Source: Hespellia sp. (GTDB lineage Bacteria > Bacillota > Clostridia > Lachnospirales > Lachnospiraceae). Taken from it: a DNA stretch of 64,000 bases. Each line of letters begins with the position of its first letter. Position 1 is the stretch's first letter. Below are positions 1 to 64,000 of the stretch, piece after piece. A program made the position numbers and the translations under genes. Below the pieces are notes generated by a model. That model worked only from the letters and a program-made list of their open reading frames with translations, was not told the origin of the DNA and searched no databases. The DNA lies in assembly GCA_028694105.1 (NCBI GenBank), contig JAQUUC010000005.1, positions 37,700 through 101,699 of the forward strand, in the 5' to 3' direction.

Positions 1-391
1 CCAGCTGATCGGCAGCATCCTGCTGAACAATCTATATGAGAAATCAGTGAACAATACGATTGCATCCGAGCGGTTAAATGCGATCAAAAATGTACTGACC
101 TACATTTCCGAGAATTACAGCCGTAATATCAGTCTGGAATGTCTGGCTAAGATTGCCGGCATGAATCCGAAATATTTCTGCCGTTATTTTCGAAGCATCA
201 CGGAGCGGACACCGATTGATTATCTGAATTATTACCGGATTGAATCTGCCTGTGAAATGCTCACCACGAAGGATGTCACGATCAAGGAGGTTGCAATCTC
301 CTGCGGATTCAACGATGAGAGCTATTTCATCAAAACGTTTAACAAATATAAAGGCTTAACGCCAAAACGCTACATGGAAGCTGTATTTTAA
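1..391 (+). CDS. AraC-family transcriptional regulator (5'-truncated by window edge)
   Basis: Frame is open from position 2 through the GTG at 47. C-terminal double HTH (LAKIAGMNPKYFCRYF...VAISCGFNDESYFIKTFNKYKGLTP). Confidence 0.9.
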   Translation, partial: QLIGSILLNNLYEKSVNNTIASERLNAIKNVLTYISENYSRNISLECLAKIAGMNPKYFCRYFRSITERTPIDYLNYYRIESACEMLTTKDVTIKEVAISCGFNDESYFIKTFNKYKGLTPKRYMEAVF

Positions 392-427
392 AGCTGACAC
401 AATACTTTATTGGAGGACTAAATTATT

Positions 428-964
428 ATGAGACACAAGAAACTATTATCAATTGCACTTACTGTATTAGCGATCTCTTCTCTCGCGCTCACCGGCTGCA
501 GGAAGGAAGCTGCCGAACTGAAACTGGATGCCCCTTTCACCAAAGCTTCCTGGGACAGTACAAAGGAAGATATCATTGCCGAAGAAGGCGATGATTATGA
601 GACCTACGATTCGGTATATAACGGTGAAACCTACACCTATGATAAAAAGTACGAGAACAAAGACGGTACTGTCAAATATATGTTTGATGACAAGGACAAA
701 CTGATGTGTGTTGCCTGGGCTTACGGCTCCACAGATACTCAGGAATTAGAAGATTTATACACAAAGATCAATGATGATATGACAGATGAACACGGTGACA
801 GTGGCTACTCGACAGAAGAAGAAAAAAACAGTATCAACAATTATGGAAATATCTGGTACCTCGATACCGGAGATATTATCATCAGCGCAATGGTGACAGA
901 AGAAAATAAGGCATTGCAGTTCGCCTTTTTGCATCCGGATGTGTCTTATTCCGAGGATGAATGA
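428..964 (+). CDS. Lipoprotein of unknown function, acidic
   Basis: GGAGGA RBS upstream. Signal peptide II with lipobox LTG-C. No recognised catalytic motif. Confidence 0.8.
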   Translation: MRHKKLLSIALTVLAISSLALTGCRKEAAELKLDAPFTKASWDSTKEDIIAEEGDDYETYDSVYNGETYTYDKKYENKDGTVKYMFDDKDKLMCVAWAYGSTDTQELEDLYTKINDDMTDEHGDSGYSTEEEKNSINNYGNIWYLDTGDIIISAMVTEENKALQFAFLHPDVSYSEDE

Positions 965-1018
965 TTTTCTCGTTTGTCTGGAGATTATGTGATCCCAGTG
1001 ATTAATAGATTAATAGCG

Positions 1019-1053
1019 AAACCCCCGCAGTATCACTGCGAGGGTTTTGTTTT
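1019..1053. terminator. Intrinsic terminator between convergent genes (probably bidirectional)
   Basis: aaacccccgcag-tatca-ctgcgagggttt (12-bp stem, 1 mismatch that is a G.U pair on the minus strand), followed by tgtttt. Confidence 0.75.
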
Positions 1054-1080
1054 ACTATGTATACAAGTAAAGTAACATGA

Positions 1081-4000
1081 CTATTGATTTTTCTTTTTCC
1101 GCATAAATAAGACTGCGCTTCCTGTGCAGGCGGTAATGACTAATACAATAATAGTTCCCAGAAAAGTAGAAGTATCGCCAGTGTTTACTACATCAGATTT
1201 ATGATCTGGTTTTGATGTTGAAGGCTCCTCTTTGTCTGAGCTGGAACCTGTTACAATGACAGTACATTCTGCTGTAAACCCACCATCCAAAGTCTTGGCA
1301 GTTATAACAGTGCTGCCTGCTGCTACGGCATTTACAGCTCCGTTCTTATCAACAGTTGCCACAGAGCTATCTTTGGAAGACCAGATAACATTTTTATCAG
1401 TCGCATCAGAAGGTGTAATAAATGCGGTCAGTGTATCAGTGCCTCCAATCGGCAGGGTAAGTGTATCCTTATCAAGCGTGATGCTGCTGACCGGAACAGG
1501 GGTCTGATCCGATTCATTTACTGTTACAGTACATTCCGCAGTATAGCTGCCATCTACTGTTGTGGCAGTAATCTTGGTAGTTCCTGCTTTCTTGGCAGTG
1601 ATTTTACCATTGTCTGCTTCTGCAACAGTGGAATCTTCAGAACGCCATACAAGGTCTTTATTCGTGGCGTCCTCAGGGCTGATTGTTGCAGTCAGCTCTT
1701 TTGTGTCGCCGATATTCATCGTAAGCTCACTCTCACTTAAAGTCACACCGGTTACCGGAATTGAAGAATCTTTAAAGCGTAACTTTAACGTTGGTGAAGT
1801 AGCCTCTCCAGATTCAGCACTTCCAAATTTAAACTCCTTATTTACCGTAGAGACATTCAGTCCAAAGTTCATAGAAGTATTATCTTCTCTCGTCTGCAAA
1901 AAGCTGTTTACAAGTTTTGTCACATCAATCGTTACAGTTCTTCCGGTTTCTTTTCCGGTAAACCCTTCCGATACAGCAATCGTATTTTCGATATCCTCGG
2001 TGTCATACAGAAGTGCCGGCATACTCTGCCATGTGACTGTCTCAGCATCCCATCCGGATTCAGCCAGTGCTGCCTCAAGATGCGTCTCGGAAGCAGAGTC
2101 ATTATTGCCCTGATAGGTGAGTGTTAAACTTGCGTTTTCTAATTCCTGAGTTAGATCCAGACTGGACATATCGTAATTTAAGTACGCAATTCCGTTATTG
2201 TACCATTCATCAGGACGGCTGCCGTTCTCTGTCGCCCATTCGCCAAAATGCCCGGCTCTTCCGGCCCATAACTTATCAAAGTTACTGTCTTTCTTCATAC
2301 TAAGTATATCAGAGGTACTGTAGTTCTCAGTCCATGAATCGTCGGGAGACTGTACATAGGTATCAGCTGATGGCAGCAGCATAGTCTCAGCAGGATCTGT
2401 CACAGCAGGATCTGTTACAGTTACTGTACATTTAGCTGTGTATCCGCCATCTTGTGATGTTGCAGTAATGACGGCCATGCCGGAGGATTTACCGGTTACG
2501 ATTCCGCTTTCATCAACCTCTGCAACAGTGGCATTGCTGGAAGTCCATGATATATTTTTATTGTCGGCATTGTCTGGAGTTATGGATGCCGTCAGCTTCT
2601 GGCTCGTCTCAACATCAACGGTAAGCTCATTTTCATCCAGAGTGATTCCAGTTACAGGAACTCCATTCTCTTTTGTGTTCAGTATAAGACGGGGCGCATA
2701 CTGTTCACCTGCCTCCTTGCTGCCAATTATGACACGGTTTCCAGTAGCTGCTTCATTCAGAGCAAAGCTAATGGTAGTTGCATCGGGATTATCTCTGACA
2801 AAATTCCGGACCAGTTTTGTGATATCAATATCAACTACCCGGTTCATATCCGAAGTATGGAAAATTTCGGAATAGGCAATCGTATTGGAAGGGTCCGCCG
2901 GGTTATAGTTCACAGCTGGCTGATTACGCCATGTAAGTGTTCCAGCATCTGCTTGATTTCCATTCGCACCTTCACCGTTTTCCTTTCCATTCCCTTCTTC
3001 CCAGTTGTCTTCTGAAAGACTGACCTGAATCTGTTCTCTTTCCGCACTGCCAGCGGCAAGGTCTTCATAAACAACGGAAAGGTATGCACTGTCAACCGTC
3101 TGGTTTTCACCCAGTAAATCAGCAATGTCATATTTTACAAACCCGATTTTACAGTCATAACCATTTTCCGGACGTTCTCCCTCTCCGAAAAGACCTGTGC
3201 TGGCGTGTATGCTTCTTTGCAGCTGAATATGCTTCTCAGAACCATAGTTTTTATCGACTTCCGTGTTCCATGACTGAATCGTGGAATCAGCAGCAGGGAG
3301 TATGCCGGCTCTATTTTCGATTGGGTCAGAGGCTGCATCAAGCTGCTGCAGCTTATCGGCTGAAAATGGTACAACCGTGATTTTGCTGCCGTGTTTGTCG
3401 TTTCCAAAATCCTCTTCCTTTTGCACATCAATGACAGCAAAGGTCATGGCTTTGATGCTGCCGTCCTCGACATAGATGTTCGGACGTTCAAGCTTTGTCC
3501 AGTCATTTACGACACCATTCTCATATCTTAAGAAACCAGCTCCCGGTGTATATGCAATACCCGAATGACGTCTCCATGTTACACCGTCCTCAGAGGTCAG
3601 ATAGTATGCCATACGTGTATCCCACTTGTTTACCACAATATGGTAGAGTCCATCCGAATACCAGATAACCGGATCTTCAATACAAGAAGATGACATTCCG
3701 GGTGTGTTCCACCAGAGTTTGGTGGATTGTACACTCCATTCTCCATCGATAGAATCCGCCCGTGCTATATCTCCATTTCTGTTTGTTGCAATATATTTTC
3801 CATCAGGACCTATCGCGATACTAATATTGGAAAGAGAAAATCGGCTGGTATCAACATTTAACTTTCCATTTTTGCCATTATCGATCAATTCCCATGGACC
3901 GTCAAGACTTTTTGATATATGGAGCGTTCCATTTGCTGTGTCACCATGCATTCCTGTATCGCTGATGGAAATTGCATATCTATAGCCCTTAGCGTATAAA

Positions 4001-4518
4001 GAATCACTTTCACTGATAGCAAAAGGAAAGACATTGTGACCGGCACCTTCACACCACTCGGGCCATAAAGGACCTTTATCCTCGTAAGGACCATATAAAT
4101 TATTGCTGACAGAGTAGATGGCCTGGGAACCCTGCCATCCGGAAATACCATCCTGTCCCCAATGACCGCCTGCCTGATTCCAACGGCTCGCAAACATATA
4201 ATATTTATATTCACCGTTCGGATCAGGATTCTTAATAATAGCTCCATCCCAATAGCAGTAATCTGACAGATCACTATCCTCCAGACCGTTACCCTGATCG
4301 CGTGCTCCGATTACGTCAGCTCCCCAGCAGTCTTCCGAAAGTTCATTGATAATTGGCATAGGCTCAAAACAATCCATAAATTGTTTTACTTCACTCTCTT
4401 CGTTTGTTGTACTAACCGGGGGCTCTGCTGCTGAAAGATTCATCGGCGGTAAAACTGCTGAAAAAAGCAAAGCACCAGTAAGCATACCTACAGCAGCTTT
4501 TTGAAGTATCGTTTTCAT
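1081..4518 (-). CDS. Secreted, wall-anchored glycoside hydrolase-like protein: GH43/62/32/68/117/130-like propeller + 2 DNRLRE-like domains + 3 Big_2 domains
   Basis: Signal peptide. WDG...IEDP...LERP acidic motifs of five-bladed propeller glycosidases. Two PAAD(S/T)...NY...F/L..YD repeats. Three PV(T/S)(G/S)(I/V)TL...YTA(K/E)CTV(T/I)V Ig repeats. C-terminal VNTGD + hydrophobic helix + KKKNQ sorting-type signal. Confidence 0.8.
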   Translation of the reverse strand: MKTILQKAAVGMLTGALLFSAVLPPMNLSAAEPPVSTTNEESEVKQFMDCFEPMPIINELSEDCWGADVIGARDQGNGLEDSDLSDYCYWDGAIIKNPDPNGEYKYYMFASRWNQAGGHWGQDGISGWQGSQAIYSVSNNLYGPYEDKGPLWPEWCEGAGHNVFPFAISESDSLYAKGYRYAISISDTGMHGDTANGTLHISKSLDGPWELIDNGKNGKLNVDTSRFSLSNISIAIGPDGKYIATNRNGDIARADSIDGEWSVQSTKLWWNTPGMSSSCIEDPVIWYSDGLYHIVVNKWDTRMAYYLTSEDGVTWRRHSGIAYTPGAGFLRYENGVVNDWTKLERPNIYVEDGSIKAMTFAVIDVQKEEDFGNDKHGSKITVVPFSADKLQQLDAASDPIENRAGILPAADSTIQSWNTEVDKNYGSEKHIQLQRSIHASTGLFGEGERPENGYDCKIGFVKYDIADLLGENQTVDSAYLSVVYEDLAAGSAEREQIQVSLSEDNWEEGNGKENGEGANGNQADAGTLTWRNQPAVNYNPADPSNTIAYSEIFHTSDMNRVVDIDITKLVRNFVRDNPDATTISFALNEAATGNRVIIGSKEAGEQYAPRLILNTKENGVPVTGITLDENELTVDVETSQKLTASITPDNADNKNISWTSSNATVAEVDESGIVTGKSSGMAVITATSQDGGYTAKCTVTVTDPAVTDPAETMLLPSADTYVQSPDDSWTENYSTSDILSMKKDSNFDKLWAGRAGHFGEWATENGSRPDEWYNNGIAYLNYDMSSLDLTQELENASLTLTYQGNNDSASETHLEAALAESGWDAETVTWQSMPALLYDTEDIENTIAVSEGFTGKETGRTVTIDVTKLVNSFLQTREDNTSMNFGLNVSTVNKEFKFGSAESGEATSPTLKLRFKDSSIPVTGVTLSESELTMNIGDTKELTATISPEDATNKDLVWRSEDSTVAEADNGKITAKKAGTTKITATTVDGSYTAECTVTVNESDQTPVPVSSITLDKDTLTLPIGGTDTLTAFITPSDATDKNVIWSSKDSSVATVDKNGAVNAVAAGSTVITAKTLDGGFTAECTVIVTGSSSDKEEPSTSKPDHKSDVVNTGDTSTFLGTIIVLVITACTGSAVLFMRKKKNQ

Positions 4519-4538
4519 TTTCAGTCTCCTTTTTTAAT

Positions 4539-5543
4539 TTATTTAACAATCTCTCCATCTTCATCCCAAAGGTCATGCCAGTCATCAGCACCTTCCCATA
4601 AGAATACCTGACCTTTTACAAGGCGGTTATTTTTCTCTAACGTTGCAATTGATGCCATTTCTTCTTCTGTTAAAGGATCTTCTGTCACACATTTCAGGTT
4701 GCTTACATACTCATTTTCATGAATTGAGAATGGAATCGGAATCTGACCGCGCTGTTCTGCCCATTTGATTGCGATCACTGCCGGATGCACTCCGTGAGCT
4801 GCTGCAATTGCTTTGATCTCCGGTGTCTGAATATCAGCAACATCTCCCGGCATCATATCTCTTTCCGGTCTCTGTGGTGAGCCGATTGGCATGAATCCGA
4901 TTGGCTGAATATCGTGTGCTACCAGATAGTCAAATAATTCCTGCTGCTGGAAGCATGGATGTAATTCCATCTCACATACAGTTGGCTGAATCGTCAGTTC
5001 CGAGAGAACTGCTTCCAATTTAGGTATTGTCATGTTCGAAATACCAATATTCTTTACAAGACCTTCTTCTACTAACTTTTCAATCTGACGATAAGTACGA
5101 ACAAATTCTTCTACGCTGAATGGTCTTGAATCAGGATTACGTGAATCGGCATCACAATGTGGTGCATGGTAGTTCGGGAATGGCCAGTGAATAAAGAATG
5201 TGTCAATATAATCGCACTGTAAATCCATGATACTCTTCTTGCAGGATTCTTCTACACGTTCGTGCATATCATTCCAAACTTTTGTCATAATATGAAGTTC
5301 ACTGCGTTCAACAACGCCCTCTTCAAATGCTGCCTTAAATACCTCGCCGATCTGATCTTCATTTTCATAGCATGCTGCGCAGTCAAACAGACGGTATCCG
5401 CAGCGAATTGCTCCTGCTACCGCAGCAGACACCTGTTCTGCTGTGAATCTGTCTGAACCGAATGTTCCCATTCCGATTGCAGGCATTGTGTTTCCATTAC
5501 AAAGCTTTCTTTGTGGTACAATACTTGGACTAATCATTTCCAT
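4539..5543 (-). CDS. Aldo/keto reductase (aldose/aldose-phosphate reductase-like)
   Basis: Catalytic tetrad motifs FDCA..Y, TKVW, IHWP, plus IGISN and E.HP. Confidence 0.9.
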   Translation of the reverse strand: MEMISPSIVPQRKLCNGNTMPAIGMGTFGSDRFTAEQVSAAVAGAIRCGYRLFDCAACYENEDQIGEVFKAAFEEGVVERSELHIMTKVWNDMHERVEESCKKSIMDLQCDYIDTFFIHWPFPNYHAPHCDADSRNPDSRPFSVEEFVRTYRQIEKLVEEGLVKNIGISNMTIPKLEAVLSELTIQPTVCEMELHPCFQQQELFDYLVAHDIQPIGFMPIGSPQRPERDMMPGDVADIQTPEIKAIAAAHGVHPAVIAIKWAEQRGQIPIPFSIHENEYVSNLKCVTEDPLTEEEMASIATLEKNNRLVKGQVFLWEGADDWHDLWDEDGEIVK

Positions 5544-5566
5544 TTTTCTTCCTCCTTAAAATTGTT

Positions 5567-6499
5567 TTATTGAATTTTTTTAATCCCAATGTTGCCAAAC
5601 AGGTTCTCCATGTCCTCTATTACAAAGAATCCCGTTTCTTCCCGCATTGCAGCTGCCGCCGATATTGCACTTGCTTTGCGAAGTGTTTCTTCTATAGATA
5701 AGCCCTCTTCAAATCCAAGGGCAAATCCTGCAATCATAGAATCACCGCAGCCCACGGTATTGACTGCATTGATTTTTGGAACAACTGCCTGATAGACTCC
5801 AGATTCACAGACCAGCATCGAGCCGTCCGCACCGAGTGAGATTACCACCACATCCACGCCTTTTGCATGAATCTCTTTTGCGGCCTCAATCAGTTCTTCC
5901 TTCGAATCGCACCGGCTTCCCGTCAGCATACGGATTTCATCGATATTTGGTTTTATCATTGTCGGTTTTGCCTCTATACCCATGCGAAGCAATTCACCGC
6001 TTGTATCAAGAATCACTTTTTTTCCCGCTTCTTTTACAGTCGAAATCAGCTTCTGATATGCAGTTGCATCTAAGCCCTTCGGAACACTCCCTGACATCGT
6101 TACAACCTCTGCATCTTTCACAAGGCCTTTGAAATGTTCCTGAAATGCCTCAAACTCATCCGGTGATACTGTAAATCCGGGTTCCAGAAATTCAGTCTGC
6201 ACCTTCTTTTCTTCATCCCAGATATTGATACAGCTTCTGCTCTCCGCCTCCAGACGGTAAAACTTGGCTGTGATTCCAAACGGTTTCAGGGAATCTACGA
6301 TATAATCTCCTGCGTGTCCGCCGACAAATCCGGTGGCAACTACATTCGCACCCGCGATGGATGCCGGTTTTGATACATTCAACCCTTTTCCACCCGGTGT
6401 ATAGGTACATTCAAGAACACGATTCACCTCACCCTCCTGCGCACCGGAAACTACATATCGTTTGTCGATAGCTGCATTTAATGTGACTGTTAAAATCAT
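5567..6499 (-). CDS. PfkB-family hexose-phosphate kinase (1-phosphofructokinase/LacC tagatose-6-P kinase type)
   Basis: TLNAAID, PGGKGLNVS, IKPNIDE and NTVGCGDS motifs. Confidence 0.9.
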   Translation of the reverse strand: MILTVTLNAAIDKRYVVSGAQEGEVNRVLECTYTPGGKGLNVSKPASIAGANVVATGFVGGHAGDYIVDSLKPFGITAKFYRLEAESRSCINIWDEEKKVQTEFLEPGFTVSPDEFEAFQEHFKGLVKDAEVVTMSGSVPKGLDATAYQKLISTVKEAGKKVILDTSGELLRMGIEAKPTMIKPNIDEIRMLTGSRCDSKEELIEAAKEIHAKGVDVVVISLGADGSMLVCESGVYQAVVPKINAVNTVGCGDSMIAGFALGFEEGLSIEETLRKASAISAAAAMREETGFFVIEDMENLFGNIGIKKIQ

Positions 6500-6511
6500 T
6501 TTTCTCTCCTC

Positions 6512-7561
6512 CTATGCCTGACTGTCAATCAGAATTTTACCTTTCACGGTTCCCGGTGTTTTATACAGTTCAAATGCACTCGCAATCTCGCTGAGCGGAA
6601 CTTTCTTGAAGATAAAGGAATCATCGAATTTTAAATCTCCTGTCTTGAAGTAATGTGCTGCAAGTTCCCATTCTGCGCCAGGGAATGGTGCACTGTATGA
6701 CATCCATGACCCGGTCAGCGTAAATTCTTTGCGGTTCATGTTCTCCCATTCCTTCACCGTAAAGGAAATCTCTTTCGTAGGTGTTCCGACAAAGCATACC
6801 TGTGCTTTGTTGGCAGCCAGCTCAAATGCCATCTTCATGGTAATCGTATTTCCCGCTGTCTCGTATACATAGTCAAAGCCTTTTCCATCTGTCATCTTCA
6901 TAGCTTTTTCCATGAAATTATTTTCCAGTGTATTAATTCCTTCTGTTGCACCAAGACGTTTTCCAAGCGCCAGTCTCTCGTCAGCTATATCGAATACAGC
7001 CACCTTCTTTGCTCCGAAAATTTTTGCCCACTGCATAACGAACATACCAATTGTACCTCCGCCCAGAATGGCCACGGTCTTTCCGCCTTTATAATCGACT
7101 CTCTGAAGTCCATGAAGCGCTACGGTTGCAGGTTCAAAGAATGCCCCCTGCTCAAAGGATACTGTATCCTCAAATTTAACTGCATTTTTTTCAGGTACAA
7201 CGACATATTCCGCAAAGCTTCCATATTCTCTGGAGCCGATAAAACTATAATGCTTGCAGAGAGAATAATTTCCCTTCTGGCAGTCTTCACATTCCATACA
7301 CGGAACAAGCGGAACTCCGGCAACTCTGTCACCTGCCGCTACAGATGTTACTCCTTCCCCAACTTCCTCTACGACACCGGAAAATTCATGTCCCAATACA
7401 TTTGGGAAGAAATGACATGCATCGCCATTGACACGTGGAACATCAGAGCCACAAATGCCGGTATATTTTACTTTAATTAAAACCTGACCTTTTTTGGGTA
7501 CTGGTTTTTCAATTTCCTCATAACGCAGATCATTTTTTGCATGTACAACTCCTGCTTTCAT
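6512..7561 (-). CDS. gatD: Galactitol-1-phosphate 5-dehydrogenase-like Zn-dependent dehydrogenase
   Basis: CGSD, GHEFSG, C-x2-C-x2-C-x7-C Zn site, GGGTIG with an acidic NAD-type residue, and the GatD-like C-terminal GSWMSYSAPFPG.EW. Confidence 0.8.
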   Translation of the reverse strand: MKAGVVHAKNDLRYEEIEKPVPKKGQVLIKVKYTGICGSDVPRVNGDACHFFPNVLGHEFSGVVEEVGEGVTSVAAGDRVAGVPLVPCMECEDCQKGNYSLCKHYSFIGSREYGSFAEYVVVPEKNAVKFEDTVSFEQGAFFEPATVALHGLQRVDYKGGKTVAILGGGTIGMFVMQWAKIFGAKKVAVFDIADERLALGKRLGATEGINTLENNFMEKAMKMTDGKGFDYVYETAGNTITMKMAFELAANKAQVCFVGTPTKEISFTVKEWENMNRKEFTLTGSWMSYSAPFPGAEWELAAHYFKTGDLKFDDSFIFKKVPLSEIASAFELYKTPGTVKGKILIDSQA

Positions 7562-9084
7562 TCTTTACTGCCTCCGTTTTTCTTCATAATATCTTTTAGA
7601 TTTTGATAGATTGCGAGATATGTCTCGTAGTTTTTCTGATAGATTCTGTGGTTTTCCATGTTTGGTTCATGTCTTCTTGTAACCTTCACCGTCATCTTGA
7701 CAGCTTCTTCAAAGCTGTTATATAATCCGACCCCGACTCCCGCCAGAATCACAGCACCAAGTGTTGTCGCTGTGTCGGATGCCGGAACTGCAATTGGTTT
7801 TCCGGTGACATCTGATTTAATCTGTGTCCACAAATGTGAATTCGCTGATCCGCCCATCGCCCAGAGTTCATCGGCCTTCGCGCCGGTCTCCTGCGCAATA
7901 TCGAGATTGTGTTTCAATGCAAGTGCCACACCTTCCATTGATGCGCGCACCATATGTCCTTTTGTCTTGCTAAAGTCCAGTCCGTAATATACGCCTTTCG
8001 CGTTTGGATCCCAGATTGGCGATCTCTCACCGGACATATATGGCAGAAATACTACTCCGTCAGATCCCGCCGGAACCTGCTCTGCAATTTCATTCAGCTG
8101 ATTCAGTGAGGATTTGCCGCATACATCTGCTTTCATCCGCTCGCTCTCAGCAAATTCTCTTTCAAACCATCGCATCACTCCGCCGCCGCCTGTTGTTCCG
8201 CCCTGCAGGAGCCACTGTCCGGGCACAACATGTGGACTTAAAATCAGTCTTGGATCTGCGGCATATGTATCCATACTGATGCTCATACCACCGGCCTGTC
8301 CTCCCTGCTCCTGCGTCTGACCCGGTTTTACGACACCCGCGCCAAGCGTTCCGCAGGCCGCATCCAGTCCGCCGGCAACAACCGGTGTTCCGGCAGCCAG
8401 TCCGCATTCCTCCGATGCCTTTGCCGTGACGTTTCCCACGACCTGATGGCTTGGAACCAGCTCTGGCAGAAAGCTTCTCGGAATTTCAAGTGCTTCACAC
8501 ATCTCGTCATTCCACTCCTGCTTTCTCATGTCAAAACAGTGGATTCCGTAGCCCTGTGACAAATCGTGTGTAATTTCTCCAGTCAGACGAAAGGCAATAA
8601 ATGCATTCGACTGCAGAATCTTGTATATGTTGCAGTAAACCTCCGGCATCTGCTCATGATACCAGACGATTTTTGCGGTTGTGTAAGATGGCTGCAATGA
8701 ATTTCCAGACAACTCGAAAATCCGGTCTGCACCGATTTTTTGATTTAAACGGTCACAGATACTCTGTGCTCTGGTATCCATCCAAATCGGTGTATTCGCC
8801 AGAACATTTCCATCCTTGTCGATCGGGATCGCCGACCAGCTCTGTCCGTCAATACCGACGCCTGCGATGTCCTCCGGTTTGATCTGGTAAGCCGAAAGCA
8901 TCTGTTTGATTGCTTTGCATACCGCACTCCACCATTCATCCGGATTCTGTTCTGCCCATCCTTCCTTCGGATAGTAAACCTGATAATCGCCGGTCGTTGA
9001 TGCAACGACCGTTCCGTCCTTCTCAAATAATGCAATTTTACAAGCACTCGTTCCAATATCAATTCCCAATAAATATTTTTTCAT
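7558..9084 (-). CDS. FGGY-family carbohydrate kinase (xylulokinase-like, substrate uncertain)
   Basis: GIDIGTSACK, WMDTRA, AGGLDAACG, PYMSGER, GGSANSHLW. Start set at ATG 9084 (AAGGAG RBS); the ORF track start at 9111 is also possible. Confidence 0.88.
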   Translation of the reverse strand: MKKYLLGIDIGTSACKIALFEKDGTVVASTTGDYQVYYPKEGWAEQNPDEWWSAVCKAIKQMLSAYQIKPEDIAGVGIDGQSWSAIPIDKDGNVLANTPIWMDTRAQSICDRLNQKIGADRIFELSGNSLQPSYTTAKIVWYHEQMPEVYCNIYKILQSNAFIAFRLTGEITHDLSQGYGIHCFDMRKQEWNDEMCEALEIPRSFLPELVPSHQVVGNVTAKASEECGLAAGTPVVAGGLDAACGTLGAGVVKPGQTQEQGGQAGGMSISMDTYAADPRLILSPHVVPGQWLLQGGTTGGGGVMRWFEREFAESERMKADVCGKSSLNQLNEIAEQVPAGSDGVVFLPYMSGERSPIWDPNAKGVYYGLDFSKTKGHMVRASMEGVALALKHNLDIAQETGAKADELWAMGGSANSHLWTQIKSDVTGKPIAVPASDTATTLGAVILAGVGVGLYNSFEEAVKMTVKVTRRHEPNMENHRIYQKNYETYLAIYQNLKDIMKKNGGSKE

Positions 9085-9107
9085 AAGCGCTCCTTTTATG
9101 TACTCCA

Positions 9108-9962
9108 TCATTCGTTTACTTTTCCATCACATCCGCAGACTCTCATGCGATTCTTCACAAGCTCTGTCACAGCAGCCATTCCAACTTTGCCAAATGCTTT
9201 TGGATCAAATGTCTCCGGTTTTTCTATGATCAGCTTCTTGATGGCATCTGTGTATGCAACCCGAAGCTCTGTTGCGAAATTCACTTTGCAGATTCCTCTT
9301 CTCACGCAGTCGCTTACCTCTTCGTCTGAGATTCCGGATGCACCGTGAAGTACAAGCGGAATTGAAACCAGCTTTTTGATTTCATCCAGACGAGTCTTGT
9401 CAAGTACCGGTGTTCCTACATAAAAGCCGTGTGCCGTACCAATTGCAACTGCGAGTGAATCAATTCCTGTTCTCTCAACAAATTCAGCCGCTTCCTGTGG
9501 ATCTGTGTTGGTATCGGTCTCAACCTCTAACTCATCTTCTTTTCCCCCAACCTTGCCGAGCTCAGCCTCAACCGGAATATCGTGTTTTTTTGCTTCTTCC
9601 ACTACCTTTTTCGTAACTGCGATATTTCCTTCAAATTCCTCTTTTGAGCCATCAATCATAACCGAAGAGTATCCGTCCTCCAGACACTGCTTTGCAAGTT
9701 CGTAGCTGCTTCCGTGATCCAAGTGCAGACATACCGGTACTGTTGCTTTTTTCGCTTCCGCTGCAACAATTGCTGCAAAGGTCTCAACCGTTCCATATTG
9801 AATCGTAGAAGGTGTTGTCTGCAACATGACCGGTGCTTTCACTTCCTCTGCTGCTTTGATAACAGCTTTCACCATTTCCATGTTTTCTACATTGAATGCT
9901 CCTACTGCATAATTGCCCGCCTGAGCGTCTAATAACATTTTCTTTGATGTAACTAATGGCAT
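9108..9962 (-). CDS. Class II ketose-bisphosphate aldolase, tagatose-1,6-bisphosphate aldolase (GatY/KbaY)-like
   Basis: LHLDHG, EAELG, IGTAHG, LVLHGASG. KVNFATE resembles GatY/KbaY KVNVATE rather than FbaA KINVNTE. Confidence 0.88.
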   Translation of the reverse strand: MPLVTSKKMLLDAQAGNYAVGAFNVENMEMVKAVIKAAEEVKAPVMLQTTPSTIQYGTVETFAAIVAAEAKKATVPVCLHLDHGSSYELAKQCLEDGYSSVMIDGSKEEFEGNIAVTKKVVEEAKKHDIPVEAELGKVGGKEDELEVETDTNTDPQEAAEFVERTGIDSLAVAIGTAHGFYVGTPVLDKTRLDEIKKLVSIPLVLHGASGISDEEVSDCVRRGICKVNFATELRVAYTDAIKKLIIEKPETFDPKAFGKVGMAAVTELVKNRMRVCGCDGKVNE

Positions 9963-10095
9963 CTTAATTTCCTCCTTGTGGAATCCAAATTGATTTGTGC
10001 TTTAACTATATGCTGATTATATTCCCCTTTCGCCCATGATTTAATAGAGGAACTTGACAGTTTGAGCTTTATAATGTCGCATTTGCGCAAATTTG

Positions 10096-10124
10096 TTGCA
10101 TACTGTCCATTTTCCTGATAAAAT
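10096..10124 (+). promoter_or_regulatory. SigA-type promoter for the divergent araC gene
   Basis: TTGCAT-17 bp-TAAAAT. Confidence 0.6.
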
Positions 10125-10159
10125 GGAAGCATAAAAACAGATCAGGAAAGGATTTTGTC

Positions 10160-11020
10160 ATGAAAACAGTCTATACCGATTTAAATATTAAATTCCGTAT
10201 CGGGGATATCACTTTTTCTGCATTGAATATCATTTACGAACAGTTTCAGCGCAAAATCCCGAAGCACAGCCACGGATTGGACAGCTATGAAATCCACTAC
10301 ATTTCCCAAGGACACGGAACAGCAAAGATTGACGGGAAAATTTATCACATCGAGCCTAACGCGCTCTATATCACCGGTCCGAATGTAGAGCACGAACAGT
10401 ACCCGGAAGAAGAAGACCCGATGACGGAATACTGCATTTATCTCAAAATCAAAAAAAACCGGACGCAGCACAGAGATCAGGCGGATATGCCTTTTCTGAA
10501 TTTATTTGAGCAGACTTATTTCTGGTATGGTGCGGACACGCAGGACATTTATACGCCAATGCAACAGATTTTCTACGAATTGGAACATGAATACACGGGG
10601 TACATCACACAGGTTGAGACGCTTCTCCAGCAATGTATCGTCAAGATTGTGAGAAATTATGAGATCCAGCAGCGTTCTCCGGTTCATTTTGCCCCTTCCA
10701 ATCTGGTGGACAGTAAATATATTATCGTTGAGGAATGTTTTCTGTACGAATACCGGGATATTACGCTTCAGGATCTCTCCAGACGTCTGGGGCTAAGTAC
10801 CCGGCAGACAGAACGTTTTCTAAAAGAAAACTATGGGATGACATTTCTGCAAAAAAAGACAGAGGCCAAAATGTCTATGGCCGCTGTCTTATTAGGCGAT
10901 TTGAATCATAGTATTACAAAGGTCTCCGATGACCTCGGTTACTCTTCTCTTGAGCATTTTTCACATGCCTTCAAGAAATATTACGGAGTAACGGCAAGGC
11001 AGTACCGGAAACAACTCTAA
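10160..11020 (+). CDS. AraC-family regulator (cupin + HTH), probable regulator of the divergent sugar operon
   Basis: Cupin HSH...YEIHYI..G.G. C-terminal HTH LGYSSLEHFSHAFKKYYG. Confidence 0.9.
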   Translation: MKTVYTDLNIKFRIGDITFSALNIIYEQFQRKIPKHSHGLDSYEIHYISQGHGTAKIDGKIYHIEPNALYITGPNVEHEQYPEEEDPMTEYCIYLKIKKNRTQHRDQADMPFLNLFEQTYFWYGADTQDIYTPMQQIFYELEHEYTGYITQVETLLQQCIVKIVRNYEIQQRSPVHFAPSNLVDSKYIIVEECFLYEYRDITLQDLSRRLGLSTRQTERFLKENYGMTFLQKKTEAKMSMAAVLLGDLNHSITKVSDDLGYSSLEHFSHAFKKYYGVTARQYRKQL

Positions 11021-11027
11021 CTCAGTT

Positions 11028-12053
11028 TTACAAAAATCCTTTTACTAAATGTCTCATTCTGGAGGCTTTCAGTTTGCGGAGCGCTTTCGCCTCAATCTGG
11101 CGGATTCGCTCCCTTGTCACCTGATAATCCGCTCCAATCTCCTCCAGTGTCTTCGGCTCGCCATTCTGCAGACCGAATCGTGCGATAATGATTGATTTTT
11201 CTCTCTCGGTCAGCACATCCAATAATAAGTTGACATTTTCTTTTAATAGTGCCTGCTCTGCTGATGCCTCCGGCGAAATCGTGTTCTCATCCGCAATGAA
11301 ATTGCCGAGTGTGGAATCGTCCTCATCACCGATTGGCGTATCAAGCGAACCCGTATCCACTGAATAACGCAGGATTTCCAATAAGCGGTCTTCGCTGACA
11401 TCCAGCTCATCCGCCAGCTCTGCATGGCTCGGCTCATGCCCCAGCTCCAAGGTCAGTCGTTTTTGTGTTCTGATGACTTTGTTGATCTCTTCTACCATAT
11501 GTACCGGTACACGGATGATTCGCGATTTGTCTGCAAGTGATCTGGTGATGGACTGTCTGATCCACCAAGTGACATATGTACTGACTTTAAATCCCTTCGT
11601 GTAATCGTATTTATCAATTCCCTTCATTAATCCAAGATTTCCCTCCTGAATCAGATCAAGAAATGTCATTCCCCTTCCGGTATAACGTTTGGCAATACTG
11701 ACAACCAGACGCAGATTGCTGTTGATCAGCTCTTCTTTGGCTGCCGGATCTCCTTCGTTTTTCCTTTGGGCAAGCTCCGCTTCCCGCTCTGCGCTGAGCA
11801 GCGGATACATCCCGATTTCTTTCAGGTACAGCCGTACAGGATCCTCTGTTCCCACTCCATCCAAAAGACTTGCCGCGTCTACATCATACTGTTCCTCTTC
11901 TCTGTCAAACTCTTCTGATTCAAGTTCTTTATCTAAAAGGATCTCGTCTTCTAACAATACCGGTTCTCCCTCCAGAATCGTTTCTTTCAGAAGCAGCTTC
12001 TCGTCCTCTTCCGGCAATTTGTTCATCTCTTCTACATATATATCTTCTGACAT
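11028..12053 (-). CDS. RpoD/SigA-like sigma-70 factor paralog
   Basis: DPVRLYLKEIG (1.2), NLRLVVSIAKRY (2.1), DLIQEGNLGL (2.2), TWWIRQ (2.3/2.4), TLEEIG...VTRERIRQIEAKALRKL (4.2). Not next to dnaG. Confidence 0.92.
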   Translation of the reverse strand: MSEDIYVEEMNKLPEEDEKLLLKETILEGEPVLLEDEILLDKELESEEFDREEEQYDVDAASLLDGVGTEDPVRLYLKEIGMYPLLSAEREAELAQRKNEGDPAAKEELINSNLRLVVSIAKRYTGRGMTFLDLIQEGNLGLMKGIDKYDYTKGFKVSTYVTWWIRQSITRSLADKSRIIRVPVHMVEEINKVIRTQKRLTLELGHEPSHAELADELDVSEDRLLEILRYSVDTGSLDTPIGDEDDSTLGNFIADENTISPEASAEQALLKENVNLLLDVLTEREKSIIIARFGLQNGEPKTLEEIGADYQVTRERIRQIEAKALRKLKASRMRHLVKGFL

Positions 12054-12266
12054 CGTTCACCCAATCCTTGTCTTTCGTATTTTATCTTACACACTTCATA
12101 CACGAGCGCAAAAAAAACAACATACCACTAAAATGCGGTAGCTGCTCTCATCTCATTCACATTCTCTTGATGGATTATACCACGAAATGTATCGTCTGTT
12201 AACCCCCTTTTTATAATAAACAGCCACTTATTTTACCCTCCTGCTTTTTTCATTTTCTTAACAAAC

Positions 12267-12295
12267 TTGTAATATTTCCAAAAATATAGTACAAT
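12267..12295 (+). promoter_or_regulatory. SigA-type promoter
   Basis: TTGTAA-17 bp-TACAAT upstream of an AAGGAG RBS. Confidence 0.6.
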
Positions 12296-12323
12296 GCATA
12301 AATAGCGAGAAAGGAGTATATAC

Positions 12324-13313
12324 ATGAAGCTAAATAATAAGTATCGCCTACGAATGAATATTGGAATCATTTGTTCCCTTGCTATTCTGTCAACTTCCGC
12401 CCCTGTAATGGCGACAAGTACAGAAAATTTAGAAAGCCAGTCCTCTTCTCTCCAGCATGAGTTAGATGACATTAATAGCGAGATATTAGATATGAGTTCC
12501 GAGATTGCCAAGATCGAGATACAGATTGAAGATACCAGCAATTCAATCATCAGTACCGAAGAGCAGCTTTCCATCATTAAGAACACAGAGACAGAGCAGT
12601 ATGCCGAAATGAAAAAACGTATTCAGTATATGTACGAAAACGGCAGTTCCAGTTTACTTGAATTACTGTTCTCTGCGGAAGATATTGCCGATTTTGTTAA
12701 CAAGGCAGATTTTATCAGCAATATCAGCAGTTATGATCAGGAGCAGTTAGATGAACTAAAGAATACCATCACAACATATGAAGACCAACAGAATGCGCTG
12801 AAGGAGCAGCAGGTTTCCCTGACTGCTATGGAGTCTGACCTAAAGGACAAAAAGTCTGCATTAACGCAAAAAGCTGCAGCAACCTCTACCAGCATCGCAT
12901 CTATTTCAGACAAAATCGAACAGATAAAAGCCGAAGAGCAAAAAGCCGCTGAAGAAGCAGCCGCTCAGGCAAGTGCCTCTTCTGGTTCTTCTTCCGGTTC
13001 CTCCGGTTCGTCATCAAGACCTAGTTATTCCTATCCGACATCCGGCGGGGCACTGACACCAGATAAAGGTGTTGTATATTTCAATGGACACCGAGAGACC
13101 TATTATTCACAGAGAGTACTCCCCGGCACAGGACTTAACATTCCCGGACGTCACGTAGCAGCGGACGGAACCATTCGTGACCGCGACAATTATATCTGCG
13201 TGGCCAGCAGCGATTTAGCCAAAGGAACACTCGTTGAGACATCACTTGGTATGGGAAAGGTATATGACTCGGGATGTGCAAGTGGAACCATTGATATTTA
13301 TACCGACTGGTAA
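12324..13313 (+). CDS. Secreted PcsB/CwlO-type coiled-coil protein with a C-terminal 3D-like (lytic transglycosylase-like) domain
   Basis: Signal peptide. Coiled coil with RIQYMYENG...LLELLFSAEDIADF typical of CwlO/PcsB. Ser-rich linker. C-terminal VAS...GTLV...G.VYDSG...IDIY. Confidence 0.75.
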   Translation: MKLNNKYRLRMNIGIICSLAILSTSAPVMATSTENLESQSSSLQHELDDINSEILDMSSEIAKIEIQIEDTSNSIISTEEQLSIIKNTETEQYAEMKKRIQYMYENGSSSLLELLFSAEDIADFVNKADFISNISSYDQEQLDELKNTITTYEDQQNALKEQQVSLTAMESDLKDKKSALTQKAAATSTSIASISDKIEQIKAEEQKAAEEAAAQASASSGSSSGSSGSSSRPSYSYPTSGGALTPDKGVVYFNGHRETYYSQRVLPGTGLNIPGRHVAADGTIRDRDNYICVASSDLAKGTLVETSLGMGKVYDSGCASGTIDIYTDW

Positions 13314-13349
13314 AACTTCACAACTTGATTCCATCATTAAAAAAATGGC

Positions 13350-13382
13350 GGGCACATCAGATAATCTGATGTGCCCCTTTTT
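13350..13382. terminator. Intrinsic terminator hairpin
   Basis: gggcacatcaga-taa-tctgatgtgccc (perfect 12-bp stem) followed by cttttt. Confidence 0.8.
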
Positions 13383-13394
13383 ATTCACCATAGC

Positions 13395-13431
13395 GAACAA
13401 GGTAAAGATCCACTGGACCTTTACCTTGTTC
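13395..13431. terminator. Second hairpin between convergent genes
   Basis: gaacaaggtaaag...ctttaccttgttc, a 13-bp perfect stem. Confidence 0.65.
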
Positions 13432-13463
13432 TTTCATTTTAGAGAGAAATGTAATTGATAATT

Positions 13464-15260
13464 TTACAGCTTGTAAAGTGGACCATAGTTCTTGCAAGCT
13501 CTGTAATCCTGACCTTCTTTGTTTTCGCCGAATGAGTTCCATGCTGCTGGTCTGAAGATATCTTCTTCAGGTATGTTGTGCATAGATACCGGAATACGAA
13601 GGATTGAGCAAAGTGTGAGTAAATCTGCTCCAATATGTCCATATGCAGATGCACCGTGGTTCGCTCCCCAGTTATTCATAACATCGTAAGCTGTCTTGAA
13701 TGCGCCTTTTCCTGTTGTTCTTGGTGCAAACCATGTACATGGCCATGTGTAGTCTGTTCTCTTCCAAAGCTTATCAGAAACCTCTTCCGGAAGCTGAACG
13801 GTCCATCCTTCTGCGATCTGCATAACAGGTCCGAGTCCCTTTACAAGATTCAGACGAATCATCGTACAAGGCATCTCGTATTTTGTTTCAAATCTTGAAG
13901 AATATCCGCCGCCTCTGAAGTATCCGTTATCCGCTGCGCACCACTCTGTCGCTTTCAGGATTGCTTCCTGATCCGCTTCTGTCACGTCATACCAAGGTTT
14001 AATTACGTGGTTTCCGTTCTCATCTACTGCTTCTCCGTTAAAGTCAAGGCAGGATGCACCTGAGTTGATTAAGTGTAAGAATCCCTGAGATTCTTTTGCA
14101 ACACCTGTCAGCTCATATCCGGTTGCTTTCTTAACAGCCTCCGGGCTCCAGTATGTACGAACATCGGAGAACATAGATGCTGTGTTTGTTAATAATTTTT
14201 CAAATAACATTCCAAGACCGTTGAGTACATCATTCTCTGTAGCAAGGATGTATGGCTCTCTTGCTCCGTTCCAGTCAAATGAAGTATTGAGTAATGCTTC
14301 CGGATAGTCACAGTTTGGATAGAAGTCTGTCCACTGTCTCTGTCCCTGGAATCCTGCTGCAATTGCATTGTGTCCGACTGCTTCTTCTTCACATCCCTCA
14401 GGAAGATTCTGATTTCCATTCATCAGGTCTTTGATGATACACATCATCTTAACAACGAATTCCCAATCAGCTTCTTTCTGTTCAGGTGACTTCTTAATCT
14501 CATCCGGGTTCTTGTCGAATCCTTCTGGGCATTTCTCTTTTGTCCAGGCTAATGCTTTCTGGTATTCTGCTTCATCGTAAATGTTCTCTGACATACGACG
14601 GATTACTTCAACTTCATCTACTGACTCCACACGCATACCAAGGTATTCCTCGATAAATGCAGGATCAATGATAGATCCGCCGATTCCCATCGTAACGGAA
14701 CCGATCTGTAAGTATGATTTACCTCTCATCGAAGCTGCTGCAACTGCTGCACGTCCGAAACGAAGTAATTTTGTCTTAACATCTTCCGGAATCTCTGTAG
14801 CGTCAGCTTCCTGAACGTCATGTCCGTAAATACCAAATGCAGGAAGACCTTTCTGTGCATGTGTAGCAAGTATAGATGCAAGATATACAGCTCCCGGTCT
14901 CTCTGTTCCGTTGAATCCCCATACAGCTTTGATTGTATGCTTATCCATATCCATCGTCTCAGCACCGTAGCACCAGCAAGGTGTTACAGAAAGAGTGATA
15001 TCTACACCCTCTTTTTTGAATTTTGCTTCGCATGCTGCTGCTTCTGCAACACGTCCAATTGATGTATCCGCGATGACAACCTTGACGGGTTCGCCGTTCG
15101 AATATTTCAGGTTGGATGTGAACAGCTCAGCTGCCTGCTTCGCCATTCCCATTGTCTGATCCTCCAGTGATTCTCTTACCTTCAAGTACCCTCTACGACC
15201 GTCAATGATTGGTCTGATTCCGATGACTGGATAGTCCCCAATTAATCTGCTTTTTGCCAT
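13464..15260 (-). CDS. fucI: L-fucose isomerase (L-fucose/D-arabinose isomerase)
   Basis: [49 protein letters not shown]; 598 aa. Confidence 0.95.
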
Positions 15261-15384
15261 GATAAAATACCTCCTTAAATAATAACAACTTATTGTTTGA
15301 TAATGTCATTATAACCCAGCGCGAAACGTTTTTTTTGTTCAATAACGGCAAATTAATATAATAATATTCACTTATCATTTTATT

Positions 15385-17802
15385 TTATTTTGTTGCAGAA
15401 TCTGTTACAAATACAAACTTCACACTGCCTTCCATCTCATCGGAAAGACCGGAGTAGTTCTTGTAGCTCTTGGAGGAATCGAGCATTGTGCTGAGTTTGT
15501 CAAATAATCCATCGAGATTGTCATCAAAGGCTGCGGTTAATTTGTCGATACCTGATTCATCAAATTCAATCATACCACGATTGAGCTGGGCTGCACCATC
15601 GTCAAGCTGGGTAATGCCTGATACTAATTCAGGTGTGCCTGCCTGAAGTGTTTGGATGCCTGCTGATAATGTATCAGCTCCTGTGCCTGCTGCTGCAAGA
15701 CCTGTTGCAAGCGTATCAGCTCCTGTGCTGAGCGTCGCAAGATTAGAGGAAACTGCAGCTGCTCCCGTTGAAACCTGATTTGCACCCTTTTGCAGTTTTG
15801 ATGCTGCAGCTGCTAATTTCGTTCCCGTCTCCGGTAACGTTTCTGTTCCTGCAGCTAAGCCTTCCAGAGAGGATGCCATTGTATCAATACCTGCATTTAT
15901 ACTTCCCTTTTCACCGGAAAGAGCTTCGTTGAATTTTGTCATATTATCATCTAACACTTTCATTGCATTTAAGATACTCTTGTTCTGATCATATGACTGA
16001 TCCGTTTCCTGCTGTAATTGAATCTTGGAAATCAAAGCTTTCAATCCATTATTTACAGCTACACCATACTCGTATGCCGTTTGAGGTGTTTGTGCATCCG
16101 CCTGTGCTCCCTCACGCATCTCAGAAATTTCATTCAGAAGCTGTGCTTTTGTATCTGCAATGTCCGCATTTTTTTCAACTGTATTTGTCTGTGTTTCTGT
16201 CGTTGTATTTGTATTCGTAACCGTTGTTGTGGTGTCATAATCATTGGTTACTGTAACCGTTTGTGTATATACCTGAACCTCAGTTCCATCCTCCTGCGTA
16301 TATGTTTCAGCCAATACTGGTTCACTTGTTTCTGTCGAAGAATTTGTTAATGTTCTGTCTCCGGTTTCTGTCATCGAATTACTTTCCTCTGAGACAGCAG
16401 GTTCGCTTTCTGTCTGATTGCCAGAGGAACTGTCCGGTAAATCATTTACCAGTCGTTCTAATTCAGAATAGTCAGCTGTACTCGGCTGCGACGCCTTTAG
16501 AGAAGGTAAAATAATCTGATCCATTATATTGGATAACTGGCTCAGTGAATTCAGTATCGTTTCCTGTGTTTTACCATTTTCATCCGGTCCACTATAATTA
16601 ATGTTCGCTTCTATCGATTGCAAGCCTTTTTGAAGAGCCAGACCGCTTTTTCCAAGATCTTTACTATTTGCCTTTAATGATGAGGAGCCTTTAGCCAGCT
16701 GCTGTGCCACGCTGTTCAAATACTGAAACTGTGCCGGTGCACCTGCAGTTTCTTTCACTAATTCATCGGTTCCGGCAGCGAGCACACCCGCTCCTCCGGA
16801 GAGTGTCCTGCTTCCATCTGCCAGCTGTCCTGCACCGCCTGCTAACGTCTGACTACCTGCAGACAACTGATTCACACCACTTGCCAGTTCATTTCCGCCA
16901 CTGGCTAACTGGTCAACCCCGCTCACCAGAGTACCAGAACGATCAAGCAATGTATCCATACCATCCTTTAACTGTCCGGATCCATCCACCAGCTGATTCG
17001 ATGCATCACTAAGCTGTGTCATCGCATCTTTCAGATCATCCATGCTGTCAATTTCATCTGTATCAATCTCATTAAACACATCATTTGTGCCAAAGGTAAC
17101 AGACTGTGGTGCTGTATAATCGGTCACATCCGCTTCCATTTCAAAATAATCAGGAATATCAATATCGGTTGCTAATTCCTGTGCCACACCCGGAAAACCG
17201 TATCCGATTACAAGATCACGGTCACCGTCGGAAGCCAGTTTCGCATTTGTTGTTGTAATATTGGTAAATGTGTCTCCATCGATAATAATACCTGTCGCCA
17301 TCAAAAATGGAACGAATTCACCGGTGTTTGCTTCGCTGAGGTTTGTGTAATCATAACGAATCACAAGGTGTCCGCTCTTTCCTTCCAGCTCAGAAGCACT
17401 GATTTCTTTTCCATCCAGTGTATAAGTAATCTTAACTTCCAAAGGTAAATCACTGGATTTTCCCGTTCCTGAATATACAATTTCTTTTCCATCGCCATTC
17501 CATGTAAGTGAATCGCTGGACTGCTTAAAGGTTTCGTCCCCCTTCAGGTTCTGTATATCTGAAAGTGTGGATACATCGTCAATTTTGCTTTCAGCTGTTA
17601 CATTTTTCAGCTGATCTGACACTGTAACATTTTTCACAGATCCGGTTTCATCGATTTTTGCATATACCGTCTCTGTCTTTGTAGGTTTTGCTGCTAAAGA
17701 ATCCGCAGCTCTCACCTGCATTGTTGCTGTACCGGTCATACTTCCGACCATCGCTGTTATAAGTGCTGCCGCCAATACTTTTTTATATTCTCTGTTTTTC
17801 AT
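15385..17802 (-). CDS. Secreted protein with xxxLxxG heptad repeats (YhgE/Pip-like coiled coil), partner of an MMPL transporter
   Basis: Signal peptide (VRA-ADS). KTETVY..D..G N-terminal domain. Repeated QL.(D/S)G/L..G heptads. No C-terminal TM helix. Confidence 0.75.
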   Translation of the reverse strand: MKNREYKKVLAAALITAMVGSMTGTATMQVRAADSLAAKPTKTETVYAKIDETGSVKNVTVSDQLKNVTAESKIDDVSTLSDIQNLKGDETFKQSSDSLTWNGDGKEIVYSGTGKSSDLPLEVKITYTLDGKEISASELEGKSGHLVIRYDYTNLSEANTGEFVPFLMATGIIIDGDTFTNITTTNAKLASDGDRDLVIGYGFPGVAQELATDIDIPDYFEMEADVTDYTAPQSVTFGTNDVFNEIDTDEIDSMDDLKDAMTQLSDASNQLVDGSGQLKDGMDTLLDRSGTLVSGVDQLASGGNELASGVNQLSAGSQTLAGGAGQLADGSRTLSGGAGVLAAGTDELVKETAGAPAQFQYLNSVAQQLAKGSSSLKANSKDLGKSGLALQKGLQSIEANINYSGPDENGKTQETILNSLSQLSNIMDQIILPSLKASQPSTADYSELERLVNDLPDSSSGNQTESEPAVSEESNSMTETGDRTLTNSSTETSEPVLAETYTQEDGTEVQVYTQTVTVTNDYDTTTTVTNTNTTTETQTNTVEKNADIADTKAQLLNEISEMREGAQADAQTPQTAYEYGVAVNNGLKALISKIQLQQETDQSYDQNKSILNAMKVLDDNMTKFNEALSGEKGSINAGIDTMASSLEGLAAGTETLPETGTKLAAAASKLQKGANQVSTGAAAVSSNLATLSTGADTLATGLAAAGTGADTLSAGIQTLQAGTPELVSGITQLDDGAAQLNRGMIEFDESGIDKLTAAFDDNLDGLFDKLSTMLDSSKSYKNYSGLSDEMEGSVKFVFVTDSATK

Positions 17803-17814
17803 AATTTTAACCTC

Positions 17815-19935
17815 CTATGCGCTCACGCTTGAACTATTTTCTTCTATCTTTTCCTTTGAATTTTTCTGAATCATCCTCATGTCTGCCGTTGTCGCACAGA
17901 TTGGTCTGTCAAATACCATCAGCATAGACGGAAGAATAAAGATTACGGTAAACATACTGATGATTGCCCCTCGTGCCATAAGTGTACACAGCTGGGAAAT
18001 CATATCAATGTTAGAATATAACCCAACACCAAATGTTGCTGCGAAGAATCCGAGTGCAGATACGATAATCGATGGAATGGATGTCGAAGCTGCAATCTGA
18101 ATTGCATCGTGTTTCGTATGTCCTTTGCAGCGTTCTTTCTTATATCGTGTTGTCATCAGGATTGCATAGTCAACAGTTGCTCCTAACTGAATCGTACCAA
18201 TTACAATCGATGCAATGAACGGCACTTCTGTGTGTGTAAAGAACGGAATCCCCATATTAATAAAGATTGCAAATTCGATAACCGCTACCAGAACAATTGG
18301 CAATGATATTGATTTGAATACACAAAGGATGATGACAAAGATTGCCGCAATCGAAACAGCACTTACTCGTGCAAAATCGGAATTGGTAATGGTAATCAAA
18401 TCTTTTGTGCAAGGTGCCTCGCCAATCAGCATCGCTGTTTTATCATATTTCTTAACAATCTTATTCAGTTCGGTAATCTGGGCGTTCACTTCCTCCGATG
18501 CCACTTCATATTCAGAGCTAACCAGCATCATCTGATATTTATCACTGGATAACACCTCTTTGATTGAATCCGGAAGCATATCTTTTGGAACTGCACTGCC
18601 GATCACGCTGTCGAGACCAAGTGCAAATTTAACACCTTTGACCTTCGACATCTCATCGAGCATTCCCTTTGCGTCTTTCGCGGAAAGATTTGCGTCCGCA
18701 AGAACCATGTGCGTTGAATTCATATTAAAGTTCTTGGCAAGTTCTTCATTCGCCTGCACACTTTCCAGATCCTTCGGAAGCGATTCGTCTAATTTATAAT
18801 AAACCGGCGTATTCTGATAGCCGTAAAGTGCCGGAATCAAAATAATGATAAAAGCTGCTACAAAAATTTTAAAATGATCCGTTATAAATGTGGAAATCCT
18901 GTCCATGCCCGGCATCACTGATTTATGTGTTGTCTTCCTGATCAGTTTATCCGCACAGAGAATCATAGCCGGAAGAATCGTTACACAGCTCAGCACTCCG
19001 AATATAACGCCCTTCGCCATTACGATGCCAAGGTCTTTTCCAAGTGTAAAGCTCATGAAACAAAGTGCGATGAATCCGGCAACCGTCGTAATCGAACTTC
19101 CGACAACGGAGGAAAATGTATTGGAAATCGCATGCCCCATCGCTCTTTCGTTCTCTCCCGGGAACCGTTCCAGATTTTCCTGATAACTGTGCCAGAGGAA
19201 AATGGAATAATCCATCGTAACACCTAATTGCAGGACCGCGCTCAGGGCTTTCGTTATATAAGATATCTCTCCCAGAAAATAATTGCTTCCCAGATTATAA
19301 ACAATTGCCATTCCAATGCTCAGCATAAATAATACCGGCAGCATGAAGGAATCCATGAAAATTGCAAGTATAATGCAGCACAGGAGAACTGCAATCAATA
19401 CATAAATCGGTGTCTCCTTCTCGGACAATGCCTTCGTGTCCGTGACGATTGCTGACATACCACTCAGGAAACACTGGTCACTCGTAACCTTCCGAATCTC
19501 TGTAATCGCGTCCATCGTGCTGTCTGCCGATGTGGTATCATCGAAGAAAATTGCCATCATCGTTGCATTATCATTATTAAATACTTCTTCATAATTACTC
19601 GGAAGCATACTGGTTGGAATCGAAACATCGGCAATTGAATCGTACCAGATTACATCTGCAACTCCATCCACCTTTTCAATCTTAGCTTTTACATCTGCTT
19701 CTTCCTTTATCGTCATACCTTCGACGACTTCCATCGCAAAAGCTCCCTTTCCGAAATCTTCCTTTAAGATATCCTGACCCACCATTGTCTCAATATCGCT
19801 CGGAAGATAATACAGAATATCATAATTCACTCTTGTCTTAATGTATCCCAGTGCGGATGGGATCAATAGCAACACTGCAATAACGATGATTGCAACTCTG
19901 TATTTCGCTATCTTCTTTCCTAGCTTTACCATCAT
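17815..19935 (-). CDS. MMPL (RND-superfamily) transporter
   Basis: Two repeats of a TM bundle plus extracytoplasmic domain, with conserved GVTMDY and GATVDY. Start set at ATG 19935 (AAGGAGG RBS). Confidence 0.9.
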   Translation of the reverse strand: MMVKLGKKIAKYRVAIIVIAVLLLIPSALGYIKTRVNYDILYYLPSDIETMVGQDILKEDFGKGAFAMEVVEGMTIKEEADVKAKIEKVDGVADVIWYDSIADVSIPTSMLPSNYEEVFNNDNATMMAIFFDDTTSADSTMDAITEIRKVTSDQCFLSGMSAIVTDTKALSEKETPIYVLIAVLLCCIILAIFMDSFMLPVLFMLSIGMAIVYNLGSNYFLGEISYITKALSAVLQLGVTMDYSIFLWHSYQENLERFPGENERAMGHAISNTFSSVVGSSITTVAGFIALCFMSFTLGKDLGIVMAKGVIFGVLSCVTILPAMILCADKLIRKTTHKSVMPGMDRISTFITDHFKIFVAAFIIILIPALYGYQNTPVYYKLDESLPKDLESVQANEELAKNFNMNSTHMVLADANLSAKDAKGMLDEMSKVKGVKFALGLDSVIGSAVPKDMLPDSIKEVLSSDKYQMMLVSSEYEVASEEVNAQITELNKIVKKYDKTAMLIGEAPCTKDLITITNSDFARVSAVSIAAIFVIILCVFKSISLPIVLVAVIEFAIFINMGIPFFTHTEVPFIASIVIGTIQLGATVDYAILMTTRYKKERCKGHTKHDAIQIAASTSIPSIIVSALGFFAATFGVGLYSNIDMISQLCTLMARGAIISMFTVIFILPSMLMVFDRPICATTADMRMIQKNSKEKIEENSSSVSA

Positions 19936-19956
19936 GTTAATAGCCTCCTTTTTTAT

Positions 19957-20065
19957 AAATGACCAAAAGTCACTTTTCAAGCTAACCGTAATATAACCCT
20001 AAAATGACCAAAAGTCAATATCATTTTAGAAAAAAGTTGACTTTTAGTCATTTTTTAATTATAAT
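19957..20065. promoter_or_regulatory. Three TetR-type operators and the tetR promoter
   Basis: aaatgaccaaaagtca at 19957-19972 and 20002-20017, and an inverted aaatgactaaaagtca at 20038-20053. The third copy overlaps TTGACT(20037)-17 bp-TATAAT(20060-20065). Confidence 0.8.
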
Positions 20066-20096
20066 AAAACAAATAAAGTAAAAGGGGTGCATATAA

Positions 20097-20726
20097 ATGG
20101 GAAAAGTACAGGATAATAAGCAGATCAAATTGGATGCCTTATTTAAAAGTGCTTACGATCTATTTATGAATAACGGAATTGAAAAGACATCGATTCACGA
20201 TATTGTGAATAAGGCAGGTGTTGCCAAAGGCACCTTTTATTTATATTTCAAAGATAAGTACGATATCCGCGACCGTCTGATTGCGCAGACAACAGAGAAA
20301 CTTTTTATGTCGGCATATCACGCATTATTATTGGATCAGCTGCTCTATCCAAAATTCGAGGACAAGATTATCTTCATTGTTGATTACATTCTTGACCAGC
20401 TCAACACGAACAAAATGATATTGCGATTTATTTATAAGAATTTAAGCTGGGGGCTTTTTCGAAAAGCAATTTTCAATGACAGCCTGACGAATGAGATTAA
20501 TTTTATGGATTTTTATCATAAGATGTTAGAAGAAAATCCAGATGTGACCTTGAAAAATCCTGAGATTATGCTCTTTACCATTATTGAGCTTGCAAGTTCG
20601 ACCTCCTACAGCACAATCTTGGATGGTGAGCCGGTATCCTATGAGGAGATGAAGCCTTACCTGAACGAAAGTATCCGTGCTATTATTCACAACCATATTA
20701 TCAGTGAGTCGAATTTTACGCAGTAA
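20097..20726 (+). CDS. TetR/AcrR-family transcriptional regulator
   Basis: N-terminal HTH ...TSIHDIVNKAGVAKGTFYLYFKDK. Divergent from the MMPL gene. Confidence 0.93.
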   Translation: MGKVQDNKQIKLDALFKSAYDLFMNNGIEKTSIHDIVNKAGVAKGTFYLYFKDKYDIRDRLIAQTTEKLFMSAYHALLLDQLLYPKFEDKIIFIVDYILDQLNTNKMILRFIYKNLSWGLFRKAIFNDSLTNEINFMDFYHKMLEENPDVTLKNPEIMLFTIIELASSTSYSTILDGEPVSYEEMKPYLNESIRAIIHNHIISESNFTQ

Positions 20727-20728
20727 CA

Positions 20729-20771
20729 GATAAAGGCTATATCACCGCCACTTCGGGATATAGCCTTTATC
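20729..20771. terminator. Hairpin between convergent tetR and punA
   Basis: gataaaggctatatc...gatatagcctttatc, a 15-bp perfect stem. Confidence 0.75.
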
Positions 20772-20774
20772 GTT

Positions 20775-21614
20775 CTATTCACCTGTTCCTGTTGTTTTGA
20801 TGAGTGCTGTGATCAGTGTCTTAAACTGAATCGCTACACGGTCTGCAGTCTTCTGCACTTCCTCGTGGCTGAGCGGAGTTTTCGTCATTCCACATGCCAT
20901 ATTTGTTATACATGAGATTCCACAGATCTGCATTCCCATATGATTTGCAGCCATCGCTTCACATGCCGTACTCATGCCAACCGCATCTCCGCCAAGCGTT
21001 CTGCACATCTTAATTTCACTTGGTGTCTCATATGCCGGACCGGTAAACTGCACATACACACCCTCCTGCACCGGAATATTCAGATTGTCGGCAATTCTCC
21101 TGATCGTCCTTCTTAGCTCTTTATCGTATACCGCGCTCATATCAGGAAATCTCGGTCCCAGCTCATCCGGATTTGCACCGATGAGCGGACTCGGAATAAA
21201 CTGTGTAATATGATCCTTAATGATCATGAAGTCTCCCGGTGAATAATCATAATTGACGCCGCCTGCCGCATTAGTCAGGATTAATTTCTTCGCTCCGAGC
21301 ATCCCCATTAGTCTGGTGGGAAGAACCTCCTCCGACATCGGATAGCCGTCGTAATAATGCACGCGGCGCTGCATGATCACCACCGGAACGTCACCGACAT
21401 ACCCAAATACAAACTGACCCTTATGTCCCGGAACCGTGGAGGTCGGAAAGCCTTCTATCTCATGATAAGGAATCTTTTTTTCAATCTTCACATCCTTTTC
21501 ATCGGCATAATTTCCAAGACCCGAGCCCAGAATCAGTGCGGTCTCTGGTCTGAAATCCGTCTTCTCCCGCACACTTTTTAAACACGTTTCCAGTTTTTTA
21601 TATACATCATTCAT
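20775..21614 (-). CDS. punA: Purine-nucleoside phosphorylase (trimeric class)
   Basis: ILGSGLG, TNAAGG, GPAYETPSE, GMST, ITNMA. The QGRxHxYEG motif reads QRRVHYYDG here. Confidence 0.9.
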   Translation of the reverse strand: MNDVYKKLETCLKSVREKTDFRPETALILGSGLGNYADEKDVKIEKKIPYHEIEGFPTSTVPGHKGQFVFGYVGDVPVVIMQRRVHYYDGYPMSEEVLPTRLMGMLGAKKLILTNAAGGVNYDYSPGDFMIIKDHITQFIPSPLIGANPDELGPRFPDMSAVYDKELRRTIRRIADNLNIPVQEGVYVQFTGPAYETPSEIKMCRTLGGDAVGMSTACEAMAANHMGMQICGISCITNMACGMTKTPLSHEEVQKTADRVAIQFKTLITALIKTTGTGE

Positions 21615-22063
21615 TTACAAATTTCTCCTTTATCCGGCAAACAGCTATCCAGACTAAATCCCATCGGCAGCAATTCTTCCAGCGTCACAATCTGATATTC
21701 CTCCAGATTTTTTGCAAGAATAATCTGAAATTTCTGTGGATTGCAGAATTCCATCATCACCTGCCGGCACACGCCGCAGGGTGCACAATAATCACCTTCC
21801 CCTGCTTTTTGTCCTTCTGCATTTCCAACAATTGCGATCGCCTGAAACTCCCGTTCCCCCTCCGATACCGCTTTAAAAAATGCAGTTCTCTCCGCGCAGT
21901 TTGTGGGTGAAAATGCAGCATTTTCAATATTGCAGCCCTGATAAACAGTGCCGTTTTTCGTGAGCAGCGCCGCTCCGACCTGCCAGTGCGAGTATGGTGT
22001 ATAGGCATTTTTCTGTGCCTGATATGCCTCGCTAATTAGTTGTTTGATTTTTTTCTCATCCAT
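21611..22063 (-). CDS. cdd: Cytidine deaminase
   Basis: PYS..VGAALL, NIENA, CAER, PCG.CRQ. Confidence 0.95.
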   Translation of the reverse strand: MDEKKIKQLISEAYQAQKNAYTPYSHWQVGAALLTKNGTVYQGCNIENAAFSPTNCAERTAFFKAVSEGEREFQAIAIVGNAEGQKAGEGDYCAPCGVCRQVMMEFCNPQKFQIILAKNLEEYQIVTLEELLPMGFSLDSCLPDKGEICK

Positions 22064-22095
22064 ATCGTTTTATATTTCCTTTTCCGGCCGCTGTG

Positions 22096-23274
22096 TCATT
22101 TCATGATTTCAGCCCGAAAGCTCCTTCCATCGGTTCGATTCGAAACCTCCATGATCTCCACAATCGTTGCCGCAATGTCTGCAAATGTCTTCCTTGTTCC
22201 GATTGACACATTTTCCCGGATATCTTTGCCGTATGCAAGGAACGGCACACATTCCCGCGAATGATCGGTCCCCTTAAATCCGGGGTCACATCCGTGATCC
22301 GCCGTAATCATCAGAATATCCGCATCACGCATATTCTCCATGAAAGTACCCAGCTGTCTGTCAAATACGGTTGCCGCATCTGCATATCCGTCAATATCAT
22401 TTCGGTGTCCGTAAAGCATATCAAAATCGACAAGATTCACGAAACAAAGTCCTTTGAATTCTGTCTGAAGCATCTCTATGGTCCGGTTCATTCCATCCTC
22501 ATTATTTATGATACGCTGTGTATGCTGTATGCCTTTTCCTGCAAAGATATCATAAATCTTACCAATCCCATAGGTCTCATAACCCGCATCCGTCAGCAGG
22601 TCAAGCATCGTATCCTTCGGTGGAACCAGCGAAAAATCGTGGCGGTTGGCGGTGCGGGTGAACGTTCCGGATGTGCCGGTGAACGGTCTTGCAATCACCC
22701 GTCCGACTCCAAGCTCACCGGTCAGCATTTCCCTTGCAATCTCACAGTCACGATATAATTCTTCTAATGGAACAACCTCCTCATGTGCTGCGATCTGGAA
22801 CACGCTGTCCGCAGAAGTATACACAATCAGGCTTCCGGTTTTCATATGTTCCTCTCCGTAATCCCTGATTACCTCCGTTCCGGAATATGGCATGTTACAT
22901 AAGATATCCCTGCCGGTTTTCCTGCGAAACTTCTCCAGCAGCTCTTTTGGAAATCCGTGTGGAAATGTAGGCAGCGGCTTCGATGAAATCACACCTGCAA
23001 TCTCCCAGTGTCCAATCGTTGTATCTTTTCCCTGAGAACGCTCTGTAAGCCGTCCGTAAGAACCGATTGTCTTTCGCTCTTTTTCCTTACACTCCACACC
23101 ATCAATATTGAACAATCCGATTTTTTTCAAATTAGGGGTGTCATATCTGGACGATTTTGCGATTGTTGCAAGTGTGTTACTCCCTTCATCGCCAAATCGT
23201 GCTGCATCCGGTGCATTACCGATCCCAAAGCTGTCTAACACAATCAAAAAAATCCGTCTGTCAATCATTTCCAT
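22096..23274 (-). CDS. deoB: Phosphopentomutase
   Basis: IVLDSFGIG, GKDTTIGHWEI, GRVIARPF, NLVDFD..YGHR, TADHGCDP. Confidence 0.95.
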   Translation of the reverse strand: MEMIDRRIFLIVLDSFGIGNAPDAARFGDEGSNTLATIAKSSRYDTPNLKKIGLFNIDGVECKEKERKTIGSYGRLTERSQGKDTTIGHWEIAGVISSKPLPTFPHGFPKELLEKFRRKTGRDILCNMPYSGTEVIRDYGEEHMKTGSLIVYTSADSVFQIAAHEEVVPLEELYRDCEIAREMLTGELGVGRVIARPFTGTSGTFTRTANRHDFSLVPPKDTMLDLLTDAGYETYGIGKIYDIFAGKGIQHTQRIINNEDGMNRTIEMLQTEFKGLCFVNLVDFDMLYGHRNDIDGYADAATVFDRQLGTFMENMRDADILMITADHGCDPGFKGTDHSRECVPFLAYGKDIRENVSIGTRKTFADIAATIVEIMEVSNRTDGRSFRAEIMK

Positions 23275-23298
23275 TCTTTCCCTTCCATTCCACCAGTT

Positions 23299-23937
23299 TT
23301 ATAATTTTGAATATCCAAATCCATTTACCATTGCGTCAATCTTCTGCCCTGTCCTGCACATTGGACAGTCGTGAGCCGGATACGCCGCGTAATCCGGAAT
23401 ATCCTGATTTCCAAATATTGTCACAACCTCCATCCCGGCTACCTTCGTAACATTACTGAAAACTGCACAGATTCCGCATACTTTTCCGCCATAATAAAGA
23501 ACCGCATCAATACCTTTCGTGATAATGGAACCGGTCACGAGCATATCCGTCAGAACAATGACCTGCTGTCCTTCCACCAATCTCCGGTTATTATCGCGGA
23601 ACATAATCTGGCCCATCTGATTAAATTCAGGTGTAACGACAGAAATATTCATTCCTTCATTCACCGAGCCACGGAAATGATCCGACAATTCTTCCGCCAT
23701 AAATGTTCCAATAACCTGCGTCTCGCCCATACACACAATTGTGCTGACCGGAATGTTCTCATAAGAAGCAGCCAGCGTCTTTGCTGTCTCACGCGCATTA
23801 TTGTGGCGGCACTTCACCGTCGACATATCAATGTACGTATTCACATGCGCATTAGTCGTAACGAAATGTCCATTCATATACTTGATACGTGCCTTAGGGT
23901 TCTTTTCTGATCTCAAATCCTGTAATCTTGCTTCCAT
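23299..23937 (-). CDS. Type I phosphoribosyltransferase-fold protein (PyrE-like, degenerate PRPP loop)
   Basis: GHF.T...H...YID resembles PyrE. PRPP loop reads VIVLTDMLVTG. C-terminal CPMC. Start set at ATG 23937. Confidence 0.7.
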   Translation of the reverse strand: MEARLQDLRSEKNPKARIKYMNGHFVTTNAHVNTYIDMSTVKCRHNNARETAKTLAASYENIPVSTIVCMGETQVIGTFMAEELSDHFRGSVNEGMNISVVTPEFNQMGQIMFRDNNRRLVEGQQVIVLTDMLVTGSIITKGIDAVLYYGGKVCGICAVFSNVTKVAGMEVVTIFGNQDIPDYAAYPAHDCPMCRTGQKIDAMVNGFGYSKL

Positions 23938-24058
23938 AGTATGCACTTCCTTTCTTGAATGCTATCCGTAGTATTGTTATTTTTATTGTATCACAACCGA
24001 AAAAAAATGTATATGGACTTCATTCGTTCTCCAATCCACTTCTGGAAGGACTGGGCTA

Positions 24059-24343
24059 TTTGGTGCAAGTTGGAGTGAGTGGATTTCGGGCGTGTGCTGT
24101 GGATAAGGGCATTCATTGGAGCTTTAGAGTTGTTTAAAAAATAAGAGACGATAGATTGAGGGGACACATGTATTTCAAATACATGTGTCTAGTGATGTCC
24201 AGAGTAAGAATCATCAGATTCTTGCTCGTATCATCACGGTACTCAACCTATCGTCTCTTATTTTTCTAGCAACTCTTAGCGTCCAATTACAGCCCACAAA
24301 CACAGCACACGCCCGAAATCCACGGACTCCAACTCACACCAAA
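24059..24343. repeat. 285-bp fold-back element (102-bp imperfect inverted arms around two internal hairpins); REP/MITE-like or structured ncRNA
   Basis: Arms 24059-24160 and 24242-24343 align without gaps, 83/102 identical by manual count. Inner 13-bp perfect inverted repeat gacacatgtattt-c-aaatacatgtgtc at 24163-24189 and a second hairpin at 24192-24237. Confidence 0.85.
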
Positions 24344-24353
24344 AAACTCTAAC

Positions 24354-25388
<1,035 letters not shown>

Positions 25389-25475
25389 CTAATCATTGCT
25401 GCCGGATCTATGCCGGCATGAAAATAATTTTGTATAGTTAAAGGCTACGAGCCTCTAGCTTACGTTGTCCGACTG

Positions 25476-25985
25476 TCAGTCTAAATATGTAACATTCTTG
25501 GTGCCTCGTTCAAGAGCCGTGATTCCGGTTCTGGCAAGTTCCAAAATCTCATATCCTTCCAACAGTTCCAAAAACGCATTCAATTTCAACTGATTACCGG
25601 TAAGCTCAACCATGAGTGAATCCTGATCCACGTCAACGATCTTCGCTCTGAAAATATCTGCTACAGAAATAACCTCCGACCGGCGCGCTGCATTGACACG
25701 TACCTTGACCATCATAAGTTCACGGAATACAGACTGGTCTGCATCCAGAAGTTTAATCTCCGCCACATCCTCAAGCTTTCGGACCTGTTTCTCAATCTGA
25801 GCCAGAATCAAATCATCTCCGGTTGATACAACGGTGATTCTTGAATACTTCGGATCCGCGGTTGTTCCTGCTGTAATACTGTCGATACTATAGCCACGTC
25901 TGCTGAATAATCCGGCAATCCGGCTAAGTACTCCGGGATTATTGTGTACTAATAAAGAATATACCTGTCTTCTTACATCGCTCAT
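25476..25985 (-). CDS. ilvN: Acetolactate synthase small (regulatory) subunit
   Basis: LVHNNPGVLSRIAGLFSRRGYSIDS ACT domain and ELARTG. Start set at ATG 25985. Confidence 0.93.
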   Translation of the reverse strand: MSDVRRQVYSLLVHNNPGVLSRIAGLFSRRGYSIDSITAGTTADPKYSRITVVSTGDDLILAQIEKQVRKLEDVAEIKLLDADQSVFRELMMVKVRVNAARRSEVISVADIFRAKIVDVDQDSLMVELTGNQLKLNAFLELLEGYEILELARTGITALERGTKNVTYLD

Positions 25986-26032
25986 AACTTTCTTCTCACT
26001 TTCTTCAAAAACAGAGTGCGTTCTGTTTTTAT

Positions 26033-26061
26033 ATAGTATCAATTCATCGCATTTTTGTCAA
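26033..26061 (-). promoter_or_regulatory. SigA promoter for ilvN-ilvC
   Basis: TTGACA-17 bp-TACTAT with an extended -10 TG. Confidence 0.75.
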
Positions 26062-26118
26062 GTGTCTTTTATATCATTTCTTCAATAAATTTGATTAAAT
26101 TTAATCAAGTGGATTCTT

Positions 26119-27918
26119 TTACTTTTTTTGTGCATCAATTCTGTCGTTCAGGTCATTCAAATAGAGCCACCGGTCCATTTTTTCTTCCAGCTCAGCTTCC
26201 GCCGCAGTTTTTTCTTCCATGAGTTCGTTGAGCTTTCCATAATCACTTGCATTCTTCGCCACTTCCTCTTCCAGCGAAGAGATCTTAGCTTCCAAAGCAG
26301 CTATCTCATCATCAATCACTTCAAATTCCTGTTTTTCTTTATAACTGAACTTCAAAGTCCGCTCTGTTTTCCATGAATCTGTTTTCAGGTCATTCCCGGC
26401 TGACGAATCGGAGGAGGAATGTTCCACTCCAGCCTCCGGTCTTATCAGCAGATAATCGGAATAGCCGCCCTCATATTGATGGATGGCTCCATCGCCCTCA
26501 AACGCAAAAATTCTGCGCACAATACGGTCCAGAAAATACCGGTCATGAGATACCGTAATTACAATACCGTCAAAATGATCCAGATAATCTTCCAGAATCG
26601 TCAGTGTCTGAATGTCCAGATCATTGGTCGGCTCATCCAGAATCAGTACGTTCGGCGCACTCATTAAGACACGAAGCAAATACAGTCTTCTCTTTTCTCC
26701 GCCGGATAGTTTTCCAATCAGAGCGTACTGCATAGACCCCTCAAACAAGAATCTCTCCAGCATCTGCGAGGCAGTAATCATGCCATCGGTCGTCTGAATA
26801 TATTCCCCTACCTCTTTCATATAGTCGATCACACGGATAGAATCATCCATGTATTCATTCTCCTGAGAGAAATATCCGATGCGAATTGTCTCACCGATTT
26901 CAATCGTTCCACTGTCCGCAGGAACCACACCTGTGATAATCTTAAGCAGGGTGCTTTTACCGCAGCCATTTTCACCAATGATACCGATACGGTCATTTTT
27001 CAGGAAAATGTACGTAAACTCTTCCATCAGCTTCCGCTCGCCATAAGCCTTGCAGATCCCCTCAAGTTCAATGGTCTTCTTTCCCATTCGCGATGAAACC
27101 GAATTCATTGTAACCGAAGAATCCGTCTCCGGGGCCTTTCTTTCCTGCATCTGTTCAATACGCTCGATATGTGCCTTCTGTTTGGTAGAACGGGCTCTTG
27201 CCCCGCGGTGGAGCCACTCCAGTTCCGTGCGAAGCAGACTCTGCCTTTTTCGCTCAGTCGCAAGTGCCATATCCTGACGCTGTGCTTTGAGTTCTACAAA
27301 TTCCGAATAATTGCCCGGGTAGGAATAAATTTTTGCACGGTCAATCTCATCAATTCTGGTCGCAACACGGTCCAGAAAATATCGATCATGGGTTACCATC
27401 ACGATTGCTCCCTTAAATGCAATCAGATACTCCTCCAGCCAGGATGAAATCGCATTATCCAAATGGTTGGTAGGTTCATCCAGAATCAATATCTCTACAG
27501 GCGCCAAAAGAGCGTTGCCTAAAGCAACCCTCTTTCGCTGTCCTCCTGATAAATGTTCTACCTTCTCATCATACGACGGAAGCTCCAGCCTCTGAATCAT
27601 TGCTTTCGCTTCACTTTCGATAGACCATTCATTCATCTCGGTTCTATTATCTTTTAGAACGGCCTGCAGGATCGTTGTTCCCGGCTCAAACTCCGGAGTC
27701 TGTGGAAGATAGCGCAAATGCACCTGATTTCCCTTCGTCACACTTCCCTCGTCTGTGTTCTCCATACCGGCAACTATTTTCAGCAGCGTCGATTTACCAG
27801 TTCCATTGATCCCAACGATCCCAATCTTCTCATGCTCATTGATACTGAAATTCACCTGATCCAATAAGACACGGTCGGTAAATGCCTTGGTCACATTTTC
27901 CATGGTTAATAAATTCAT
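26119..27918 (-). CDS. ABC-F family ATPase (Uup/YfmR-like)
   Basis: Two NBDs ([14 protein letters not shown] and [14 protein letters not shown]), no TM segments, C-terminal coiled coil. ATG overlaps the galE stop (ATGA). Confidence 0.92.
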
Positions 27919-28931
27919 GATCTGTATCCGTCCGGATTCATAGACTGCCATTTCCATGAGTCTGCACACATCTCTTCGATGCCACGCTCAGCCACCCAGC
28001 CAAGTTCATTCTTTGCATTTGCAGGGTCTGAATAGCACGTTGCAATATCTCCGGCACGTCTTGGTTTGATTTCATAAGGGAGTGTTTTTCCACATGCCTT
28101 CTCATATGCATGAAGAATATCCAGTACGCTGTATCCAACGCCTGTGCCAAGATTGTACACATTCACGCCCTTGGTCTCTTTCATTTTCTCAATTGCCTTT
28201 ACATGTCCGATGGCAAGATCGACAACATGGATGTAGTCTCTGACACCAGTTCCGTCCGGAGTATCATAGTCATCACCGAACACACCGAGGCTCTTTAATT
28301 TGCCGACTGCAACCTGTGCAATATAAGGAACCAGGTTGTTCGGGATTCCCTTCGGATCCTCTCCGATTCTTCCCGACTCATGTGCTCCGATTGGATTAAA
28401 GTAACGAAGAAGCATCACATTCCACTCCGGATCTGCTTTTGCAATATCCATCAGAATCTGCTCCAGCATACCCTTTGTCTGTCCGTATGGGTTCGTAATC
28501 TCGCCCTTTGGACAATTCTCTGTAATCGGAATCTCTGCCGGATCACCGTACACCGTTGCCGATGAACTAAATACAATGTTCTTGCATCCGTGGTTTCTCA
28601 TCACATCACAGAGAATCAATGTACCTGTAATGTTGTTATGATAATATTCCCATGGTTTCGCAACCGATTCTCCAACTGCCTTCATACCGGCAAAATTGAT
28701 GACTGATTCAATGTTCTCTTTCTCAAAGACTTCTTCGAGATCTTCACGATTCAGACAGTCTCCTTTATAAAATTTCAGATCTTTTCCGGTCAGTTCTTTG
28801 ACACGGTCCAGAGACACCTCACAAGAATTTGAAAGGTTATCAAATACAACCACTTCAAATCCTCTGTTTAACAATTCAATACAGGTATGACTTCCAATAT
28901 AACCTGCTCCTCCTGCAACTAAAATAGCCAT
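27915..28931 (-). CDS. galE: UDP-glucose 4-epimerase
   Basis: [44 protein letters not shown]. Confidence 0.97.
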
Positions 28932-29102
28932 GATAAATCCTCCTTGTTCGTCTGATTATAATCTTGTGCTTTCATATAATGCTTTATTGCTGATTGCCTG
29001 CATACATTTCTAGTATACCATGCTTTGCAAATTCATGAAATGCAATTTATTTCCATATTTTATGCAAAATCACCTGATTTTTCAGCAATCTGCTATGTTA
29101 GT

Positions 29103-30023
29103 CTATTTCCACAGATATTTCGGATACAGCCCCTGCGCTTTCATTTCTTTGATCGCTGCAACAACAACAGGTTTATCTTCTTTATATGTAACACCGTACC
29201 ATCTGTCTGTAGACTTGAGCACCTCTACGGTCGCCTTATCCTCTTTCAGGAGCTGATCCACTACACTTGGAAGGAAATATTCACACTTCATTGGATTCGT
29301 CTTCAGATTCTCGTCAAGGAATTTTGGAAATCTGTCCTTTAACTCTGTCAGGATACTCTTCGTGAAACCAAACATATTCATAGACACGATCGATTCCGGG
29401 GAAATACGTTCCCACGTCTTTCCGTCATCCTCCGTAAATGCGGCACCGTCTGCTGTCTTTTCGATATGAGTACGCTCTACGATATTTGCAAGAAAACCAT
29501 TCTCATCGGTCTCGCAGACACCACGCGCAACATGTCCATTCTCTGTCAGTGTGTTCTTTAAAATATAACCAACCATTGTATACCGGTATTTCTCATCATC
29601 CTCGTGTGTAGACAGATAATCATAGATAATCTGAAGTGCATGCTGTCCATAATAATCGTCCGCGTTGATGACGGCAAACGGACCATCCACAGTGCCAAGA
29701 CAGCTTAAGATTGCATGTCCCGTTCCAAATGGTTTCACGCGTCCCTCCGGCACTTCATATCCTTCCGGAATGTTGTGCAGATCCTGAAATACATACGACA
29801 CGTCCATCTGCTCGCTCATGCGGTCACCGATGCTTGCTTTGAAATCTGCTTCATTTTCTTTTTTTATAATAAATACAAGCTTCTCAAATCCTGCTTTTTT
29901 CGCATCGTAAATACAGAAGTCCATGATAATATGTCCCTGCTCATCCACCGGATCAATCTGCTTCAATCCCCCATATCTGCTTCCCATTCCTGCCGCCATG
30001 ATTACTAATACTGGTTTATTCAT
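29103..30023 (-). CDS. Sugar-1-phosphate nucleotidyltransferase (NTP_transferase/GT-A fold)
   Basis: MAAGMGSRYGGLKQ, KPFGTGHA, INADDYYG. Confidence 0.85.
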   Translation of the reverse strand: MNKPVLVIMAAGMGSRYGGLKQIDPVDEQGHIIMDFCIYDAKKAGFEKLVFIIKKENEADFKASIGDRMSEQMDVSYVFQDLHNIPEGYEVPEGRVKPFGTGHAILSCLGTVDGPFAVINADDYYGQHALQIIYDYLSTHEDDEKYRYTMVGYILKNTLTENGHVARGVCETDENGFLANIVERTHIEKTADGAAFTEDDGKTWERISPESIVSMNMFGFTKSILTELKDRFPKFLDENLKTNPMKCEYFLPSVVDQLLKEDKATVEVLKSTDRWYGVTYKEDKPVVVAAIKEMKAQGLYPKYLWK

Positions 30024-30135
30024 TTTCTTACCTCCATTTTCCTATCTTAGGATATACCTATTACCCTAACTCTGTCCACATTTTTTCCAAAGAATCGTAT
30101 GAACTACAAATGAATGACACCTTCCGTTGTATTTT

Positions 30136-31251
30136 CTAAACATATTTATTCACAATTTCTGTCATTGTGTCCCATTTTGCTTCCATATCTTCCACAAGCT
30201 TAAACTGAGTTCTGCTGCGGTCTAAGTTGTGTCCTTCTCTGTGAATCTTAAAATAATGGTCTCCCTCCAGATAGTCCGTTAAAAATCGCATGCCACATTC
30301 AAATGTCATAACCTTTGCCCCCATTGGAAGAAGTGCAGCTTCAGAAGGAAGCAGCTTCCCCTCGCAGCCTTTTAAAAACCCTTCTACATAGCATTCATAC
30401 AATTCCATGTCACACCACACCTTCGAAAGATCCTGTTCATCTTCCACTGCGGTGCTTGCACCAAAACGAATCGAATCGCCAAAATCATTGACAGCGAATC
30501 CCGGCATAACCGTATCCAGATCAATCACACAGATTGCTTTCTTCGTATAATTGTCAAACATAATGTTATTCAGCTTTGTATCATTATGTGTAACACGAAG
30601 CGGCAGTCTTCCCTCCGCATGTGCTTTAAAAAGCACCTTGGTATCTTCCACGCGGTCACGTACAAACTGAATTTCTTTTTGAACTTCTGCGGCTCTGTTA
30701 CAAACATCTGCTTCCACTGCTTTTTCAAATGTTCTATAGCGTGCCTCTGTATCATGAAAACCTGCGATTGTCTCATGCAGAGTGTCTGCGGGGTAATCGG
30801 AAAGAAGCATCTGAAAATGTCCAAAAGCCCATGCACTTTCATAAAAATCCTGCGGCGTTTTTACCTGTTCGAAACAAGTTGTTTCTTCAATAAAGAAATA
30901 CGCTCTCCAATAACTTCCAATGGAATCTTTGTAAAATGCTTTTCCGTCTTTCGCCTGAATGACATTCAATGTCTCACGGCTGGGATTTCCTCCGTTTTCC
31001 ACAATTTTTTTCTTAAGGTAGGAAGTAACTCCCAAAATATTTTCCATCACTTCTTCCGGTTTCTTGAAAATATCATCGTTCATGCGCTGCATGATTACTT
31101 TATGATTTTCCATATCCGGATGTGAAAATACCAGTAAAAATGTGTCATTGATATGTCCATTTCCATAAGGTTCTACGCTCTCAAGCTTCCCCGTAAACTG
31201 GAAATTCTCAATTGCTTCTTTTTTTTTCAAACAAGATGCCTCTCTATCCAT
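30136..31251 (-). CDS. APH/choline-kinase-fold sugar kinase, N-acetylhexosamine 1-kinase (NahK/LnpB)-like
   Basis: GNGHINDTF, QRMN..IF, FH.T..R, RVTHNDTKLNN, IDLDTVMPG, D.LEGDHYF. Start at 31251 or 31275. Confidence 0.8.
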   Translation of the reverse strand: MDREASCLKKKEAIENFQFTGKLESVEPYGNGHINDTFLLVFSHPDMENHKVIMQRMNDDIFKKPEEVMENILGVTSYLKKKIVENGGNPSRETLNVIQAKDGKAFYKDSIGSYWRAYFFIEETTCFEQVKTPQDFYESAWAFGHFQMLLSDYPADTLHETIAGFHDTEARYRTFEKAVEADVCNRAAEVQKEIQFVRDRVEDTKVLFKAHAEGRLPLRVTHNDTKLNNIMFDNYTKKAICVIDLDTVMPGFAVNDFGDSIRFGASTAVEDEQDLSKVWCDMELYECYVEGFLKGCEGKLLPSEAALLPMGAKVMTFECGMRFLTDYLEGDHYFKIHREGHNLDRSRTQFKLVEDMEAKWDTMTEIVNKYV

Positions 31252-33413
31252 TGTTTTTTCCCTTCCTGATTCCATATTTGTATTTTCACTTTTTGTTGAA
31301 CTGGAGAATCTATCTCTAATCTTGTCACCACACCGTGTTCCAATGCTGCTGACACGGTAATTCCATTTTCGCCTCGAAATCCATCAAATTTTATGATTCC
31401 TTTTTTCCACTCATCAGGAACAGCCGGAAACAATTTCATAACTCCGTCTTTCATAAAAAAGAGCATTTCCTGCAGCGCATCCGCACTGCACATATTGGCT
31501 TCCAGCGTAAATGGATGATAGGTAAAATCCGAATACCCGGAATCCGACTGATCTCCGTTAAGATGAAATCCATTCTTTCCACAAAAATGTTTCCAGAATA
31601 TTCGCAGTTGTTCTGCTGCTTTCTCCCCATCTTCTGCAATTGTATAAAGTTCTGCCATCCAGCAAAAGCTAAAGCCGACCCATTGGTTTGTTCCCAATTG
31701 CTCCAGATTACGGATGGTAGCTGTGATGATTTTTCTATCCTCTTCCTTATCCCATTCAATCAGACGAAGGGGATGAATCGCATGTGCATGTGAAAAATGC
31801 CGATGTGACTCTCGCAGCCTTTCATCACCAGAAAGCATTAGTACATCATCCTGATCAACCGCTAACGGTTTTAATTTAAGATAACAGCTTTTCCATTCCT
31901 CTAACTCCTCAAGCTGCAGTTTTTCCGCAAAACAAATCAGCCAGTGGAACAAATAATGAAGCAGTGACTGATCGTAATTTGAATTGGGAATCAAAAAAGA
32001 TGTAATCTCATCATCATGTATTTCCGGAGAGCTTGATATCGGCAAAATCAAATTCCCATTCGAATCTTCTCGTAAAATTCCCAGAATACACATTGCCGTA
32101 TCACGCAGATATGGATATGCTTTTTCTCTTAAAAAAGAATCACTTCCACTGTAGCGGTAAACATCTACAAATGACTGGCAGAGCCATATTTGATTTGTCG
32201 GGGACAGTGAGTACATAGGCCAGCCTCCGAGAGGCTGTGCATCAATTGTCATAACAGCCGGCAGACAAATACCTCCGCTCTCATAAAACTCTTCTGCAAA
32301 ATCCCGCGCTTTCGCCCGAATTTTATCATTTGCAAGATACTCTGTCAAAACAATTCCCTGTGTCATATGATTCGCTTTCAGGTAAGAATAATAGCTCATC
32401 TGTACATTCAAATCATTATGGTAATCGCCTTTCCACGGTGGAAGCTCCAATGTATCTGCCGTCCATACCCCCTGCAATGCCATTGGAACATTTCCACTCC
32501 GGGAACAGCATGCAAGAAAATAATTGCTTAAATACCAGTTTTTCTCCATGAATTTATCCGGAATATCAATACTGCTTTCACTCCAATACTGTTCCCACCA
32601 TGCAGCATGCCGCAAAACCGCTTGATCGTATTTCTCGTGTGCAGCATCCACAGCCAGCTGTATCGCATCTTCTATCCAGCTGTTGCCATTCTTCGAGGTT
32701 GCTATATGATATACCAGTTCTGTACTCCTGTTGCATGAATGTATACACACGAATACACCATAAGCGAATTCCTCACTGACTGGCTGAGTGAAATATTCTA
32801 AAATATGGTGATCGGATATTTCTTTTTGAACGTGAACAGCCCGGGGATAATGCAGATCTTTCTGTGTTCCGTGCGAAAGACTTTGTCCTTGCTCCCCGCA
32901 GCAGTCTTTGTCATTGCTATCTCCATAATCCGGATTTTTAAGTTCCCAACCGAATTCATCCGAAGGCAGATCAACAAAGATCCGTCCATAATCCGAAGCA
33001 GCATGAACAAAACTTCGAATATGAACGGCTCTGTTCTGCTTGTCACTTATCCTGATTTCTGCCTGCGCATCAGCTAATCTTAATTCCGCATGCATCTTCT
33101 CTGTTTCCCTGAACTTAAGAAACAATTTTCCAACCGGTAATTTGGTTGGCACCGGGGCATTGTACGGAGCATCAAAAACAGATCTGATTTCCTCTATGTT
33201 CTTTTCTCTTGCAAGTCTTACAAGATTTGGATAGGTGAATTCAGGTTGACTGATTCCTTTTGGGGGAGTTGTATCCCATATTGCCGACTGATCCAGACTA
33301 AACCGTAAGAAAGATGGTTTTCCCCATATCAGGCAGCCTGTTTTACCATTTCCAAGCGGCAGGGAATCCTCCCAGCGCTCTATCGCATGATCGTACTCAA
33401 TCTTATATTTCAT
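31227..33413 (-). CDS. GH95-family glycosidase (alpha-L-fucosidase/alpha-L-galactosidase-like), cytoplasmic
   Basis: W...LPLGNG, LQGVW...W.GDYH, SSSPE, HRHFSH, EML. No signal peptide. Confidence 0.8.
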   Translation of the reverse strand: MKYKIEYDHAIERWEDSLPLGNGKTGCLIWGKPSFLRFSLDQSAIWDTTPPKGISQPEFTYPNLVRLAREKNIEEIRSVFDAPYNAPVPTKLPVGKLFLKFRETEKMHAELRLADAQAEIRISDKQNRAVHIRSFVHAASDYGRIFVDLPSDEFGWELKNPDYGDSNDKDCCGEQGQSLSHGTQKDLHYPRAVHVQKEISDHHILEYFTQPVSEEFAYGVFVCIHSCNRSTELVYHIATSKNGNSWIEDAIQLAVDAAHEKYDQAVLRHAAWWEQYWSESSIDIPDKFMEKNWYLSNYFLACCSRSGNVPMALQGVWTADTLELPPWKGDYHNDLNVQMSYYSYLKANHMTQGIVLTEYLANDKIRAKARDFAEEFYESGGICLPAVMTIDAQPLGGWPMYSLSPTNQIWLCQSFVDVYRYSGSDSFLREKAYPYLRDTAMCILGILREDSNGNLILPISSSPEIHDDEITSFLIPNSNYDQSLLHYLFHWLICFAEKLQLEELEEWKSCYLKLKPLAVDQDDVLMLSGDERLRESHRHFSHAHAIHPLRLIEWDKEEDRKIITATIRNLEQLGTNQWVGFSFCWMAELYTIAEDGEKAAEQLRIFWKHFCGKNGFHLNGDQSDSGYSDFTYHPFTLEANMCSADALQEMLFFMKDGVMKLFPAVPDEWKKGIIKFDGFRGENGITVSAALEHGVVTRLEIDSPVQQKVKIQIWNQEGKKQWIERHLV

Positions 33414-35562
33414 ACCAAATAATCTGATTTGCCTCCATTTCTAATTCAAAAGCTGAGCCGTCACCTTTGTAGACCGTTGTTAATTGAGGCTCATATGTAT
33501 TGTTTACAACACAGAATTTTCCATTTTTAATATAGGCATGTACCTCTACGTTTACATTTGTTGAAAACCATTTCTTTAGATTTTCTTCCTCATGCGTACT
33601 CCACAAAATTGCCCGATATAACAGACGGCTGTTCTCAAAACTATACGGAAGTCCTCCAATATAGACCGCTCTTCCGCCGCCAAACTCATTGACAGCTAAC
33701 TGAACGCCTTTATCATCCGAAGCTAAAATCTGCGTGCCATCTAATGCGAAAATATTCTCTTTTCCTTCTCCGAAGTCAATCTCATCCTCAATATCTTCTG
33801 TTATGAAATGTGGATGTATCTCCACATTATATTTATCATATCCCAACGTGAACCCACGTTCCTCCTCTACGCCCAATACATTTGCTAATTGGAAGAAATG
33901 TCCGTTCGACTGATGGGCACTTGGTTCACCCACACCTATGATTCCACCGCCGTTATGAACAAATTTTTTGATTGCAGATGAAATAACCGGATTACACCAG
34001 TACTCTCCCCCTGAATGCGCCGTATCTGCATCTCCGACATTCATAATCACGTCAATTTCATCTAACAATTGCGGATTCTTGATTATATCTTCAAAACTAA
34101 TAAAGCTTACATCAAACGGGGCGCCCGATAATGATTCAATAATCCCAAAGTAAGAGTAATTCTGCTTATAATACAGCCCATGATGAACCATATGATTTCC
34201 CCAGGCTCTCATTTTTCCCCAGCAGTTTAACACCGCAACTCTTTTTACACAGTACGGAGTGGTTCCTTTGATGTTTTTATAGAGCACGCGGAACTCTTCA
34301 CACACAGATTCCACATAATCTATAAATTCAGGAAAATCAAGTGCCAGCTTCAAATAGCCGCCATATCCAATACGGTCAATCGGTTTTCGAAGAATTGCAC
34401 GTCTTGCAGTCACCCAGTTTGTTTTTGCCTCTTTAACCGGATCGCCTCCCACATGAAATGTATCAGGGAAGAAATAAGGCAGAAAACGTCCTTCTGTATA
34501 TTTCACACCTTTAATATCACTAATCAGACGAAGCGTGGCTCCATTTCCAACGCTTCCCACAACTGCATCCAGTCCTATCGACGAAAATTCCTCCATAAAC
34601 GGCTCTGTTCCAATCCAATGATCTCCAAGGAACATCATTGCTTCTTTCCCATGCGTATGACAGATATCAACCATTTCTTTCGCGATTTTTGCAACTTCAC
34701 GTCTCTGAAAATTCTGAAAATCCTTGTATTCTTTTGACGGAATACGATACTGATTATTGTAATATCCCTGATCAATAATATATTCCGGACGGAACTTGTA
34801 GCCGGACTCTTCTTCAAATTGCTTTAATATATACGGACTGACTGATGCCGAATATCCATACCAGTCAACATACTTCTCTCTTGCCAGTTCATCAAACACA
34901 AGGGTGAACTGGTGGAAAAATGTTGTAAACCGAAGTACATTTACATAAGGGTGCTTCTCAATAAACGTTTCAAGACGTTTCATGGTATAGGCATGTGTCT
35001 TTGGCTGCCGGACATCAAAAGTCATCTGATGCTCTACATCTTTCCATCCATTCACAACCGCATTATACATATGTACCGGATCCCATATAATGTAAGCCAG
35101 AAAACTAACCGTATAATCATGGAATGGGATTGTATGAACACTGACAACACCCGCCGGTTCATCAAAACTCCATTCTGATGCAGGCACCACTTCGCCTGTG
35201 CTCCGGTCGATCACTTCCCACCATCTTTTGATATCATCCACACAATTCGGCGTAAGCATATCCGGATATAACCCCTTCATCAAATGAATGTGGAGTTCGT
35301 CTGTCTCAGCAGTATAAAACGGAGTCATCAGATACATCTGCTGAATTTCATCCGGATTCTCACTCGCCCATTTATTATCTTTTCTTGTTGTATAGTAAGT
35401 CGAATAAACTTTTAATCCAATATTCTTCAATTCAATTGGGAAATCAGTTCCATCACAATCGCGAACCGCGTCAGCCCCCCATCGCTTCGAGAGCTCCATT
35501 GTTTCCTGAATAACATCCAAATCTGTCGGAATTGTTACACGTCCTTTATTCATAGAATACAC
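33403..35562 (-). CDS. lnpA: 1,3-beta-galactosyl-N-acetylhexosamine (GNB/LNB) phosphorylase, GH112
   Basis: GRVTIPTD, WGADAVRDCDGT, YIIWDPVHMYN, FTTFFHQF, FLGDHWIG, TEGRFLPYFFPD, DRIGYGGY. Confidence 0.95.
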   Translation of the reverse strand: MYSMNKGRVTIPTDLDVIQETMELSKRWGADAVRDCDGTDFPIELKNIGLKVYSTYYTTRKDNKWASENPDEIQQMYLMTPFYTAETDELHIHLMKGLYPDMLTPNCVDDIKRWWEVIDRSTGEVVPASEWSFDEPAGVVSVHTIPFHDYTVSFLAYIIWDPVHMYNAVVNGWKDVEHQMTFDVRQPKTHAYTMKRLETFIEKHPYVNVLRFTTFFHQFTLVFDELAREKYVDWYGYSASVSPYILKQFEEESGYKFRPEYIIDQGYYNNQYRIPSKEYKDFQNFQRREVAKIAKEMVDICHTHGKEAMMFLGDHWIGTEPFMEEFSSIGLDAVVGSVGNGATLRLISDIKGVKYTEGRFLPYFFPDTFHVGGDPVKEAKTNWVTARRAILRKPIDRIGYGGYLKLALDFPEFIDYVESVCEEFRVLYKNIKGTTPYCVKRVAVLNCWGKMRAWGNHMVHHGLYYKQNYSYFGIIESLSGAPFDVSFISFEDIIKNPQLLDEIDVIMNVGDADTAHSGGEYWCNPVISSAIKKFVHNGGGIIGVGEPSAHQSNGHFFQLANVLGVEEERGFTLGYDKYNVEIHPHFITEDIEDEIDFGEGKENIFALDGTQILASDDKGVQLAVNEFGGGRAVYIGGLPYSFENSRLLYRAILWSTHEEENLKKWFSTNVNVEVHAYIKNGKFCVVNNTYEPQLTTVYKGDGSAFELEMEANQIIWYEI

Positions 35563-35587
35563 ACCTCTTATGATTTTATTTTTGCTA

Positions 35588-35767
35588 TTATTTAAATTGC
35601 CGATTATAATTCCACAGCAGCAAAATCAGTCCGGCAATTCCAATCAATTGCATCCCCAGTCCTTTTACGCCTATATCCCTCTGACCTGCTATGACAAGCA
35701 AAACAGAGACAGCAAAGATAATCAGGTAAATGATGATCTTTATAATTTTTTTTGTTGATTCGTTCAT
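35588..35767 (-). CDS. 59-aa two-TM membrane protein (DUF6903-like), absent from the ORF track
   Basis: GGAGGA RBS. ATG at 35767, TAA at 35588. MNESTKKIIKIIIYLIIFAVSVLLVIAGQRDIGVKGLGMQLIGIAGLILLLWNYNRQFK fills the gap between the permease and lnpA. Confidence 0.8.
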   Translation of the reverse strand: MNESTKKIIKIIIYLIIFAVSVLLVIAGQRDIGVKGLGMQLIGIAGLILLLWNYNRQFK

Positions 35768-35779
35768 GTTTTCGTCCTC

Positions 35780-36673
35780 CTATCCCTTCAAACCGCCAAG
35801 AGTCATACCTTGTGTCAATTTCTTTTGAACACACATGTATAGAATCAAAGTAGGTAACATAACAATAACGAGTCCTGCATAAAGCTGACCATACTGAACT
35901 GCCGATTTCTGAGCAGCCATCAAATTCATAAGACCAACAGGTAAGGTCTTAAGTTCTGGCTTGGTTAACAATGTCATTGAAATAATATACTCATTCCAGA
36001 ATGACAAAAAATTGAACAGAATGACTGTTATCACACTGGGTTTCGCCATCGGGATCATTATTTTTACCATCGTATAGAAAAAGCCTGCTCCATCGACATA
36101 TGCTGCTTCTTCAAAATCTTTTGCGAGAGATTTGAAATAGCCAGTCAGCAGATAAATTGTAAAAGGTAATGCCGTTGCCGCATAAACAAGTGCTAAAATA
36201 AATAAGTTGTTCAAAAAGAAGGGTTCTCCCATTGTTTTTCGCAATAGCGCATCCCCATTATTCAGCATCAGGAAAATCGGAACTACAATATAATTCACAT
36301 TGATAAAAAGACCTGCCATAAACAATAAATTCAGTATTCCTCTTATTTTAAATTTAAAACGAGCCAGTACATAAGATGCCGGCAATGCGATTACAACCAG
36401 CAATACAAGTGCAAGTGCTGTAACAATCACAGAATTCAACATGTATTCTCCCATGTTTGCAGACTGCCAGGCATCCACAAAATTCTGCCAGTAAATTCCC
36501 ATTGGAATCGTCCACGGGCTTCCATAAAATTCAGAATTCTGCTTAATTGATGCTACAAATACCCATGCAACCGGAACAAGAACTGAAATTGCTAAGAGCA
36601 GAAGCACCACATAGATAAATACTTTTTCTAAAATCTGACCAGACGATTTCTGCCCATTTTTTTTATTTTTCAT
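35780..36673 (-). CDS. Carbohydrate ABC transporter permease (MalG-like)
   Basis: EAA loop EEAAYVDGA, WNEY, TLPVGL. Start set at ATG 36673 (AGGAGG RBS). Confidence 0.93.
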   Translation of the reverse strand: MKNKKNGQKSSGQILEKVFIYVVLLLLAISVLVPVAWVFVASIKQNSEFYGSPWTIPMGIYWQNFVDAWQSANMGEYMLNSVIVTALALVLLVVIALPASYVLARFKFKIRGILNLLFMAGLFINVNYIVVPIFLMLNNGDALLRKTMGEPFFLNNLFILALVYAATALPFTIYLLTGYFKSLAKDFEEAAYVDGAGFFYTMVKIMIPMAKPSVITVILFNFLSFWNEYIISMTLLTKPELKTLPVGLMNLMAAQKSAVQYGQLYAGLVIVMLPTLILYMCVQKKLTQGMTLGGLKG

Positions 36674-36683
36674 GCTTTTCCTC

Positions 36684-37580
36684 CTAAAATTCAATTTCTT
36701 CTCTTTTTGTTACCGCATTTAAAATTGCTGCCAACGCAAAAGAAAATAAGAATACCATAACGCCAATTGACATTCCGTATCCATATGATGAGTTTGTATA
36801 TGCTTCCTGATACATGTAGCTCAGGAAAACATTCGAAGCCCCATTCGGACCGCCGTTTGTCATCGCTTTTACCATAAGGAAACTCATGTTGATTGTACTA
36901 ATAATGAAAAATGTTAATGTAGTACGTATGTTCGTCCAGATTAAAGGCAGTGTAATCGAAAAGAATTGCTTCAGACGTCCGGCACCTTCTAATGCCGCCG
37001 ACTCATACAGACTTTCCGGAATATTCGCCATACTTGCCATATACATCACCATGTAATAACCAATCGCCTGCCAGATCATCGCAATTGCAATACTATAGAT
37101 TACGATGTCTTTTCCACCAAGCCAGAGAATCGGATTCTCTAACGTTCCGCCTTTAAATAATGCCAGAAATGTATTTAAAAGTCCCTGATTCGGATCATAA
37201 ATCGCACTAAAAATTGCTGAAATAACAACAACAGACAAGATATTCGGAATATAAAACACAATTCGGAAAAAATTCTGTCCTTTGATTTTTTCCCGGGATA
37301 AGATTGCCGCAAATATGATTGCTAAACTGAACGTAATGATTGTAACTACAACTATCAGGAGAATATTGTTCTGAAAAGCCTGATAGAATTTATCACTTTG
37401 AAAAAGTTTTTTAAAGTTATCTAACCCAACAAAAGTTTTGTCCGCCGTATAGCCTCCCCACTTATACATACTCATTCGAAATACATCAATCGTAGGAACT
37501 ATCATGAAAAGAATAAATAACACGACCGCCGGTGTAACACATGCAGCAATAAACCCTGTTTTTCTTTTACTATTTTTCAT
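36684..37580 (-). CDS. Carbohydrate ABC transporter permease (MalF-like)
   Basis: FVGLDNF, YESAALEGA, TNGGP. Confidence 0.93.
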   Translation of the reverse strand: MKNSKRKTGFIAACVTPAVVLFILFMIVPTIDVFRMSMYKWGGYTADKTFVGLDNFKKLFQSDKFYQAFQNNILLIVVVTIITFSLAIIFAAILSREKIKGQNFFRIVFYIPNILSVVVISAIFSAIYDPNQGLLNTFLALFKGGTLENPILWLGGKDIVIYSIAIAMIWQAIGYYMVMYMASMANIPESLYESAALEGAGRLKQFFSITLPLIWTNIRTTLTFFIISTINMSFLMVKAMTNGGPNGASNVFLSYMYQEAYTNSSYGYGMSIGVMVFLFSFALAAILNAVTKREEIEF

Positions 37581-37666
37581 ATATTCATCTCCATCTTTCG
37601 GATGAATTCATAAATGTTCTGCAGACGAAAACGCTTGCCACTGGCAGCCATTTTGTATGCTGTTAT

Positions 37667-37713
37667 GAGTAAAAGTGGCCGGTGGGAGACCCCATCGACC
37701 ACCACTCTCACTC
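37667..37713 (-). other. Intergenic stem-loop downstream of the solute-binding protein gene
   Basis: Minus strand gagtgagagtggt...gatggg-gtct-cccacc-ggccacttttactc pairs using several G.U pairs. Confidence 0.55.
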
Positions 37714-37737
37714 TTTATGAATTTGTTCCATAATTGG

Positions 37738-39072
37738 TTACTTCAATGCATTTCTTAAAGCATCACTATCTTTCTTAATCTGTTCAATCCATTCTTCTTT
37801 TGTCTCATCCCCCGACACTAACGAGTTAACTGGATCAAAGAATGTCGCACGTGTCGTAACACCTTCAACAGCATCCGTTGTAGCAAAAGCATCCATAACC
37901 GCTACCGCACCATCATCATAGATTGAATAATACAATTTGTTGTCACCGTCAAGTTTATCTGTCATTCCTTCAATCGGTTGAATAGCTCCACTGCCTGCGA
38001 AAATTTCTGCTGCTTCATCTGTATAAAGATAAGCAATGAATTCTTTTCCAAGATCCTGATTTTCTGCTGATTTTGGCATCCAGACTTGTTCAAAGAATGA
38101 ATAAGAAGCTCTTTCTCCGCCGTCTGCTACTGCAGGAAGTGCAGTGAATCCCCACTTAAATCCATCTGCGCGTGGAGCATCAGCCATTTCTCCGATCACC
38201 CAGTTACCGTTTGGCATAAACAATGCTTTATCGTCAAGAATTAACTGCTGGTTCTTTCTATAATCATTGTCATTGGCATTTGCCGGTGTTGTTGATTCTG
38301 TGTAACTGGCAAGTTTTGCAATAATATCAAATGTGGTCTGTGCTTCAGGTGTATCCCAGATGCCTTCTCCGTATTTTAATGCTTCTGTGAATTTTTCACT
38401 TCCCATGCTTTCATGAAGGAGCGCATAGAAGAACGCATCAAAGTAGCCTGCTGTCGGATATGTGAATAATGAAATACCTTCTGCTTTCGCCTTGTCTCCA
38501 AGTTCCCACATCTCATCCCATGTTGTTGGAACTGTCCAGTTTTTCTCCTCAAACAGTCCGGCATCATAGAAAAGACCACAAGGACCATAGAACATTGGCA
38601 TCAAATATGTTTTTCCATCACCATATGGATTTGTAATTGTATTATCTACAAATCCCGGTAAGATTTTATCACCAACCGTGATGTCTTCCCCCGGAACAGT
38701 GGTTGTCAGAACATCCGAAAGATCAACCATGTTGTTATCTTTTACAAATGTTTCTGTCAGTCCGGATTCAGCTCCGACCGCTCTCATGATAACATCCGGA
38801 TATTCTCCTGATTTCATTTCCGGAGTAATAATATCTTCCAGTTTTTTGTCAATTGTAAGATCAACTTTTACACCGTCGTGTGATTTTTCAAATGCTGCAC
38901 ATACCTCTTTCCACATGTCGGCACCATAAGCTGTTTCAACAGCTGCAACTTTAAGAACAGTTCCATCTTCACTTTTTGTTGAGCCAGTCTCTTTGGCCCC
39001 ACCGCCACATGCTGACAACCCTGCAACCATAGTCATTGCCAAGGCTACACTTAAAACTCGTTTCATTTTCAT
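37738..39072 (-). CDS. Carbohydrate ABC transporter solute-binding lipoprotein (probably GNB/LNB-type disaccharide)
   Basis: Lipobox LSA-C. Family-1 SBP pattern. First gene of the lnpA operon. Confidence 0.9.
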   Translation of the reverse strand: MKMKRVLSVALAMTMVAGLSACGGGAKETGSTKSEDGTVLKVAAVETAYGADMWKEVCAAFEKSHDGVKVDLTIDKKLEDIITPEMKSGEYPDVIMRAVGAESGLTETFVKDNNMVDLSDVLTTTVPGEDITVGDKILPGFVDNTITNPYGDGKTYLMPMFYGPCGLFYDAGLFEEKNWTVPTTWDEMWELGDKAKAEGISLFTYPTAGYFDAFFYALLHESMGSEKFTEALKYGEGIWDTPEAQTTFDIIAKLASYTESTTPANANDNDYRKNQQLILDDKALFMPNGNWVIGEMADAPRADGFKWGFTALPAVADGGERASYSFFEQVWMPKSAENQDLGKEFIAYLYTDEAAEIFAGSGAIQPIEGMTDKLDGDNKLYYSIYDDGAVAVMDAFATTDAVEGVTTRATFFDPVNSLVSGDETKEEWIEQIKKDSDALRNALK

Positions 39073-39121
39073 AATTTTCTCCTCCTGTCTTGCAATTATC
39101 TTTGTTCCAATTACTATCTTC

Positions 39122-39150
39122 AGTATACCCTTTCAAAAAATCATATTCAA
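39122..39150 (-). promoter_or_regulatory. SigA-type promoter of the lnp operon
   Basis: TTGAAT-17 bp-TATACT. Confidence 0.6.
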
Positions 39151-39369
39151 TGCATTTATTGCTCTAAATTTTAGAAATATTGCTTTATTTTTTCTTTTCT
39201 GTTATGATAATAATGCACAAAGATTTTTCAAGTATACTTTACTTTTTTCCATTATTTCACATTTTTCTCAATTTTTATGCATTATATGGTAGGTTTTTTA
39301 TGCATTTCGACTATTTTTTGATAATTCATTTCCAAAATGTATTTTTCTCGAAAGGAGCACGTTAAAAAA

Positions 39370-40209
39370 ATGGGAACCAAACGATATGCCATGGGGGATC
39401 TCTCCATCGAAACAATCAACAGCAAGCTTCTCTATATCACATATTCGAAATTTGAAAATGATTGGCCAAGTGTTTTACACACACATTCTTTTACTGAACT
39501 TTTCTGTGTGATCAACGGAAAAGGTCGTTTTCAGATTGAGGAGAATGAATATCCAATTCAAAAGGATGATTTCGTGATTGTCAATCCGAACACTCCGCAT
39601 ACAGAGAAATCACTTGGACCGGATCCGCTGGAATATGTTATCTTAGGTATTGAAAATTTAAGTTTTTCTTTTGAGGGAAACACGGACTATATTATATTTA
39701 ATTGTCAGAATGATAAACATGATTTGCTTTTCTATATGAATACTATGCTTCATGAACTAGAGTCAGAGGAGGTAAACTCAGATCGAATCTGTCAAAATCT
39801 GTTGGAAGTTCTCATCATTAAATTAATACGAAGAACAAATTTTGCATTCGATGTTACACCTTCGATTAAAATCAGTAAAGAATGTTTGAAAATCAAGCGA
39901 TATATAGAAACTAATTTTCATCATGATATCTCGCTTGATGATTTAGCTCAAATTTCTCATCTGAACAAATACTATCTTGTACATGTTTTCACCAAAAGAT
40001 TTGGTGTTTCACCAATCAACTACCTCGTTCAAAAACGAATTCAGGACAGTAAAGAGCTGCTTGCCAGTACAGATTATAGTATTGCAGATATCGCACAGAT
40101 GTCCGGTTTTTCTTCTCAAAGCTACTTCGCGCAGTGTTTTATGAAGAACTGTGGTATCACAGCAAGCCAATATCGGAAAAGCTGCAAAACAAATTTGCCA
40201 GAAAAATAA
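39370..40209 (+). CDS. AraC-family regulator divergent from the lnp operon
   Basis: Cupin HTHSFTELF...HTE. HTH LDDLAQISHLNKYYL...SGFSSQSYF. AAGGAG RBS before ATG 39370. Confidence 0.92.
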   Translation: MGTKRYAMGDLSIETINSKLLYITYSKFENDWPSVLHTHSFTELFCVINGKGRFQIEENEYPIQKDDFVIVNPNTPHTEKSLGPDPLEYVILGIENLSFSFEGNTDYIIFNCQNDKHDLLFYMNTMLHELESEEVNSDRICQNLLEVLIIKLIRRTNFAFDVTPSIKISKECLKIKRYIETNFHHDISLDDLAQISHLNKYYLVHVFTKRFGVSPINYLVQKRIQDSKELLASTDYSIADIAQMSGFSSQSYFAQCFMKNCGITASQYRKSCKTNLPEK

Positions 40210-40229
40210 TTGTTTTCAAAGAAGAATTC

Positions 40230-41207
40230 TTAACTGCTCTTCGTCCTTTGAAACAGCTTTGAAAATACGAGAATACTGAGACATGCCACAGCCACTCCGA
40301 TCAGATTCGCCACCACACGGATTCCAACCGCCCTGTCCGCAGGGAATATCAGAACCGCTGTAATCAGCGCACTAAACGAATTGTAAATCGTTTTGATAAA
40401 ATAGGAAGTAATGAACATCGACAAAAATCCTGCCAAGAGTACGATCATCACCTGATACTGCGTCGGCACGAAGGTTTCAAACAGCGTAAATACAACCACA
40501 CTTCCTATAATCGTAGCGGGTACTCTGCGTATCATCCGGTTTTTATATTCCGCCTCCAACGGCGTACTTAAAGAAAGAACCGTCAGCGCAATCCACATAG
40601 TCTTCGGAAAATGTACCAGTTCACCGACCAGCATAACAATGCATAAGGTACTCACCAGACGTATGTACCACTGTGTCCTTGTCGACTCCAGACGGTTCTC
40701 CAAAAACAAATCTTTGATGGTCCGTTTCTGTGTGGTCTTCTTATGTGCAGCATAATATAGAAGTGCTACCACTACGCCGCCAGCCAGCAGGCTGATCCAG
40801 CGTTTTTGGAATGCAATTCCGGTAACATCATATCCCTGCAGCATGATGTATCCCATCGTAAAGGGAAGATTTCCGCTCTGGGAAAGATCATGTCCCGAAA
40901 ATATCATGATTGCCGACAATGATACAGCGTTCACGATGAAACCAAGCACGGGATGAATCAGTGAAAGCTTCGGTGCAAATGCAAGTATCGCAAACAATAC
41001 TGCAATACAGACGGATGCCTGCTTCACGCGATACCCCAGATCAGCACCCAATAAAATCAGCATCCCCATCAGCAGTACCACACCGACGATACTGTTTTCC
41101 GTTCCACACAGCCAGTTATAGCCGTTTATAAATAGTACACAAAACAAAAATACCGGCAATTTCCTGATTACTTCTGTTCCTGTCTGTTTTATCTTTTTTG
41201 AATCCAT
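40230..41207 (-). CDS. FUSC-like (aromatic acid exporter family) membrane protein
   Basis: About 10 hydrophobic segments. P..MWIALTVLS...R..ATIIG and RV.AN.IG patterns. Confidence 0.7.
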   Translation of the reverse strand: MDSKKIKQTGTEVIRKLPVFLFCVLFINGYNWLCGTENSIVGVVLLMGMLILLGADLGYRVKQASVCIAVLFAILAFAPKLSLIHPVLGFIVNAVSLSAIMIFSGHDLSQSGNLPFTMGYIMLQGYDVTGIAFQKRWISLLAGGVVVALLYYAAHKKTTQKRTIKDLFLENRLESTRTQWYIRLVSTLCIVMLVGELVHFPKTMWIALTVLSLSTPLEAEYKNRMIRRVPATIIGSVVVFTLFETFVPTQYQVMIVLLAGFLSMFITSYFIKTIYNSFSALITAVLIFPADRAVGIRVVANLIGVAVACLSILVFSKLFQRTKSS

Positions 41208-41331
41208 ATTCTGCCCCTTTGATCTTCTTGAAATTACATCTGATTTTTAAGATGCAATGAACAATTATAGTGGCTAATGGGAAAATGTGCAATACGGTAT
41301 TTTATTAAATTTTTCCAAACTTATGAACTCC

Positions 41332-42030
41332 TTATCGTGTCGACTGCACAGAAGGAAGCAGACATTTTGCAATCACCTGATTTCCTAATACATTCGGATG
41401 CACCCCGTCCGCGTAATATTCCGGATGTCCCTCCGTAATCTGATATAAATCAACAAGGGTAACTTGGTGATTCTTCGCCTGACGCAGGACAATCGGTCTG
41501 ATCTCATCGCGGATTACATCATTTTGAATCGCAAATGCAATCTCACCTTTTCCATTTGCAGACACTGCAAACGGCGGCGTCATTACAATGAGCCGCCCAT
41601 CTGCCGATTCCTTTTTTAACAGTTCTATCATTTCCGATAATTCCGCTTCGTATTTCTCTGCGTTCCAGTTCTGTGGCTTCGAATCATTCGTTCCAAGCAT
41701 CAAAATGAATAGCGCAGGATGAATGTCAATCGCTTTTTTCAGGAAATCCGCTCTGTATGGCAGGTTGCCGTCTTTTAATAAGGTCGCGCTGCTGATGCCA
41801 TAATTGAGCACCTGATATTTCTTTTCTAAAAGGTCTTCCAGCAGCCTTACCCAGCAGTCCTTCTCTCTCGTTGATCGCACGCCTGCACCAAATGTGATGC
41901 TGTCACCAATACATACAATGCATGGCTTCTTTCCGTTCGCTTTCTCTTTTCTCGGGAGTAAGCGGTTTAAAACTTTTCCGAATATCATACATATGGTTGC
42001 TGTAAGGATTACTAGTTTTACGATTGACAT
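41332..42030 (-). CDS. SGNH/GDSL-family esterase with an N-terminal membrane anchor
   Basis: CIGDSITFG (block I), LGTND (block III), DGVHPN (block V). GGAGG RBS. Own promoter TTGCTT(42090)-16 bp-TATAAT(42063). Confidence 0.9.
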   Translation of the reverse strand: MSIVKLVILTATICMIFGKVLNRLLPRKEKANGKKPCIVCIGDSITFGAGVRSTREKDCWVRLLEDLLEKKYQVLNYGISSATLLKDGNLPYRADFLKKAIDIHPALFILMLGTNDSKPQNWNAEKYEAELSEMIELLKKESADGRLIVMTPPFAVSANGKGEIAFAIQNDVIRDEIRPIVLRQAKNHQVTLVDLYQITEGHPEYYADGVHPNVLGNQVIAKCLLPSVQSTR

Positions 42031-42098
42031 GAACTTCCGCCTCCATTGAATAGAATACTTTTATTATAAAGAACTCTGTTCAAAAAGCAACCTGCTTT

Positions 42099-43658
42099 TC
42101 ACTTCTCTGCCTCAAAATATTCCCGAAATAAATATGCCGGTGTACAGCTCCATGCATGACAATAACTATTAACACATACGCCCCCATATGGACTTTCGTT
42201 CTCATTATCAGGGTTATACAACTCCCAGAAGGTGTCGGCTCCGGCTTTGATCATGCCTCCCCAATACTGCTTTATATGATTTAATGCTTTTTCTGGATTT
42301 CCTGCCCGAATCCATGCCTCTGCATAAAAATGGTGCATATAAGGGGTTATCATTGTAATTAAAGTGTTTTTCGTTCTCTCCAGAAGTTTCAATGCTTCTT
42401 CTTGTTCTACCACTCCTGCCAGAATCATCCACACCTGACTGGCCAACGATACTTGCCTTTCTTTTCCACTGACAAACACTTGCTTCTCATCTTCCCAAAA
42501 TATCTGCCGTGCAGCCTGTTTTAATTTTTCTTCCAGTGACTTATACGCTTTTCTTCCAACATAATCACCCAGAATTTTGCACAGTTTCTGTGCATACCCC
42601 ACGGTATAAATCAACACAGCCTCCATAGCACATTGTTTCTCTAACTGTTCATTCCAATCGATAAAGCAGTGATAAATTCCGTTTCCACAATTAACACCTT
42701 CTTCACATATAATCCCTTGTTCGTCCGTATAGGCAAGTGCTAATTCTATCTGATGAAATGCAGATGGAGCCAGTTCTTCCACAGTCTCTCTATCTCCTGT
42801 ATTCTCATAATATTCCACAAGAACAGGCAGAAAGAACAATGCATAATCCAGCAAAAATGTATCATCCATCAATGGCACCGGTTTTTCAAAGACACAGGCC
42901 GGAATCATTCCCTCCTGATTTGGCATCCCGGCAAATAAATAGAGGCAGCGTTTCACCAGGTCCTGCTGTCGAAAGGTCTGATAATTGACCAGCGCCTGCA
43001 GTCTGACGTCCCCGAGCCAAAGCCTTCTGTCACGTTTAGGTCCATCCTCAAACACCGTCTGCATACAGTTCTTCAAAGTACGCACCGATACTTCATCAAT
43101 CTCTTTGAGCTGTTCATCCATCGTCTGAATGGGACTGACCGTCCCATAGGCTGATGACACAGAAACTCTCTTCACTTCATTGAAAGAGATTTCGAATTTC
43201 TGGGAAGTATCAATTACCGTAATCACCGCATAGCGAAATGCATATCTGCGTTCCAGCTTCACATGCCGCGGTGTTTCATCTATATGAATCCATTCTTCCT
43301 GAATCCATCCCTTACTAATCCACCCACTGTAATTTTGACAGTCTTCATCAATCTCACGTTCTATCTCGCAAAATTTGATGTGCAAAAAAACAGGGGCATC
43401 CTGAGGACTTCCCACACATTTTATATGAAATTGAAAATACCCCGCATGATTGTGTCCAAAATCAAAGATGATTTTATCATCCTTTCCAAATCCTGCATTT
43501 GCTTTTTCATTTGCAATTTTCTGTTCTGCTTTGTAGGAAATAATCTCCACCGGAACTTCTTCTTTATGATATAATTTTGGAATCAATGCTTCTGCCTTTT
43601 GAATAAATTCCTCATTTTTTACCATGACAGCTTTTTCTACAGCCCAATCAGTTGCCAT
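42099..43658 (-). CDS. GH78-like alpha-L-rhamnosidase (short, cytoplasmic)
   Basis: DFG..HAG, FEDGPKRDRRLWLGD, FIDW, ADTFWE, SYCHAWSCTP. Confidence 0.85.
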   Translation of the reverse strand: MATDWAVEKAVMVKNEEFIQKAEALIPKLYHKEEVPVEIISYKAEQKIANEKANAGFGKDDKIIFDFGHNHAGYFQFHIKCVGSPQDAPVFLHIKFCEIEREIDEDCQNYSGWISKGWIQEEWIHIDETPRHVKLERRYAFRYAVITVIDTSQKFEISFNEVKRVSVSSAYGTVSPIQTMDEQLKEIDEVSVRTLKNCMQTVFEDGPKRDRRLWLGDVRLQALVNYQTFRQQDLVKRCLYLFAGMPNQEGMIPACVFEKPVPLMDDTFLLDYALFFLPVLVEYYENTGDRETVEELAPSAFHQIELALAYTDEQGIICEEGVNCGNGIYHCFIDWNEQLEKQCAMEAVLIYTVGYAQKLCKILGDYVGRKAYKSLEEKLKQAARQIFWEDEKQVFVSGKERQVSLASQVWMILAGVVEQEEALKLLERTKNTLITMITPYMHHFYAEAWIRAGNPEKALNHIKQYWGGMIKAGADTFWELYNPDNENESPYGGVCVNSYCHAWSCTPAYLFREYFEAEK

Positions 43659-43694
43659 TTATTTTCCCTCCAATTTCTTTTCCGAAACAATATT

Positions 43695-46001
43695 TTACAC
43701 TATTCTGGAATTTAGTAGTTGTATCATTGCCTCTATCTCCGAATCCTGCAGCGTCTCATCTACACGTTTTAATGTATTGAATGTCATCAGAGCACCCATT
43801 GAAATTGATTTCAATGGATCTTCATCCTTTGTCATTTCCAGAAACCCCAGTGAAACCGGATGCCTCTGAAACGCCTGCTCAAGTCGCTCATACATTCCTT
43901 CCATCCGAATCATATCCCCAATACTACTATCCTCCGTTATTTGGGGCTGCTTTCCCTGAATGGTTATATTTTCGCTATATCTTATATCCTGCACTGATCT
44001 TCCCACTGAAATTTCGTATACTCCAGTTTCCACGTTCCATCTTTGTTCCTGCGGTTGATAACGCATAAATGCTTTCTCGTCCAACTCAACAGACACGATT
44101 CTCTCTTCCCCCGGTTCCAGCAAGATTTTCTCGAAACCAGCCAGCTTTATCGGAAAGATGTTCTCTTTCGATGTATGTTTCTTGACATAGACTTGAATAA
44201 TTTCTTTTCCCTGACGTTCTCCACTGTTTTTTATGGTTACTTCTATTTTGCTTTTGGATATTTTGCAGGCTGCATATTCAAACTCAGTATAGGACAGTCC
44301 ATGCCCAAAGGGAAATGCCAATGGTTTCTTTTGCGCTTCATACTGCTTATATCCCACAAATCTTCCTTCCCCATATATGACCCGCTTTGTATCCCCCGGG
44401 AAATAAAGATAGCTGGGATTATCTTCCAGACATACAGGGAAGGTTTCTGCCAGCTTTCCAGATGGATTGATTTCACCAAACAGAATTTCTGCAATGGCTG
44501 ATGCACCGGATTCTCCGCCCAAATAGCTTTCTAATATAGCTTCTACATTTTTTCGCCATGGCATTTCTACTACAGAACCGTTTGCAAGTACCACAACCAC
44601 ATGACCTCCAAGCTCTGTCAGTTTCTCAATCAACTGATTCTGCTCCGCAGGCATTTTCATAGAATCCCGGTCATATCCTTCTGATTCAATCAAATCCGGA
44701 AGACCCGCAAATACCACCACGGTATCATACGCCACCGCAGCTTTAAGAACTTCCTGACACAGATTTTCATTTTCCTGCACGGAACCACCTGTTTTATAGC
44801 CGAAAAGAAAGTCTGTCTGCGTTCCCCGTTTCTGAAGTTCTTCCAATGGGATTTCTAATTTCCACGGGTTCACATGAGAGCTTCCGCCTCCCTGAAATCG
44901 AGGATGTATGGCTAGTTCTCCGGTCACAAGAATGCGTGATTTCTTATCCAGCGGCAGTATTTTATCTTTGTTTTGCAGCAGAACCATACTTTCTTCTGCC
45001 AGTTCCCGGGCAAATGCATGGTGCTTATTCCTGTCATACCTATCACCAGCGGCACTTGTTTCTTTCTTTGCGGCCCCCGCTTCTAAAGCAAATACAATGT
45101 TATGCTGAACAGCCTCATCCAGCTGGGCTTCAGTAATTTCTCCATCATGAATCAATTTCAGAACACGTTCCACAATTCGTGCTTCACCTTCGCCCGGCAT
45201 TTGAAGTGTCAATCCATTACGAATTCCCTGACCAAGTCTATGGGCTGCATAACAGTCTGTCACCACAACACCTTCATATCCCCAATCTTTACGCAGTATC
45301 TGAAGTAGCTTAGGATTGCTTGCACAAAACTCACCGTTCAGCTGGTTATATCCCATCATCACCATCTTAGGTCTGCCCTCTTTCACCGGTTTTTCAAATG
45401 CTGACAGGTACACTTCCTGAAGCGTTTCTTCTTCGATTTCTGCATTGATATTCATACGTCTCGTTTCCTGATTGTTCGCTGCAAAATGTTTCAGGCAGGC
45501 TCCCACACCTTCCGTTTGTATTCCTTTGATAAATTCAGTAGCGAGTTCTCCTGTCAGATATGGATCTTCGGAATAATATTCAAAGTTCCTTCCTCCAAGA
45601 GGACTCCTCTTAATATTCACAGCAGGAGCAAGCATCGTATCTACGTCCTCCTGCCTTGCTTCTCTCCCCATATGTTCCCCTAGTCTATACAAGAGTTCCC
45701 GGTTCCATGAACTTGCATAGGTACTCGGGGATGGGTAACAGGTGCTTGGTCTTGTGTTATAAATGTCGTCATCAAAATAATCTTTTAGTCTGCGAATTCC
45801 AGCCGGACCATCCGCCAAAAGAAATTTTTTTAAATCTTCATGTATTTTTTTGATATCTGTTGTTTCCCAGACAATCTGCGACAATAATTTTGCTTTGTCT
45901 TCCAGCCTCAGTTCCTTTACAATCTTTCTTGCAGTAACTTTGCACGCACTATCCATCACTGTTCCACCTCCATTTAGCAACTCATTCCTTCTCTGTTTCA
46001 C
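43695..46001 (-). CDS. GH3 beta-glucosidase-like protein
   Basis: DGPAGIR, RNFEYYSEDP, KHFAANNQE, VVTD nucleophile region, ESEGYDR, PFGHGLSYT. Confidence 0.92.
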   Translation of the reverse strand: MKQRRNELLNGGGTVMDSACKVTARKIVKELRLEDKAKLLSQIVWETTDIKKIHEDLKKFLLADGPAGIRRLKDYFDDDIYNTRPSTCYPSPSTYASSWNRELLYRLGEHMGREARQEDVDTMLAPAVNIKRSPLGGRNFEYYSEDPYLTGELATEFIKGIQTEGVGACLKHFAANNQETRRMNINAEIEEETLQEVYLSAFEKPVKEGRPKMVMMGYNQLNGEFCASNPKLLQILRKDWGYEGVVVTDCYAAHRLGQGIRNGLTLQMPGEGEARIVERVLKLIHDGEITEAQLDEAVQHNIVFALEAGAAKKETSAAGDRYDRNKHHAFARELAEESMVLLQNKDKILPLDKKSRILVTGELAIHPRFQGGGSSHVNPWKLEIPLEELQKRGTQTDFLFGYKTGGSVQENENLCQEVLKAAVAYDTVVVFAGLPDLIESEGYDRDSMKMPAEQNQLIEKLTELGGHVVVVLANGSVVEMPWRKNVEAILESYLGGESGASAIAEILFGEINPSGKLAETFPVCLEDNPSYLYFPGDTKRVIYGEGRFVGYKQYEAQKKPLAFPFGHGLSYTEFEYAACKISKSKIEVTIKNSGERQGKEIIQVYVKKHTSKENIFPIKLAGFEKILLEPGEERIVSVELDEKAFMRYQPQEQRWNVETGVYEISVGRSVQDIRYSENITIQGKQPQITEDSSIGDMIRMEGMYERLEQAFQRHPVSLGFLEMTKDEDPLKSISMGALMTFNTLKRVDETLQDSEIEAMIQLLNSRIV

Positions 46002-48000
46002 AGCTATTATTTTTGATCATAACCGCTTTCCCCTTATAGAGAGGATATGTGTTTCCACAATACGTTAAACTTCCACCATCTCTGTCAGTTTCGATCCTCA
46101 ATTGGTTTTCTCTCCATTCCACATAGACACTTCCATTCTTCACCGGAAGCCTGCAGCTGATTTCGCGAAACATTTTTATATTTGGAGATATTTCAAAAGT
46201 TTCATATCCAGTACTTGTTGGTTTCAATCCTATATAATATCGGCCAAGAAGATAGATGGGACTTGCAGCCCATGCATGGCAAAGGCTCTTCCCGTAAGGG
46301 TCTCCATACATTTCATATTCCTTCCCGTTCTCCTTAGCCGGATCATATTCTTCCCAGAAAGTAACCGCTCCCTGCGTCAGCATGCCACCCCAGTACGCTC
46401 TGATTTTCTTCAGAACCTCTTCCTGCTTTCCAAGAAGACACATGACCTCCAACTCATAAAATTTAAAATACGGGGTCGTAATTTGGGGGACCTTTTCATT
46501 TTGGAGGACATGACGGCAAATCTGAGTGGTCCTTTTCTCGTCTGCAATTTCAAACAAAATAGCGAAGATATTGGCATGTCTGGATACGTGACGTTTCCCT
46601 GAGGTATAACTATCAATATATGCCTGTTTTTCAACATCCCAGTAAAATGCATTAATGCTAGAGATAAGCCGTCTGTATTTCAGTTCATATTCGTGGTTCG
46701 GATCCCCTAATAGTTCTGCTGCAAAATTCATGGCATGATAACAGGCTGCCAGCAGCATCTGTTCTGCACATACCGGCCCGTCTTTATCAATCTCCGCCCA
46801 GTCTATGAAGATCCAGTCATTCTTTCTTCCTACAAGAAATCCATTCTCGTCCAGTTGACTTTCTAAAAATTCCATCATCGTCACCATCCGGGGGTAAATC
46901 ATTTCCAGAAATTCCCGGTCAGCCGTCATCTCATAATGTTTTCCAATTCCCAACACCCAATACATAGAGTAATCTACAATTGTATTGATATGCTGACGCA
47001 CCGGATCATTTCCACGCAGTGCCAATATTGTCCGTTTATTAATCTCCTCATCAAAAAACACATATGGATTCACAAAATATGACTGGTAGGCATCCCCTGA
47101 CCAGATCCATCTGTCACGCTTTACACCATCAATAAAAAAGATTCCGCTGCACAGCTGAAATGTACGAACAGATGTCTCCCATATCTGATTGATTTGTTTA
47201 TCCTCACAGTAAAATGCTGCTTTGACCGGGATATCCACATAGAGATGACGTGCACAAAGTATACAGTCCTCGCTCCCTGTCTCAGGAATAAACACATATC
47301 GAAATGCCCTTCTTCTAAGACAGATTTCCAAGGATTCTATTGTTTCGCTATAATAGCAGTTGATTGTATCCATTGCTTCTTCCTGAGATTCTCCGTAACA
47401 AATTAATTTATGGATACCTTTCTCTGTTTTGGAAAGAACCTTTACGTCCAGCTCCGCAGTAAGTTCCGTTCCAAAATCATACAGCGTTCCCCCATTTTTC
47501 TCAGCCACCATAACTGGTTTGATCGTCTGTTCCTCATATTCCCAGATTGCCGGATTCTGTTCCGATTCCCTGTATCGTTCATTCCACCCAGCATTAACCG
47601 GTTCTGTAATAAAGTCATCTGCCATCCATCCTGCACCTGTATAGATTACTTCCCCCTGCACTAAAATTGCTGGCACAAGATCAGGACTGCCTGCAAATAC
47701 TTCTACTTTTACCATTCCAGGTACTATCCTGATTTGATCTTGGAACTTATGTTTCTGTCCATTTATACACACATACCCCTGACAGTTTGCAAACACAGTA
47801 CATTGCGTATTCGCCTCAATTAAATACGTTTTCTGAAAGTGGACATTCTTTCTGCAGCCATCAATCTGCCAATAAGCTGGCCAGAAAAATTCTCGTTCTT
47901 CTCTGCTGAAATTCTGCAGCATACCATGATAGATTTCAAAATCACCGGGATACCAGATCCATCTTCCCTTTGAACAGCTGCATTCGTTTTCATAGTCCAT
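45982..48000 (-). CDS. GH78-like alpha-L-rhamnosidase (second paralog)
   Basis: YDFG.E, FIDGVKRDRWIWSGD, FIDW, TFWEEY, SLCHAWAASP. Start set at ATG 48000. Confidence 0.85.
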   Translation of the reverse strand: MDYENECSCSKGRWIWYPGDFEIYHGMLQNFSREEREFFWPAYWQIDGCRKNVHFQKTYLIEANTQCTVFANCQGYVCINGQKHKFQDQIRIVPGMVKVEVFAGSPDLVPAILVQGEVIYTGAGWMADDFITEPVNAGWNERYRESEQNPAIWEYEEQTIKPVMVAEKNGGTLYDFGTELTAELDVKVLSKTEKGIHKLICYGESQEEAMDTINCYYSETIESLEICLRRRAFRYVFIPETGSEDCILCARHLYVDIPVKAAFYCEDKQINQIWETSVRTFQLCSGIFFIDGVKRDRWIWSGDAYQSYFVNPYVFFDEEINKRTILALRGNDPVRQHINTIVDYSMYWVLGIGKHYEMTADREFLEMIYPRMVTMMEFLESQLDENGFLVGRKNDWIFIDWAEIDKDGPVCAEQMLLAACYHAMNFAAELLGDPNHEYELKYRRLISSINAFYWDVEKQAYIDSYTSGKRHVSRHANIFAILFEIADEKRTTQICRHVLQNEKVPQITTPYFKFYELEVMCLLGKQEEVLKKIRAYWGGMLTQGAVTFWEEYDPAKENGKEYEMYGDPYGKSLCHAWAASPIYLLGRYYIGLKPTSTGYETFEISPNIKMFREISCRLPVKNGSVYVEWRENQLRIETDRDGGSLTYCGNTYPLYKGKAVMIKNNSCETEKE

Positions 48001-48002
48001 CT

Positions 48003-49610
48003 TTATTCCTCCCACATCAGCTCTGGATTCAGTCTTATCCGGATGACCTGCCCGTCATGTACATATAACTGGTAATTTGCTTCATCCCCATTTCTTTCAT
48101 ATTCGCACACCCATGTATCACCTTCAAAGTGCCCCTCTTCTATGCTCAGAAAATTAAGCTGGGATGACAGACTGGATGCCAAATGTGCATACGGTGTTTC
48201 ATCTTCTACTTCTGGTCTGCGTAAAAAAGTAAAACATACTCCAGCACCCGCCAGATAAAATTCGCCCTCTCCGCAATCAATAATCAATCCTCTCCCCCTA
48301 ATATTCATGCAGGTCGCATTCTCTGGGGCATTGGTATTGATACGGCTTCCAAAATAATGCTGAGGTTTTGGAGCATTCTGTAAAAATCGTGCCGTAATAT
48401 GATAATCCTCTGTCTTCACATACTGCCAGCTGGAGTATTCTGCCTGCGTAACTGCATATACACGCCCAGTACCTCTATATTTTATAAGAATCGGTGCCAG
48501 AGAGGATACAATACGCATGGAACAGGCGGTTTCTTTTCCATCCTCAAGAAGACGCCCCTCCCAGATCTGGCTTTCTGCTCCAAAACAGCAAAATCCGATT
48601 GCACCATATTCTGCAACAGCGATTAGCATATTCAAGGCCGCCCCCACTCCACCATTTAGTGACTCCGGAATGAACAGCGGGTTATCATCTCTTGCATATG
48701 CTGCGCAGACTTTCCGGAAATCCCGTTCAGCCGGAAGGTAAATATCAGGTCCAAACAGCCGAATGGCCGGTGCAGTCCGCTTCCATATATCCAATACTTT
48801 ACTTACCGGTCCTCCTGAAATATAGCAGAGTCCCGGTTCTTCGTATTCATTCACTTCAGCCGAAACATTCATCAAATAGGCAACCGGAAACACGTTCTCT
48901 CCTGCCTCCGCCATTTCCTGTACATAACGCGCATGCTCCCACGCGCAGAAAGCTTCGTTGGCATATCTTCCAAACTGTTGTTTCCATGTTCTTTCTGTTG
49001 TATCTGGCAAATGACTGACTCCACAGTCTGGGATTATTATGTCCTTCAGCAAATAAGGAATCGGATTGTCATATGCATTCTGAGCCTCTGCTCCATAATC
49101 ACGATCTGTATGTACCAGTCCTATCTCATTTTCCACCTGCACACCAATGACCGTTCCCTCTGTATCATATTCTGCAAGAAATTCCATCGCCTTCACAAAA
49201 GCCTTCTTATCGCGTTCTAAAGTTGCCCTGCAATTTGGTGCCAGCGATTCCACCGGAAGTCCCGCAGAATTCCTTGCCCTTCTGTAAACTTTGCAATTTT
49301 TCTTTATGTATTCCGGGGCATATGTAAACAGTCCGTTTTTACTTGCCCCAAACCAAAGCAGAATCAAATACAAGCCTGCCGCCCCAGCTTTATCTACCAG
49401 CTCTTTCACCTGTTGCATCTCATAAACATCTTCCACAGCCTCAACCTTGCACCAATAAACAGGTGCCTCCAGCAGATTTCCGCCATGCAGATGGATTGCC
49501 TCTATGGTGCTGTCAATCAGCGGCGTACCAGTGGAAGAATTGTGGCATTGCAGTCCTGTTAGAAATACCGGTTCCCCTTTTCTATTTTTTAGAAAATCTT
49601 GTTTATGCAT
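48003..49610 (-). CDS. GH35-like/DUF5597 beta-glycosidase (beta-galactosidase or transglucosidase-like)
   Basis: G...HNSS, PVYW..VE, LLWFG..KNG, VQVENEIG, FIPES, C-terminal EEG.F...W.....NGDE. Start set at ATG 49610. Confidence 0.75.
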   Translation of the reverse strand: MHKQDFLKNRKGEPVFLTGLQCHNSSTGTPLIDSTIEAIHLHGGNLLEAPVYWCKVEAVEDVYEMQQVKELVDKAGAAGLYLILLWFGASKNGLFTYAPEYIKKNCKVYRRARNSAGLPVESLAPNCRATLERDKKAFVKAMEFLAEYDTEGTVIGVQVENEIGLVHTDRDYGAEAQNAYDNPIPYLLKDIIIPDCGVSHLPDTTERTWKQQFGRYANEAFCAWEHARYVQEMAEAGENVFPVAYLMNVSAEVNEYEEPGLCYISGGPVSKVLDIWKRTAPAIRLFGPDIYLPAERDFRKVCAAYARDDNPLFIPESLNGGVGAALNMLIAVAEYGAIGFCCFGAESQIWEGRLLEDGKETACSMRIVSSLAPILIKYRGTGRVYAVTQAEYSSWQYVKTEDYHITARFLQNAPKPQHYFGSRINTNAPENATCMNIRGRGLIIDCGEGEFYLAGAGVCFTFLRRPEVEDETPYAHLASSLSSQLNFLSIEEGHFEGDTWVCEYERNGDEANYQLYVHDGQVIRIRLNPELMWEE

Positions 49611-50961
49611 AGTCAAACCCTTTCTCCTTACACACTTGGGCATACCATTTCCCACTATCCTTGATCACTCTTTTTTGTGTCTCAAAATCTACATGTGTCA
49701 GTCCGTACCGCGATTCAAAGCCACTGTTCCATTCCCAGTTATCCAGAAGTGACCAGACGTAATACCCTCTGACATCATGCCCCTCTTCGATTGCCTTGTG
49801 TATCCAGTAAAGAAATCCTTCCATATACCGGATACGTTCCGCATCATGCACGCAGCCATCTGCCTCTGGATCTTCATTATAAGACGGCGTACCATTCTCG
49901 GTTACATAGATTGGAATATCCAGTTCATAGTCTTGTTTCAAGATCTGAATCGCATCGTAAACTGCCTTTGGATAAAATTCATTTCCGTTATCTTGAAAAT
50001 TTCCACCCAGCCGTTTCTGCCTTCTCTCCTCTTCCATGATCTTCTCATCGGCACAATCTACCACCCGGTTATAACAATTCAGTCCAAAGAAATCCAAAGG
50101 CTGCTTCATGTACTCCAAATCTCCCTCCTGAATCTCTGGCATACACCGATTTTCTTCCATATATTTTAACAACGCCTCTGTATAAGCTCCTTTGAAAATA
50201 GGGTTCAAATAAGAACGATATGTTTTTTCATTTTCCAATTCTGCAATTCGAATGTCATTTATATTCTCTTTTCGCAAAGGATGGTGATTCCAAATATCTA
50301 CAACAATTCCGATTTTCCCATCCTTTCCCCCTTCTTCACGGAACCGCTTCACACCTTCTCCATGAGCAAGAAGAATATGATGATTTGCCTGACGGCCTTC
50401 TTTTTCTGAACAATGACCGGGGGCAAAGAAGCCTTGGGCATATCCCACATAAGTTGCAATGGGCTCATTGATGGTTGCCCACAGGGGAATTGAATCTGCA
50501 AAGGTCCGGTATAAAAGGGAGGCGTATTCTCCATACCAGTTCACAATATCCCGATTCAGCCAGCCGCCCTTTTCTTCCAGTGCCTGAGGCAGATCCCAGT
50601 GATACACCGTTGCATTGGGAACAATCTCCTGCTTATGCAGTTCCTCCACAAGACGTTTATAATAATCTAATCCTTTCTGGTTGATTTTTCCCGTTCCTTC
50701 TGGGAAGATTCTGGACCATGAGAAGGAAAAGCGAAAACTCTCTATATTTATTTTCTTTGCGATTTCCAGATCCGTAGAAAATGAGTGATAAAAATCGCAT
50801 GCTTTTTTTGGTGTACTTCCATCCGATATAGTTCCTTTTCTGGCTGCAAATGTATCCCAGATAGAGGCCCCTCTTCCGTCTTCAAATGCACCGCCTTCAA
50901 TCTGAGCTGCACTGGTGGCAGTTCCAAATAAAAATGTTTCCGGCAACATAATCTTTTTCAT
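49603..50961 (-). CDS. GH1 beta-glucosidase
   Basis: FGTATSAAQIEG, RFSFSWSRI, YHWDLPQ, TINEP (acid/base), VTENG (nucleophile), WSLLDNWEW. Confidence 0.95.
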   Translation of the reverse strand: MKKIMLPETFLFGTATSAAQIEGGAFEDGRGASIWDTFAARKGTISDGSTPKKACDFYHSFSTDLEIAKKINIESFRFSFSWSRIFPEGTGKINQKGLDYYKRLVEELHKQEIVPNATVYHWDLPQALEEKGGWLNRDIVNWYGEYASLLYRTFADSIPLWATINEPIATYVGYAQGFFAPGHCSEKEGRQANHHILLAHGEGVKRFREEGGKDGKIGIVVDIWNHHPLRKENINDIRIAELENEKTYRSYLNPIFKGAYTEALLKYMEENRCMPEIQEGDLEYMKQPLDFFGLNCYNRVVDCADEKIMEEERRQKRLGGNFQDNGNEFYPKAVYDAIQILKQDYELDIPIYVTENGTPSYNEDPEADGCVHDAERIRYMEGFLYWIHKAIEEGHDVRGYYVWSLLDNWEWNSGFESRYGLTHVDFETQKRVIKDSGKWYAQVCKEKGFDYA

Positions 50962-50968
50962 AGTATAC

Positions 50969-51796
50969 CTATCCTTTCACAGCTCCGGCTGTCATACCGG
51001 CCACCACTTGTTTTTGTAAAACGAGGAAAATAAGAACAACTGGAATCATTGCAATAACTGCTGCTGCAAAGGCAGTATTATAATCCGCACCATATGCTCC
51101 AAAGAATACATATTGCTGCATTGGAATTGTTTTAATCGCTTCATCCTGAAGTAAAAGAATGGACACATTAAATTCATTCCAAACTGCCAGAAACTGCAAT
51201 GTTGCTACCGTTGCCAAAATAGGTTTCAAGAGTGGAAATATAACGGTAAAGAAAATGCGAAATCTTCCTGCCCCTTCCATTTCTGCTGCCTCTTCCAATT
51301 CGATTGGAATGCCACGGACAAATCCAATCATCATGACTGTTGAGTATGCAATTGCCATTCCTGAAATCATAATCACTGCTCCCACTCTTGTATCCAGCAG
51401 ATTCAAGTCCTTGTACATCCGATACACTGGTACCATAATAACCTGAAATGGAAGCATCATAGAACCAACTAACAAAGTTTCATAGAAGCGATAAAACCTC
51501 TTATGATATCTTCTTCCTATGGCATAAGCAGCTGTAGATGCAACCAGCAGAATAATAATCACGCTGCAGACGGTAATAATGATACTGTTTTTCATAGAAA
51601 GAAGAATCTTTGCTTTTTCTATTGCAACCGTAAAATTCTCCCAATGAATACTCTTCGGCAGCGATAGAATTGCCTTTGACGTTTCTTGTTTTGACTTGAC
51701 AGCCATCAAAATACAAATCAAAAATGGAAAGAGAAATATAACTGTCATTACCGCCAATGCTATTTTCGATAGAATCCCAACTCGATTTTCTTTCAT
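50969..51796 (-). CDS. Carbohydrate ABC transporter permease (MalG-like)
   Basis: EEAAEMEGA EAA loop, WNEF. Confidence 0.93.
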   Translation of the reverse strand: MKENRVGILSKIALAVMTVIFLFPFLICILMAVKSKQETSKAILSLPKSIHWENFTVAIEKAKILLSMKNSIIITVCSVIIILLVASTAAYAIGRRYHKRFYRFYETLLVGSMMLPFQVIMVPVYRMYKDLNLLDTRVGAVIMISGMAIAYSTVMMIGFVRGIPIELEEAAEMEGAGRFRIFFTVIFPLLKPILATVATLQFLAVWNEFNVSILLLQDEAIKTIPMQQYVFFGAYGADYNTAFAAAVIAMIPVVLIFLVLQKQVVAGMTAGAVKG

Positions 51797-52644
51797 TACG
51801 CTTCAACCTCCTTACTTCTGAAAAATTTTGTCAGAACAAGCCCTATAATCACCAGAAAGAACATGAATACAAGTGAAATCGCCTGTGCATACCCCGCTCT
51901 GGAATATTTAAACATATAGTCATAAATTAAGATAGCTACCGTCTGCGAAGAACCTGCTGGTCCTCCGCCTGTCGCTGCAAGAACTGTTCCAAACTCACGC
52001 AGTGAGGCAGTCAATGTCAAAGTAATACAAATGGTGAAAGAAGGCATCAGCATTGGCACTGTAATGTGAAAAAAACGTTGTCTTCCATTTGCCCCGTCAA
52101 TCATGGCAGCTTCCTCATAATCCTTTGAAATTCCCGTGATTCCGGCCATATAAATCATGACATTAGACCCCAAGTTGTTCCAAAGGGAAATCAAAATAAT
52201 ACCCAGTAGTACCGTTTCACGTTTTCCGAGCAACGAATGTCCAAACAGTGCAGACAGCATATTCGAGTCTATGTACTTCCAGACAAAGGATGCAAGCACT
52301 GCACTGATTGCCAGCGGTACAAAAAAGCTTGTTTTAAAGAATGCTTTTCCTTTTAGTTTCTTACTCAATGTCACTGCCAGAAACAAAGCCAGCACATTGT
52401 TGAGTGCGGTCACTCCCACCCCATATATTACCGTTGTTTTAATCGGCTGAACTACATTCCTATCAGACAAAAGTTTTATAAAATTATCAAATCCCACATA
52501 GTTATAGGTTCTTGATATTCCATCCCAGTCCGTAAACGCAAGCTGAATACCCGATATAAATGGATATGCGATACAGAATACAAACAAGAGCAGTGATGGA
52601 ATCAAAAACACAAAATAGCTTATTTCTCGTTTTATTCGTTTCAT
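51796..52644 (-). CDS. Carbohydrate ABC transporter permease (MalF-like)
   Basis: YVGFDNF, EEAAMIDGA, TGGGP. Confidence 0.93.
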   Translation of the reverse strand: MKRIKREISYFVFLIPSLLLFVFCIAYPFISGIQLAFTDWDGISRTYNYVGFDNFIKLLSDRNVVQPIKTTVIYGVGVTALNNVLALFLAVTLSKKLKGKAFFKTSFFVPLAISAVLASFVWKYIDSNMLSALFGHSLLGKRETVLLGIILISLWNNLGSNVMIYMAGITGISKDYEEAAMIDGANGRQRFFHITVPMLMPSFTICITLTLTASLREFGTVLAATGGGPAGSSQTVAILIYDYMFKYSRAGYAQAISLVFMFFLVIIGLVLTKFFRSKEVEA

Positions 52645-52658
52645 CTTTTCCTCTTTCT

Positions 52659-52743
52659 AAAAAAGGAGCTTCCGCATCCTTCAAATTCCCATATGCCTTT
52701 CTGGCATTCTCAATACGGGTATCTGTTCCTGCGACAGCTCCTT
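52659..52743 (-). other. Long stem-loop with a U-run between the SBP gene and first permease
   Basis: Minus strand aaggagct...agctcctt-tttt enclosing cccgta/tatggg and tgcc/ggca inner stems. Confidence 0.55.
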
Positions 52744-52756
52744 CATCCACTCATTC

Positions 52757-54055
52757 CTACTTTACAAGGTTATCGAAATCTGTATCCATGGTTTTCAATG
52801 CACCATCAATATCCTTACATCCATCCAGAAAGAATCCGGAAACATCATTGATAAAGGCATCTTCATTTGCACTCGGAAAACTCTTGGATGAAATAACTTT
52901 CACTTCTCCACTGTTCATGATTTCTGCGGCATCTTTAAATGCTCCTGTCAGATTTGATGTATCCACATCCTTTACAATTGGGATTCCAGCACCTTTCTCT
53001 GCATACAATGATGCTGATTCTGATGACATCATGTATTCTAAGAACTTCACAGCCTCATCCCTGTGAGGACTTTCTGCCGCAACTGCAACTGCAGATTCAG
53101 GAGGACACATTGGCATAATATTCTCCTCTTCATTTTCAGATAACGGAAGTGCAAAGATTCCCATTTCTGCATCCGGATTCATGGCCACTGCATTTGTAAC
53201 CGTCCATGTACCATTTAAAATCATTCCCGCTTCCGCATTTGCAAGCATAGAATAGCAGGTGTTCTGGTCAGTTCCAAACTGATCTTCATTCATAAATGGA
53301 TACATTTCCTGCATTTTTTTGTAAAAATCTTTCCACTGCTCTGTCTCTGCAAACTTGCTGCTTCTATCTACCATTTGTGCCAGTGTAGGTCCGTCTTTTG
53401 CAAGAACACTTGCACAATACACGGTCTGGGAAGTTCCATTTACAACCCATTGTTCTGAAAATCCAGATGCAATCGGTACAATTCCTTTTTTCTGAAGCTT
53501 CTCGCATGCTTCCATAAACTCGCTCCATGTATCCGGCACTTCCTTAATCCCTGCTTCTTCAAATGCTGTTTTGTTATAATTAACACACATAAAATCATTT
53601 GCAATTGGGAGTGCATATACTTTCCCATCTTTTGTAAAGCTGTCCAGCATTCCTTCTGAATAATTTTCCAAATTTGAGCTGTCACTTAAATCCTGTACAT
53701 ATCCACTTGGAACCATATCTGCCATGTCATTTGCCGAGAATGAAAATAAATCCGGCACATCCCCTGCGGCAAATCTGGTCATAACCGTCTGATTAAAACT
53801 GTCTATCGATGTTTTCTGGATTTCAATCTTAATATTGGGGTTTTCTTTTTCAAACCCTTCAATCACCTCATCCAGCCATGCCACATATTGCTCTTCCGCT
53901 GAGCCATTAATAAATTCCAATGTTACCTGTTCGCCTTCTTCATTTGAGACATCTTCGGATTTTATTGTTTCCTCAGAACCTTTCTTTCCTCCGCATGCTG
54001 TCATACTAAACACCATTGCACACGCAAGCACAGCTGCTAATACTTTTCTTTTCAT
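52757..54055 (-). CDS. Carbohydrate ABC transporter solute-binding lipoprotein
   Basis: Lipobox MTA-C. Family-1 SBP motifs (GDVPDLF, DGKVYALP, YNK..FEEAG). Confidence 0.92.
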   Translation of the reverse strand: MKRKVLAAVLACAMVFSMTACGGKKGSEETIKSEDVSNEEGEQVTLEFINGSAEEQYVAWLDEVIEGFEKENPNIKIEIQKTSIDSFNQTVMTRFAAGDVPDLFSFSANDMADMVPSGYVQDLSDSSNLENYSEGMLDSFTKDGKVYALPIANDFMCVNYNKTAFEEAGIKEVPDTWSEFMEACEKLQKKGIVPIASGFSEQWVVNGTSQTVYCASVLAKDGPTLAQMVDRSSKFAETEQWKDFYKKMQEMYPFMNEDQFGTDQNTCYSMLANAEAGMILNGTWTVTNAVAMNPDAEMGIFALPLSENEEENIMPMCPPESAVAVAAESPHRDEAVKFLEYMMSSESASLYAEKGAGIPIVKDVDTSNLTGAFKDAAEIMNSGEVKVISSKSFPSANEDAFINDVSGFFLDGCKDIDGALKTMDTDFDNLVK

Positions 54056-54148
54056 ATCCTTACCTCCTGATTTTGTTTGTTTCCTTTTGATGTCTCTATT
54101 TTATAATATTTTACTCGATTTTTATTTTCACTTTTTTCAGTTTTTGCC

Positions 54149-54189
54149 AAAAAAGCCATGGTATTTTAGGATTGAAATACCACAGCTTT
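54149..54189 (-). terminator. Intrinsic terminator after the response regulator gene
   Basis: Minus strand gc-tgtggtattt-caatccta-aaataccatg-gc followed by T6. Confidence 0.7.
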
Positions 54190-54258
54190 CTTTTTATAAC
54201 TACATTTGTTGATTCGTCTATATAAATTCTTTATATTTCTTTTAATTTCTTTAGTTTC

Positions 54259-55755
54259 TTAGCTCTGCAGCGTTTTTTTTGCTGTTCTCTGGCGATACTC
54301 CTGTATGGTAACACCTGTCTGTTTTTTAAAGATAGTGCTAAAATAGGAACCATTCCCAAAACCAACCCGTTCCGCGATCTCATAATTCTTAAGTCCGGTA
54401 GTGACGATTAATTCTTTTGCTTTTTCAATTCTTATCTCATTTAAATATTCCGGAATGCTTTTCCCTATATCACGTTTAAATATTCCCGAAAAATAGCTTT
54501 CATTTAACGCTGCCGTCTCGGCAATTTCTCCCAATGACAAATCACTTGTATAGTTCTGCTTTATATACTGAATAGCCTGCTGCACGCTCGGATGAATTGC
54601 ATTCTGCATCTCCTCCGCAAATATATGAGCTAAATACTGCTGACAAGCCTGATGTTTATCCCATACCAGACGATGTTCTGAAAGGGCCTCTTTGATTTTT
54701 GCAAATTCTAACTTTCCGATTTCTATATTTAGATTTCCAGCCACCATATTGAGAAACTGAAGATAATTTCTCTGTATATGTTCTTCCGAAGGCATCTGCA
54801 TACAAATTGTCTCTGTTAACCCTTCCAATGTGGCTTCTGCCTCCTGCCTTGTATAAATTCCACTAAAAAGCTGAGGATCCTCCATGTACAGTTTGTTCCG
54901 CTTTTTTACACGCTCTTTTTCAGTCTCCCATATTCTGATTTTGTTCTTGTTGGAGAAGGTCCCTATCTCAATAACTTCCCTCACTTCTTCCGACAATGCA
55001 TGAAGCTTCTCAATGTCCGAGCCTCTCTTACTGCAACCTCCAAGATAGGACTCTTCCACCAGCATGCATTCTAACTCTCGAAGGACTTGATTTTGATCTT
55101 CAAACTGTACTTTCTGGCTATGTTCCTTTTTGACCGGAAGAAATACTATATGTTCTTTTTTATCATGCAGTTCTAAAAGGCTTCTTTCCAGCCAGAAGGA
55201 TTTTCTCCCCGCAACCGAAACCCACTCGCCATTCAGATTCTCAATCTTACATATGTAATATCCCCACTGATCATTCAGACATAATTCCAAATACTTTCTG
55301 GCTGGTCCATTCTCTCTTTCTCCATTCAGGAGGTTTCTAATTCCTTCCCGAACTTGACTATCAGATGCCATGTCTTTTAAATGCTTTTCCCAACAGTTCT
55401 GAACGATTGCTCCCACATTTTCTTTTTCGATATCCTGCTTTAGAATATAATCCTGTGCTCCCAGTTTCAGAGATTCCTTTACAAACTCAAAATCATCGTA
55501 AGCAGACAACGCAATAATCAGAATCTCAGGATATTTTTCTTTCAATTCACCTGTCAGGTCTATGCCGTTCATAACAGGCATACTCATATCAGTAATAACA
55601 ACCTCTACCGGCTGTGTTTCCAGAAACTCCAGCGCTGCCGCCCCATGAACCGCTTCGCCTGCAATTTCAAATCCGTACGCTTCCCAATCAATCACTTTTT
55701 TCACTGCAAAACGAAAATATTTATCATCCTCTACGATCAATACTCTCTTTTTCAT
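54259..55755 (-). CDS. Response regulator with AraC-type output domain (YesN-like)
   Basis: VLIVEDD, ITDMSMP.MNG, DYILK, C-terminal AraC HTH. Confidence 0.93.
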   Translation of the reverse strand: MKKRVLIVEDDKYFRFAVKKVIDWEAYGFEIAGEAVHGAAALEFLETQPVEVVITDMSMPVMNGIDLTGELKEKYPEILIIALSAYDDFEFVKESLKLGAQDYILKQDIEKENVGAIVQNCWEKHLKDMASDSQVREGIRNLLNGERENGPARKYLELCLNDQWGYYICKIENLNGEWVSVAGRKSFWLERSLLELHDKKEHIVFLPVKKEHSQKVQFEDQNQVLRELECMLVEESYLGGCSKRGSDIEKLHALSEEVREVIEIGTFSNKNKIRIWETEKERVKKRNKLYMEDPQLFSGIYTRQEAEATLEGLTETICMQMPSEEHIQRNYLQFLNMVAGNLNIEIGKLEFAKIKEALSEHRLVWDKHQACQQYLAHIFAEEMQNAIHPSVQQAIQYIKQNYTSDLSLGEIAETAALNESYFSGIFKRDIGKSIPEYLNEIRIEKAKELIVTTGLKNYEIAERVGFGNGSYFSTIFKKQTGVTIQEYRQRTAKKTLQS

Positions 55756-57601
55756 CCTCTGGCATCCTTTCCGGAATAATAAGTGTCACTGTGGTTCCTT
55801 TTCCGGGTTCACTTTCTATGTGATATTTGAACTCTTCACCATACACCATTTTTAAACGTTGTATAATATTAGTAACTCCAATTCCATTAAAGCCTTTGTA
55901 CTTTTCTGTTTTATTTTCTTCCATTTTTTGTTTTAATTCAAACAGCTTTTCTTCTGACATTCCAAAACCATTGTCTGCCACTGTCAGACAAAGTTTTCCT
56001 CCATCTATCGCTCCGGTTATTCGTATGATTCCACCTTTTTTGGCAATGTCCAATCCATGAAGAATACTATTTTCAATAAAGGGCTGGAGTACAAATCCAA
56101 TCATTTTAAACTGCATAGCATCCTCTGTTATCTGCATCTCCACTTCAAAGTTATCCTCATACCTCATTTTCTGGATATACACATAGTGTTCTATGTAATT
56201 AAGTTCTTCTTTTAGAGAGATATCCTGATTTGCATTTTTTACTGTAAACCGAAGTAGATTAATAATCGCATCTGCCAGTTTTGCAATTTCTTCCTGATCC
56301 TTTTCATATGCAAGCCATTTTAACGAGCCAAGAGTATTATATAAGAAATGGGGGTTAATCTGTGCTTCCATCACTTGGTATTGCAAATCCTGCTTTTCCT
56401 CTTCCTCTCTTCGTGCCAGTTCATTTAGCTTATTAATTTTCAGCCCCATATGATTGAACTGCAGAATTAACATGCCGATTTCATCATATGCCGCAGGTGA
56501 GAGCAGTCTGGAATAATTTCCTGTCTCATACTGTCTCATTCCCTGTTCTATAATCTTAAGGTTCTTTTGCAGCGCCCTTTGGATGAAGAAACACAGCAAT
56601 AAACCCAGTGCCAGCAAGATTCCTGTTGTTACTAAAATCTTCGGCACTACCTGATTTGCCTTCTCTAAAATCACTGTCTGGGGAATCACACACAGCATAT
56701 TCCATTGAGAACGAACTGTCTTCATAGGAACTACCAGATAATTTGCCCCATTGATTTGCTGCATGGTTGCATAGATATAATAAGCTGAATCCTTATACGA
56801 AAAATAATGATTCAATTGCTTTTCATCCATCTTCAGAGAATTATTTTTATAAATGGAGCCATCTGTTCCACATATAATCAAATTCTGATTGGACACATAC
56901 AAATTTTCATCCTCCTCCAGCTGAAAAAAGGAATCTGACATTGTAAAGATAACCGTCCCGATTGTTTCTATCTCTCCGTTCGTCCCCTGCTGCGTAATGC
57001 GCCGCACAAAATACACTTCGTTGCCTTCCTTCACCCAGCCTGCCGGGGAAGTAGAAGTAACCCGCCCCCGGAGCAGTTCCAGCTTCTCTTCGGCCATAGA
57101 CCTATTCATCTTTTCTCCTGCAGTAGACTGGCTATAATAATAAAGCTCTTTGCCTTTAGATTCTACCATAACAGAATCCGAATAGTTATGCAGCACCGTA
57201 TATCCCAAAAATGTACTTGTAAGCTTCGCCTGATTTAACGAATATTCCAGTTTATTCATCTCCGCCAAATCCCCGTCATCCAGAAGCGCATATATCGCCG
57301 TCATGGAAGCAAACGAATAAGAAGTATCCTGAAACTCCCTGATTCGCTCCTCCATTCTAGTGCCAAGCTGCTTTAATAAACTGATTGCTGAATCCTCAGC
57401 TGTATCAATCAAAGCATCCTTCATAGAAATATAACTGATACTCCCAATAACACTGCTACCGATAACCGCTACCAAGACAAGATAAACAGTCAGTTTCGTA
57501 CGGATTTTCGAGTCTCGTATCTTCTTCCAGATATAGAGTGGAAAAATCAAAAATGGCAGACTCTTTTTTGGTCCTTTGTCAGAATATTTTGTCATCTCCA
57601 T
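55724..57601 (-). CDS. Sensor histidine kinase (YesM/LytS-like, Cache + HAMP)
   Basis: Two TM helices, HAMP (DEIG.L...FN.M), AQINPHFLYNTL, LQPFIENSILHG, GIGVTNI, GKGT. Confidence 0.93.
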   Translation of the reverse strand: MEMTKYSDKGPKKSLPFLIFPLYIWKKIRDSKIRTKLTVYLVLVAVIGSSVIGSISYISMKDALIDTAEDSAISLLKQLGTRMEERIREFQDTSYSFASMTAIYALLDDGDLAEMNKLEYSLNQAKLTSTFLGYTVLHNYSDSVMVESKGKELYYYSQSTAGEKMNRSMAEEKLELLRGRVTSTSPAGWVKEGNEVYFVRRITQQGTNGEIETIGTVIFTMSDSFFQLEEDENLYVSNQNLIICGTDGSIYKNNSLKMDEKQLNHYFSYKDSAYYIYATMQQINGANYLVVPMKTVRSQWNMLCVIPQTVILEKANQVVPKILVTTGILLALGLLLCFFIQRALQKNLKIIEQGMRQYETGNYSRLLSPAAYDEIGMLILQFNHMGLKINKLNELARREEEEKQDLQYQVMEAQINPHFLYNTLGSLKWLAYEKDQEEIAKLADAIINLLRFTVKNANQDISLKEELNYIEHYVYIQKMRYEDNFEVEMQITEDAMQFKMIGFVLQPFIENSILHGLDIAKKGGIIRITGAIDGGKLCLTVADNGFGMSEEKLFELKQKMEENKTEKYKGFNGIGVTNIIQRLKMVYGEEFKYHIESEPGKGTTVTLIIPERMPEDEKESIDRRG

Positions 57602-57777
57602 CTTTTATCGATACTCCCTTCCGTACCGCCCAAAGCTCTGATTCCAAATCGGAACTATATTCAAAGACACTATTGCCCATACACTCTCTATTACAGCTGC
57701 TACAGTGCTATTATCTTATTCCTTTTTAGTTGCTTTAAGCCATCCTGCCTTTTCATTTCAAAAGTCCATAAATAATC

Positions 57778-57949
57778 TTCTATCATTTCCGACAATTCTG
57801 TTTCACATTTTCCCGCACATTCTCTCTCGTGGCTCACACGCCTGCACCAAATATGATGCTGTCACCAATACATACAATGCATGGCTTCTTTCCGTTCGCT
57901 TTCTCTTTTCTCGGGCGTAAGCGGTTTAAAACTTTTTTGAATATCATAC
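57778..57949 (-). pseudogene. Decayed copy of the SGNH esterase gene at 41332-42030
   Basis: 57820-57949 matches 41861-41990 at 123/130. 57778-57816 matches 41623-41661 at 31/39 (all transitions). About 0.2 kb in between is deleted. CGA>TGA stop and GDSIT>GDSII. Confidence 0.85.
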
Positions 57950-58252
57950 GTACGGTCTTTCTTTCTCGATAAGTTCCTGATAGACCGCATCCTCGCTGTA
58001 CTCTGGTGCATGGTCCTTTACTACATCTACAATACGGTGAATATATGATTCATCTTCTTCCAATGCATTCGCAATTGCAGCACAATCCTGTCCTTTTTGA
58101 ACTTTTTTTATAACCTGTTTCACCAGCTTTCGAACCTCTCCTTCAATCTTCGCATCCTCACGCATTCCTTCTAAAGCTTCACACACATTAATCGCCTCAC
58201 TTTCATCTTCATTCTTTGCTATACATTTTACAATTTCTTTTGCGTTTGTCAA
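57944..58252 (-). CDS. C-terminal fragment of an Rpn/PD-(D/E)XK-transposase-like protein (possible stand-alone small protein from GTG 58186)
   Basis: IALTNAKEI...N(V)CEALEGMREDA..EG...KLV....KK..KG.....IA..LEE..  pattern recalled from Lachnospiraceae Rpn C-termini. GAGG RBS 8 nt before GTG 58186. No nuclease domain present. Confidence 0.6.
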   Translation of the reverse strand: MTNAKEIVKCIAKNEDESEAINVCEALEGMREDAKIEGEVRKLVKQVIKKVQKGQDCAAIANALEEDESYIHRIVDVVKDHAPEYSEDAVYQELIEKERPYV

Positions 58253-58326
58253 CGCTATTTAAGTCCCCATATTTCAATTTTTCTTTGACTCATTTTTATT
58301 TGTGCATCAAACAAGCTTCTATACTG

Positions 58327-58599
58327 TCACTTGAACTGAACGACAAGTTGCTTTCCTAATCCTTCTGCTATTTTTCGTAATGTATCGATTCTCGGGCTGC
58401 TGCTTCCACTTTCAATCCGACTGATATTACTCTGTCGGATTCCGGTACGCTCCGCCAGCTCCTTCTGCGTCATTCCAGCTTCATTTCTTGTACGGATAAT
58501 TAACTTTACTAATTCCTTTTCAATCCTTAGTTTCTCATATTCCTTTGCAAATTCAGGATTCTTCAGTCTATTTTCTAAATCTTCCCTAAAACTTGTCAT
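58327..58599 (-). CDS. XRE-HTH antitoxin (HigA-like)
   Basis: R...GMTQKELAERTGIRQSNISRIESG..SP.IDTL. AGGAG RBS 8 nt before ATG 58599. Confidence 0.88.
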   Translation of the reverse strand: MTSFREDLENRLKNPEFAKEYEKLRIEKELVKLIIRTRNEAGMTQKELAERTGIRQSNISRIESGSSSPRIDTLRKIAEGLGKQLVVQFK

Positions 58600-58942
58600 G
58601 TCCATATCTCCTTTCATAATCCTGCTTGTATGACATTGCCTTTTTCTTTTCTCTGCTTGAAAGTTTTCCTGCCTTTTTTATAAAACCATTTGTCAAAATA
58701 ATATTATTTCCACTATAGAAAAAAAAGAAAATCCGAGAAATATCTGAAGCAAATTTGATTCTCAACTCAAACAATCCATTTCCTATAGGTTTCGAATATG
58801 GCTCTCTTAATTGGACGCCAAATTCCTCTAAAATTTCAATTGTTGCCATTGCTTTGCTCTGCATTTTAAGTGGCAATTGATCTAAAAAATCTTTTACCGG
58901 CTCTGAGCCGTTTTCCTTCTTATAGTATTTTACCTGATACAT
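58586..58942 (-). CDS. RelE/ParE-superfamily toxin (HigB/Gp49-like)
   Basis: V.YY...NG.EPV..FL..L...G..LREPYSK.IG.GLFELR...RIFFF...IILTNGFIKK. Toxin-first order. Start ATG 58942. Confidence 0.88.
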   Translation of the reverse strand: MYQVKYYKKENGSEPVKDFLDQLPLKMQSKAMATIEILEEFGVQLREPYSKPIGNGLFELRIKFASDISRIFFFFYSGNNIILTNGFIKKAGKLSSREKKKAMSYKQDYERRYGHDKF

Positions 58943-58957
58943 CTTATTCCTTTCTTT

Positions 58958-58986
58958 ATAATATTCCCAATTCGATATATTGTCAA
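58958..58986 (-). promoter_or_regulatory. SigA promoter of the toxin-antitoxin operon
   Basis: TTGACA-17 bp-TATTAT. Confidence 0.7.
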
Positions 58987-59070
58987 TAATCAAATTGCTG
59001 TTGTTCTCGTTATTCAGTTACAAAAGTTTTGAAATATCTGGCAGATAACACCGTGATTTTTCAGATAAGC

Positions 59071-59130
59071 AAGTATCTCATACTTACCGGAAATTCTATG
59101 GAAACGAAAGTTTCCTGAGTAGAATTTCCG
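59071..59130. other. Two-hairpin structure between the HK stop and the TA promoter
   Basis: aagtat-ctc-atactt, then cggaaattcta-t-ggaaac-gaaa-gtttcc-tgag-tagaatttccg. Confidence 0.6.
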
Positions 59131-59148
59131 AATTTACAATAACATTAT

Positions 59149-60567
59149 TTAGGGGCGATTGTCAACCGGTAACTGAATTGTGAATTGGTTCTTTCCCTCT
59201 GCATAACAGTAAGTAAAATCCCCATCCAGTTTTCTTACAATTTTCCTTGCAATTGCAAGTCCAAGTCCGGTTCCTCCTTTTGAGGTTCTGGCTTCATCCC
59301 CGCGTACAAATGGATCAAACAGAATAGGAATCAGCTCCTCTGCTATGGCTTGACCATCATCTAAAACTATAATCTTAGCTTTCCCCGCTTTCTCACTTAC
59401 CGTGATCCATGCGCCCTGTCCATCCTGATTATATTTCACAATATTTTCCAAAAGATTCTCAATCACTCTCGCGAACTCTTTTCGATCAATCTCTGCACAG
59501 ATTGCATTTTCTGGAATGTCAATATGCATCTCTATCCCCTGCCGCTCCATCTCCTCATAGTAGAACGCGCAAAGTGATCGCATCAGCTCACACAAATCCA
59601 TTTCTTTTTTGTCAAATGTATACGACGGATTATCCAGTTTTAAAAGTAAAAACATTTCATTTACAAGCACATCCACACGTTCTGCTTTCTGGTCAATGAT
59701 GCGGTAACATTCCTCGAGCTTTTCCCTTTCTACCAGCCCTTCTTCCAATGCATTTGCATAACTTTTTATTGTTGCAACCGGTGTCTTGATATCGTGGGAA
59801 AGTTCCAAAAGCATCCGATCCTTCTTCATCTCATTGACTCGTTTCTCTCGTTTTTCTTCTTCTAATCGCGCGGTCATTGTGTTGAAATTATCCCGTATTT
59901 CGTCAAATTCCCTCTGTGCCTTAAAATCAATCCGCACCTGATCCACTCCATGCTCGATCACCTGTTCCATTCCCTCGGTAATCGCTTTGAGCGGCTTGCG
60001 GATTCTCCTCGAAAGATAACTGCTCATTAAAAAACAGTTCGCAGCAAAAAACAGCAGAAAAAGCAGAATGAAACTTCCTATAAGCTTTTCCCACCGACCA
60101 TGATTTCCTACATTGTAGGTATGGGTGAGCGTCATTACGTCACGCGGCATTTTCACCAAATAATAGACCGTCTCACCGTCTTTCTTTACGGTCCGCATAA
60201 ACCCGCGGTAAGTGCTCGCCGATGAGTCTGTTTCTACTATATTGTCGGTGATCAGATACTCATATATTTGTTCCTGCGTGTAGACCTCCGGTTGATCCTG
60301 CTTCTGCCCATACACATCCTGCACACGATAGTCACTGTCCAGCTTTTCAATCCACCCGCCCATATCCTTAAGATTGCTGATATCCTTCACATTTCCATTT
60401 GCGTCCACCATCTTATAAGGCGCCAGCGTATCGATATTTCCCTTTCCAACACTAAGCAAAACACCAAATAAACATGCGTATATTCCTGCCACCAAAAGCA
60501 CCGAAAAAAGGACATAGCTTCCCACTAACTGTCGAAATACGCTGCCCGACTTTTTTTGTTTTCTCAT
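59149..60567 (-). CDS. Sensor histidine kinase (HAMP + HisKA + HATPase)
   Basis: Two TM helices, LSHDIKTPV (H-box), NLLENIVKY, DDG, LFDPF, GTGLGLAI. Confidence 0.93.
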   Translation of the reverse strand: MRKQKKSGSVFRQLVGSYVLFSVLLVAGIYACLFGVLLSVGKGNIDTLAPYKMVDANGNVKDISNLKDMGGWIEKLDSDYRVQDVYGQKQDQPEVYTQEQIYEYLITDNIVETDSSASTYRGFMRTVKKDGETVYYLVKMPRDVMTLTHTYNVGNHGRWEKLIGSFILLFLLFFAANCFLMSSYLSRRIRKPLKAITEGMEQVIEHGVDQVRIDFKAQREFDEIRDNFNTMTARLEEEKREKRVNEMKKDRMLLELSHDIKTPVATIKSYANALEEGLVEREKLEECYRIIDQKAERVDVLVNEMFLLLKLDNPSYTFDKKEMDLCELMRSLCAFYYEEMERQGIEMHIDIPENAICAEIDRKEFARVIENLLENIVKYNQDGQGAWITVSEKAGKAKIIVLDDGQAIAEELIPILFDPFVRGDEARTSKGGTGLGLAIARKIVRKLDGDFTYCYAEGKNQFTIQLPVDNRP

Positions 60568-61265
60568 TCTGCATCCCTTTCCAGTTTGTATCCAAGTCCT
60601 TTGACTGTTTTAATGAACCCTTCCTGCCCCGAAAATGCTTCCAGTTTCCCCCGCAGATTACTGATGTGCACCATCACCGTGTTCGCATCCCCCGCATAAG
60701 GATCTTCCCATACCTGCTCAAAAATCTGTTGTTTCGTGTAAATTCTTCCGGGCTGTTCCATAAAAAGTTTCAGGATTTTGAATTCTGTAGATGTGAGCTC
60801 CATCTCTTTTTCTCCGCACATGACCGTTCCTTCATCCGAATTCATGACCAGACCTTTTGTCTGCAGACATTTCATTTCTCTGGCTTGGGTTTCCCGGTAA
60901 TCATAATTTCTTCGCAGCTGTGCTTTGATTCTTGCCACTACTTCCAGCGGATTATAAGGCTTGGTAATATAATCGTCAGCTCCCAGCTCCAATCCCAGAA
61001 TCTTGTCATAATCTTCATTTTTTGCAGTTAACATAATTGCCGGAATCTTGCTGGTCTCGCGAATTTTTCTAAGAACCGAGTACCCGTCCAATGCCGGCAT
61101 CATAATATCCAGAAGCACCAGATGGATTTCCTCTCTGCGAAATACCTCCATTGCCTCAATTCCATCTTTTGCCTTTCTGATTCCAATCTGTTCTCTATGC
61201 AAATATAATTCCAATACGTCCAGAAGCTCCATCTCATCATCCGCAGCTAAAATTGTATAATCCAT
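60564..61265 (-). CDS. OmpR-family response regulator
   Basis: ADDE, LLDIMMP.LDG, GADDYITKP, winged HTH ...TVMVHISNLR.K...IKTVKGLGY. Confidence 0.95.
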   Translation of the reverse strand: MDYTILAADDEMELLDVLELYLHREQIGIRKAKDGIEAMEVFRREEIHLVLLDIMMPALDGYSVLRKIRETSKIPAIMLTAKNEDYDKILGLELGADDYITKPYNPLEVVARIKAQLRRNYDYRETQAREMKCLQTKGLVMNSDEGTVMCGEKEMELTSTEFKILKLFMEQPGRIYTKQQIFEQVWEDPYAGDANTVMVHISNLRGKLEAFSGQEGFIKTVKGLGYKLERDAE

Positions 61266-61293
61266 CCTCTTCTCCCCATCTCTATTTCGGTTT

Positions 61294-62229
61294 CTATTTC
61301 ACTGCTTCATCCAGCAGTTCGTCTAAGCTTTTGGTGAAATCCAGTTGTTCTTTCCAATCCGGAGCCAGCACATCCAGTATCAGGCATTTTGCCATGCCCG
61401 TGCGATAAAGGCTTCCCCGTCCGCTCATATAGGTACCCAGTGTATCTATGTAACGTGTTTGATATTCACGGTCCCCTTTTTGCTGTCTTAGCACATTTGA
61501 TTCCACATAATATGCCGTTCCTTCTGTCAGTTCACTTTGAAGTTCCGCTGCAATTGCCTGCTCTGACATTTGACTTCTGCGCGCATCTGCAAGCTCTCTA
61601 TATTCTAATACAGCCTCCTTGATTTCGTCAATGTTTCCCGCTGACATGTCGCTGCTCAAGACGAGTTTCTTCCATCCTTTCATCTCGTTCTTGAACTGAT
61701 TCTTCCGCACTTCCTTTTGATCCATCTCTTTTGCCGTGATTGATTTCCCCAATATCTGAAAATTACTTAACTGCCATGCATGGAACGCTTCATGCCAGAT
61801 GGTTGCAATCTGTTCTTCTTGTCCATATCCGCTGCCCGTCACCATTCCTTCCACCCCGCCAACAAGTGACAGTACACTTTCCATGCGCTCCATTGTAGGA
61901 ATGATGACTTCAAAATGATCTTCCACCGGATAGACCGTTCCTGCAAATGTCTCAAGAACCGGTTCCCTTTTTGTAATTTCCCCTTTATAAAATACATAGT
62001 CCGATTCTCCGTCATACATGGAAACCGGATAATCAGCAAGCGTAAATTCCTGAAATCCGATTTTATCTACTTCCGTCTGCCGGTCCAATGCCTTTTGATA
62101 GATTTTCTGATCCTGCGTGCTCGCGCCTGCGCTGCCCGTCAGAAAATATCCGGTTACCAATGCAACTCCCACAATACCCGCAGCCACTTTCCCGGCAGTG
62201 AGTTTCCTTGTATTTCCTTTCCTATTCAT
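61294..62229 (-). CDS. Membrane-anchored/exported protein with HEXXH and EG.A.Y motifs (gluzincin-like metallopeptidase candidate)
   Basis: N-terminal hydrophobic helix, TIWHEAFHAWQ, downstream ELTEGTAYYVE. Start set at ATG 62229 (AAGGAGG RBS). Confidence 0.6.
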   Translation of the reverse strand: MNRKGNTRKLTAGKVAAGIVGVALVTGYFLTGSAGASTQDQKIYQKALDRQTEVDKIGFQEFTLADYPVSMYDGESDYVFYKGEITKREPVLETFAGTVYPVEDHFEVIIPTMERMESVLSLVGGVEGMVTGSGYGQEEQIATIWHEAFHAWQLSNFQILGKSITAKEMDQKEVRKNQFKNEMKGWKKLVLSSDMSAGNIDEIKEAVLEYRELADARRSQMSEQAIAAELQSELTEGTAYYVESNVLRQQKGDREYQTRYIDTLGTYMSGRGSLYRTGMAKCLILDVLAPDWKEQLDFTKSLDELLDEAVK

Positions 62230-62231
62230 GC

Positions 62232-62987
62232 CTACGCCTCCTTTTTGCGGATGAGATACAGCAGCACAACGCAAAAGTAAATCACCAGACTGCCCGCCAA
62301 CACACGATGTATTTCGATCTCTTTTCCCAGAAGCAACTTGGATGCCTGCTGTTGTACGGAATACAAATCAGGCATCACAAACAAAACACCTCTTATTAAC
62401 TGCCTTGCGACCCCGGACAGAATTCCGGATAGAGTTTCTAGTACAGGATATCCGATTGCTGCCAGCATACAGCCCACACAGACCACTCCGGCTGCCATCC
62501 CCGGAAGTACCAGACTAATCGCACTGGTAAATAAACTGACTGCGGCTGTGCTGATTGCAAATAATCCAAATGCCGGTATTCCTTTCACAAGCACAGACAT
62601 TTCCCCCTTCATCACGGCAAACACGATGACTGCGCTATATAGAATCAACAGTGCCCCCAGCGAGCTCACCACATTTGCCATTGCAAGCTGACTGTGATAC
62701 TTCCACTGACTGACGCCGCGAATCCAGACCAAATGGCTGGTCTTTCGTTCATATTCATTCGGAATTGTTCTCAAACTAAGGGCAATGGCGATTGCCCCGC
62801 CCAGCACGGAACTAATATTCAGAACCAGTGGCATCATGATTTTAAACTCCGTCACCGCCACCCCATTGACGGAAAGCGTTGCAGCTCCACTCATACACAT
62901 CATGACAATCAATATTCCAATTGCTATGATCACATAAATATCTTTTCTTCTTATCCGTTCACGCAATGCATTTTTCATAATTCCCAT
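62232..62987 (-). CDS. ABC-2-type exporter permease
   Basis: About 6 TM helices, IPNEYERKTSHLVWIRGVS (ABC-2-like loop). Start set at ATG 62987. Confidence 0.8.
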   Translation of the reverse strand: MGIMKNALRERIRRKDIYVIIAIGILIVMMCMSGAATLSVNGVAVTEFKIMMPLVLNISSVLGGAIAIALSLRTIPNEYERKTSHLVWIRGVSQWKYHSQLAMANVVSSLGALLILYSAVIVFAVMKGEMSVLVKGIPAFGLFAISTAAVSLFTSAISLVLPGMAAGVVCVGCMLAAIGYPVLETLSGILSGVARQLIRGVLFVMPDLYSVQQQASKLLLGKEIEIHRVLAGSLVIYFCVVLLYLIRKKEA

Positions 62988-62989
62988 GT

Positions 62990-63667
62990 TCAAATCCCTC
63001 CAATTTGATCCAGAAATATTTCTTCCAGCCCTCTGGTCTCTTTTTCCTTTTCCCACTGATAAATCAAATTCCCCTTCTTCAGGATGATGCCCCGATCACA
63101 GACATGCTCTATGTCATTTAATATATGGGAATTAATAATGATTGTCTTTCCTTCCTCTTTCAGTTTCTTAATTGTATGGATGATCTCCACACGTCCCAGT
63201 GCATCAAGTCCTGCCGTTGGCTCATCCAGAATCAATAGCTGCGGATCTCCCAAAAGTGCCTGCGCAAGCGCCAGCCTCTGGAGCATTCCTTTGGAATAAT
63301 GCTTCACCTTTGTTTTGCCGTCTTCCAGACCTGCCTGTTCCATCAGCATCGGAATCTGCTGTTTTAATTCCGATTTTGAAATCTTCTGAAGACCTCCATA
63401 GAATTCCAACACCTCTCTCCCATTCAAAAACGGATGAAAGTAAGGTGTCTCCGGAGAATAGCCGATTCGAATGCCTTCTGTAAGTTCCACGCTCCCCTCA
63501 TCCTTTGGAATCAGACCCAGAATCATCTTGATGGTGGTTGTCTTACCTGCCCCATTACTGCCAAGTAACGCAAACGCCTCCCCCTGAAGAACAGAAAAAC
63601 TCAATTGATTGACTACACACTGCTTTTGATATGTTTTTTTCAGATTACTGCATGATAGCATATTCAT
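62990..63667 (-). CDS. ABC transporter ATP-binding protein (exporter type)
   Basis: GSNGAGKTT, YSKGMLQR, LILDEPT, SHIL. Confidence 0.95.
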   Translation of the reverse strand: MNMLSCSNLKKTYQKQCVVNQLSFSVLQGEAFALLGSNGAGKTTTIKMILGLIPKDEGSVELTEGIRIGYSPETPYFHPFLNGREVLEFYGGLQKISKSELKQQIPMLMEQAGLEDGKTKVKHYSKGMLQRLALAQALLGDPQLLILDEPTAGLDALGRVEIIHTIKKLKEEGKTIIINSHILNDIEHVCDRGIILKKGNLIYQWEKEKETRGLEEIFLDQIGGI

Positions 63668-63699
63668 ATGACGTCACTTCCTTTTTCTAAGATATGTTT

Positions 63700-63755
63700 A
63701 TGATAGAAAAGGCAGATGAAAAGAACATAAAGAGAACCATAAGATAAGCTTAAGA
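63700..63755 (-). promoter_or_regulatory. OmpR/PhoB-type activated promoter: three tandem 11-bp boxes and a -10
   Basis: Minus strand tcttaagctta / tcttatggttc / tctttatgttc (63755-63723), then 17 nt, then TATCAT (63705-63700). Confidence 0.6.
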
Positions 63756-63914
63756 TTTGAGATGTATCATCCGGCTCGCAAATAACCTTATTATGACGGC
63801 AATCAAAAAAGACAGCCGCCCTGCTCCGTGAAGAGTCTTGGACAACTGCCTTTATCATAACATCCTATTTCCGAATCAGATGGAATGCACCTGATCGTTT
63901 TATTTCATTTTATC

Positions 63915-64000
63915 TTAGAACTTGCCTTCGTCAGCTGCCTGCTGTACAGAAACAGCTACTGCAACTGTCATACCAACCATCGGGTTGTTACCAGCGCCGA
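63915..64000 (-). CDS. GGGtGRT protein, C-terminal end (5' part outside window)
   Basis: Translates as ...GAGNNPMVGMTVAVAVSVQQAADEGKF*, matching the C-terminus I recall for the clostridial GGGtGRT family. Confidence 0.7.
   Translation of the reverse strand, partial: GAGNNPMVGMTVAVAVSVQQAADEGKF

Follow-up and report, generated by a model that had tools for sequence, protein, structure and literature searches.

The window, a stretch of 64,000 nt from Hespellia sp., a gut-dwelling member of the Lachnospiraceae, contains five co-directional minus-strand ORFs in the order aldolase, FGGY kinase, dehydrogenase, PfkB kinase and aldo-keto reductase (AKR). The features of the locus are as follows.

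9108..9962, minus strand: GatY-like class II ketose-1,6-bisphosphate aldolase, 284 aa (PF01116, NCBIfam GatY subfamily)
7558..9084, minus strand: XylB-like FGGY kinase, 508 aa (FGGY_N, FGGY_C, TIGR01312)
6512..7561, minus strand: GatD-type Zn-dependent MDR dehydrogenase, 349 aa (PDB 4a2c match, NCBIfam GatD)
5567..6499, minus strand: PfkB-family hexose-phosphate kinase, 1-PFK/LacC group, 310 aa (TIGR03168, TIGR03828)
4539..5543, minus strand: aldose-reductase-like AKR, 334 aa (PF00248)
10160..11020, plus strand: divergent AraC-family regulator, 286 aa (AraC_binding, HTH_18 domains)
9963..10159, strand not applicable: intergenic regulatory region between the aldolase operon and the AraC gene, holding the palindrome CATTTGCGCAAATT
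1081..4518, minus strand: surface protein, 1145 aa (DNRLRE/CBM96, Big_2 domains)
13464..15260, minus strand: L-fucose isomerase FucI, 598 aa (all three FucI Pfam domains)

The five genes are tightly spaced, as an earlier note on this DNA had stated: they are separated by gaps of 12-23 nt or overlap by 4 nt, as do the FGGY stop and the dehydrogenase start. The family calls of that note for the five products were upheld by Pfam, NCBIfam and PDB matches. The longest FGGY ORF opens at 9111, but translation probably begins with the ATG at 9084, because the ribosome-binding site AAAGGAG lies upstream of it and homologues are 503-508 aa long. No PTS or permease genes were found inside the five-gene operon. 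The AraC regulator, presumed to activate the operon, has orthologues of 55-65% identity that are equally divergent in Robinsoniella and at loci L023 and L039.

The gene for the surface protein opens 20 nt past the AKR stop and is probably co-transcribed with the operon. The protein consists of an uncharacterised N-terminal domain, two DNRLRE/CBM96 domains and three Big_2 domains. Its N-terminal 390 aa gave no Pfam or PDB match, and their AlphaFold2 single-sequence model had a pLDDT of just 31. No homologue of the putative catalytic part was found among 160 related loci, and the protein is outside the conserved module.

Family assignments of the five enzymes

The best PDB match of the dehydrogenase was E. 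coli GatD (4a2c, 1e-73; next match 1e-48), with 40% identity over 314 aa and a single one-residue gap. GatD was also its best NCBIfam match, at 312 bits and thus far under the cut-off of 550; this score and the mere 40% identity count against the galactitol pathway proposed below. Orthologues of 81-85% identity are present in classical gat operons without FGGY, which read PRD-regulator, IIA, IIB, IIC, aldolase, dehydrogenase, PfkB, and whose IIC and IIB share 53-57% and 55% identity with GatC and GatB of E. coli, respectively. In the dehydrogenase tree, PTS-linked and FGGY-linked members interleave in a shallow radiation. Since its close orthologues sit in GatC/GatB PTS operons, the dehydrogenase is predicted to act on galactitol-1-P as a 5-dehydrogenase, yielding D-tagatose-6-P. 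A GatD-type hexitol-phosphate enzyme needs a phosphorylated substrate, which would therefore be made in the cytoplasm, as the earlier note had argued. This argument is supported by the genome, which has no GatC orthologue; the single EIIC-GAT protein encoded there shares 23% identity with GatC and belongs to an unrelated RuBisCO-like-protein operon.

The aldolase matched PF01116 at 8.8e-104, scored 380 bits against the NCBIfam GatY subfamily (cut-off 383) and is 44% identical to E. coli GatY. It is predicted to cleave D-tagatose-1,6-bisphosphate into DHAP and D-glyceraldehyde-3-P, and two further class II FBA paralogues in the genome, 37-40% identical to it, can serve glycolysis. The PfkB kinase scored above the cut-offs of TIGR03168 (335 bits, cut-off 216) and of the 1-PFK model TIGR03828 (312 bits, cut-off 292), and below those of the LacC models (265 and 240 bits; cut-off 469 for the former). 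Its predicted role is that of a tagatose-6-P 1-kinase.

The FGGY kinase has FGGY_N and FGGY_C domains and scored 407 bits against TIGR01312 (XylB, cut-off 380), as compared with 142 bits for FucK and 67 bits for RhaB, which are C1-kinase models. Because a second, far stronger XylB (588 bits) is encoded on contig C70 and xylose isomerase is absent from the genome, the operon FGGY is not the housekeeping xylulokinase. Of 76 well-flanked FGGY loci, 72 also contain the dehydrogenase orthologue, and the kinase is predicted to be a hexitol (galactitol) kinase producing L-galactitol-1-P. Three points count against a galactitol kinase: the XylB threshold is passed, the usual substrates of FGGY kinases in this subfamily are ketoses, and we know of no FGGY hexitol kinase.

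The best PDB match of the AKR was mannose-6-P reductase (7s5f, 8.6e-51), followed by aldehyde reductase and aldose reductase; the resemblance to aldose/aldehyde reductases counts for an aldose-reduction step. In the D-Y-K-H tetrad, K and H are present in 77/77 orthologues and D and Y in 76/77, the remaining one being X. The canonical NADPH motif IPKS....R begins with IPFS in 77/77 orthologues, and its Arg position is occupied by N, E or H in 76/77. The residues binding the 2'-phosphate of NADPH have thus been lost, and the AKR is probably NADH-linked. The enzyme is predicted to reduce an aldohexose (L- or D-galactose) to galactitol.

Related loci and transport genes

We surveyed 160 related loci and counted as well-flanked the 96 with at least 5 kb on either side; the two locus sets were seeded with the window's own proteins and include near-duplicates, and the counts are not independent events. 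The module is widespread, being present in 14% of the sampled Lachnospiraceae genera. FGGY and PTS are alternative feeders of one core: among the well-flanked loci, 71 have FGGY and the dehydrogenase without PTS, 16 have PTS and the dehydrogenase without FGGY, and just 1 has both PTS and FGGY. Four or five loci hold a Gat PTS plus FGGY, which would be redundant under the proposed pathway and counts against it. The AKR depends on FGGY, with which it occurs in all 60 well-flanked AKR loci, none of them with a PTS; FGGY and the dehydrogenase occur without AKR in 16. FucU is confined to AKR loci (44/60 versus 0/36). A GatZ/KbaZ-like protein stands in for PfkB in 13 of the 96, and variant loci hold it either in place of PfkB or together with it. 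These variants preserve the tagatose-phosphate theme, which supports the galactitol/tagatose reading.

Robinsoniella peoriensis divides the pathway exactly at the joint predicted by this reading. One operon contains AraC, FGGY, AKR, a KdgT-type permease and FucU, and the other contains the aldolase, the dehydrogenase (83% identical) and PfkB with neither PTS nor FGGY. The earlier note had offered three cytoplasmic sources of galactitol-1-P. Gene co-occurrence favours the first, in which the AKR reduces galactose to galactitol and FGGY phosphorylates it; the other two, in which FGGY makes galactose-6-P or L-tagatose-1-P for subsequent reduction by the AKR, are unable to explain the 16 AKR-less FGGY loci.

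The note had also found no transporter of any kind, but this transporter-less look is a window-edge artefact. LacI-controlled importer genes lie on the operon's strand outside the window, 1.8-9 kb before its start (C75:28739-37078). Besides a LacI regulator, FucU and a RhaB-like kinase, they encode a CUT2 ABC importer made up of a 366-aa lipoprotein SBP, an ATPase and two permeases. In the relatives L125, L167, L107 and L114 and in Blautia-type loci, the genes for this transporter and FucU directly adjoin the module. The LacI operator GCGAAACGTTTCGC precedes this ABC operon, and 11 of its 14 bases match before fucI; it is absent from 9963..10159 upstream of the aldolase operon. Since the operon is served by a separate AraC regulator and lacks the LacI operator, which counts against a shared importer in this genome, we infer its use of the importer from the relatives only. 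Transporter types differ among loci (ABC, KdgT-type, PTS). The KdgT-type permeases, found in five loci, might indicate that the substrate is an acid and count against L-galactose.

Proposed pathway and its alternatives

We consider it an even chance that the operon encodes a PTS-independent galactitol/tagatose-6-phosphate pathway, in which a cytoplasmic feeder replaces transporter-linked phosphorylation. Observed are the content and order of the genes, the families of their products, the orthology of the dehydrogenase to Gat PTS-linked members and the co-occurrence rules; all substrates, whether the AKR acts before FGGY, the cofactor preferred and the sugar imported are predicted. A galacto-series aldohexose would be imported, likely via the nearby CUT2 ABC system with the FucU mutarotase, and the AKR, probably with NADH, would turn it into meso-galactitol. 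The FGGY kinase would then form L-galactitol-1-P, whereas in E. coli galactitol is phosphorylated by GatABC. The GatD-type dehydrogenase would oxidise L-galactitol-1-P with NAD+ to D-tagatose-6-P, the PfkB kinase would make D-tagatose-1,6-bisphosphate, and the GatY-like aldolase would cleave the latter into DHAP and D-glyceraldehyde-3-P. The reduction by the AKR and the oxidation by the dehydrogenase would balance. Judging from gene context, our best guess for the sugar is L-galactose, the alternatives being D-galactose or free galactitol. The fucose genes (FucU, FucI, the RhaB-like kinase, a FucA-like aldolase on contig C92, and the common LacI operator) point to the L-series, and D-galactose already has a route because a Leloir galactokinase is encoded in the genome.

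It is unlikely, though worth weighing, that the same architecture serves another substrate (D-altritol or D-talitol from D-altrose or D-talose, or a directly imported hexitol), or that the AKR has a separate job, such as the reduction of L-lactaldehyde or L-glyceraldehyde arising in the adjacent fucose pathway, while the module consumes imported galactitol. The fucose-rich neighbourhood of the AKR and the varied transporters are consistent with this, but altrose and talose occur very rarely in nature. That D-tagatose is also formed from D-altritol in Agrobacterium, as cited in PMC9720028, favours another substrate. In the PTS operons, however, the dehydrogenase orthologues are accompanied by GatC/GatB orthologues, which argues for galactitol, and the AKR lies inside the operon, strictly with FGGY, and occurs with a FucA-like aldolase in 0/3 loci.

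A rather improbable scheme starts with isomerisation: FucI would convert L-galactose to L-tagatose, the operon FGGY or the neighbouring RhaB-like kinase would make L-tagatose-1-P, and the AKR would reduce C2 to give L-galactitol-1-P for the GatD-type enzyme, PfkB and the aldolase. FucI lies 3.5 kb from the module here and within 9 kb of it in 15 AKR-containing loci but in none without AKR; in L125 and L167 a single block combines the module with FucI, FucU, the ABC system and a RhaB-like kinase, and the top AKR match is a sugar-phosphate reductase. On the other hand, the 16 AKR-less loci include PTS+FGGY and Dorea-type aldolase-FGGY-dehydrogenase-GatZ loci, and the FGGY product there must therefore go straight to the dehydrogenase. 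FGGY scored weakly on the C1-kinase models, and we know of no AKR that reduces a ketose-1-phosphate. FucI is monocistronic and carries the LacI operator of the ABC/FucU/RhaB-like operon, being one gene of a fucose-type regulon under LacI control to which the importer and FucU also belong; given this operator and the FucA-like aldolase, it is explained by an ordinary L-fucose pathway.

It is improbable that the sugars are oxidised before phosphorylation, as in the fungal xylose reductase/xylitol dehydrogenase/xylulokinase route and in mycobacterial and rhizobial galactitol routes, with the Zn-dehydrogenase making D-tagatose from AKR-derived galactitol and FGGY acting as a tagatose 6-kinase ahead of PfkB and the aldolase. 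The three families and the XylB-level score fit the fungal scheme, and PMC9720028, with its references, presents galactitol to D-tagatose to tagatose-6-P as an established pathway type. Yet the dehydrogenase orthologues directly behind the GatC/GatB-type PTS have no free-ketose kinase and hence accept a phosphorylated hexitol, GatD is the closest structure and model by a wide margin over sorbitol/xylitol dehydrogenases, and Robinsoniella places FGGY with AKR and the dehydrogenase in another operon, so that FGGY adjoins AKR in the pathway.

Relation to known systems

The proposed galactitol pathway shares with E. coli gatYZABCD plus PfkA the oxidation of galactitol-1-P to D-tagatose-6-P by a Zn-MDR GatD and a class II GatY-type aldolase that splits tagatose-1,6-bisphosphate into DHAP and GAP (40% and 44% identity, respectively), and Gram-positive gat operons with GatC/GatB orthologues contain close relatives of its dehydrogenase. 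Unlike the E. coli system, the operon lacks a GatABC PTS, and neither a GatC orthologue nor GatZ is encoded in the genome; the place of PfkA is taken by a dedicated PfkB, there are in addition a soluble FGGY kinase and an AKR, and the regulator is AraC-type instead of the DeoR-type GatR. The fungal oxidoreductive pentose pathway likewise combines an AKR, a Zn-dependent MDR and a XylB-like FGGY, and reduces an aldose to a polyol that is re-oxidised at another carbon. In contrast, the order predicted here is reductase, kinase, dehydrogenase, with the polyol phosphorylated first, a hexose as substrate and a ketohexose bisphosphate as the aldolase-cleaved end product. Phosphorylation of a free polyol by an FGGY kinase followed by polyol-phosphate oxidation has a precedent in the Brucella erythritol pathway, where the erythritol kinase EryA precedes the erythritol-phosphate dehydrogenase EryB, although that polyol is C4, the dehydrogenase is FAD-dependent and GlpD-type rather than Zn-MDR, and the downstream chemistry differs.

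PTS-independence itself is already published: an ABC transporter with a PfkB-type tagatose kinase feeds tagatose-6-P in the E. coli Nissle 1917 tag cluster, Sinorhizobium meliloti tagABCDE and the Agrobacterium tumefaciens C58 D-altritol/galactitol pathway, which end in a tagatose-bisphosphate aldolase in E. coli Nissle and a GatZ-like tagatose-6-P epimerase in rhizobia (PMC9720028). The present system resembles these in its proposed PTS-independent entry into tagatose-6-P, its likely CUT2-type ABC importer and the GatZ-like genes of its relatives. In those systems, however, the substrate of the PfkB-type kinase is free D-tagatose, and oxidation of hexitols comes first, at the level of the free sugar, whereas the present operon encodes an FGGY-family kinase and an AKR that would open an aldose entry, and phosphorylation is predicted before oxidation because the dehydrogenase is a GatD-type hexitol-phosphate enzyme. 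L-galactose, possibly the same substrate, is catabolised in a similar setting (gut or plant glycans) by Phocaeicola vulgatus and Luteolibacter sp. LG18 via L-galactonate to D-tagaturonate and beyond, according to PMC12632266 and its reference 16. Such catabolism is oxidative and initially non-phosphorylative, whereas the proposed route is reductive and phosphorylative via galactitol.

In agreement with the claim of an undescribed route, our literature search for an FGGY/AKR entry into tagatose-6-P found no paper describing one. Since galactitol is meso, such a route would lead from an L-sugar to the usual sugar phosphates of the D-series. The new element is the kinase and reductase entry predicted from the genes, rather than PTS-independence as such.

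Genes and enzyme families of the operon

The module lies in a 3.2-Mb Lachnospiraceae genome (99% complete), in which the window corresponds to C75:37700-101699. Its five genes are tightly packed, with junctions that either overlap by 4 nt or leave gaps of 12-23 nt, and an AraC regulator is transcribed divergently from them.

Genes of the module and its adjacent regulator (positions in the window)
10160-11020, divergent from the five-gene operon: AraC regulator
9962-9108, minus strand: aldolase, ORF of 284 aa
9111-7558, minus strand: FGGY kinase, longest ORF of 517 aa
7561-6512, minus strand: Zn-dehydrogenase, ORF of 349 aa
6499-5567, minus strand: PfkB kinase, ORF of 310 aa
5543-4539, minus strand: aldo-keto reductase (AKR), ORF of 334 aa

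The FGGY gene probably starts at ATG 9084 rather than at 9111, which overlaps the aldolase stop, since a ribosome-binding site (AAAGGAG) precedes ATG 9084 and the resulting protein of 508 aa fits the homologues (503-508 aa). The nearest homologues of this kinase are 88-91% identical, and one of them is labelled Hespellia sp.

Profile searches upheld the families to which an earlier note had assigned the five proteins. The aldolase belongs to class II and is 44% identical to E. coli GatY; it scored 380.1 bits on the GatY subfamily model (cut-off 383) and 333 bits on TIGR01858 (cut-off 443). The PfkB kinase stayed below both LacC models (265, cut-off 469; 240, cut-off 410) and exceeded the 1-PFK cut-off, which places it in the 1-PFK/LacC group acting on hexose phosphates. 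Equivalents of the galactose-6-P isomerase LacAB and of LacD were absent from the operon. Outside the operon, the genome has other paralogues of the class II aldolase and one more PfkB, suggesting that the operon copies are dedicated to the pathway of the module.

The FGGY kinase scored 407 bits on the XylB model TIGR01312, above the cut-off of 380. With 588 bits, a paralogue on another contig (C70) scored higher on this model, and xylose isomerase is absent from the genome, so that the module kinase is probably not the housekeeping xylulokinase. The conserved partners of its gene are genes of the GatD, PfkB, and GatY types. Its stop overlaps the start of the dehydrogenase gene, and the two genes are neighbours in nearly all related loci. 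FGGY orthologues at least 56% identical occurred in 42 of 301 Lachnospiraceae genomes, a sample spanning 300 genera, and the module was found in about one in seven of the sampled genera, including Blautia, Dorea, Faecalicatena, and Robinsoniella.

Supply of the hexitol phosphate

The best NCBIfam match of the dehydrogenase was GatD (312 bits, under the equivalog cut-off of 550). Among solved structures E. coli GatD (4a2c) matched at 1e-73 and the runner-up at 1e-48, and the alignment with E. coli GatD showed 40% identity across 314 residues with one single-residue gap. A contig scan centred on the dehydrogenase revealed many metagenome operons composed of a PRD regulator, the PTS components IIA, IIB, and IIC, an aldolase, a dehydrogenase, and a PfkB kinase, without FGGY. 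Their dehydrogenases are 81-85% identical to that of the window, and their IIC and IIB share 53-57% and 55% identity with GatC and GatB of E. coli, respectively. Judged by sequence, these are Gram-positive gat operons, and since they carry GatC/GatB orthologues, their dehydrogenase must act on the PTS product, galactitol-1-P. A quick maximum-likelihood search on 93 sequences placed PTS-linked and FGGY-linked dehydrogenases intermixed in a shallow radiation, with E. coli GatD as a distant outgroup. The close orthologues behind a GatC/GatB-type PTS and the interleaved tree thus support the proposal of the earlier note that the window dehydrogenase would need a phosphorylated hexitol.

No GatABC PTS genes are present inside the five-gene operon. 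The earlier note had considered that a gat-type PTS might exist elsewhere; the genome does contain one Gat-family PTS, on contig C71, but it belongs to an unrelated operon and its IIC, the sole EIIC-GAT protein of the genome, is only 23% identical to E. coli GatC. The genome thus has no GatC orthologue, and with this low identity and separate operon the C71 system is unlikely to be a hidden supplier of galactitol-1-P. The C71 operon (C71:4317-12813, outside the window), the only one of this PTS family in the genome, encodes IIC (482 aa), IIB, IIA, a HAD phosphatase, a RuBisCO-like protein (446 aa), two FAD oxidoreductases, and a 347-aa protein without a Pfam match; DeoR, PtsI, and HPr adjoin it.

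The neighbourhood survey suggested in the earlier note was carried out on 160 related loci, 80 seeded by FGGY from genomes and 80 seeded by the dehydrogenase from metagenomes. Co-occurrence was counted in the 96 loci flanked by 5 kb or more on either side, both sets having been seeded by the window's own proteins and including near-duplicates. FGGY and the dehydrogenase without a PTS were found in 71 of the 96 loci, and a PTS and the dehydrogenase without FGGY in 16. PTS and FGGY stood together in one (four or five over all 160). AKR was present in 60 loci, always with FGGY (60/60) and never with a PTS, and FGGY occurred without AKR in another 16. FucU accompanied AKR in 44 of 60 loci, as against none of the 36 others; FucI was confined to 15 of the AKR loci. 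GatZ (PF08013), which had no match anywhere in the source genome, occurred in 13 of the 96 loci, mostly those without PfkB. In Robinsoniella peoriensis, one operon contains AraC, FGGY, AKR, a KdgT-type permease, and FucU, and a second contains the aldolase, the dehydrogenase (83% identical), and PfkB, without PTS or FGGY.

These patterns can be explained by a core that the loci share, made up of the dehydrogenase, the aldolase, and either PfkB or GatZ, with the Gat PTS and FGGY as alternative feeders. If the two are interchangeable in this way, FGGY would be a galactitol kinase whose product matches that of the PTS. AKR together with FucU would be an add-on converting an imported aldose into the hexitol. 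This model corresponds to the option of the earlier note in which AKR forms galactitol and FGGY phosphorylates it. It appears to be the simplest reading of the locus co-occurrence, and we give it an even chance of being correct.

Among the alternatives, it is unlikely, though conceivable, that the same architecture serves a different substrate or that AKR plays a different role. A route that begins with the isomerase FucI, which corresponds to the option of the earlier note in which L-tagatose-1-P is reduced at C2, is more doubtful. In this route, as in the remaining option of the earlier note (FGGY making galactose-6-P for an aldose-6-P reductase), AKR must act after FGGY, which cannot account for the 16 loci with FGGY and dehydrogenase but no AKR. 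The fungal-style order of reductase, dehydrogenase, and kinase, with a free ketose, is similarly doubtful and clashes with the hexitol-phosphate specificity predicted for the dehydrogenase.

Several Lachnospiraceae loci (L041, L043, L066, L078) carry FGGY as well as a PTS of the Gat type, the latter with two IIC paralogues, ahead of the dehydrogenase, PfkB, and aldolase genes. Two further loci (L077 and L109) look like truncated forms of such operons, their PTS being unconfirmed. The apparent redundancy of these PTS and FGGY operons is well explained by no model.

Reductase, sugar, and importer

In profile searches AKR was similar to aldose reductases, and it contains the tetrad D54, Y59, K88, and H119. 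Among 77 orthologues, the Lys and His are present in all and the Asp and Tyr in 76, the remaining one reading X. The canonical IPKS....R motif reads IPFS in 77/77, Lys being replaced by Phe, and its Arg position is occupied by N, E, or H in 76/77. In aldose reductase, the Lys and Arg of this motif bind the 2'-phosphate of NADPH, and their replacement suggests that AKR is an NADH-linked catabolic reductase. The NAD-linked dehydrogenase would then pay back the redox cost of the AKR step.

Galactitol is the probable hexitol, to judge from the GatY-like aldolase, the presence of GatZ in variant loci, and the GatC/GatB proteins that accompany the dehydrogenase orthologues. Both D- and L-galactose give meso-galactitol on reduction. 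The genome encodes a Leloir galactokinase, so that D-galactose is already served by a route. The surroundings of the module are of the fucose type, with FucU, FucI, and a RhaB-like kinase, and a FucA-like aldolase occurs on contig C92 and in the related locus L114. L-Galactose is 6-hydroxy-L-fucose, and to our knowledge no other common analogue of fucose allows phosphorylation at both ends. From this gene setting and the two phosphorylatable ends, L-galactose is our best guess for the aldose. The FucA-like class II aldolase of C92 (C92:23608-24459, outside the window) ends in a Cys-rich tail (CHNCGGC) and, as estimated by eye, is about 80% identical to the one adjoining a RhaB-like kinase in L114.

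The earlier note had described the module as transporter-less. This was an effect of the window edge, as a CUT2-type ABC importer lies just past the window start:

C75:28739-37078, same strand as the module, outside the window: LacI regulator, CUT2-type ABC importer, FucU/RbsD, RhaB-like FGGY kinase

The importer consists of two ABC permeases, an ATPase, and a 366-aa lipoprotein substrate-binding protein (SBP), and the region also encodes a 146-aa protein without assigned function. In two related metagenome loci (L125 and L167) module and importer are fused in the order LacI, FGGY, dehydrogenase, AKR, GatZ, permease, ATPase, permease, SBP, FucU, a 146-aa-type protein (x146), and RhaB-like kinase, and FucI and an aldolase adjoin this block. 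In Blautia-type loci, FucU lies upstream of the module, and a two-component system together with a CUT2 ABC transporter follows downstream of it.

A perfect palindrome, GCGAAACGTTTCGC, which is a LacI-type operator, precedes lacI (C75:37127). Copies matching 12/14 and 11/14 precede the ABC permease gene (C75:35957) and fucI (window ~15310-15330), respectively. A LacI operator common to the five-gene operon and the ABC/FucI genes was rejected, because the palindrome is absent from the module promoter region. This distribution argues that the importer and FucI form a small fucose-type LacI regulon excluding the five-gene operon, which would answer to its own AraC. A paralogue of this AraC (49% identical) lies within C69:74728-83918, outside the window, divergent from a gene for an 1806-aa secreted protein; the latter and the product of the next gene are GH95-like, with 26-29% identity to the GH95 of locus L005.

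Two neighbours of the module were considered as clues to the sugar. An intracellular GH95 is encoded in a lacto-N-biose-type operon, 22 kb from the module inside the window; this linkage did not recur in the 160 loci, and as a feature of the genome and window elsewhere it is weak context for L-fucose or L-galactose. The operon (27915-39072, minus strand), of the lacto-N-biose/galacto-N-biose type, encodes an SBP, two permeases, lacto-N-biose phosphorylase, GH95, an APH-type kinase, a nucleotidyl transferase, and an epimerase, and is accompanied by an AraC regulator (39337-40209). The second is a 1145-aa surface protein (1081-4518, minus strand), which begins 20 nt past the AKR stop. Its N-terminal ~390 aa had no Pfam or PDB match and a pLDDT of 31 in single-sequence AlphaFold2. 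Across the 160 loci, the catalytic part of this protein showed no conservation next to the module, and the protein was dropped as a clue.

Relation to known pathways and implications

The core of the module would work in the same way as that of E. coli gat, whereas GatABC and GatZ, both defining there, are missing from the module. The Lac tagatose-6-P pathway (LacABCD) employs the class I aldolase LacD, in contrast to the class II aldolase here. A PTS-independent entry into tagatose-6-P is known in E. coli Nissle, Sinorhizobium, and Agrobacterium, where a PfkB-type kinase, alongside a CUT2 ABC importer, acts on free D-tagatose (PMC9720028); the module PfkB, by its profile scores, falls into the 1-PFK/LacC group of hexose-phosphate kinases. 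Published bacterial routes for L-galactose are oxidative (PMC12632266 and its reference 16). What would be new is the predicted order, in which the sugar is reduced, the polyol phosphorylated, and the polyol phosphate oxidised, together with the enzyme families assigned to it. No paper tying galactitol to an FGGY kinase was found in the searchable literature, and the remark that the route is undescribed agrees with our searches on galactitol kinase and L-galactose catabolism, which gave none.

Combined with the best guess for the aldose, the galactitol kinase model gives a dedicated reductive, phosphorylative L-galactose pathway of gut Firmicutes, which we put forward tentatively. An NADH-type aldose reductase would collapse L-galactose to meso-galactitol, FGGY would phosphorylate the end stemming from C1 of the L-sugar, and the GatD-type enzyme would oxidise the opposite end. 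As a net result, an L-hexose would be converted to D-tagatose-6-P and then to two triose phosphates without the need for an epimerase.

If the galactitol kinase model is right, an FGGY protein now auto-annotated as 'xylulokinase' would have a new activity, that of an ATP-dependent galactitol kinase. It would be the first soluble kinase known for hexitols, a functional stand-in for the PTS and an extra entry point to the tagatose-6-phosphate pathway. The evolution of the pathway would be modular, a single catabolic core being combined with swappable feeders: a PTS in some cases and in others a kinase, alone or joined by a reductase. The finding would also correct annotations that are systematically wrong in metabolic reconstructions of gut microbiomes, and would account for a possible use, by abundant human-gut Firmicutes, of L-galactose or galactitol derived from sweeteners and from the glycans of plants and algae.

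Follow-up and report, generated by a model that had tools for sequence, protein, structure and literature searches.

We identified, in a 64,000-nucleotide window (the whole stretch of Hespellia sp. DNA that was analysed), an L-fucose isomerase gene, fucI, for which we favour, with a probability of about 65%, the following combined reading. The gene would encode the ordinary isomerase of a complete, scattered fucose pathway, the fucose genes and a neighbouring five-gene operon would form a super-locus that did not arise by chance, and the operon would act on a fucose-shaped hexose without the involvement of FucI. The gene and its flanking elements are:

13464..15260, minus strand: fucI, L-fucose isomerase, 598 aa (Pfam, NCBIfam, structure alignment)
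13350..13376, both strands: bidirectional intrinsic terminator, common to fucI and the convergent PcsB-like gene (12-pair stem with 7 G-C, T-runs on each strand)
15261..15384, minus strand: fucI upstream spacer, 124 nt (operator-like site, TATAAT box, AAGGAGG ribosome-binding site)
15321-15334, within the spacer: operator-like site AAAAAACGTTTCGC (sequence inspection)
~15308-15313, within the spacer: TATAAT box (sequence inspection)

As judged from family profiles and structure alignment, positions 13464-15260 encode a genuine L-fucose isomerase. The Pfam domains Fucose_iso_N1, N2 and C are all full length (249, 305 and 148 bits), and the scores against the NCBIfam equivalog NF008220 (1033.8 bits) and TIGR01089 (965.2 bits) compare with cut-offs of 775 and 850, respectively. 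The product aligns end to end with solved FucI/D-arabinose isomerase structures (3a9r, 4c20 and 1fui), residues 4-597 matching 3a9r at 837 bits. Two stretches, of 20 and 15 residues, are conserved between this protein and the solved FucI; we take them to contain the catalytic/metal sites Glu337/Asp361/His528 of the E. coli enzyme. Identity to FucI at 80 other Clostridia loci is 80-93%, and every searched genome carries one copy, with the exception of one genome that has a distant second match; these single copies are 76-98% identical to fucI in ordinary fucI-fucK-fucU-fucA clusters. Given the promoter-region elements in the 124-nt spacer upstream and the strong terminator at 13350-13376 downstream, it is plausible that fucI forms a monocistronic unit, as the preliminary description had proposed. 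The distance of 3.5 kb given there between fucI and the operon (4539-9962) was confirmed, as measured to the operon's aldolase gene, and a sigma-factor gene and the PcsB-like gene lie in between.

Whole-genome searches placed no FucA-type class II aldolase, FucK/RhaB-type kinase or FucU inside the window, in agreement with the preliminary description, which had called fucI an orphan and had proposed a search of the rest of the genome for fucK and fucA. That search returned a FucK-type kinase on contig C75 and a FucA-like aldolase on contig C92, and the orphan label did not survive it: an importer/fucU/fucK set lies ~14 kb from fucI on the same contig (C75), with the FucA-type aldolase on the other. 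The label is thus an artefact of the window edge, as the window begins at C75:37700 and the partner operon ends 622 bp earlier. The genes concerned are:

C75:28739-37078, minus strand: LacI / CUT2-type ABC importer / FucU / 146-aa conserved protein / kinase operon (whole-genome search, ORF list)
C75:30643-31083, minus strand: FucU (PF05025, 153 bits, full length; sole copy in the genome)
C75:28739-30136, minus strand: rhamnulokinase-family kinase, the FucK candidate (profile scores and gene context)
C75:37239-38090, plus strand, 3' part at window 1..391: second AraC-family gene, divergent from the LacI/ABC/fucU/fucK operon (ORF lists)
C92:23608-24426: FucA-like class II aldolase (PF00596, 169 bits; under all FucA equivalog cut-offs)

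The CUT2-type importer consists of two permeases, an ATPase and a binding protein. With the rhamnulokinase model the kinase reaches 514.8 bits, just below the cut-off of 527.95, and with the model for FucK of the E. coli type 153 bits; because these scores fall short, its assignment as FucK rests on gene context. It is placed after the importer and fucU, and a matching importer-fucU-kinase operon lies directly 3' of fucI at loci L052 and L055 and 5' of it at L023 and L026. Furthermore, at least 11 related genera have a kinase of this family, scoring in the same range (453-536 bits), directly next to fucI. The C92 aldolase is 46-51% identical to aldolases adjoining fucI/fucK at 31 other loci, and it occupies the position of Cphy_1177 in the fucose-induced microcompartment locus of Clostridium phytofermentans. 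Alongside the aldolase, the C92 locus encodes a PFL-like glycyl-radical enzyme (799 bits) and its activase, BMC shell proteins, PduL, an Fe-ADH and an aldehyde dehydrogenase, and the genes for lactaldehyde/propanediol disposal are present in the form of this glycyl-radical microcompartment set. A further FucA-like aldolase, on contig C82 (213 aa), was not preferred as FucA owing to its low identity (29%) to the microcompartment aldolase and to the occurrence of a neighbour of its type at only 1 of the 80 fucI loci. Overall, fucI is very likely a canonical, non-orphan fucose gene; taken alone, it is routine, and the term orphan should be dropped.

Read from homology and gene context at every step, the fucose route would start with uptake of L-fucose by the CUT2-type ABC importer, followed by equilibration of its anomers by FucU and isomerisation to L-fuculose by FucI. 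The L-fuculose would be phosphorylated by the rhamnulokinase-family kinase adjoining fucU, and the class II aldolase of the microcompartment locus would cleave the resulting L-fuculose phosphate to DHAP and L-lactaldehyde, with the lactaldehyde disposed of by the glycyl-radical propanediol microcompartment. Control of the importer/fucU/fucK operon, of lacI itself and of fucI is predicted to lie with the LacI-family repressor, whose gene adjoins those of the importer.

The promoters of fucI, the ABC operon and lacI have an operator-like half-palindrome in common. The 11-mer AA[AC]CGTTTCGC has four sites in the 3.2-Mb genome, three of them in the fucI, ABC-operon and lacI promoter regions, the motif having been derived by comparing the same three promoters in which the sites were then counted. 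The fourth site (C82:34914) falls inside a 786-aa ORF and was taken as a chance match. The fucI site differs from the 14-mer palindrome by three mismatches, is a half-site only and is weak alone, being one of 80 such sites in the genome; a 14-mer scan at up to three mismatches yields 86 sites, and under so relaxed a setting the fucI site by itself is non-significant. Unlike the relaxed 14-mer, the contiguous 11-mer is rare genome-wide. AAACGTTT cores are common among LacI-family operators.

The operon next to fucI, its divergent regulator and two glycan genes further into the window were annotated as:

4539..9962, minus strand: operon of five genes (family profiles, closest solved structures)
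9108-9962, minus strand: GatY-like class II aldolase (380 bits, subfamily cut-off 383)
7558-9111, minus strand: XylB-like FGGY kinase (XylB model 407 bits, cut-off 380; best structure E. coli xylulokinase 2itm)
6512-7561, minus strand: GatD-like Zn-dehydrogenase (best PDB match 4a2c, E. coli GatD, 1e-73)
5567-6499, minus strand: PfkB kinase (family profile)
4539-5543, minus strand: aldose-reductase-type AKR (family profile)
10160..11020, plus strand: AraC-family regulator, divergent from the operon (Pfam HTH_18, AraC_binding)
31227..33413, minus strand: GH95 glycosidase of the alpha-L-fucosidase / alpha-L-galactosidase family (Pfam Glyco_hydro_95_cat, 175.7 bits)
33403-35562, adjoining the GH95 gene: lacto-N-biose phosphorylase (Lact_bio_phlase, 728.5 bits)

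The dehydrogenase is a homologue of GatD below equivalog level (311.8 bits against the GatD equivalog model, under the cut-off of 550), and the nearest solved relatives of the AKR are aldose and aldose-6-phosphate reductases, the best PDB match being a sugar-phosphate reductase. There is no PTS component among the operon genes at 4539-9962 and no match to GatZ (PF08013) anywhere in the genome. Automatic annotation would call the operon kinase a 'xylulokinase', in a genome from which xylose isomerase is absent. Glycan genes are abundant in the window (GH95, lacto-N-biose phosphorylase, GH78-like and GH3). The AraC gene is kept adjacent to the operon in two other genomes (G051 and G112). A LacI operator was sought in the operon promoter (9963-10159), where even the closest match differs at 5 of 12 positions, which places the operon outside the LacI regulon in this genome: a LacI-type site is found at fucI, and an AraC regulator without such a site at the operon.

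The operon, whose functions are predicted only, is widespread: an orthologous operon is present in 28 of the 151 sampled Lachnospiraceae genera, and the orthologous module in at least 11 other Clostridia families (18 genomes of 11 families in our set). fucI occurs in 25 of the 28 Lachnospiraceae genera with the operon versus 26 of the 123 without it (Fisher p = 1.8e-11; these counts ignore shared ancestry, and G000, G051 and G036 are close relatives), whereas the control, xylose isomerase, does not co-occur with the operon (3/28 versus 12/123). In nine Lachnospiraceae genera fucI is ≤20 kb from the operon. Counting as fuc genes fucI, fucU, a fucose-type ABC importer, or a FucA-like aldolase together with a FucK/RhaB-type kinase, such genes adjoin the operon in 16 of the 28 genera, and seven or more distinct gene orders occur; at 12 of the 28 loci there is no fuc gene within ~10 kb. 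The cluster of G134 reads fucI-lacI-FGGY-GatD-AKR, and G107 likewise has fucI inside the cluster, while an AKR 64% identical to that of the operon is found in an ADH-AKR-fucU-fucI operon at L040 and near fucI at L055. In other families FucU is internal to the module, which is FGGY-GatD-AKR-FucU in six genomes of five families. All 25 genomes with both the operon and fucI also carry a FucK-type kinase, so that none of them shows a truly orphan fucI.

In other genera, moreover, the LacI operator core CGAAACGTTTCG is found upstream of operon, fucU and fucose-type ABC genes. Its distance to the gene that follows is 15-100 bp for the GatY-like gene in 11 genera, for the FGGY gene in four, for lacI in six and for fucU in four, extending for fucU to as much as 274 bp at sites shared with a divergent GatY or lacI gene; in one genus the core precedes a fucose-type ABC permease gene by 49 bp. 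The DNA-binding domains of the LacI proteins are ~75-80% identical, against 38-60% for the whole proteins. Sharing a mutarotase, an importer and a single regulator family that has a single operator, the fuc genes and the operon appear to form a conserved super-locus. We consider a real functional link between them likely, and in this respect the preliminary description, which had tied the fucose genes to the FGGY/GatD/AKR operon, is upheld by co-occurrence, recurrent synteny, the common LacI operator and DNA-binding domain, and the presence of FucU within the module.

Judged by gene content, FucI is nevertheless not a required step of the operon route. Three of the 28 Lachnospiraceae genera with the operon are devoid of fucI, as are 9 of the 18 other-Clostridia genomes with the module, including three single-contig genomes; at 19 loci of other Clostridia families no fucI lies within 10 kb of the module, and the gene is missing in five of the six genomes with fucU inside it. 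Where fucI is absent, the operon is still intact, for instance in G135. The co-occurrence and synteny across Lachnospiraceae that had been suggested as a check on the earlier proposal were borne out (25/28 and 16/28), and the role of entry enzyme given to FucI was not supported. The same applies to the operon FGGY as a FucK-type C1 kinase: being XylB-like (407 bits; 2itm) and only 19% identical, over 231 aligned residues, to the FucK-type kinase of this genome, it is not naturally read as a C1 kinase acting on L-tagatose.

Gene order, the common regulator site and the built-in fucose mutarotase narrow the likely operon substrate to a fucose-shaped hexose, a non-deoxy one being the simplest choice. 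L-Fucose itself was rejected on chemical grounds, since a 6-deoxy sugar would not be phosphorylatable at both ends and would leave PfkB and the bisphosphate-type aldolase idle. Our best guess, at somewhat less than even odds, is L-galactose, and it draws only on the importer, on FucU and on the requirement for a sugar that can be phosphorylated at both ends; the alternatives are galactitol, D-tagatose, D-altrose/D-psicose or another sugar. D-Galactose is less likely, as there is a normal galactokinase gene, and the window holds a lacto-N-biose / Leloir-type set. In the proposed route, FucU would first bring the anomers into equilibrium, the aldose reductase (AKR) would convert L-galactose into the symmetric meso-galactitol, the FGGY kinase and the GatD-like dehydrogenase, in either order, would give a D-tagatose phosphate, and the PfkB kinase and the GatY-like aldolase would lead from D-tagatose phosphate/bisphosphate to D-triose phosphates.

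Several other explanations were weighed against this combined reading. In the shunt proposed in the preliminary description, FucI would turn L-galactose into L-tagatose, the FGGY kinase would form L-tagatose-1-phosphate, the AKR L-galactitol-1-phosphate and the GatD-like enzyme D-tagatose-6-phosphate, with PfkB and the aldolase finishing the conversion. The scheme appears stereochemically consistent, and it fits the nearness of the Zn-dehydrogenase to E. coli GatD, the sugar-phosphate reductase as best match of the AKR, the position of fucI within the cluster in G134 and G107, and the strong co-occurrence in Lachnospiraceae; moreover, L-galactose is among the sugars isomerised by FucI enzymes (Ju and Oh 2010, cited in PMC3557285 and PMC6894278). 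We regard it as highly unlikely, given the modules without fucI, which then often have fucU, an FGGY kinase that is not FucK/RhaB-like, and the FucK-type kinase that accompanies fucI in all 25 operon genomes. AKRs of the operon type usually reduce aldehydes, not 2-keto groups, and in this genome the operon and fucI are under different regulators. A dual use of FucI in Lachnospiraceae, for fucose and for feeding L-tagatose to the operon by another order of steps (one such order being L-tagatose to galactitol to D-tagatose, then phosphorylation), with other families relying on the reductase alone, also appears unlikely. It would account for a fucI-operon linkage that is far tighter in Lachnospiraceae, with 25/28 genera and nine of them within 20 kb, than in other families and for loci such as L040 and L055, where AKR and fucI stand together and not as alternatives; however, FucI would be superfluous if the AKR reduces L-galactose directly, the operons without fucI are intact, and the FucI equilibrium is ~9:1 toward the aldose (PMC6894278).

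It is distinctly unlikely that fucI and the operon are mere neighbours in the sugar island of a glycan forager, the operon being a PTS-free galactitol or D-tagatose pathway. Such a view is favoured by the glycan-gene-rich window, the sigma-factor and PcsB-like genes between fucI and the operon, the different regulators, the 12 of 28 operon loci without a fuc gene within ~10 kb, and core operon genes that suit galactitol or D-tagatose catabolism. Nonetheless, the linkage is kept through at least seven gene orders in different genera, the operator and the LacI DNA-binding domain are common, fucU is internal to the module in five other families, and the xylose isomerase control shows no co-occurrence. 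Finally, a D-arabinose route of the E. coli B type, in which FucI would make D-ribulose and the FGGY enzyme would be a D-ribulokinase feeding the pentose phosphate pathway, is extremely improbable. In E. coli B, the D-ribulokinase gene lies within the fuc cluster. The operon FGGY is of the pentulose-kinase type, the genome is without xylose isomerase, and FucI acts equally well on D-arabinose and L-fucose (PMC6894278), but this route would leave the conserved GatD-like, PfkB, GatY-like and AKR partners unexplained, and the module occurs without fucI.

Compared with the fuc regulon of E. coli (fucPIKUR, fucAO), the genome has a FucI of the same family at equivalog level and the same isomerase-kinase-aldolase logic. 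The promiscuity of the E. coli fuc enzymes toward L-galactose is counted as a further likeness, and an E. coli evolvant was reportedly described by Zhu and Lin in 1986 as using the fuc regulon for L-galactose and D-arabinose. Unlike in E. coli, an ABC importer takes the place of FucP, a LacI-type regulator that of the DeoR-type FucR and a rhamnulokinase-family kinase that of the E. coli-type FucK, lactaldehyde would go to a microcompartment, and L-galactose probably feeds a separate operon instead of being cleaved to L-glyceraldehyde. A parallel is offered by C. phytofermentans, with fucose genes split over three loci and a fucose-induced microcompartment locus (Petit et al. 2013, PMC3557285), and by Roseburia inulinivorans: as here, the fucose genes are scattered, with fucU/fucK/fucI, a CUT2 ABC importer, and a FucA-like aldolase that belongs to a locus for a glycyl-radical propanediol microcompartment with a DeoR regulator, the enzyme families being the same (PMC3557285). 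In contrast to both, ~14 kb including the operon splits fucI from fucU/fucK here, and a LacI-type operator is predicted.

The known L-galactose pathways have the same substrate as the operon, if our guess is right. That of Bacteroides vulgatus is said to be oxidative (as reported by Hobbs and colleagues in 2014), and so is that of Luteolibacter LG18 (PMC12632266); both proceed through L-galactose dehydrogenase, a lactonase and oxidation of L-galactonate, whereas the route proposed here would be reductive, via galactitol. With E. coli gatYZABCD the operon shares a GatD-like dehydrogenase (4a2c), a GatY-like aldolase and tagatose-1,6-bisphosphate as the end point, and the D-tagatose cluster of E. 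coli Nissle resembles this system in its ABC importer, soluble kinase and aldolase without GatZ (PMC9720028). Unlike either, the present system combines an operon without PTS genes and a genome without GatZ with an added FGGY kinase and aldose-reductase-type AKR and with the fucU/fuc linkage. The fungal oxidoreductive routes for L-arabinose, via L-arabitol and xylitol, and for D-galactose, via galactitol (PMC11067038), likewise use an aldose reductase, a polyol dehydrogenase and then a kinase, with stereocentres inverted or relocated through a sugar alcohol; by contrast, the proposed route is bacterial and operon-encoded, ends in a bisphosphate aldolase and has FucU mutarotase as a partner. 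Our literature search found no report connecting fucI with an L-galactose, L-tagatose or galactitol-kinase route, and none of a reductive bacterial L-galactose route via galactitol.

To conclude, many Clostridia could possess an undescribed, isomerase-free route for an L-galactose-like hexose, which in Lachnospiraceae would be fused with the fucose genes into a super-locus and a LacI regulon (CGAAACGTTTCG); we offer this broader picture tentatively, as possible but with the balance of odds against it. In Lachnospiraceae, L-tagatose may offer a second way in, through FucI and FucK. If the substrate is L-galactose, the operon would encode a third bacterial pathway for this sugar, and the first that is reductive. 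Such a pathway, if real, would convert an L-sugar wholly into D-triose phosphates, with a bearing on the use of plant-wall and algal glycans by gut Firmicutes.

The fucI gene is an ordinary one. By domain search its product carries the three L-fucose isomerase domains, each full length; against the NCBIfam FucI equivalog model (cut-off 775) the score is 1033.8 bits, and solved FucI and D-arabinose isomerase structures align to residues 4-597. Searched genomes have a single copy of this ordinary type, except for one with a distant second match (51% identity).

13464-15260, minus strand: fucI ORF, 598 aa, assigned from L-fucose isomerase domains and the equivalog score
13350-13376, both strands: bidirectional terminator with a 12-pair stem, 3' of fucI

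Transcription of fucI as a single-gene unit, as the preliminary description had it, is plausible, since this terminator lies downstream, a 124-nt spacer bearing a TATAAT box and a strong ribosome-binding site lies upstream, and the gene beyond belongs to a separate TetR/MMPL unit. The reported lack of fucK, fucA and fucU in the window was also borne out: whole-genome searches placed no FucA-type aldolase, FucK/RhaB-type kinase or FucU there. However, the "orphan" status of fucI is an artefact of the window edge: the window spans C75:37700-101699, and partner genes lie just outside it on this same contig and on a second contig, C92.

C75:28739-37078, minus strand: co-directional LacI-ABC-fucU-kinase operon, ending 622 bp before the window start

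This operon encodes a LacI-family regulator, the two permeases, ATPase and sugar-binding protein of a monosaccharide-type (CUT2) ABC importer, FucU (PF05025, 153 bits), a conserved 146-aa protein without a family match, and a rhamnulokinase-family kinase. The kinase scores 514.8 bits, slightly below the cut-off of the rhamnulokinase model, and a second rhamnulokinase on C92, 63% identical to it, scores higher (567.6 bits). In a set of 80 fucI loci taken from other Clostridia, the importer-fucU-kinase operon lies directly 3' of fucI in two (L052 and L055) and 5' of it in two others (L023 and L026), and in at least 11 related genera fucI directly adjoins a kinase gene of this family whose score is in the same range; this gene context favours the C75 kinase as the fuculokinase. 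The 146-aa protein, encoded between the fucK-type kinase gene and fucU (C75:30161-30601, minus strand, ~7.1-7.5 kb outside the left window edge), has no match in Pfam or NCBIfam, but proteins with 44-54% identity occupy the same position in L023, L026, L055 and the sampled genome G143, and it may be an unrecognised accessory of Clostridial fucose operons.

The aldolase candidate is a 272-aa class II aldolase on C92, 46-51% identical to aldolases that follow fucI, fucK or fucU in 31 other loci. It lies within a microcompartment locus that also encodes a glycyl-radical enzyme, its activase, BMC shell proteins, PduL, an aldehyde dehydrogenase, an Fe-ADH and a DeoR regulator. This locus has the layout of the C. 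phytofermentans microcompartment locus that fucose and rhamnose induce. There the fucose genes are split among a fucU-fucK-fucI operon, an ABC importer at a distance and the aldolase of the microcompartment (PMC3557285), and the system here, likewise scattered, is of this type. The genome search for fucK and fucA returned the C75 kinase and the C92 aldolase as candidates, and sequence and gene context place FucI within a complete fucose system.

Two further sugar loci were noted in the genome. A 499-aa protein (C92:3837-5336, plus strand) has weak matches only (Fucose_iso_C, 30 bits; AraA_central; sulfoquinovose isomerase model, 59 bits, cut-off 700); it is flanked by the true rhamnulokinase and two AraC genes on one side and an ABC importer on the other, and is a candidate non-orthologous sugar isomerase that may act on rhamnose. 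A separate cluster on a third contig (C82:24790-37508) contains, besides large unannotated ORFs, a second XylB-like FGGY kinase (534 aa) and a FucA/AraD-like class II aldolase of 213 aa.

Comparison of upstream regions revealed a LacI-type palindrome, perfect (GCGAAACGTTTCGC) 5' of the lacI gene, with two mismatches in the ABC operon promoter region, and reduced at fucI to a half-site (AAAAAACGTTTCGC), which falls between its likely -35 and -10 elements. The 11-mer AA[AC]CGTTTCGC occurs at four sites in the 3.2-Mb genome, three in the lacI, ABC-operon and fucI promoters and the fourth intragenic. Co-regulation of fucI with the complete fuc set outside the window is predicted from this shared putative operator, with the fucI site being weak taken alone. 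Such a set, located elsewhere and under common control with fucI, would match what the preliminary description gave as a refutation of its shunt.

Co-occurrence was surveyed in 151 Lachnospiraceae genomes, nearly one per genus, scoring the tagatose-type operon (4539-9962) by orthologues of its FGGY kinase (a tier at ≥58% identity, the next at ≤37%). Such orthologues are present in 28 genomes and fucI in 51; fucI occurs in 25/28 operon genomes versus 26/123 others (Fisher p = 1.8e-11), whereas the control, xylose isomerase, shows no association (3/28 versus 12/123). In nine genera fucI and the FGGY kinase gene lie ≤20 kb apart, with no fewer than seven gene orders among them, such as importer-fucK-fucI-fucU-GatY-lacI-FGGY-GatD-PfkB on a single strand (G107) and fucI-lacI-FGGY-GatD-AKR-importer-fucU-fucK (G134). 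At 16 of the 28 operon loci, the 10-20 kb examined include a fuc gene, counted as fucI, fucU, a fucose-type importer or the pairing of a FucA-like aldolase with a FucK/RhaB-type kinase. Co-occurrence and synteny, the check that the preliminary description had asked for, thus speak for a real link between fucI and its neighbouring operon.

The operator core CGAAACGTTTCG (≤1 mismatch) is found 15-100 bp upstream of three genes: the GatY-like gene (11 genera), lacI (six) and the FGGY gene (four). It also precedes fucU in four genera, the distance reaching 274 bp when a divergent GatY or lacI gene shares the site, and a fucose-type ABC permease gene in one (49 bp). Nearly all sites are intergenic, and the motif is rare in ordinary fucI loci of other Clostridia (1.3 Mb). 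Operon-adjacent LacI proteins are only 38-60% identical to the LacI of this genome overall but ~75-80% in the DNA-binding part (residues 1-55). Because the core precedes both gene sets and the DNA-binding parts match, one regulator family with one predicted operator would cover the fuc genes and the operon across genera. In the Hespellia genome and its congener, the operon has switched to an AraC regulator and carries no LacI-type site. The LacI regulators at operon loci of other genera (L117-L147) form two subgroups, 48-60% and 38-42% identical to that of this genome, with nearly identical DNA-binding domains, the same operator and diverged sugar-binding domains, which suggests a single operator read by LacI paralogues with different effectors.

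The idea in the preliminary description that the fucose genes belong with the tagatose-type operon is well supported by co-occurrence, varied gene orders and the common operator. Sequence and gene context show the operon's ties to FucU, to the importer and to the regulator family.

How the two are connected is a separate matter. The preliminary description had FucI acting first, converting L-galactose to L-tagatose for the operon, a scheme that the association with fucI would suit. However, of the 28 operon-bearing Lachnospiraceae genera three lack fucI, and one of these (G135) has the operon intact without fucI, fucU or any FucK-type kinase. In a wider survey of 300 Clostridia genomes, orthologous FGGY kinases (46-60% identity) occur in 18 genomes of 11 other families, six of which, from five families, have a [lacI]-FGGY-GatD-AKR-fucU module; fucI was found within 10 kb at 0/19 loci from the 11 families, and it is absent genome-wide from nine of the 18 genomes, three of them single-contig. 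Of the six genomes with fucU inside the module, five are without fucI. These absences indicate a module centred on a fucose mutarotase and a reductase, not on an isomerase. The nearest solved relatives of the AKR (aldose reductases and aldose-6-phosphate reductases), the XylB-like rather than FucK-like FGGY kinase, and the single ordinary-type fucI copies agree with an isomerase-free module. FucI is not a required step of the operon's route, and the FucI-first scheme is very improbable.

Related gene pairs occur elsewhere. One operon of an Acetatifactor MAG (L040:7313-11794) has an AraC gene followed by a Zn-ADH, an AKR (64% identical to the window AKR), fucU and fucI, with no FGGY, PfkB or aldolase gene within 10 kb; the same ADH-AKR pair lies just upstream of fucI in a Lachnospiraceae MAG (L055:5960-11803).

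The GH95-like gene had been put forward as a source of L-galactose or L-fucose.

31227-33413: GH95 gene, adjoining the lacto-N-biose phosphorylase set
27915-35562: lacto-N-biose/galacto-N-biose pathway set

Release of L-fucose from host or milk glycans fits this gene at least as well as release of L-galactose. The set comprises the GH95 glycosidase, lacto-N-biose phosphorylase (728 bits), an APH-family (NahK-like) kinase, a nucleotidyltransferase and a GalE-like epimerase; this Lachnospiraceae set resembles the lnp cluster of bifidobacteria.

For the operon, we infer a substrate with the ring shape recognised by FucU and a C6 hydroxyl, the latter because the PfkB kinase and bisphosphate-type aldolase require two phosphorylatable ends. 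L-galactose is the simplest candidate. It would be reduced to meso-galactitol, which one phosphorylation and one oxidation at opposite ends would turn into a D-tagatose phosphate, to be converted by PfkB and the GatY-like aldolase into DHAP and D-glyceraldehyde-3-phosphate; several orders of kinase and dehydrogenase are stereochemically possible. The FGGY kinase (7558-9111) scores 407 bits on the NCBIfam xylulokinase equivalog (cut-off 380), but a pipeline label "xylulokinase" would probably be wrong: a genome search found no xylose isomerase, and the partners of the gene are GatD-like, PfkB and GatY-like. Hobbs et al. (2014) reportedly described an oxidative bacterial L-galactose pathway.

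The operon is similar to the E. coli gat pathway and the D-tagatose cluster of E. coli Nissle but is without PTS genes, with no GatZ in the genome, and has an added FGGY kinase, AKR and FucU link. The bacterial L-galactose pathways known so far are oxidative (PMC12632266), and literature searches for a reductive route or for the fuc-operon link turned up no paper. The association of the fuc genes with the operon sharpens the hypothesis for an uncharacterised, widespread pathway.

Follow-up and report, generated by a model that had tools for sequence, protein, structure and literature searches.

What is the long, branched fold-back that lies directly behind ilvC in this Hespellia genome: a mobile repeat, a transcription terminator, or a structured RNA? 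Interspersed palindromic repeats are familiar from Proteobacteria, Neisseria and streptococci, where they have been studied in depth; in the dominant gut Clostridia they have received hardly any attention. The window analysed here is a 64-kb stretch of DNA (contig C75:37700-101699 of the source genome, G000, which comprises 3.2 Mb in 93 contigs), and the fold-back is its only inverted repeat of 30 nt or more. The original prediction, made from the letters of this stretch alone, had described a 285-bp unit and suggested a non-autonomous REP/MITE-like or attC-like single-stranded DNA element, or else a structured non-coding RNA.

The fold-back behind ilvC

The features of the locus, in window coordinates, are these:

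24354..25376, minus strand: ilvC (ketol-acid reductoisomerase), the gene upstream of the fold-back, with its TAA stop at 24354-24356 (ORF list, Pfam)
24344..24353, minus strand: degenerate 5' terminus, decayed to gttagagttt (alignment of 22 and 31 sense-oriented copies)
24268..24343, minus strand: 5' outer arm on the ilvC strand, which pairs with 24059-24135 and holds the conserved GAGUUGGAGUCCGUG block
24139..24267, minus strand: core three-way junction, 129 nt (match to covariance model R1, covariation)
24139-24161, pairing with 24243-24267: basal stem P1, with the A-run and the U-run on its sides
24192..24237, minus strand: P2-P3 hairpin with the conserved tip AAUC-UGAU-GAUU
24163..24189, minus strand: P4 hairpin, a perfect 13 bp with a UUGAA-type loop, whose stem covaries between subfamilies
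24059..24138, minus strand: 3' outer arm on the ilvC strand
24017..24058, minus strand: conserved 3' tail, the start of a ~75-90-nt linker between the two elements of composites (BLAST and alignment)
23985..24013, minus strand: promoter-like site TATACA-17-TGnTACAAT, outside the repeat, for the downstream 212-aa gene

The geometry originally read from the sequence is confirmed. The arms (24059-24160 and 24242-24343) are 102 nt each, ungapped, complementary at 83 of 102 positions (81%) and separated by 81 nt; the perfect blocks of 23 and 18 bp are present and can be read directly in the sequence; and the 81-nt centre holds the perfect 13-bp hairpin (24163-24189) together with the two-tier hairpin (24192-24237; 21 nt, 76%). 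Folded as the minus strand, the element reaches a minimum free energy of -177 kcal/mol, and as the plus strand -181; dinucleotide shuffles give -74 and -77, respectively (z about -21).

Two further descriptions were correct only in part. A length of 285 bp fits the arms but not the unit, which is larger on both sides: about 42 nt of left flank (24017-24058) is conserved among other copies, a tail that we aligned with copies C, F and G and with the composites of the congener G003, and on the right, where ilvC ends 10 nt beyond the arm (24343), the family's terminus extends to the ilvC stop codon at 24354-24356. The family consensus for those 10 nt (24344..24353) is (A)ATTGYGATTTAGTG, with stops in all three frames. 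Likewise, the absence of a U-tail is true of the outer end but not of the interior, where on the ilvC strand the inner stem is followed by UUAUUUUUU, and on the opposite strand by UUAUUUUU.

The identity of ilvC is secure (Pfam KARI_N, E = 8e-78; KARI_C, E = 2e-59), and ilvN is positioned upstream of it. All ORFs within the element are chance ORFs of at most 60 aa. There is no transposase near the post-ilvC fold-back, so that mobilisation, if any, must occur in trans. The 212-aa gene downstream of the element (23302-23937, minus strand) has no Pfam match at E <= 1e-5; it also adjoins ilvC in the congener G002 (70% nucleotide identity) and lies at another place in the congener G001. The region of its promoter-like site aligns with, and is kept in, element-free G002.

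A repeat family in Lachnospiraceae

The fold-back is not single-copy, a point on which its interpretation as a repeat had been made to depend: G000 contains six copies of this type and about four of a second fold-back family, fam2. BLAST recovered five copies at full length, with 74-100% identity, and two fragments limited to an arm, and a covariance model of the core, R1 (129 positions, 49 pairs), added a sixth copy at C20:21819-21948; its match to the ilvC copy itself (G000:C75:61838-61966) scores 141.5 bits. Among congeners, the family is abundant in G003, at about 40 copies, and absent from G002; G001 shows two weak matches only. A search of 185,579 species genomes, with the source genome itself withheld, for the exact 23-base centre pattern returned only the Hespellia sp. 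MAG STD2_159, which is G003. R1 was positive in six of 401 Lachnospiraceae genomes, sampled at one per genus (five of 400 genera); all 398 genomes from the rest of the class were negative, in runs whose sensitivity was limited by the scoring of 8 candidates per genome. One of these positives, G148, represents another Lachnospiraceae genus and carries at least 30 copies. In G003, identity between copies at unrelated loci reaches 99.6%, which indicates recent proliferation of the family. Plasmid and phage collections yielded no match to the element, nor did an exact-pattern scan of JGI metagenomes. The description as REP/MITE-like is therefore apt insofar as the element is non-coding, multi-copy and patchily distributed.

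Identity with a known non-coding RNA, by contrast, was not borne out: a scan of the locus and of five composite loci against Rfam 15 gave no family at threshold. The only matches, MIR8562 (71 bits against a threshold of 211) and MIR821 (62 against 249), are plant miRNA families, and we dismiss them as generic long-hairpin artefacts far under threshold. A hammerhead ribozyme, brought to mind by the motifs CUGAUGA and GAAA, was rejected because both motifs lie in hairpin loops rather than junctions, and no Rfam hammerhead matched at E <= 10; a K-turn or C/D-box reading of GUGAUGA fails in that the sequence forms a Watson-Crick helix, with a compensatory change in copy L056. Our literature search found no description of such an element. 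The repeat family is real and, so far as Rfam 15 and the searched literature go, uncatalogued.

Structure and covariation

Copies across the family share one plan. The 5' terminus shuts off every reading frame in about 16 nt; its consensus reads (A)ATTGYGATTTAGTGTAGAG in the principal subfamily of Hespellia and GGGAATTTAGTTCTTGAAGAG in G148. An outer stem of about 77-100 bp follows, bulged and with conserved symmetric internal loops, and encloses a core in constant order: the basal stem P1 with its A-run and U-run, the P2-P3 hairpin and the P4 hairpin, then a short tail. The P3 tip, AAUC-UGAU-GAUU, is near-invariant in Hespellia and can still be made out in three further genera as well as in the second family. 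Ascertainment explains part of its invariance in alignment A1, as those copies were gathered with the P3 pattern, but the tip is also identical in 21 of 22 copies of the BLAST-collected set.

All stems covary, as the original prediction had proposed to check. Among 28 distinct core sequences, 32 of 49 core pairs carry compensatory double changes, compared with 20.2 after shuffling and 8-12 when the partner is slid; P4 alone has double changes in nine of its 11 pairs. Paired cells make up 97.3% of the core alignment against 80.3% after shuffling, and none of 500 shuffles reaches any of these measures, although arm-to-arm conversion in a DNA palindrome can mimic covariation, so that the pattern is no proof of selection on RNA.

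The second family, fam2 (~290-330 nt), adjoins several copies of the first, scores 78-79 bits with R1 when filters are off, has the same hairpin order and is homologous to it. Copies of fam2 lie outside the window at G000:C78:16981-17265, C85:28343-28672, C12:10412-10687 and C75:28195-28401, and also at L025:1160-1460; they start with AATTGTGATTTGATTTAGTGGAAGAC directly past stop codons and have the three-way-junction architecture of the first family. Both Hespellia and G148 often contain composites, in which two elements face each other with their 3' ends and the 5' termini (ATTGYGATTT...AAATCRCAAT) become the inverted ends of a unit of ~660 nt. Composites sit between convergent genes, and fam2 takes part in them head-to-head with the first family.

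Position relative to stop codons

The placement of the family follows a strict rule. In 19 of 22 copies, an ORF on the sense strand stops between -16 and +11 nt from the arm end, and in these the orientation of the element relative to the gene is always the same. Measured from the core, a stop lies 62-88 nt upstream in 24 of 31 Hespellia copies; at random positions, a similarly placed upstream window contains an ORF stop in no more than about 6% of cases. The rule holds beyond the genus: in G148, 12 of 18 copies have a stop between -17 and +6 nt from the terminus, and the copies of two other genomes, G377 and G336, are spaced from the stop as in Hespellia. On the 3' side of the element, stops do not cluster.

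Comparison with element-free orthologues shows that ilvC and five other genes retain their native stop position, from which it follows that the unit starts at the 3' edge of the stop codon and does not truncate genes. The upstream genes share no common function. Nor is TTGYGATTT a general post-stop signal: it occurs 145 times in the genome, four of them near stops, and two of those four are element copies. The family abuts stop codons in a fixed orientation, a property that the original prediction missed, as it did the A-run/stem/U-run core. We know of no DNA-level mechanism that would place an element precisely at the 3' edge of a stop codon.

The stops themselves differ between genera. In G148 (L118-L134) the abutting stops are mostly TAG, in the context TAG(N0-2)GGGAATTT, as tallied at element copies alone; Hespellia copies are mostly preceded by TAA or TGA.

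Terminator signature

The arrangement of A-run, GC-stem and U-run around P1 is conserved in all genera, and at least four U follow P1 in 12 of 13 remote copies and in most Hespellia copies, with weak U-runs in two subfamilies. Relatives have plain terminators at corresponding sites. G002 has a canonical terminator 27 nt past ilvC, a stem of 14 bp (8 G-C) followed by a T-run, and a hairpin with a T-run was seen by eye after ilvC in G001; behind ilvC in G000 there is no terminator besides the element. At nine sites that are filled in G003 and not in G000, G000 has six plain hairpin terminators, two deletion remnants and one pair of convergent genes about 10 nt apart. Downstream of the 31 copies, the first 120 nt never contain a simple terminator, whereas the same crude finder has a baseline of 12%. 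A transcript cut after the U-run retains the predicted core fold. Because the A-run, stem and U-run are conserved, relatives use plain terminators at the same sites and the truncated transcript still folds, we interpret the core as an intrinsic terminator, bidirectional and with an elaborated loop, whose termination activity we infer. At these sites the element has replaced ordinary terminators, and it decays to mini-hairpins.

One of the two remnants is a ~75-nt mini-element outside the window, at G000:C27:13891-13943, of which the terminus and inner stem alone are left. It has a stop codon on one side and an ordinary bidirectional terminator on the other, and its orientation is opposite to that of the full composite at the orthologous site of G003.

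Turnover at orthologous sites

Both G000 and G003 carry a copy at the ilvC site, but from different subfamilies: the two are 78% identical while the ilvC-side flank is 94.6% identical, and the G000 copy is 90% identical to non-orthologous G003 copies. A second orthologous site likewise holds different subfamilies, and at a third the two species share one subfamily. One composite has opposite orientations in the two species. Copies thus turn over at orthologous sites. Subfamily swaps, the inversion and the deletion remnants together suggest that copies are being lost from G000, whereas in G003 they have been amplified.

None of the compared genomes offers a clean empty site, because the closest ones are too diverged, and exact-protein look-ups for strain variants led back to the same MAG only. 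No target-site duplication could be defined, and near-identical copies showed no direct repeat at their junctions.

Candidate mobilising enzymes and the folded strand

If the element moves in trans, a recombinase or HUH gene might be expected near other copies, as the original prediction had it. No gene recurs beside copies: the only neighbours found repeatedly belong to common paralogue families (MATE, ABC), and there is no recurrent transposase next to copies. Nor did we find an ORF-bearing or autonomous version in G000, G003 or G148, where all BLAST and model matches are at most 470 nt long. The suggested likeness to attC does not hold up either: five positive genomes have no integron integrase (TIGR02249, best score 98 bits, cut-off 265), the genes on either side are core genes whose synteny is conserved, cassette arrays are absent and the order of core-site motifs is wrong.

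G000 does encode a single-copy RAYT (REP-associated tyrosine transposase) outside the window, at C79:14457-15205 (NF047646, 88 bits; cut-off 80), with a 67% identical orthologue in G003; neither element copies nor other obvious cognate repeats lie beside it. A second RAYT-like gene outside the window (G000:C55:20304-21326; about 254-283 aa) scores 71 bits, just below the NF047646 cut-off, and lies between 107-nt inverted repeats with a GGGGACGTAGTATAG... hairpin that occurs at about 8 places in the genome; this gene and its repeats look like a separate REP/RAYT-like system in a Lachnospiraceae. RAYT-like genes are found in five of six element-positive genomes and in 70 of 401 overall, a weak association, for which genome size and the shared genus of two positive genomes are confounders. 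In G148, with its 30 or more copies, there is no RAYT-like match at E <= 1e-20. An IS200/IS605-type pair, tnpA (142 aa) and tnpB (418 aa), is located at G000:C85:29561-31259 between a sigma-factor gene and another ORF; as a mobiliser it appears unrelated, being 760 nt from partial copy F with the sigma-factor gene in between.

The argument that G.U pairs reveal which strand folds stands for the ilvC copy (five on the minus strand, two on the plus) but fails at the level of the family. Hespellia arms have 69 G.T against 112 A.C mismatches on the sense strand, and 28 of 31 Hespellia copies fold more stably as the antisense strand; the arms of G148 have 89 G.T against 30 A.C on the sense strand and no energy difference. 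Since the signals of the two genera disagree, sequence does not reveal which strand folds.

Discussion

Among described repeats, REPINs and REP-BIMEs mobilised by RAYT (Bertels and Rainey 2011, PMC3116915; Bertels et al. 2017, PMC5581495) resemble the element in being non-coding extragenic palindromes with long hairpins and many copies. Both form subfamily 'populations' within a genome and persist at orthologous sites, often near gene 3' ends, and the enzyme would be the product of a single-copy gene acting in trans. REPINs have no target-site duplication, and none could be defined for the element. The REP-associated RAYT groups 2 and 3 are those clearly tied to abundant repeats (PMC5581495). 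However, the element is about three times larger (285-330 nt versus about 100 nt), its centre is a branched three-way junction and its host is a Lachnospiraceae; no RAYT gene is flanked by its copies. It also has no universal GTAG-type 5' tetranucleotide, GTAG being found only in the terminus of one subfamily, and it does not contain the short REP doublet (about 20-40 nt).

Bacterial MITEs that are transcribed together with neighbouring genes include Correia/NEMIS in Neisseria, ERIC in enterobacteria, RUP and BOX in pneumococcus and bcr1 in the Bacillus cereus group. These too are small, ORF-less and present in dozens of copies with inverted termini; they occupy transcribed intergenic DNA near stops and form RNA hairpins, and some serve as terminators or processing sites. 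Our element shares the terminal inverted repeats, the small size, the lack of an ORF and dispersed copies that differ in presence and absence; it differs in that no TA or other duplication was seen and no parent IS with the same termini was found in G000, G003 or G148. To our knowledge, it has no sequence relationship to those families, and neither placement in one orientation at zero distance from stops nor a three-way-junction core is a feature of theirs.

Bidirectional intrinsic terminators, for their part, share the A-run, GC-rich stem and U-run at the base of the core and the position at an operon end; P1 followed by UUAUUUUUU provides such a GC-rich stem and U-tract at the end of a transcription unit. 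Unlike an ordinary terminator, whose loop has 3-8 nt, the element has a branched loop of 81 nt, sits inside a further 77-bp stem and is a repeated, mobile-like sequence.

Taken together, these comparisons and the observations above lead us to give about an even chance to the reading that the fold-back is a copy of a non-autonomous palindromic 'terminator cassette' of MITE/REPIN type, present in a few Lachnospiraceae lineages. On the ilvC transcript, the basal stem with its U-run would act both as the terminator and as a structure that protects the 3' end, and P1 would terminate in both directions; the outer arms and conserved termini would serve propagation by an enzyme acting in trans, possibly of HUH/RAYT type or another that recognises hairpins. 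This mobility and its putative enzyme we infer. Most likely the element both serves and spreads as a terminator module, and the family fits best, as a variant, among the bacterial elements of palindromic-repeat/MITE/REPIN kind.

The strongest competitor, though a rather unlikely one, is that the element is a cis-acting structured 3'-UTR RNA coupled to translation termination, with growth in copy number being secondary; it could stabilise the mRNA, sense the terminating ribosome and so set read-through, or insulate as an RNase III-sensitive structure on read-through transcripts. Such a role would account for the fixed orientation and for a 5' end 0-10 nt past stops in independent genera, a distance inside the footprint of the terminating ribosome, and would suit an asymmetric three-way junction whose hairpin order is constant in both families and all genera, loop motifs (C-UGAU-G and UUGAA) kept while stems covary, and copies kept at orthologous sites across species. 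REP elements of E. coli located within 15 nt of stop codons are also said to affect translation, as reportedly described by Liang, Rudd and Deutscher in 2015. It sits poorly, however, with sister species that lack the element and use ordinary terminators, with the deletion of copies in G000, with a strand signal that runs in opposite directions in Hespellia and G148, and with upstream genes that have no function in common. An independent small RNA gene with its own promoter, antisense or derived from the 3' UTR, seems highly improbable: despite the highly structured fold and the stabler antisense strand in Hespellia, no conserved promoter exists in or beside the unit, the sole promoter-like site faces the downstream gene, no Rfam family matches, and the strand signal is reversed in G148.

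A DNA-level alternative would regard the unit as a single-stranded recombination site, attC- or REPIN-like, whose folded hairpin is recognised by a tyrosine recombinase or an HUH (RAYT) enzyme, its RNA-level properties being incidental. We think this improbable, though less so than the small RNA gene. The long imperfect fold-back with conserved symmetric internal loops, the exchange or inversion of copies at orthologous sites, and the RAYT of G000 (with RAYT-like genes in most positive genomes) are all consistent with it. So is the likeness to integron attC sites, which are also imperfect fold-backs placed directly after ORF stops in constant orientation, with a variable and sometimes branched centre. 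Yet there is neither IntI nor any cassette array, the neighbours are core genes, the element is two to four times longer than attC, and its motif GTTGGAG...CTCCAAC (on either strand) is the reverse of RYYYAAC...GTTRRRY. As for RAYTs, the C79 gene has no adjoining copy, the second RAYT-like gene has a different repeat on its flanks, copy-rich G148 has no match at E <= 1e-20, and the association is confounded.

Returning to the terminator module, what sets the family apart is the combination of a covarying three-way junction, a bidirectional-terminator signature and precise, oriented stop-codon placement that recurs in separate genera. A bolder proposal, which we consider unlikely, is that the family recognises precisely where ORFs end on their 3' side, as either a mobile terminator cassette that homes to stop codons or a new class of ~300-nt three-way-junction 3'-UTR RNA that interacts with the terminating ribosome; homing might possibly be coupled to translation or transcription termination, or proceed through an RNA intermediate. 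If either were true, it would apply to dozens of copies per genome in some gut Lachnospiraceae. Should the positional rule reflect targeting, it would imply an insertion mechanism that has not yet been described; should it reflect function, it would imply a widespread 3'-UTR device that links translation termination, transcription termination and mRNA fate. The R1 model would, moreover, allow gene 3' ends and terminators to be better annotated in Lachnospiraceae genomes and MAGs.

Follow-up and report, generated by a model that had tools for sequence, protein, structure and literature searches.

How did a plant-glycoside utilisation operon of 15.5 kb come to lie between two copies of one and the same esterase gene, one broken and the other intact, in a Hespellia genome? 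The first-pass annotation of the window, by which we mean the whole stretch of 64,000 nucleotides that was analysed (GCA_028694105.1 JAQUUC010000005.1:37700-101699), proposed that the operon had entered, or could leave, by homologous recombination through the esterase gene. The reading that we prefer, while giving it somewhat less than an even chance, is that the operon entered via this gene by host recombination, either of the Campbell type or anchored at one end. Whichever route was taken, the locus is an ordinary site of gain and loss shaped by recombination and not a new kind of mobile element.

The operon and its surroundings

According to Pfam, the cassette (K, 42099..57601) consists of genes for an HK (57601..55724), an AraC-type RR (55755..54259), an SBP (54055..52757), two permeases (52644..51796 and 51796..50969), a GH1 (50961..49603), a GH35-like/DUF5597 protein (49655..48003), a first GH78 (48015..45982), a GH3 (46001..43695) and a terminal GH78 (43658..42099), which is the content that had been annotated between the esterase copies. 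All genes of the block and both flanking esterase copies are on the minus strand. With its sensor and regulator, its ABC importer with SBP and several glycoside hydrolases running in one direction, the cassette is a Gram-positive glycoside utilisation locus, the substrate of which is probably plant rhamno-/gluco-glycosides. The block had also been called integrase-free, and indeed no recombinase, relaxase or transposase was recognised by Pfam in any of the ORFs of ≥96 aa between 61265 and 40230. The relic of the esterase gene is separated from the HK gene by a spacer of 176 nt (z, 57602..57777, minus strand), for which the source genome yielded no match elsewhere and a consensus promoter scan no minus-strand promoter-like site. 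The conserved right flank is a gene for a FUSC_2 membrane protein (40230..41207, minus strand, PF13515).

From HK to the last GH78, the genes recur in unchanged order in two distant MAGs (G177 and G178) at 54–87% amino acid identity, with a single GH78 instead of two and without an adjoining esterase. The cassette is therefore an independent unit, and these two syntenic cassettes rule out the esterase as one of its native genes. The nearer relatives of the esterase are located in other glycoside loci, where they adjoin GH3 genes and sugar transporters, so the presence of an esterase beside such a locus is natural.

Two copies of the esterase gene

The intact gene (41332..42030, minus strand) encodes an SGNH/GDSL esterase of 232 aa with a predicted N-terminal membrane anchor. 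Both the profile matches (PF13472, E 1e-25, 91 bits; PF00657, 74 bits) and the Ser-Gly-Asn-His blocks place it in this hydrolase family; in the alignment S44, G78, N115, D208 and H211 occupy invariant columns, and the hydrophobic N-terminal segment is common to the relatives. The relic (57969..57778, minus strand) is made up of two blocks homologous to the intact gene, in direct orientation with it and 15.96–16.16 kb away. Block 1 (57817..57969, minus strand, gene nt ~21–173) is identical to 42010..41858 at 131 of 153 positions (86%), and block 2 (57778..57816, minus strand, gene nt ~370–408), with which the relic ends, is identical to 41661..41623 at 31 of 39 (79%).

The direct repeats noticed at first reading were recovered and somewhat extended. 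The longer one pairs 41861–41997 with 57820–57956 with 7 mismatches in 137 nt (93–95%), base-by-base alignment carries the homology of block 1 about 13 nt further upstream, and the longest perfect run between the copies is 62 nt (57915..57854 = 41956..41895). The shorter one, of 39 nt, has 8 transitions and no transversion, and the repeat search returned 41623–41655 against 57778–57810 at 85%. The decay described for the relic is likewise visible: the ~200 nt that separate the blocks in the intact gene are missing from the relic, where the blocks adjoin, which corresponds to the internal deletion of ~0.2 kb, and the CGA>TGA stop and the GDSIT>GDSII change, both in block 1, are seen in the translation. 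The last 290 nt of the gene have no counterpart in the relic, gap-tolerant alignment giving no credible match beyond 57778. A genome-wide search of the source genome found no second esterase copy apart from these. This arrangement is far beyond chance, and an assembly artefact is ruled out by the differences between the copies, their distance of 16 kb within a 102-kb contig and their different flanks.

The anatomy fits an insertion-duplication on several counts. The relic stops at gene nt 408, where spacer and cassette follow; the intact copy has its native N-terminus and a foreign piece (Y, see below) upstream of it; the copies are direct repeats with a long perfect run; and the block between them has no integrase or transposase. 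It is from this anatomy that we infer the role of the esterase gene as a landing pad.

Relatives without the cassette

The congener G003 and six metagenome contigs (L042–L047) are colinear with both flanks at 89–94% identity and lack 57919..41362, that is, 16.56 kb as delimited by blastn colinearity; against L042, window positions 64000..57920 and 41361..30176 align at 89–91% (blastn). The joints are identical in all seven, and their FUSC_2 gene is 93–95% identical to ours at the amino acid level. The block is thus a real presence/absence polymorphism of accessory character that involves no recombinase.

An empty site with a single esterase gene had been predicted at the outset, and in this respect the expectation failed, as 7/7 empty sites carry only a 58-nt scar, composed of 24 nt similar to the relic's beginning and, after them, the final 34 nt of the intact gene. 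The sequence common to the joints amounts to about 5 nt only (CTGCT/CCGCT) and is not the att repeat of an integrative element, and the right break-point (41361/41362) is 260 nt past the last repeated segment. As the break-points, although within the esterase, are not in register with the repeats, the cassette-less alleles did not arise by recombination between the latter; judging from their joints, the known empty sites are products of illegitimate deletion and not pop-outs. Entry through the esterase gene thus keeps its fitting anatomy, its ends in the esterase and its integrase-free polymorphism, while exit by recombination between the repeats finds no counterpart in the empty sites.

The retention of the final 34 nt of the gene and of the 24 nt similar to the relic start also indicates that the esterase occupied the site before the lineages split. 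The opposite polarity, in which the empty site is ancestral, the 16.56 kb were inserted in this lineage only and the final 34 nt of the esterase are pre-existing target sequence, would be the most parsimonious on presence and absence alone, esterase and cassette being both absent from the genomes of three other Hespellia species and from every FUSC_2 context examined. The FUSC_2 tree, which places G003 outside G000 and L042 (support 83/86), agrees with it, and the terminal GH78, which ends in borrowed sequence, offers a local precedent for an ORF of this kind. We nevertheless regard it as a poor candidate. Of the 24 nt to the left of the joint, 17 agree with the relic start just where such a match is expected (P<1/3000 for a fixed position), similarity between the relatives and the window continues through the supposed left joint, and the insert would need to have both its ends inside two copies of one gene. 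As for the trees, the left flank groups G003 with L042 whereas the FUSC_2 gene groups G000 with L042; the region is recombinant, and the trees do not separate gain from loss. The region upstream of FUSC_2 has a different neighbour in every distant relative examined, hence there is no polarising outgroup.

The scar bears on the history of the relic as well. Its 24 nt are ~29% different from both esterase copies, as against only 6–10% in the flanks, and the relic diverges from the intact copy by 5% in block 1 and by 20% in block 2 (Fisher p=0.006). Both observations suggest that block 1 was homogenised by gene conversion.

Pieces of an Rpn gene unit at both ends

In agreement with the early description of the relic, its 5' end is replaced by an Rpn-like remnant (R, 57944..58252, minus strand), an open frame of 102 codons which tblastn and nucleotide identity assign to the C-terminal region of an Rpn/YhgA-like gene; the frame closes in an ATGA, where its stop overlaps with an in-frame ATG belonging to the esterase relic. 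R has 75% amino acid identity over 40 residues (227–266) to the full-length 280-aa Rpn of the congener G002 and, over 265 nt, 68% nucleotide identity to the complete copy (330 aa) that contig C42 of the source genome carries. The G002 protein matches PF04754 with 25.6 bits (cut-off 21 bits) and the C42 relative matches as well, while the window ORF is the C-terminal tail only and has no Pfam match; R is therefore a remnant of a member of the Rpn family, not itself a member. It is retained as a 101-aa ORF in all seven cassette-less relatives.

That one Rpn gene unit has left pieces at both ends of the block was not mentioned in the first-pass annotation. The conserved three-hairpin element X (59006..59146, minus strand), whose consensus fold has 6 covarying pairs, normally stands immediately 5' of the Rpn promoter piece Y. 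It matches positions 1–141 of the intact G002 unit at 88% and the C42 unit at 78%; neither X nor the junction region gave a match in Rfam. In the window X leads not into Y but into a toxin-antitoxin pair of a Gp49-family toxin (58993..58586, PF05973, E 7e-22) and an HTH_3 antitoxin (58617..58327, PF01381, E 2e-17), both on the minus strand, with a promoter-like site at 58986..58958 (TTGACA-17-TATTAT, 11/12). The pair has the identical location in all empty-site relatives. Y itself (42055..42112, minus strand, TTGCTT-17-TATAAT) lies 17 kb away and matches unit positions 142–201 at 88%. It was missed by the consensus promoter scan, its -35 hexamer scoring only 3/6, and sequence of its type precedes the Rpn genes on C42, on C4 and in G002. 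The terminal GH78 has its last 4–5 codons and its stop codon within Y, which is 25 nt 5' of the intact esterase start. Rpn units with internal deletions are common in the genus, and in G001 X alone and a Y-like sequence alone adjoin unrelated genes.

In intact units X and Y abut exactly (141|142), and this adjacency argues against entry through the esterase, being simpler under a single block insertion than under an esterase crossover. The corresponding alternative, unlikely in our estimation and still the strongest competitor, has 16.9 kb (59005..42113) inserted, without regard to esterase homology, into the X|Y bond of an ancestral X-Y-esterase-FUSC_2 arrangement. The block would have brought the toxin-antitoxin pair, the Rpn remnant, the esterase relic as a passenger from an older arrangement, the spacer and the cassette, and the cassette-less relatives would be derivatives with a 16.56-kb deletion. 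Two independent breaks ≤3 nt apart in a unit of ~1.2 kb have an expected frequency of about 0.6%; in the empty sites the toxin-antitoxin pair and R stand beside X and Y is missing, as predicted for a deletion from the full state; and the stop codon that the terminal GH78 borrows from Y is the mark of an illegitimate joint. Against this, the insert would have to carry, by coincidence, a fragment of the very gene just downstream of its target and the Rpn C-terminal part missing from the resident unit, and the isolated X and Y-like sequences of G001 allow that the two are separate modules and their boundary a tolerated joint.

An exclusively local history is improbable. It would start from a tandem duplication of Rpn and esterase, with the cassette inserted at the duplication joint, after which one copy lost Y, the Rpn N-terminal part (to the toxin-antitoxin pair) and the esterase start, and the other lost the Rpn ORF. 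The joints between the Rpn end and esterase nt ~21 and between Y and esterase position -25 can each be obtained by a single deletion from X-Y-Rpn-esterase, which accords with the frequency of internal deletions in Rpn units of the genus. The scheme requires at least 5 events, of which no intermediate was seen, and leaves unexplained the exact coincidence of the relic end with the start of spacer and cassette.

It is also conceivable, at rather long odds, that the breaks by which the operon was captured were made or attracted by an Rpn unit formerly present here, Y now driving the esterase and ending the GH78. The splitting of the unit at a single bond and the C-terminal antitoxin-like ORF, open in every lineage, would accord with this; if true, a gut Firmicute would here preserve the natural trace of gene acquisition that was promoted by Rpn and independent of RecA.

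Proposed entry through the esterase gene

Under the preferred explanation, entry through the esterase gene, the site before the event would have been the Rpn-esterase-FUSC_2 region of the Hespellia chromosome, with the resident esterase already fused to the Rpn remnant. The incoming DNA would have carried the cassette, then Y, then at least the first 408 nt of an esterase allele, either as a circle that integrated by the single crossover that we infer (Campbell-type, insertion-duplication) or as a linear piece, one end of which was anchored by esterase homology while the other was joined illegitimately. The resident copy would thereby have become the upstream 3'-truncated relic, while the downstream gene would have come out complete, its 5' end being new. 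The 0.2-kb deletion and the stop codon would be later decay of the relic, the block 1 of which was probably converted from the intact copy. The illegitimate deletion in the relatives would have begun 24 nt into the relic and stopped 34 nt short of the esterase end, and may have taken the whole 16.56 kb or, in a lineage where the cassette had never been present, 0.6 kb of a lone esterase pseudogene.

Several results besides the X|Y adjacency weigh against this scheme. Reversal of the proposed integration would not give the known empty sites, and unconverted alleles would be only ~75–80% identical, which makes them a poor RecA substrate. Base composition does not set the block apart as foreign: the check suggested with the initial annotation gave a GC content of 41.3% versus 43.2% and a tetranucleotide distance at the 90th percentile. 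Nor did the data searched contain an uninterrupted single-esterase allele or a close donor of the cassette. Exact look-up of the esterase and antitoxin sequences gave no match; the best esterase homologue in a search of 5.8 billion proteins reached 61%, and the best relative of the GH35-like protein in the databases searched 73%, apart from one 85% fragment that belongs to a decayed related cassette with ~75% nucleotide identity. JGI metagenome contigs scanned for the esterase KKPCIVCIGDSI motif and for the conserved end of the Rpn remnant gave 0 matches each.

The case is anecdotal, with the block in one genome and neither donor nor intermediate found, and its value is that of an example and of a lead on Rpn units, not of a new mechanism. 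It shows how a gut Lachnospiraceae bacterium can acquire or shed a whole plant-glycoside operon without a mobile-element enzyme. The gene relics record the event and may serve as markers wherever utilisation loci of Firmicutes are gained and lost through host recombination, where the process is less well charted than in Bacteroidota.

Relation to known systems

Campbell-type integration likewise needs no site-specific recombinase, as is proposed for the Hespellia block, and it leaves what is seen here: direct copies flanking the insert, the upstream one without its 3' part and the downstream one complete, with the incoming 5' end and promoter. The uninterrupted single copy that it implies at the unoccupied site is found in none of the seven empty sites. 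Unlike integration directed by a cloned gene fragment, this would be a natural event that involved a 15.5-kb operon, and the copies are only 80–95% identical, one of them decayed. The linear route resembles homology-facilitated illegitimate recombination (HFIR), which in transformation or conjugation brings in small linear pieces and usually deletes recipient DNA (PMC3240628); in common are one homologous anchor (the esterase), one illegitimate joint (esterase nt 408|spacer) and the absence of a mobile-element enzyme, while here ~16 kb entered and recipient sequence was kept as a relic.

The effector-immunity modules of the Vibrio cholerae T6SS are reported to be displaced sequentially, leaving orphan relics (PMC5361080). 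Entry by recombination in a conserved neighbouring gene and the persistence of remnants of the older gene are similar; the T6SS loci contain effector-immunity genes and relic arrays, whereas here there is one metabolic operon with one relic. Rpn proteins (YhgA-like, PF04754) are recombination-promoting nucleases with intragenic C-terminal antitoxins, RpnS (PMC5350276, PMC10400941). The open C-terminal ORF of our locus resembles the antitoxin part of the E. coli gene, and Rpn pieces stand at both block ends; the local copy is a remnant only, a role of the nuclease in the joints is hypothetical here, and the recombination data for E. coli come from conjugal crosses, not from natural loci. Compared with other Gram-positive glycoside loci, finally, the content and order of genes are the same, and other Lachnospirales likewise keep the locus together as a unit: the operon itself is ordinary, and its flanks alone are unusual.

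Esterase copies bracketing the cassette

The window corresponds to C75:37700-101699 in a 3.2-Mb draft genome. All genes of the region are encoded on the minus strand, upstream meaning higher coordinates, in the order OmpR-type RR, HK, Gp49 toxin, HTH antitoxin, 102-codon ORF and decayed esterase relic, followed by HK, AraC-type RR, SBP, two permeases, GH1, GH35-like/DUF5597, GH78, GH3, GH78, SGNH esterase and FUSC_2. The first-pass annotation had listed the genes between the esterase copies and noted the absence of an integrase; Pfam confirms the genes and detects no recombinase. The operon, from HK (57601) to the last GH78 (42099), is a typical glycoside locus of Gram-positive bacteria.

The bracketing of this cassette by esterase copies, intact at 42030..41332 and decayed at 57969..57778, is a real observation: a repeat search and base-by-base alignment found two direct repeats where they had been claimed, and alignment confirmed the ~0.2-kb internal deletion, the CGA>TGA and the GDSIT>GDSII change of the relic. 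Block 1 has 7 mismatches in a 137-nt core and, with ~13 nt of weaker homology upstream, 131/153 identical positions over 57969..57817, its longest perfect run being 62 nt (57915..57854 = 41956..41895). Block 2 is identical at 31 of 39 positions, and all 8 differences are transitions. The two blocks adjoin in the relic, whereas ~200 nt separate them in the intact gene, whose last 290 nt have no counterpart in the relic. The intact esterase possesses the catalytic blocks and the native N-terminal anchor, as in its relatives, and a genome search found no further copy.

Relatives without the cassette

The genus-level comparison comprised four Hespellia species genomes. The cassette and the esterase are both absent from the three other species, one of which (G003) is colinear with window positions 59505..57931 and 41361..40247 at 92–94% identity. 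Six contigs from ERR/SRR metagenome runs (L042-L047), whose FUSC_2 protein is 93% identical to that of the window, are colinear with 64000..57920 and 41361..30176 at 89–91%. Positions 57919..41362 are missing in all seven, with one joint common to all.

The best reading of this 58-nt joint is 24 nt that look like the relic's start, followed by the final 34 nt of the esterase gene. The right part, including the esterase stop codon, is identical at 27–28 of 34 positions; the left part matches the relic at 17/24 exactly at the expected position, a fixed-position score reached by 0 of 3000 random genome positions; when the best match was sought across a whole 770-nt chunk, a score of 17 was reached in 1.1% of trials. 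The empty sites are therefore scars of the esterase gene. Insertion of the block into an ancestral empty site is improbable. The single esterase gene that the first-pass annotation had predicted for an empty site is present in none of the seven. The right break-point lies 260 nt past the last repeated segment. Illegitimate deletion, with about 5 nt of microhomology at the joint, produced the known cassette-less alleles, and repeat–repeat recombination did not. The supposed relation of break-points to the repeats thus holds half-way: they fall inside the esterase copies and outside the repeats. What the relatives lost may have been 16.56 kb or just 0.6 kb, the latter from an unoccupied pseudogene; trees from the two flanks conflict, and the gene upstream of FUSC_2 differs in every outgroup.

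G003 also lacks 3.2 kb (59506-62728, compared with L025, its contig C26) comprising the OmpR-type RR, the greater part of the HK and sequence upstream, and keeps a 119-residue HK tail. Since the L042-type contigs retain the RR and HK genes, this is a second deletion in G003, independent of the one at the esterase joint. A synteny break-point is evident upstream of FUSC_2, as this region is different in each more distant relative examined; in H. stercorisuis (L027, G002:C71:158000-161474) the sequence runs FUSC_2, M19 dipeptidase, HK remnant, X, Y, Rpn and contig end, placing FUSC_2 on the opposite side of the Rpn unit compared with the window.

Dispersed parts of an Rpn unit

An Rpn/YhgA-like gene is represented here by its C-terminal tail, the 102-codon ORF. 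In this genus an intact unit is made up of four parts: X, a structured element of ~140 nt; Y, a promoter-like piece of ~60 nt (TTGCTT-17-TATAAT); a leader; and the ORF. One such unit is found in H. stercorisuis (G002) at the orthologous position, following a remnant of the same HK gene, and contig C42 of the window's own genome carries another. In the window, X (59006..59146) comes after the HK gene, yet adjoins the toxin–antitoxin pair and the Rpn tail; Y (42055..42112) is 17 kb downstream of X, with the last GH78 on one side and the intact esterase on the other. The terminal GH78 takes its final codons and its stop codon from Y, its ORF ending within this piece at 42099-42113 (minus strand, …gag gca gag aag tga); alignment with homologues stops at residue 513–514 of 519, so these codons are borrowed from the junction.

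By BLAST, X corresponds to unit positions 1-141 and Y to 142-201. That the pieces abut to the base favours a single separating event, and lends weight to insertion of the block between X and Y, the main rival reading, which we consider less likely than entry through the esterase. In G001, on the other hand, unrelated genes have X or a Y-like promoter next to them, each without the other, so that the X|Y boundary may be no more than a joint between modules.

A ~125-nt X is conserved upstream of Rpn genes at eight loci in the four Hespellia genomes (window 59006-59146, minus strand; G000 C42:43492-43622; L027 12330-12470; L075; L077; L079; L081; L025 9711-9852). It folds into three hairpins with six base pairs kept through changes on both sides, has no match in Rfam, and could represent a small RNA or a regulatory leader. 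Rpn units in the genus are often internally deleted with the C-terminal part left open: in L075 (G001:C126) X-Y-leader is fused to Rpn residues 187–280, and L077 (G002:C156) lacks residues ~72–139. The tail ORF of 101–102 aa is retained in the window (57944-58252, minus strand), G003 and L042-L047, and a promoter-like site, TTGACA-16-TAAAAT (11/12), is found at 58252..58225. Genes of the Rpn family carry intragenic C-terminal antitoxins (PMC10400941), and the open tail would fit a retained RpnS-like antitoxin.

Origin and possible history of the block

Synteny from HK to the last GH78 was found in two distant MAGs (G177, G178) at 54–87% amino acid identity, with one GH78 instead of two and no SGNH gene at either cassette end. 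The HK homologue heading the G177 cassette (C88:8464-10278; L062/L066) contains one in-frame TGA. No close donor was found, the best outside match of the GH35-like protein being 73%; a contig with an 85% fragment of this protein is a decayed cassette relative of ~75% nucleotide identity. This contig (L072, logan SRR29713739, 1-5360) holds a GH1 fragment, the GH35-like gene and a GH78 with internal deletions, and GH3; neither the transporter genes nor the last GH78 are present. No esterase relative above 61% exists among 5.8 billion proteins, the nearest ones sitting within other glycoside loci beside GH3 genes and sugar transporters, and two scans of JGI metagenome contigs for the esterase motif and the conserved Rpn-remnant end gave no matches. 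The GC comparison proposed earlier (41.3% vs 43.2%) and the tetranucleotide distance of the block (90th percentile) are unremarkable. The block is patchily distributed and is either an old resident of this small clade or derived from an unsampled donor.

A relic lacking its 3' part, a new 5' flank of the intact copy and the cassette between them are the product expected from integration through the esterase gene, and we tentatively favour this reading. The entry route of the first-pass annotation is plausible. The known empty alleles are not repeat pop-outs. The incoming DNA would have been cassette-Y-esterase 5' part, entering as a circle by single crossover or by one-end-anchored integration (PMC3240628) into a resident esterase already fused to the Rpn tail. 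Divergence from the intact copy is 5% in block 1 and 20% in block 2 (Fisher p=0.006), the 24 nt of the scar differ by ~29% from both esterase copies, and flank divergence is 6–10%. In the simplest reading, the resident and incoming alleles would have been ~75–80% identical, and block 1 of the relic would later have undergone conversion by the intact copy. A history of local duplication alone is improbable.

The Rpn family promotes RecA-independent recombination in E. coli (PMC5350276); that the Rpn nuclease produced the joints seen here is an improbable reading. The nearest known counterparts of the locus are single-crossover insertion-duplication, homology-facilitated illegitimate recombination and module displacement with relics left behind, as in the T6SS loci of Vibrio cholerae (PMC5361080).
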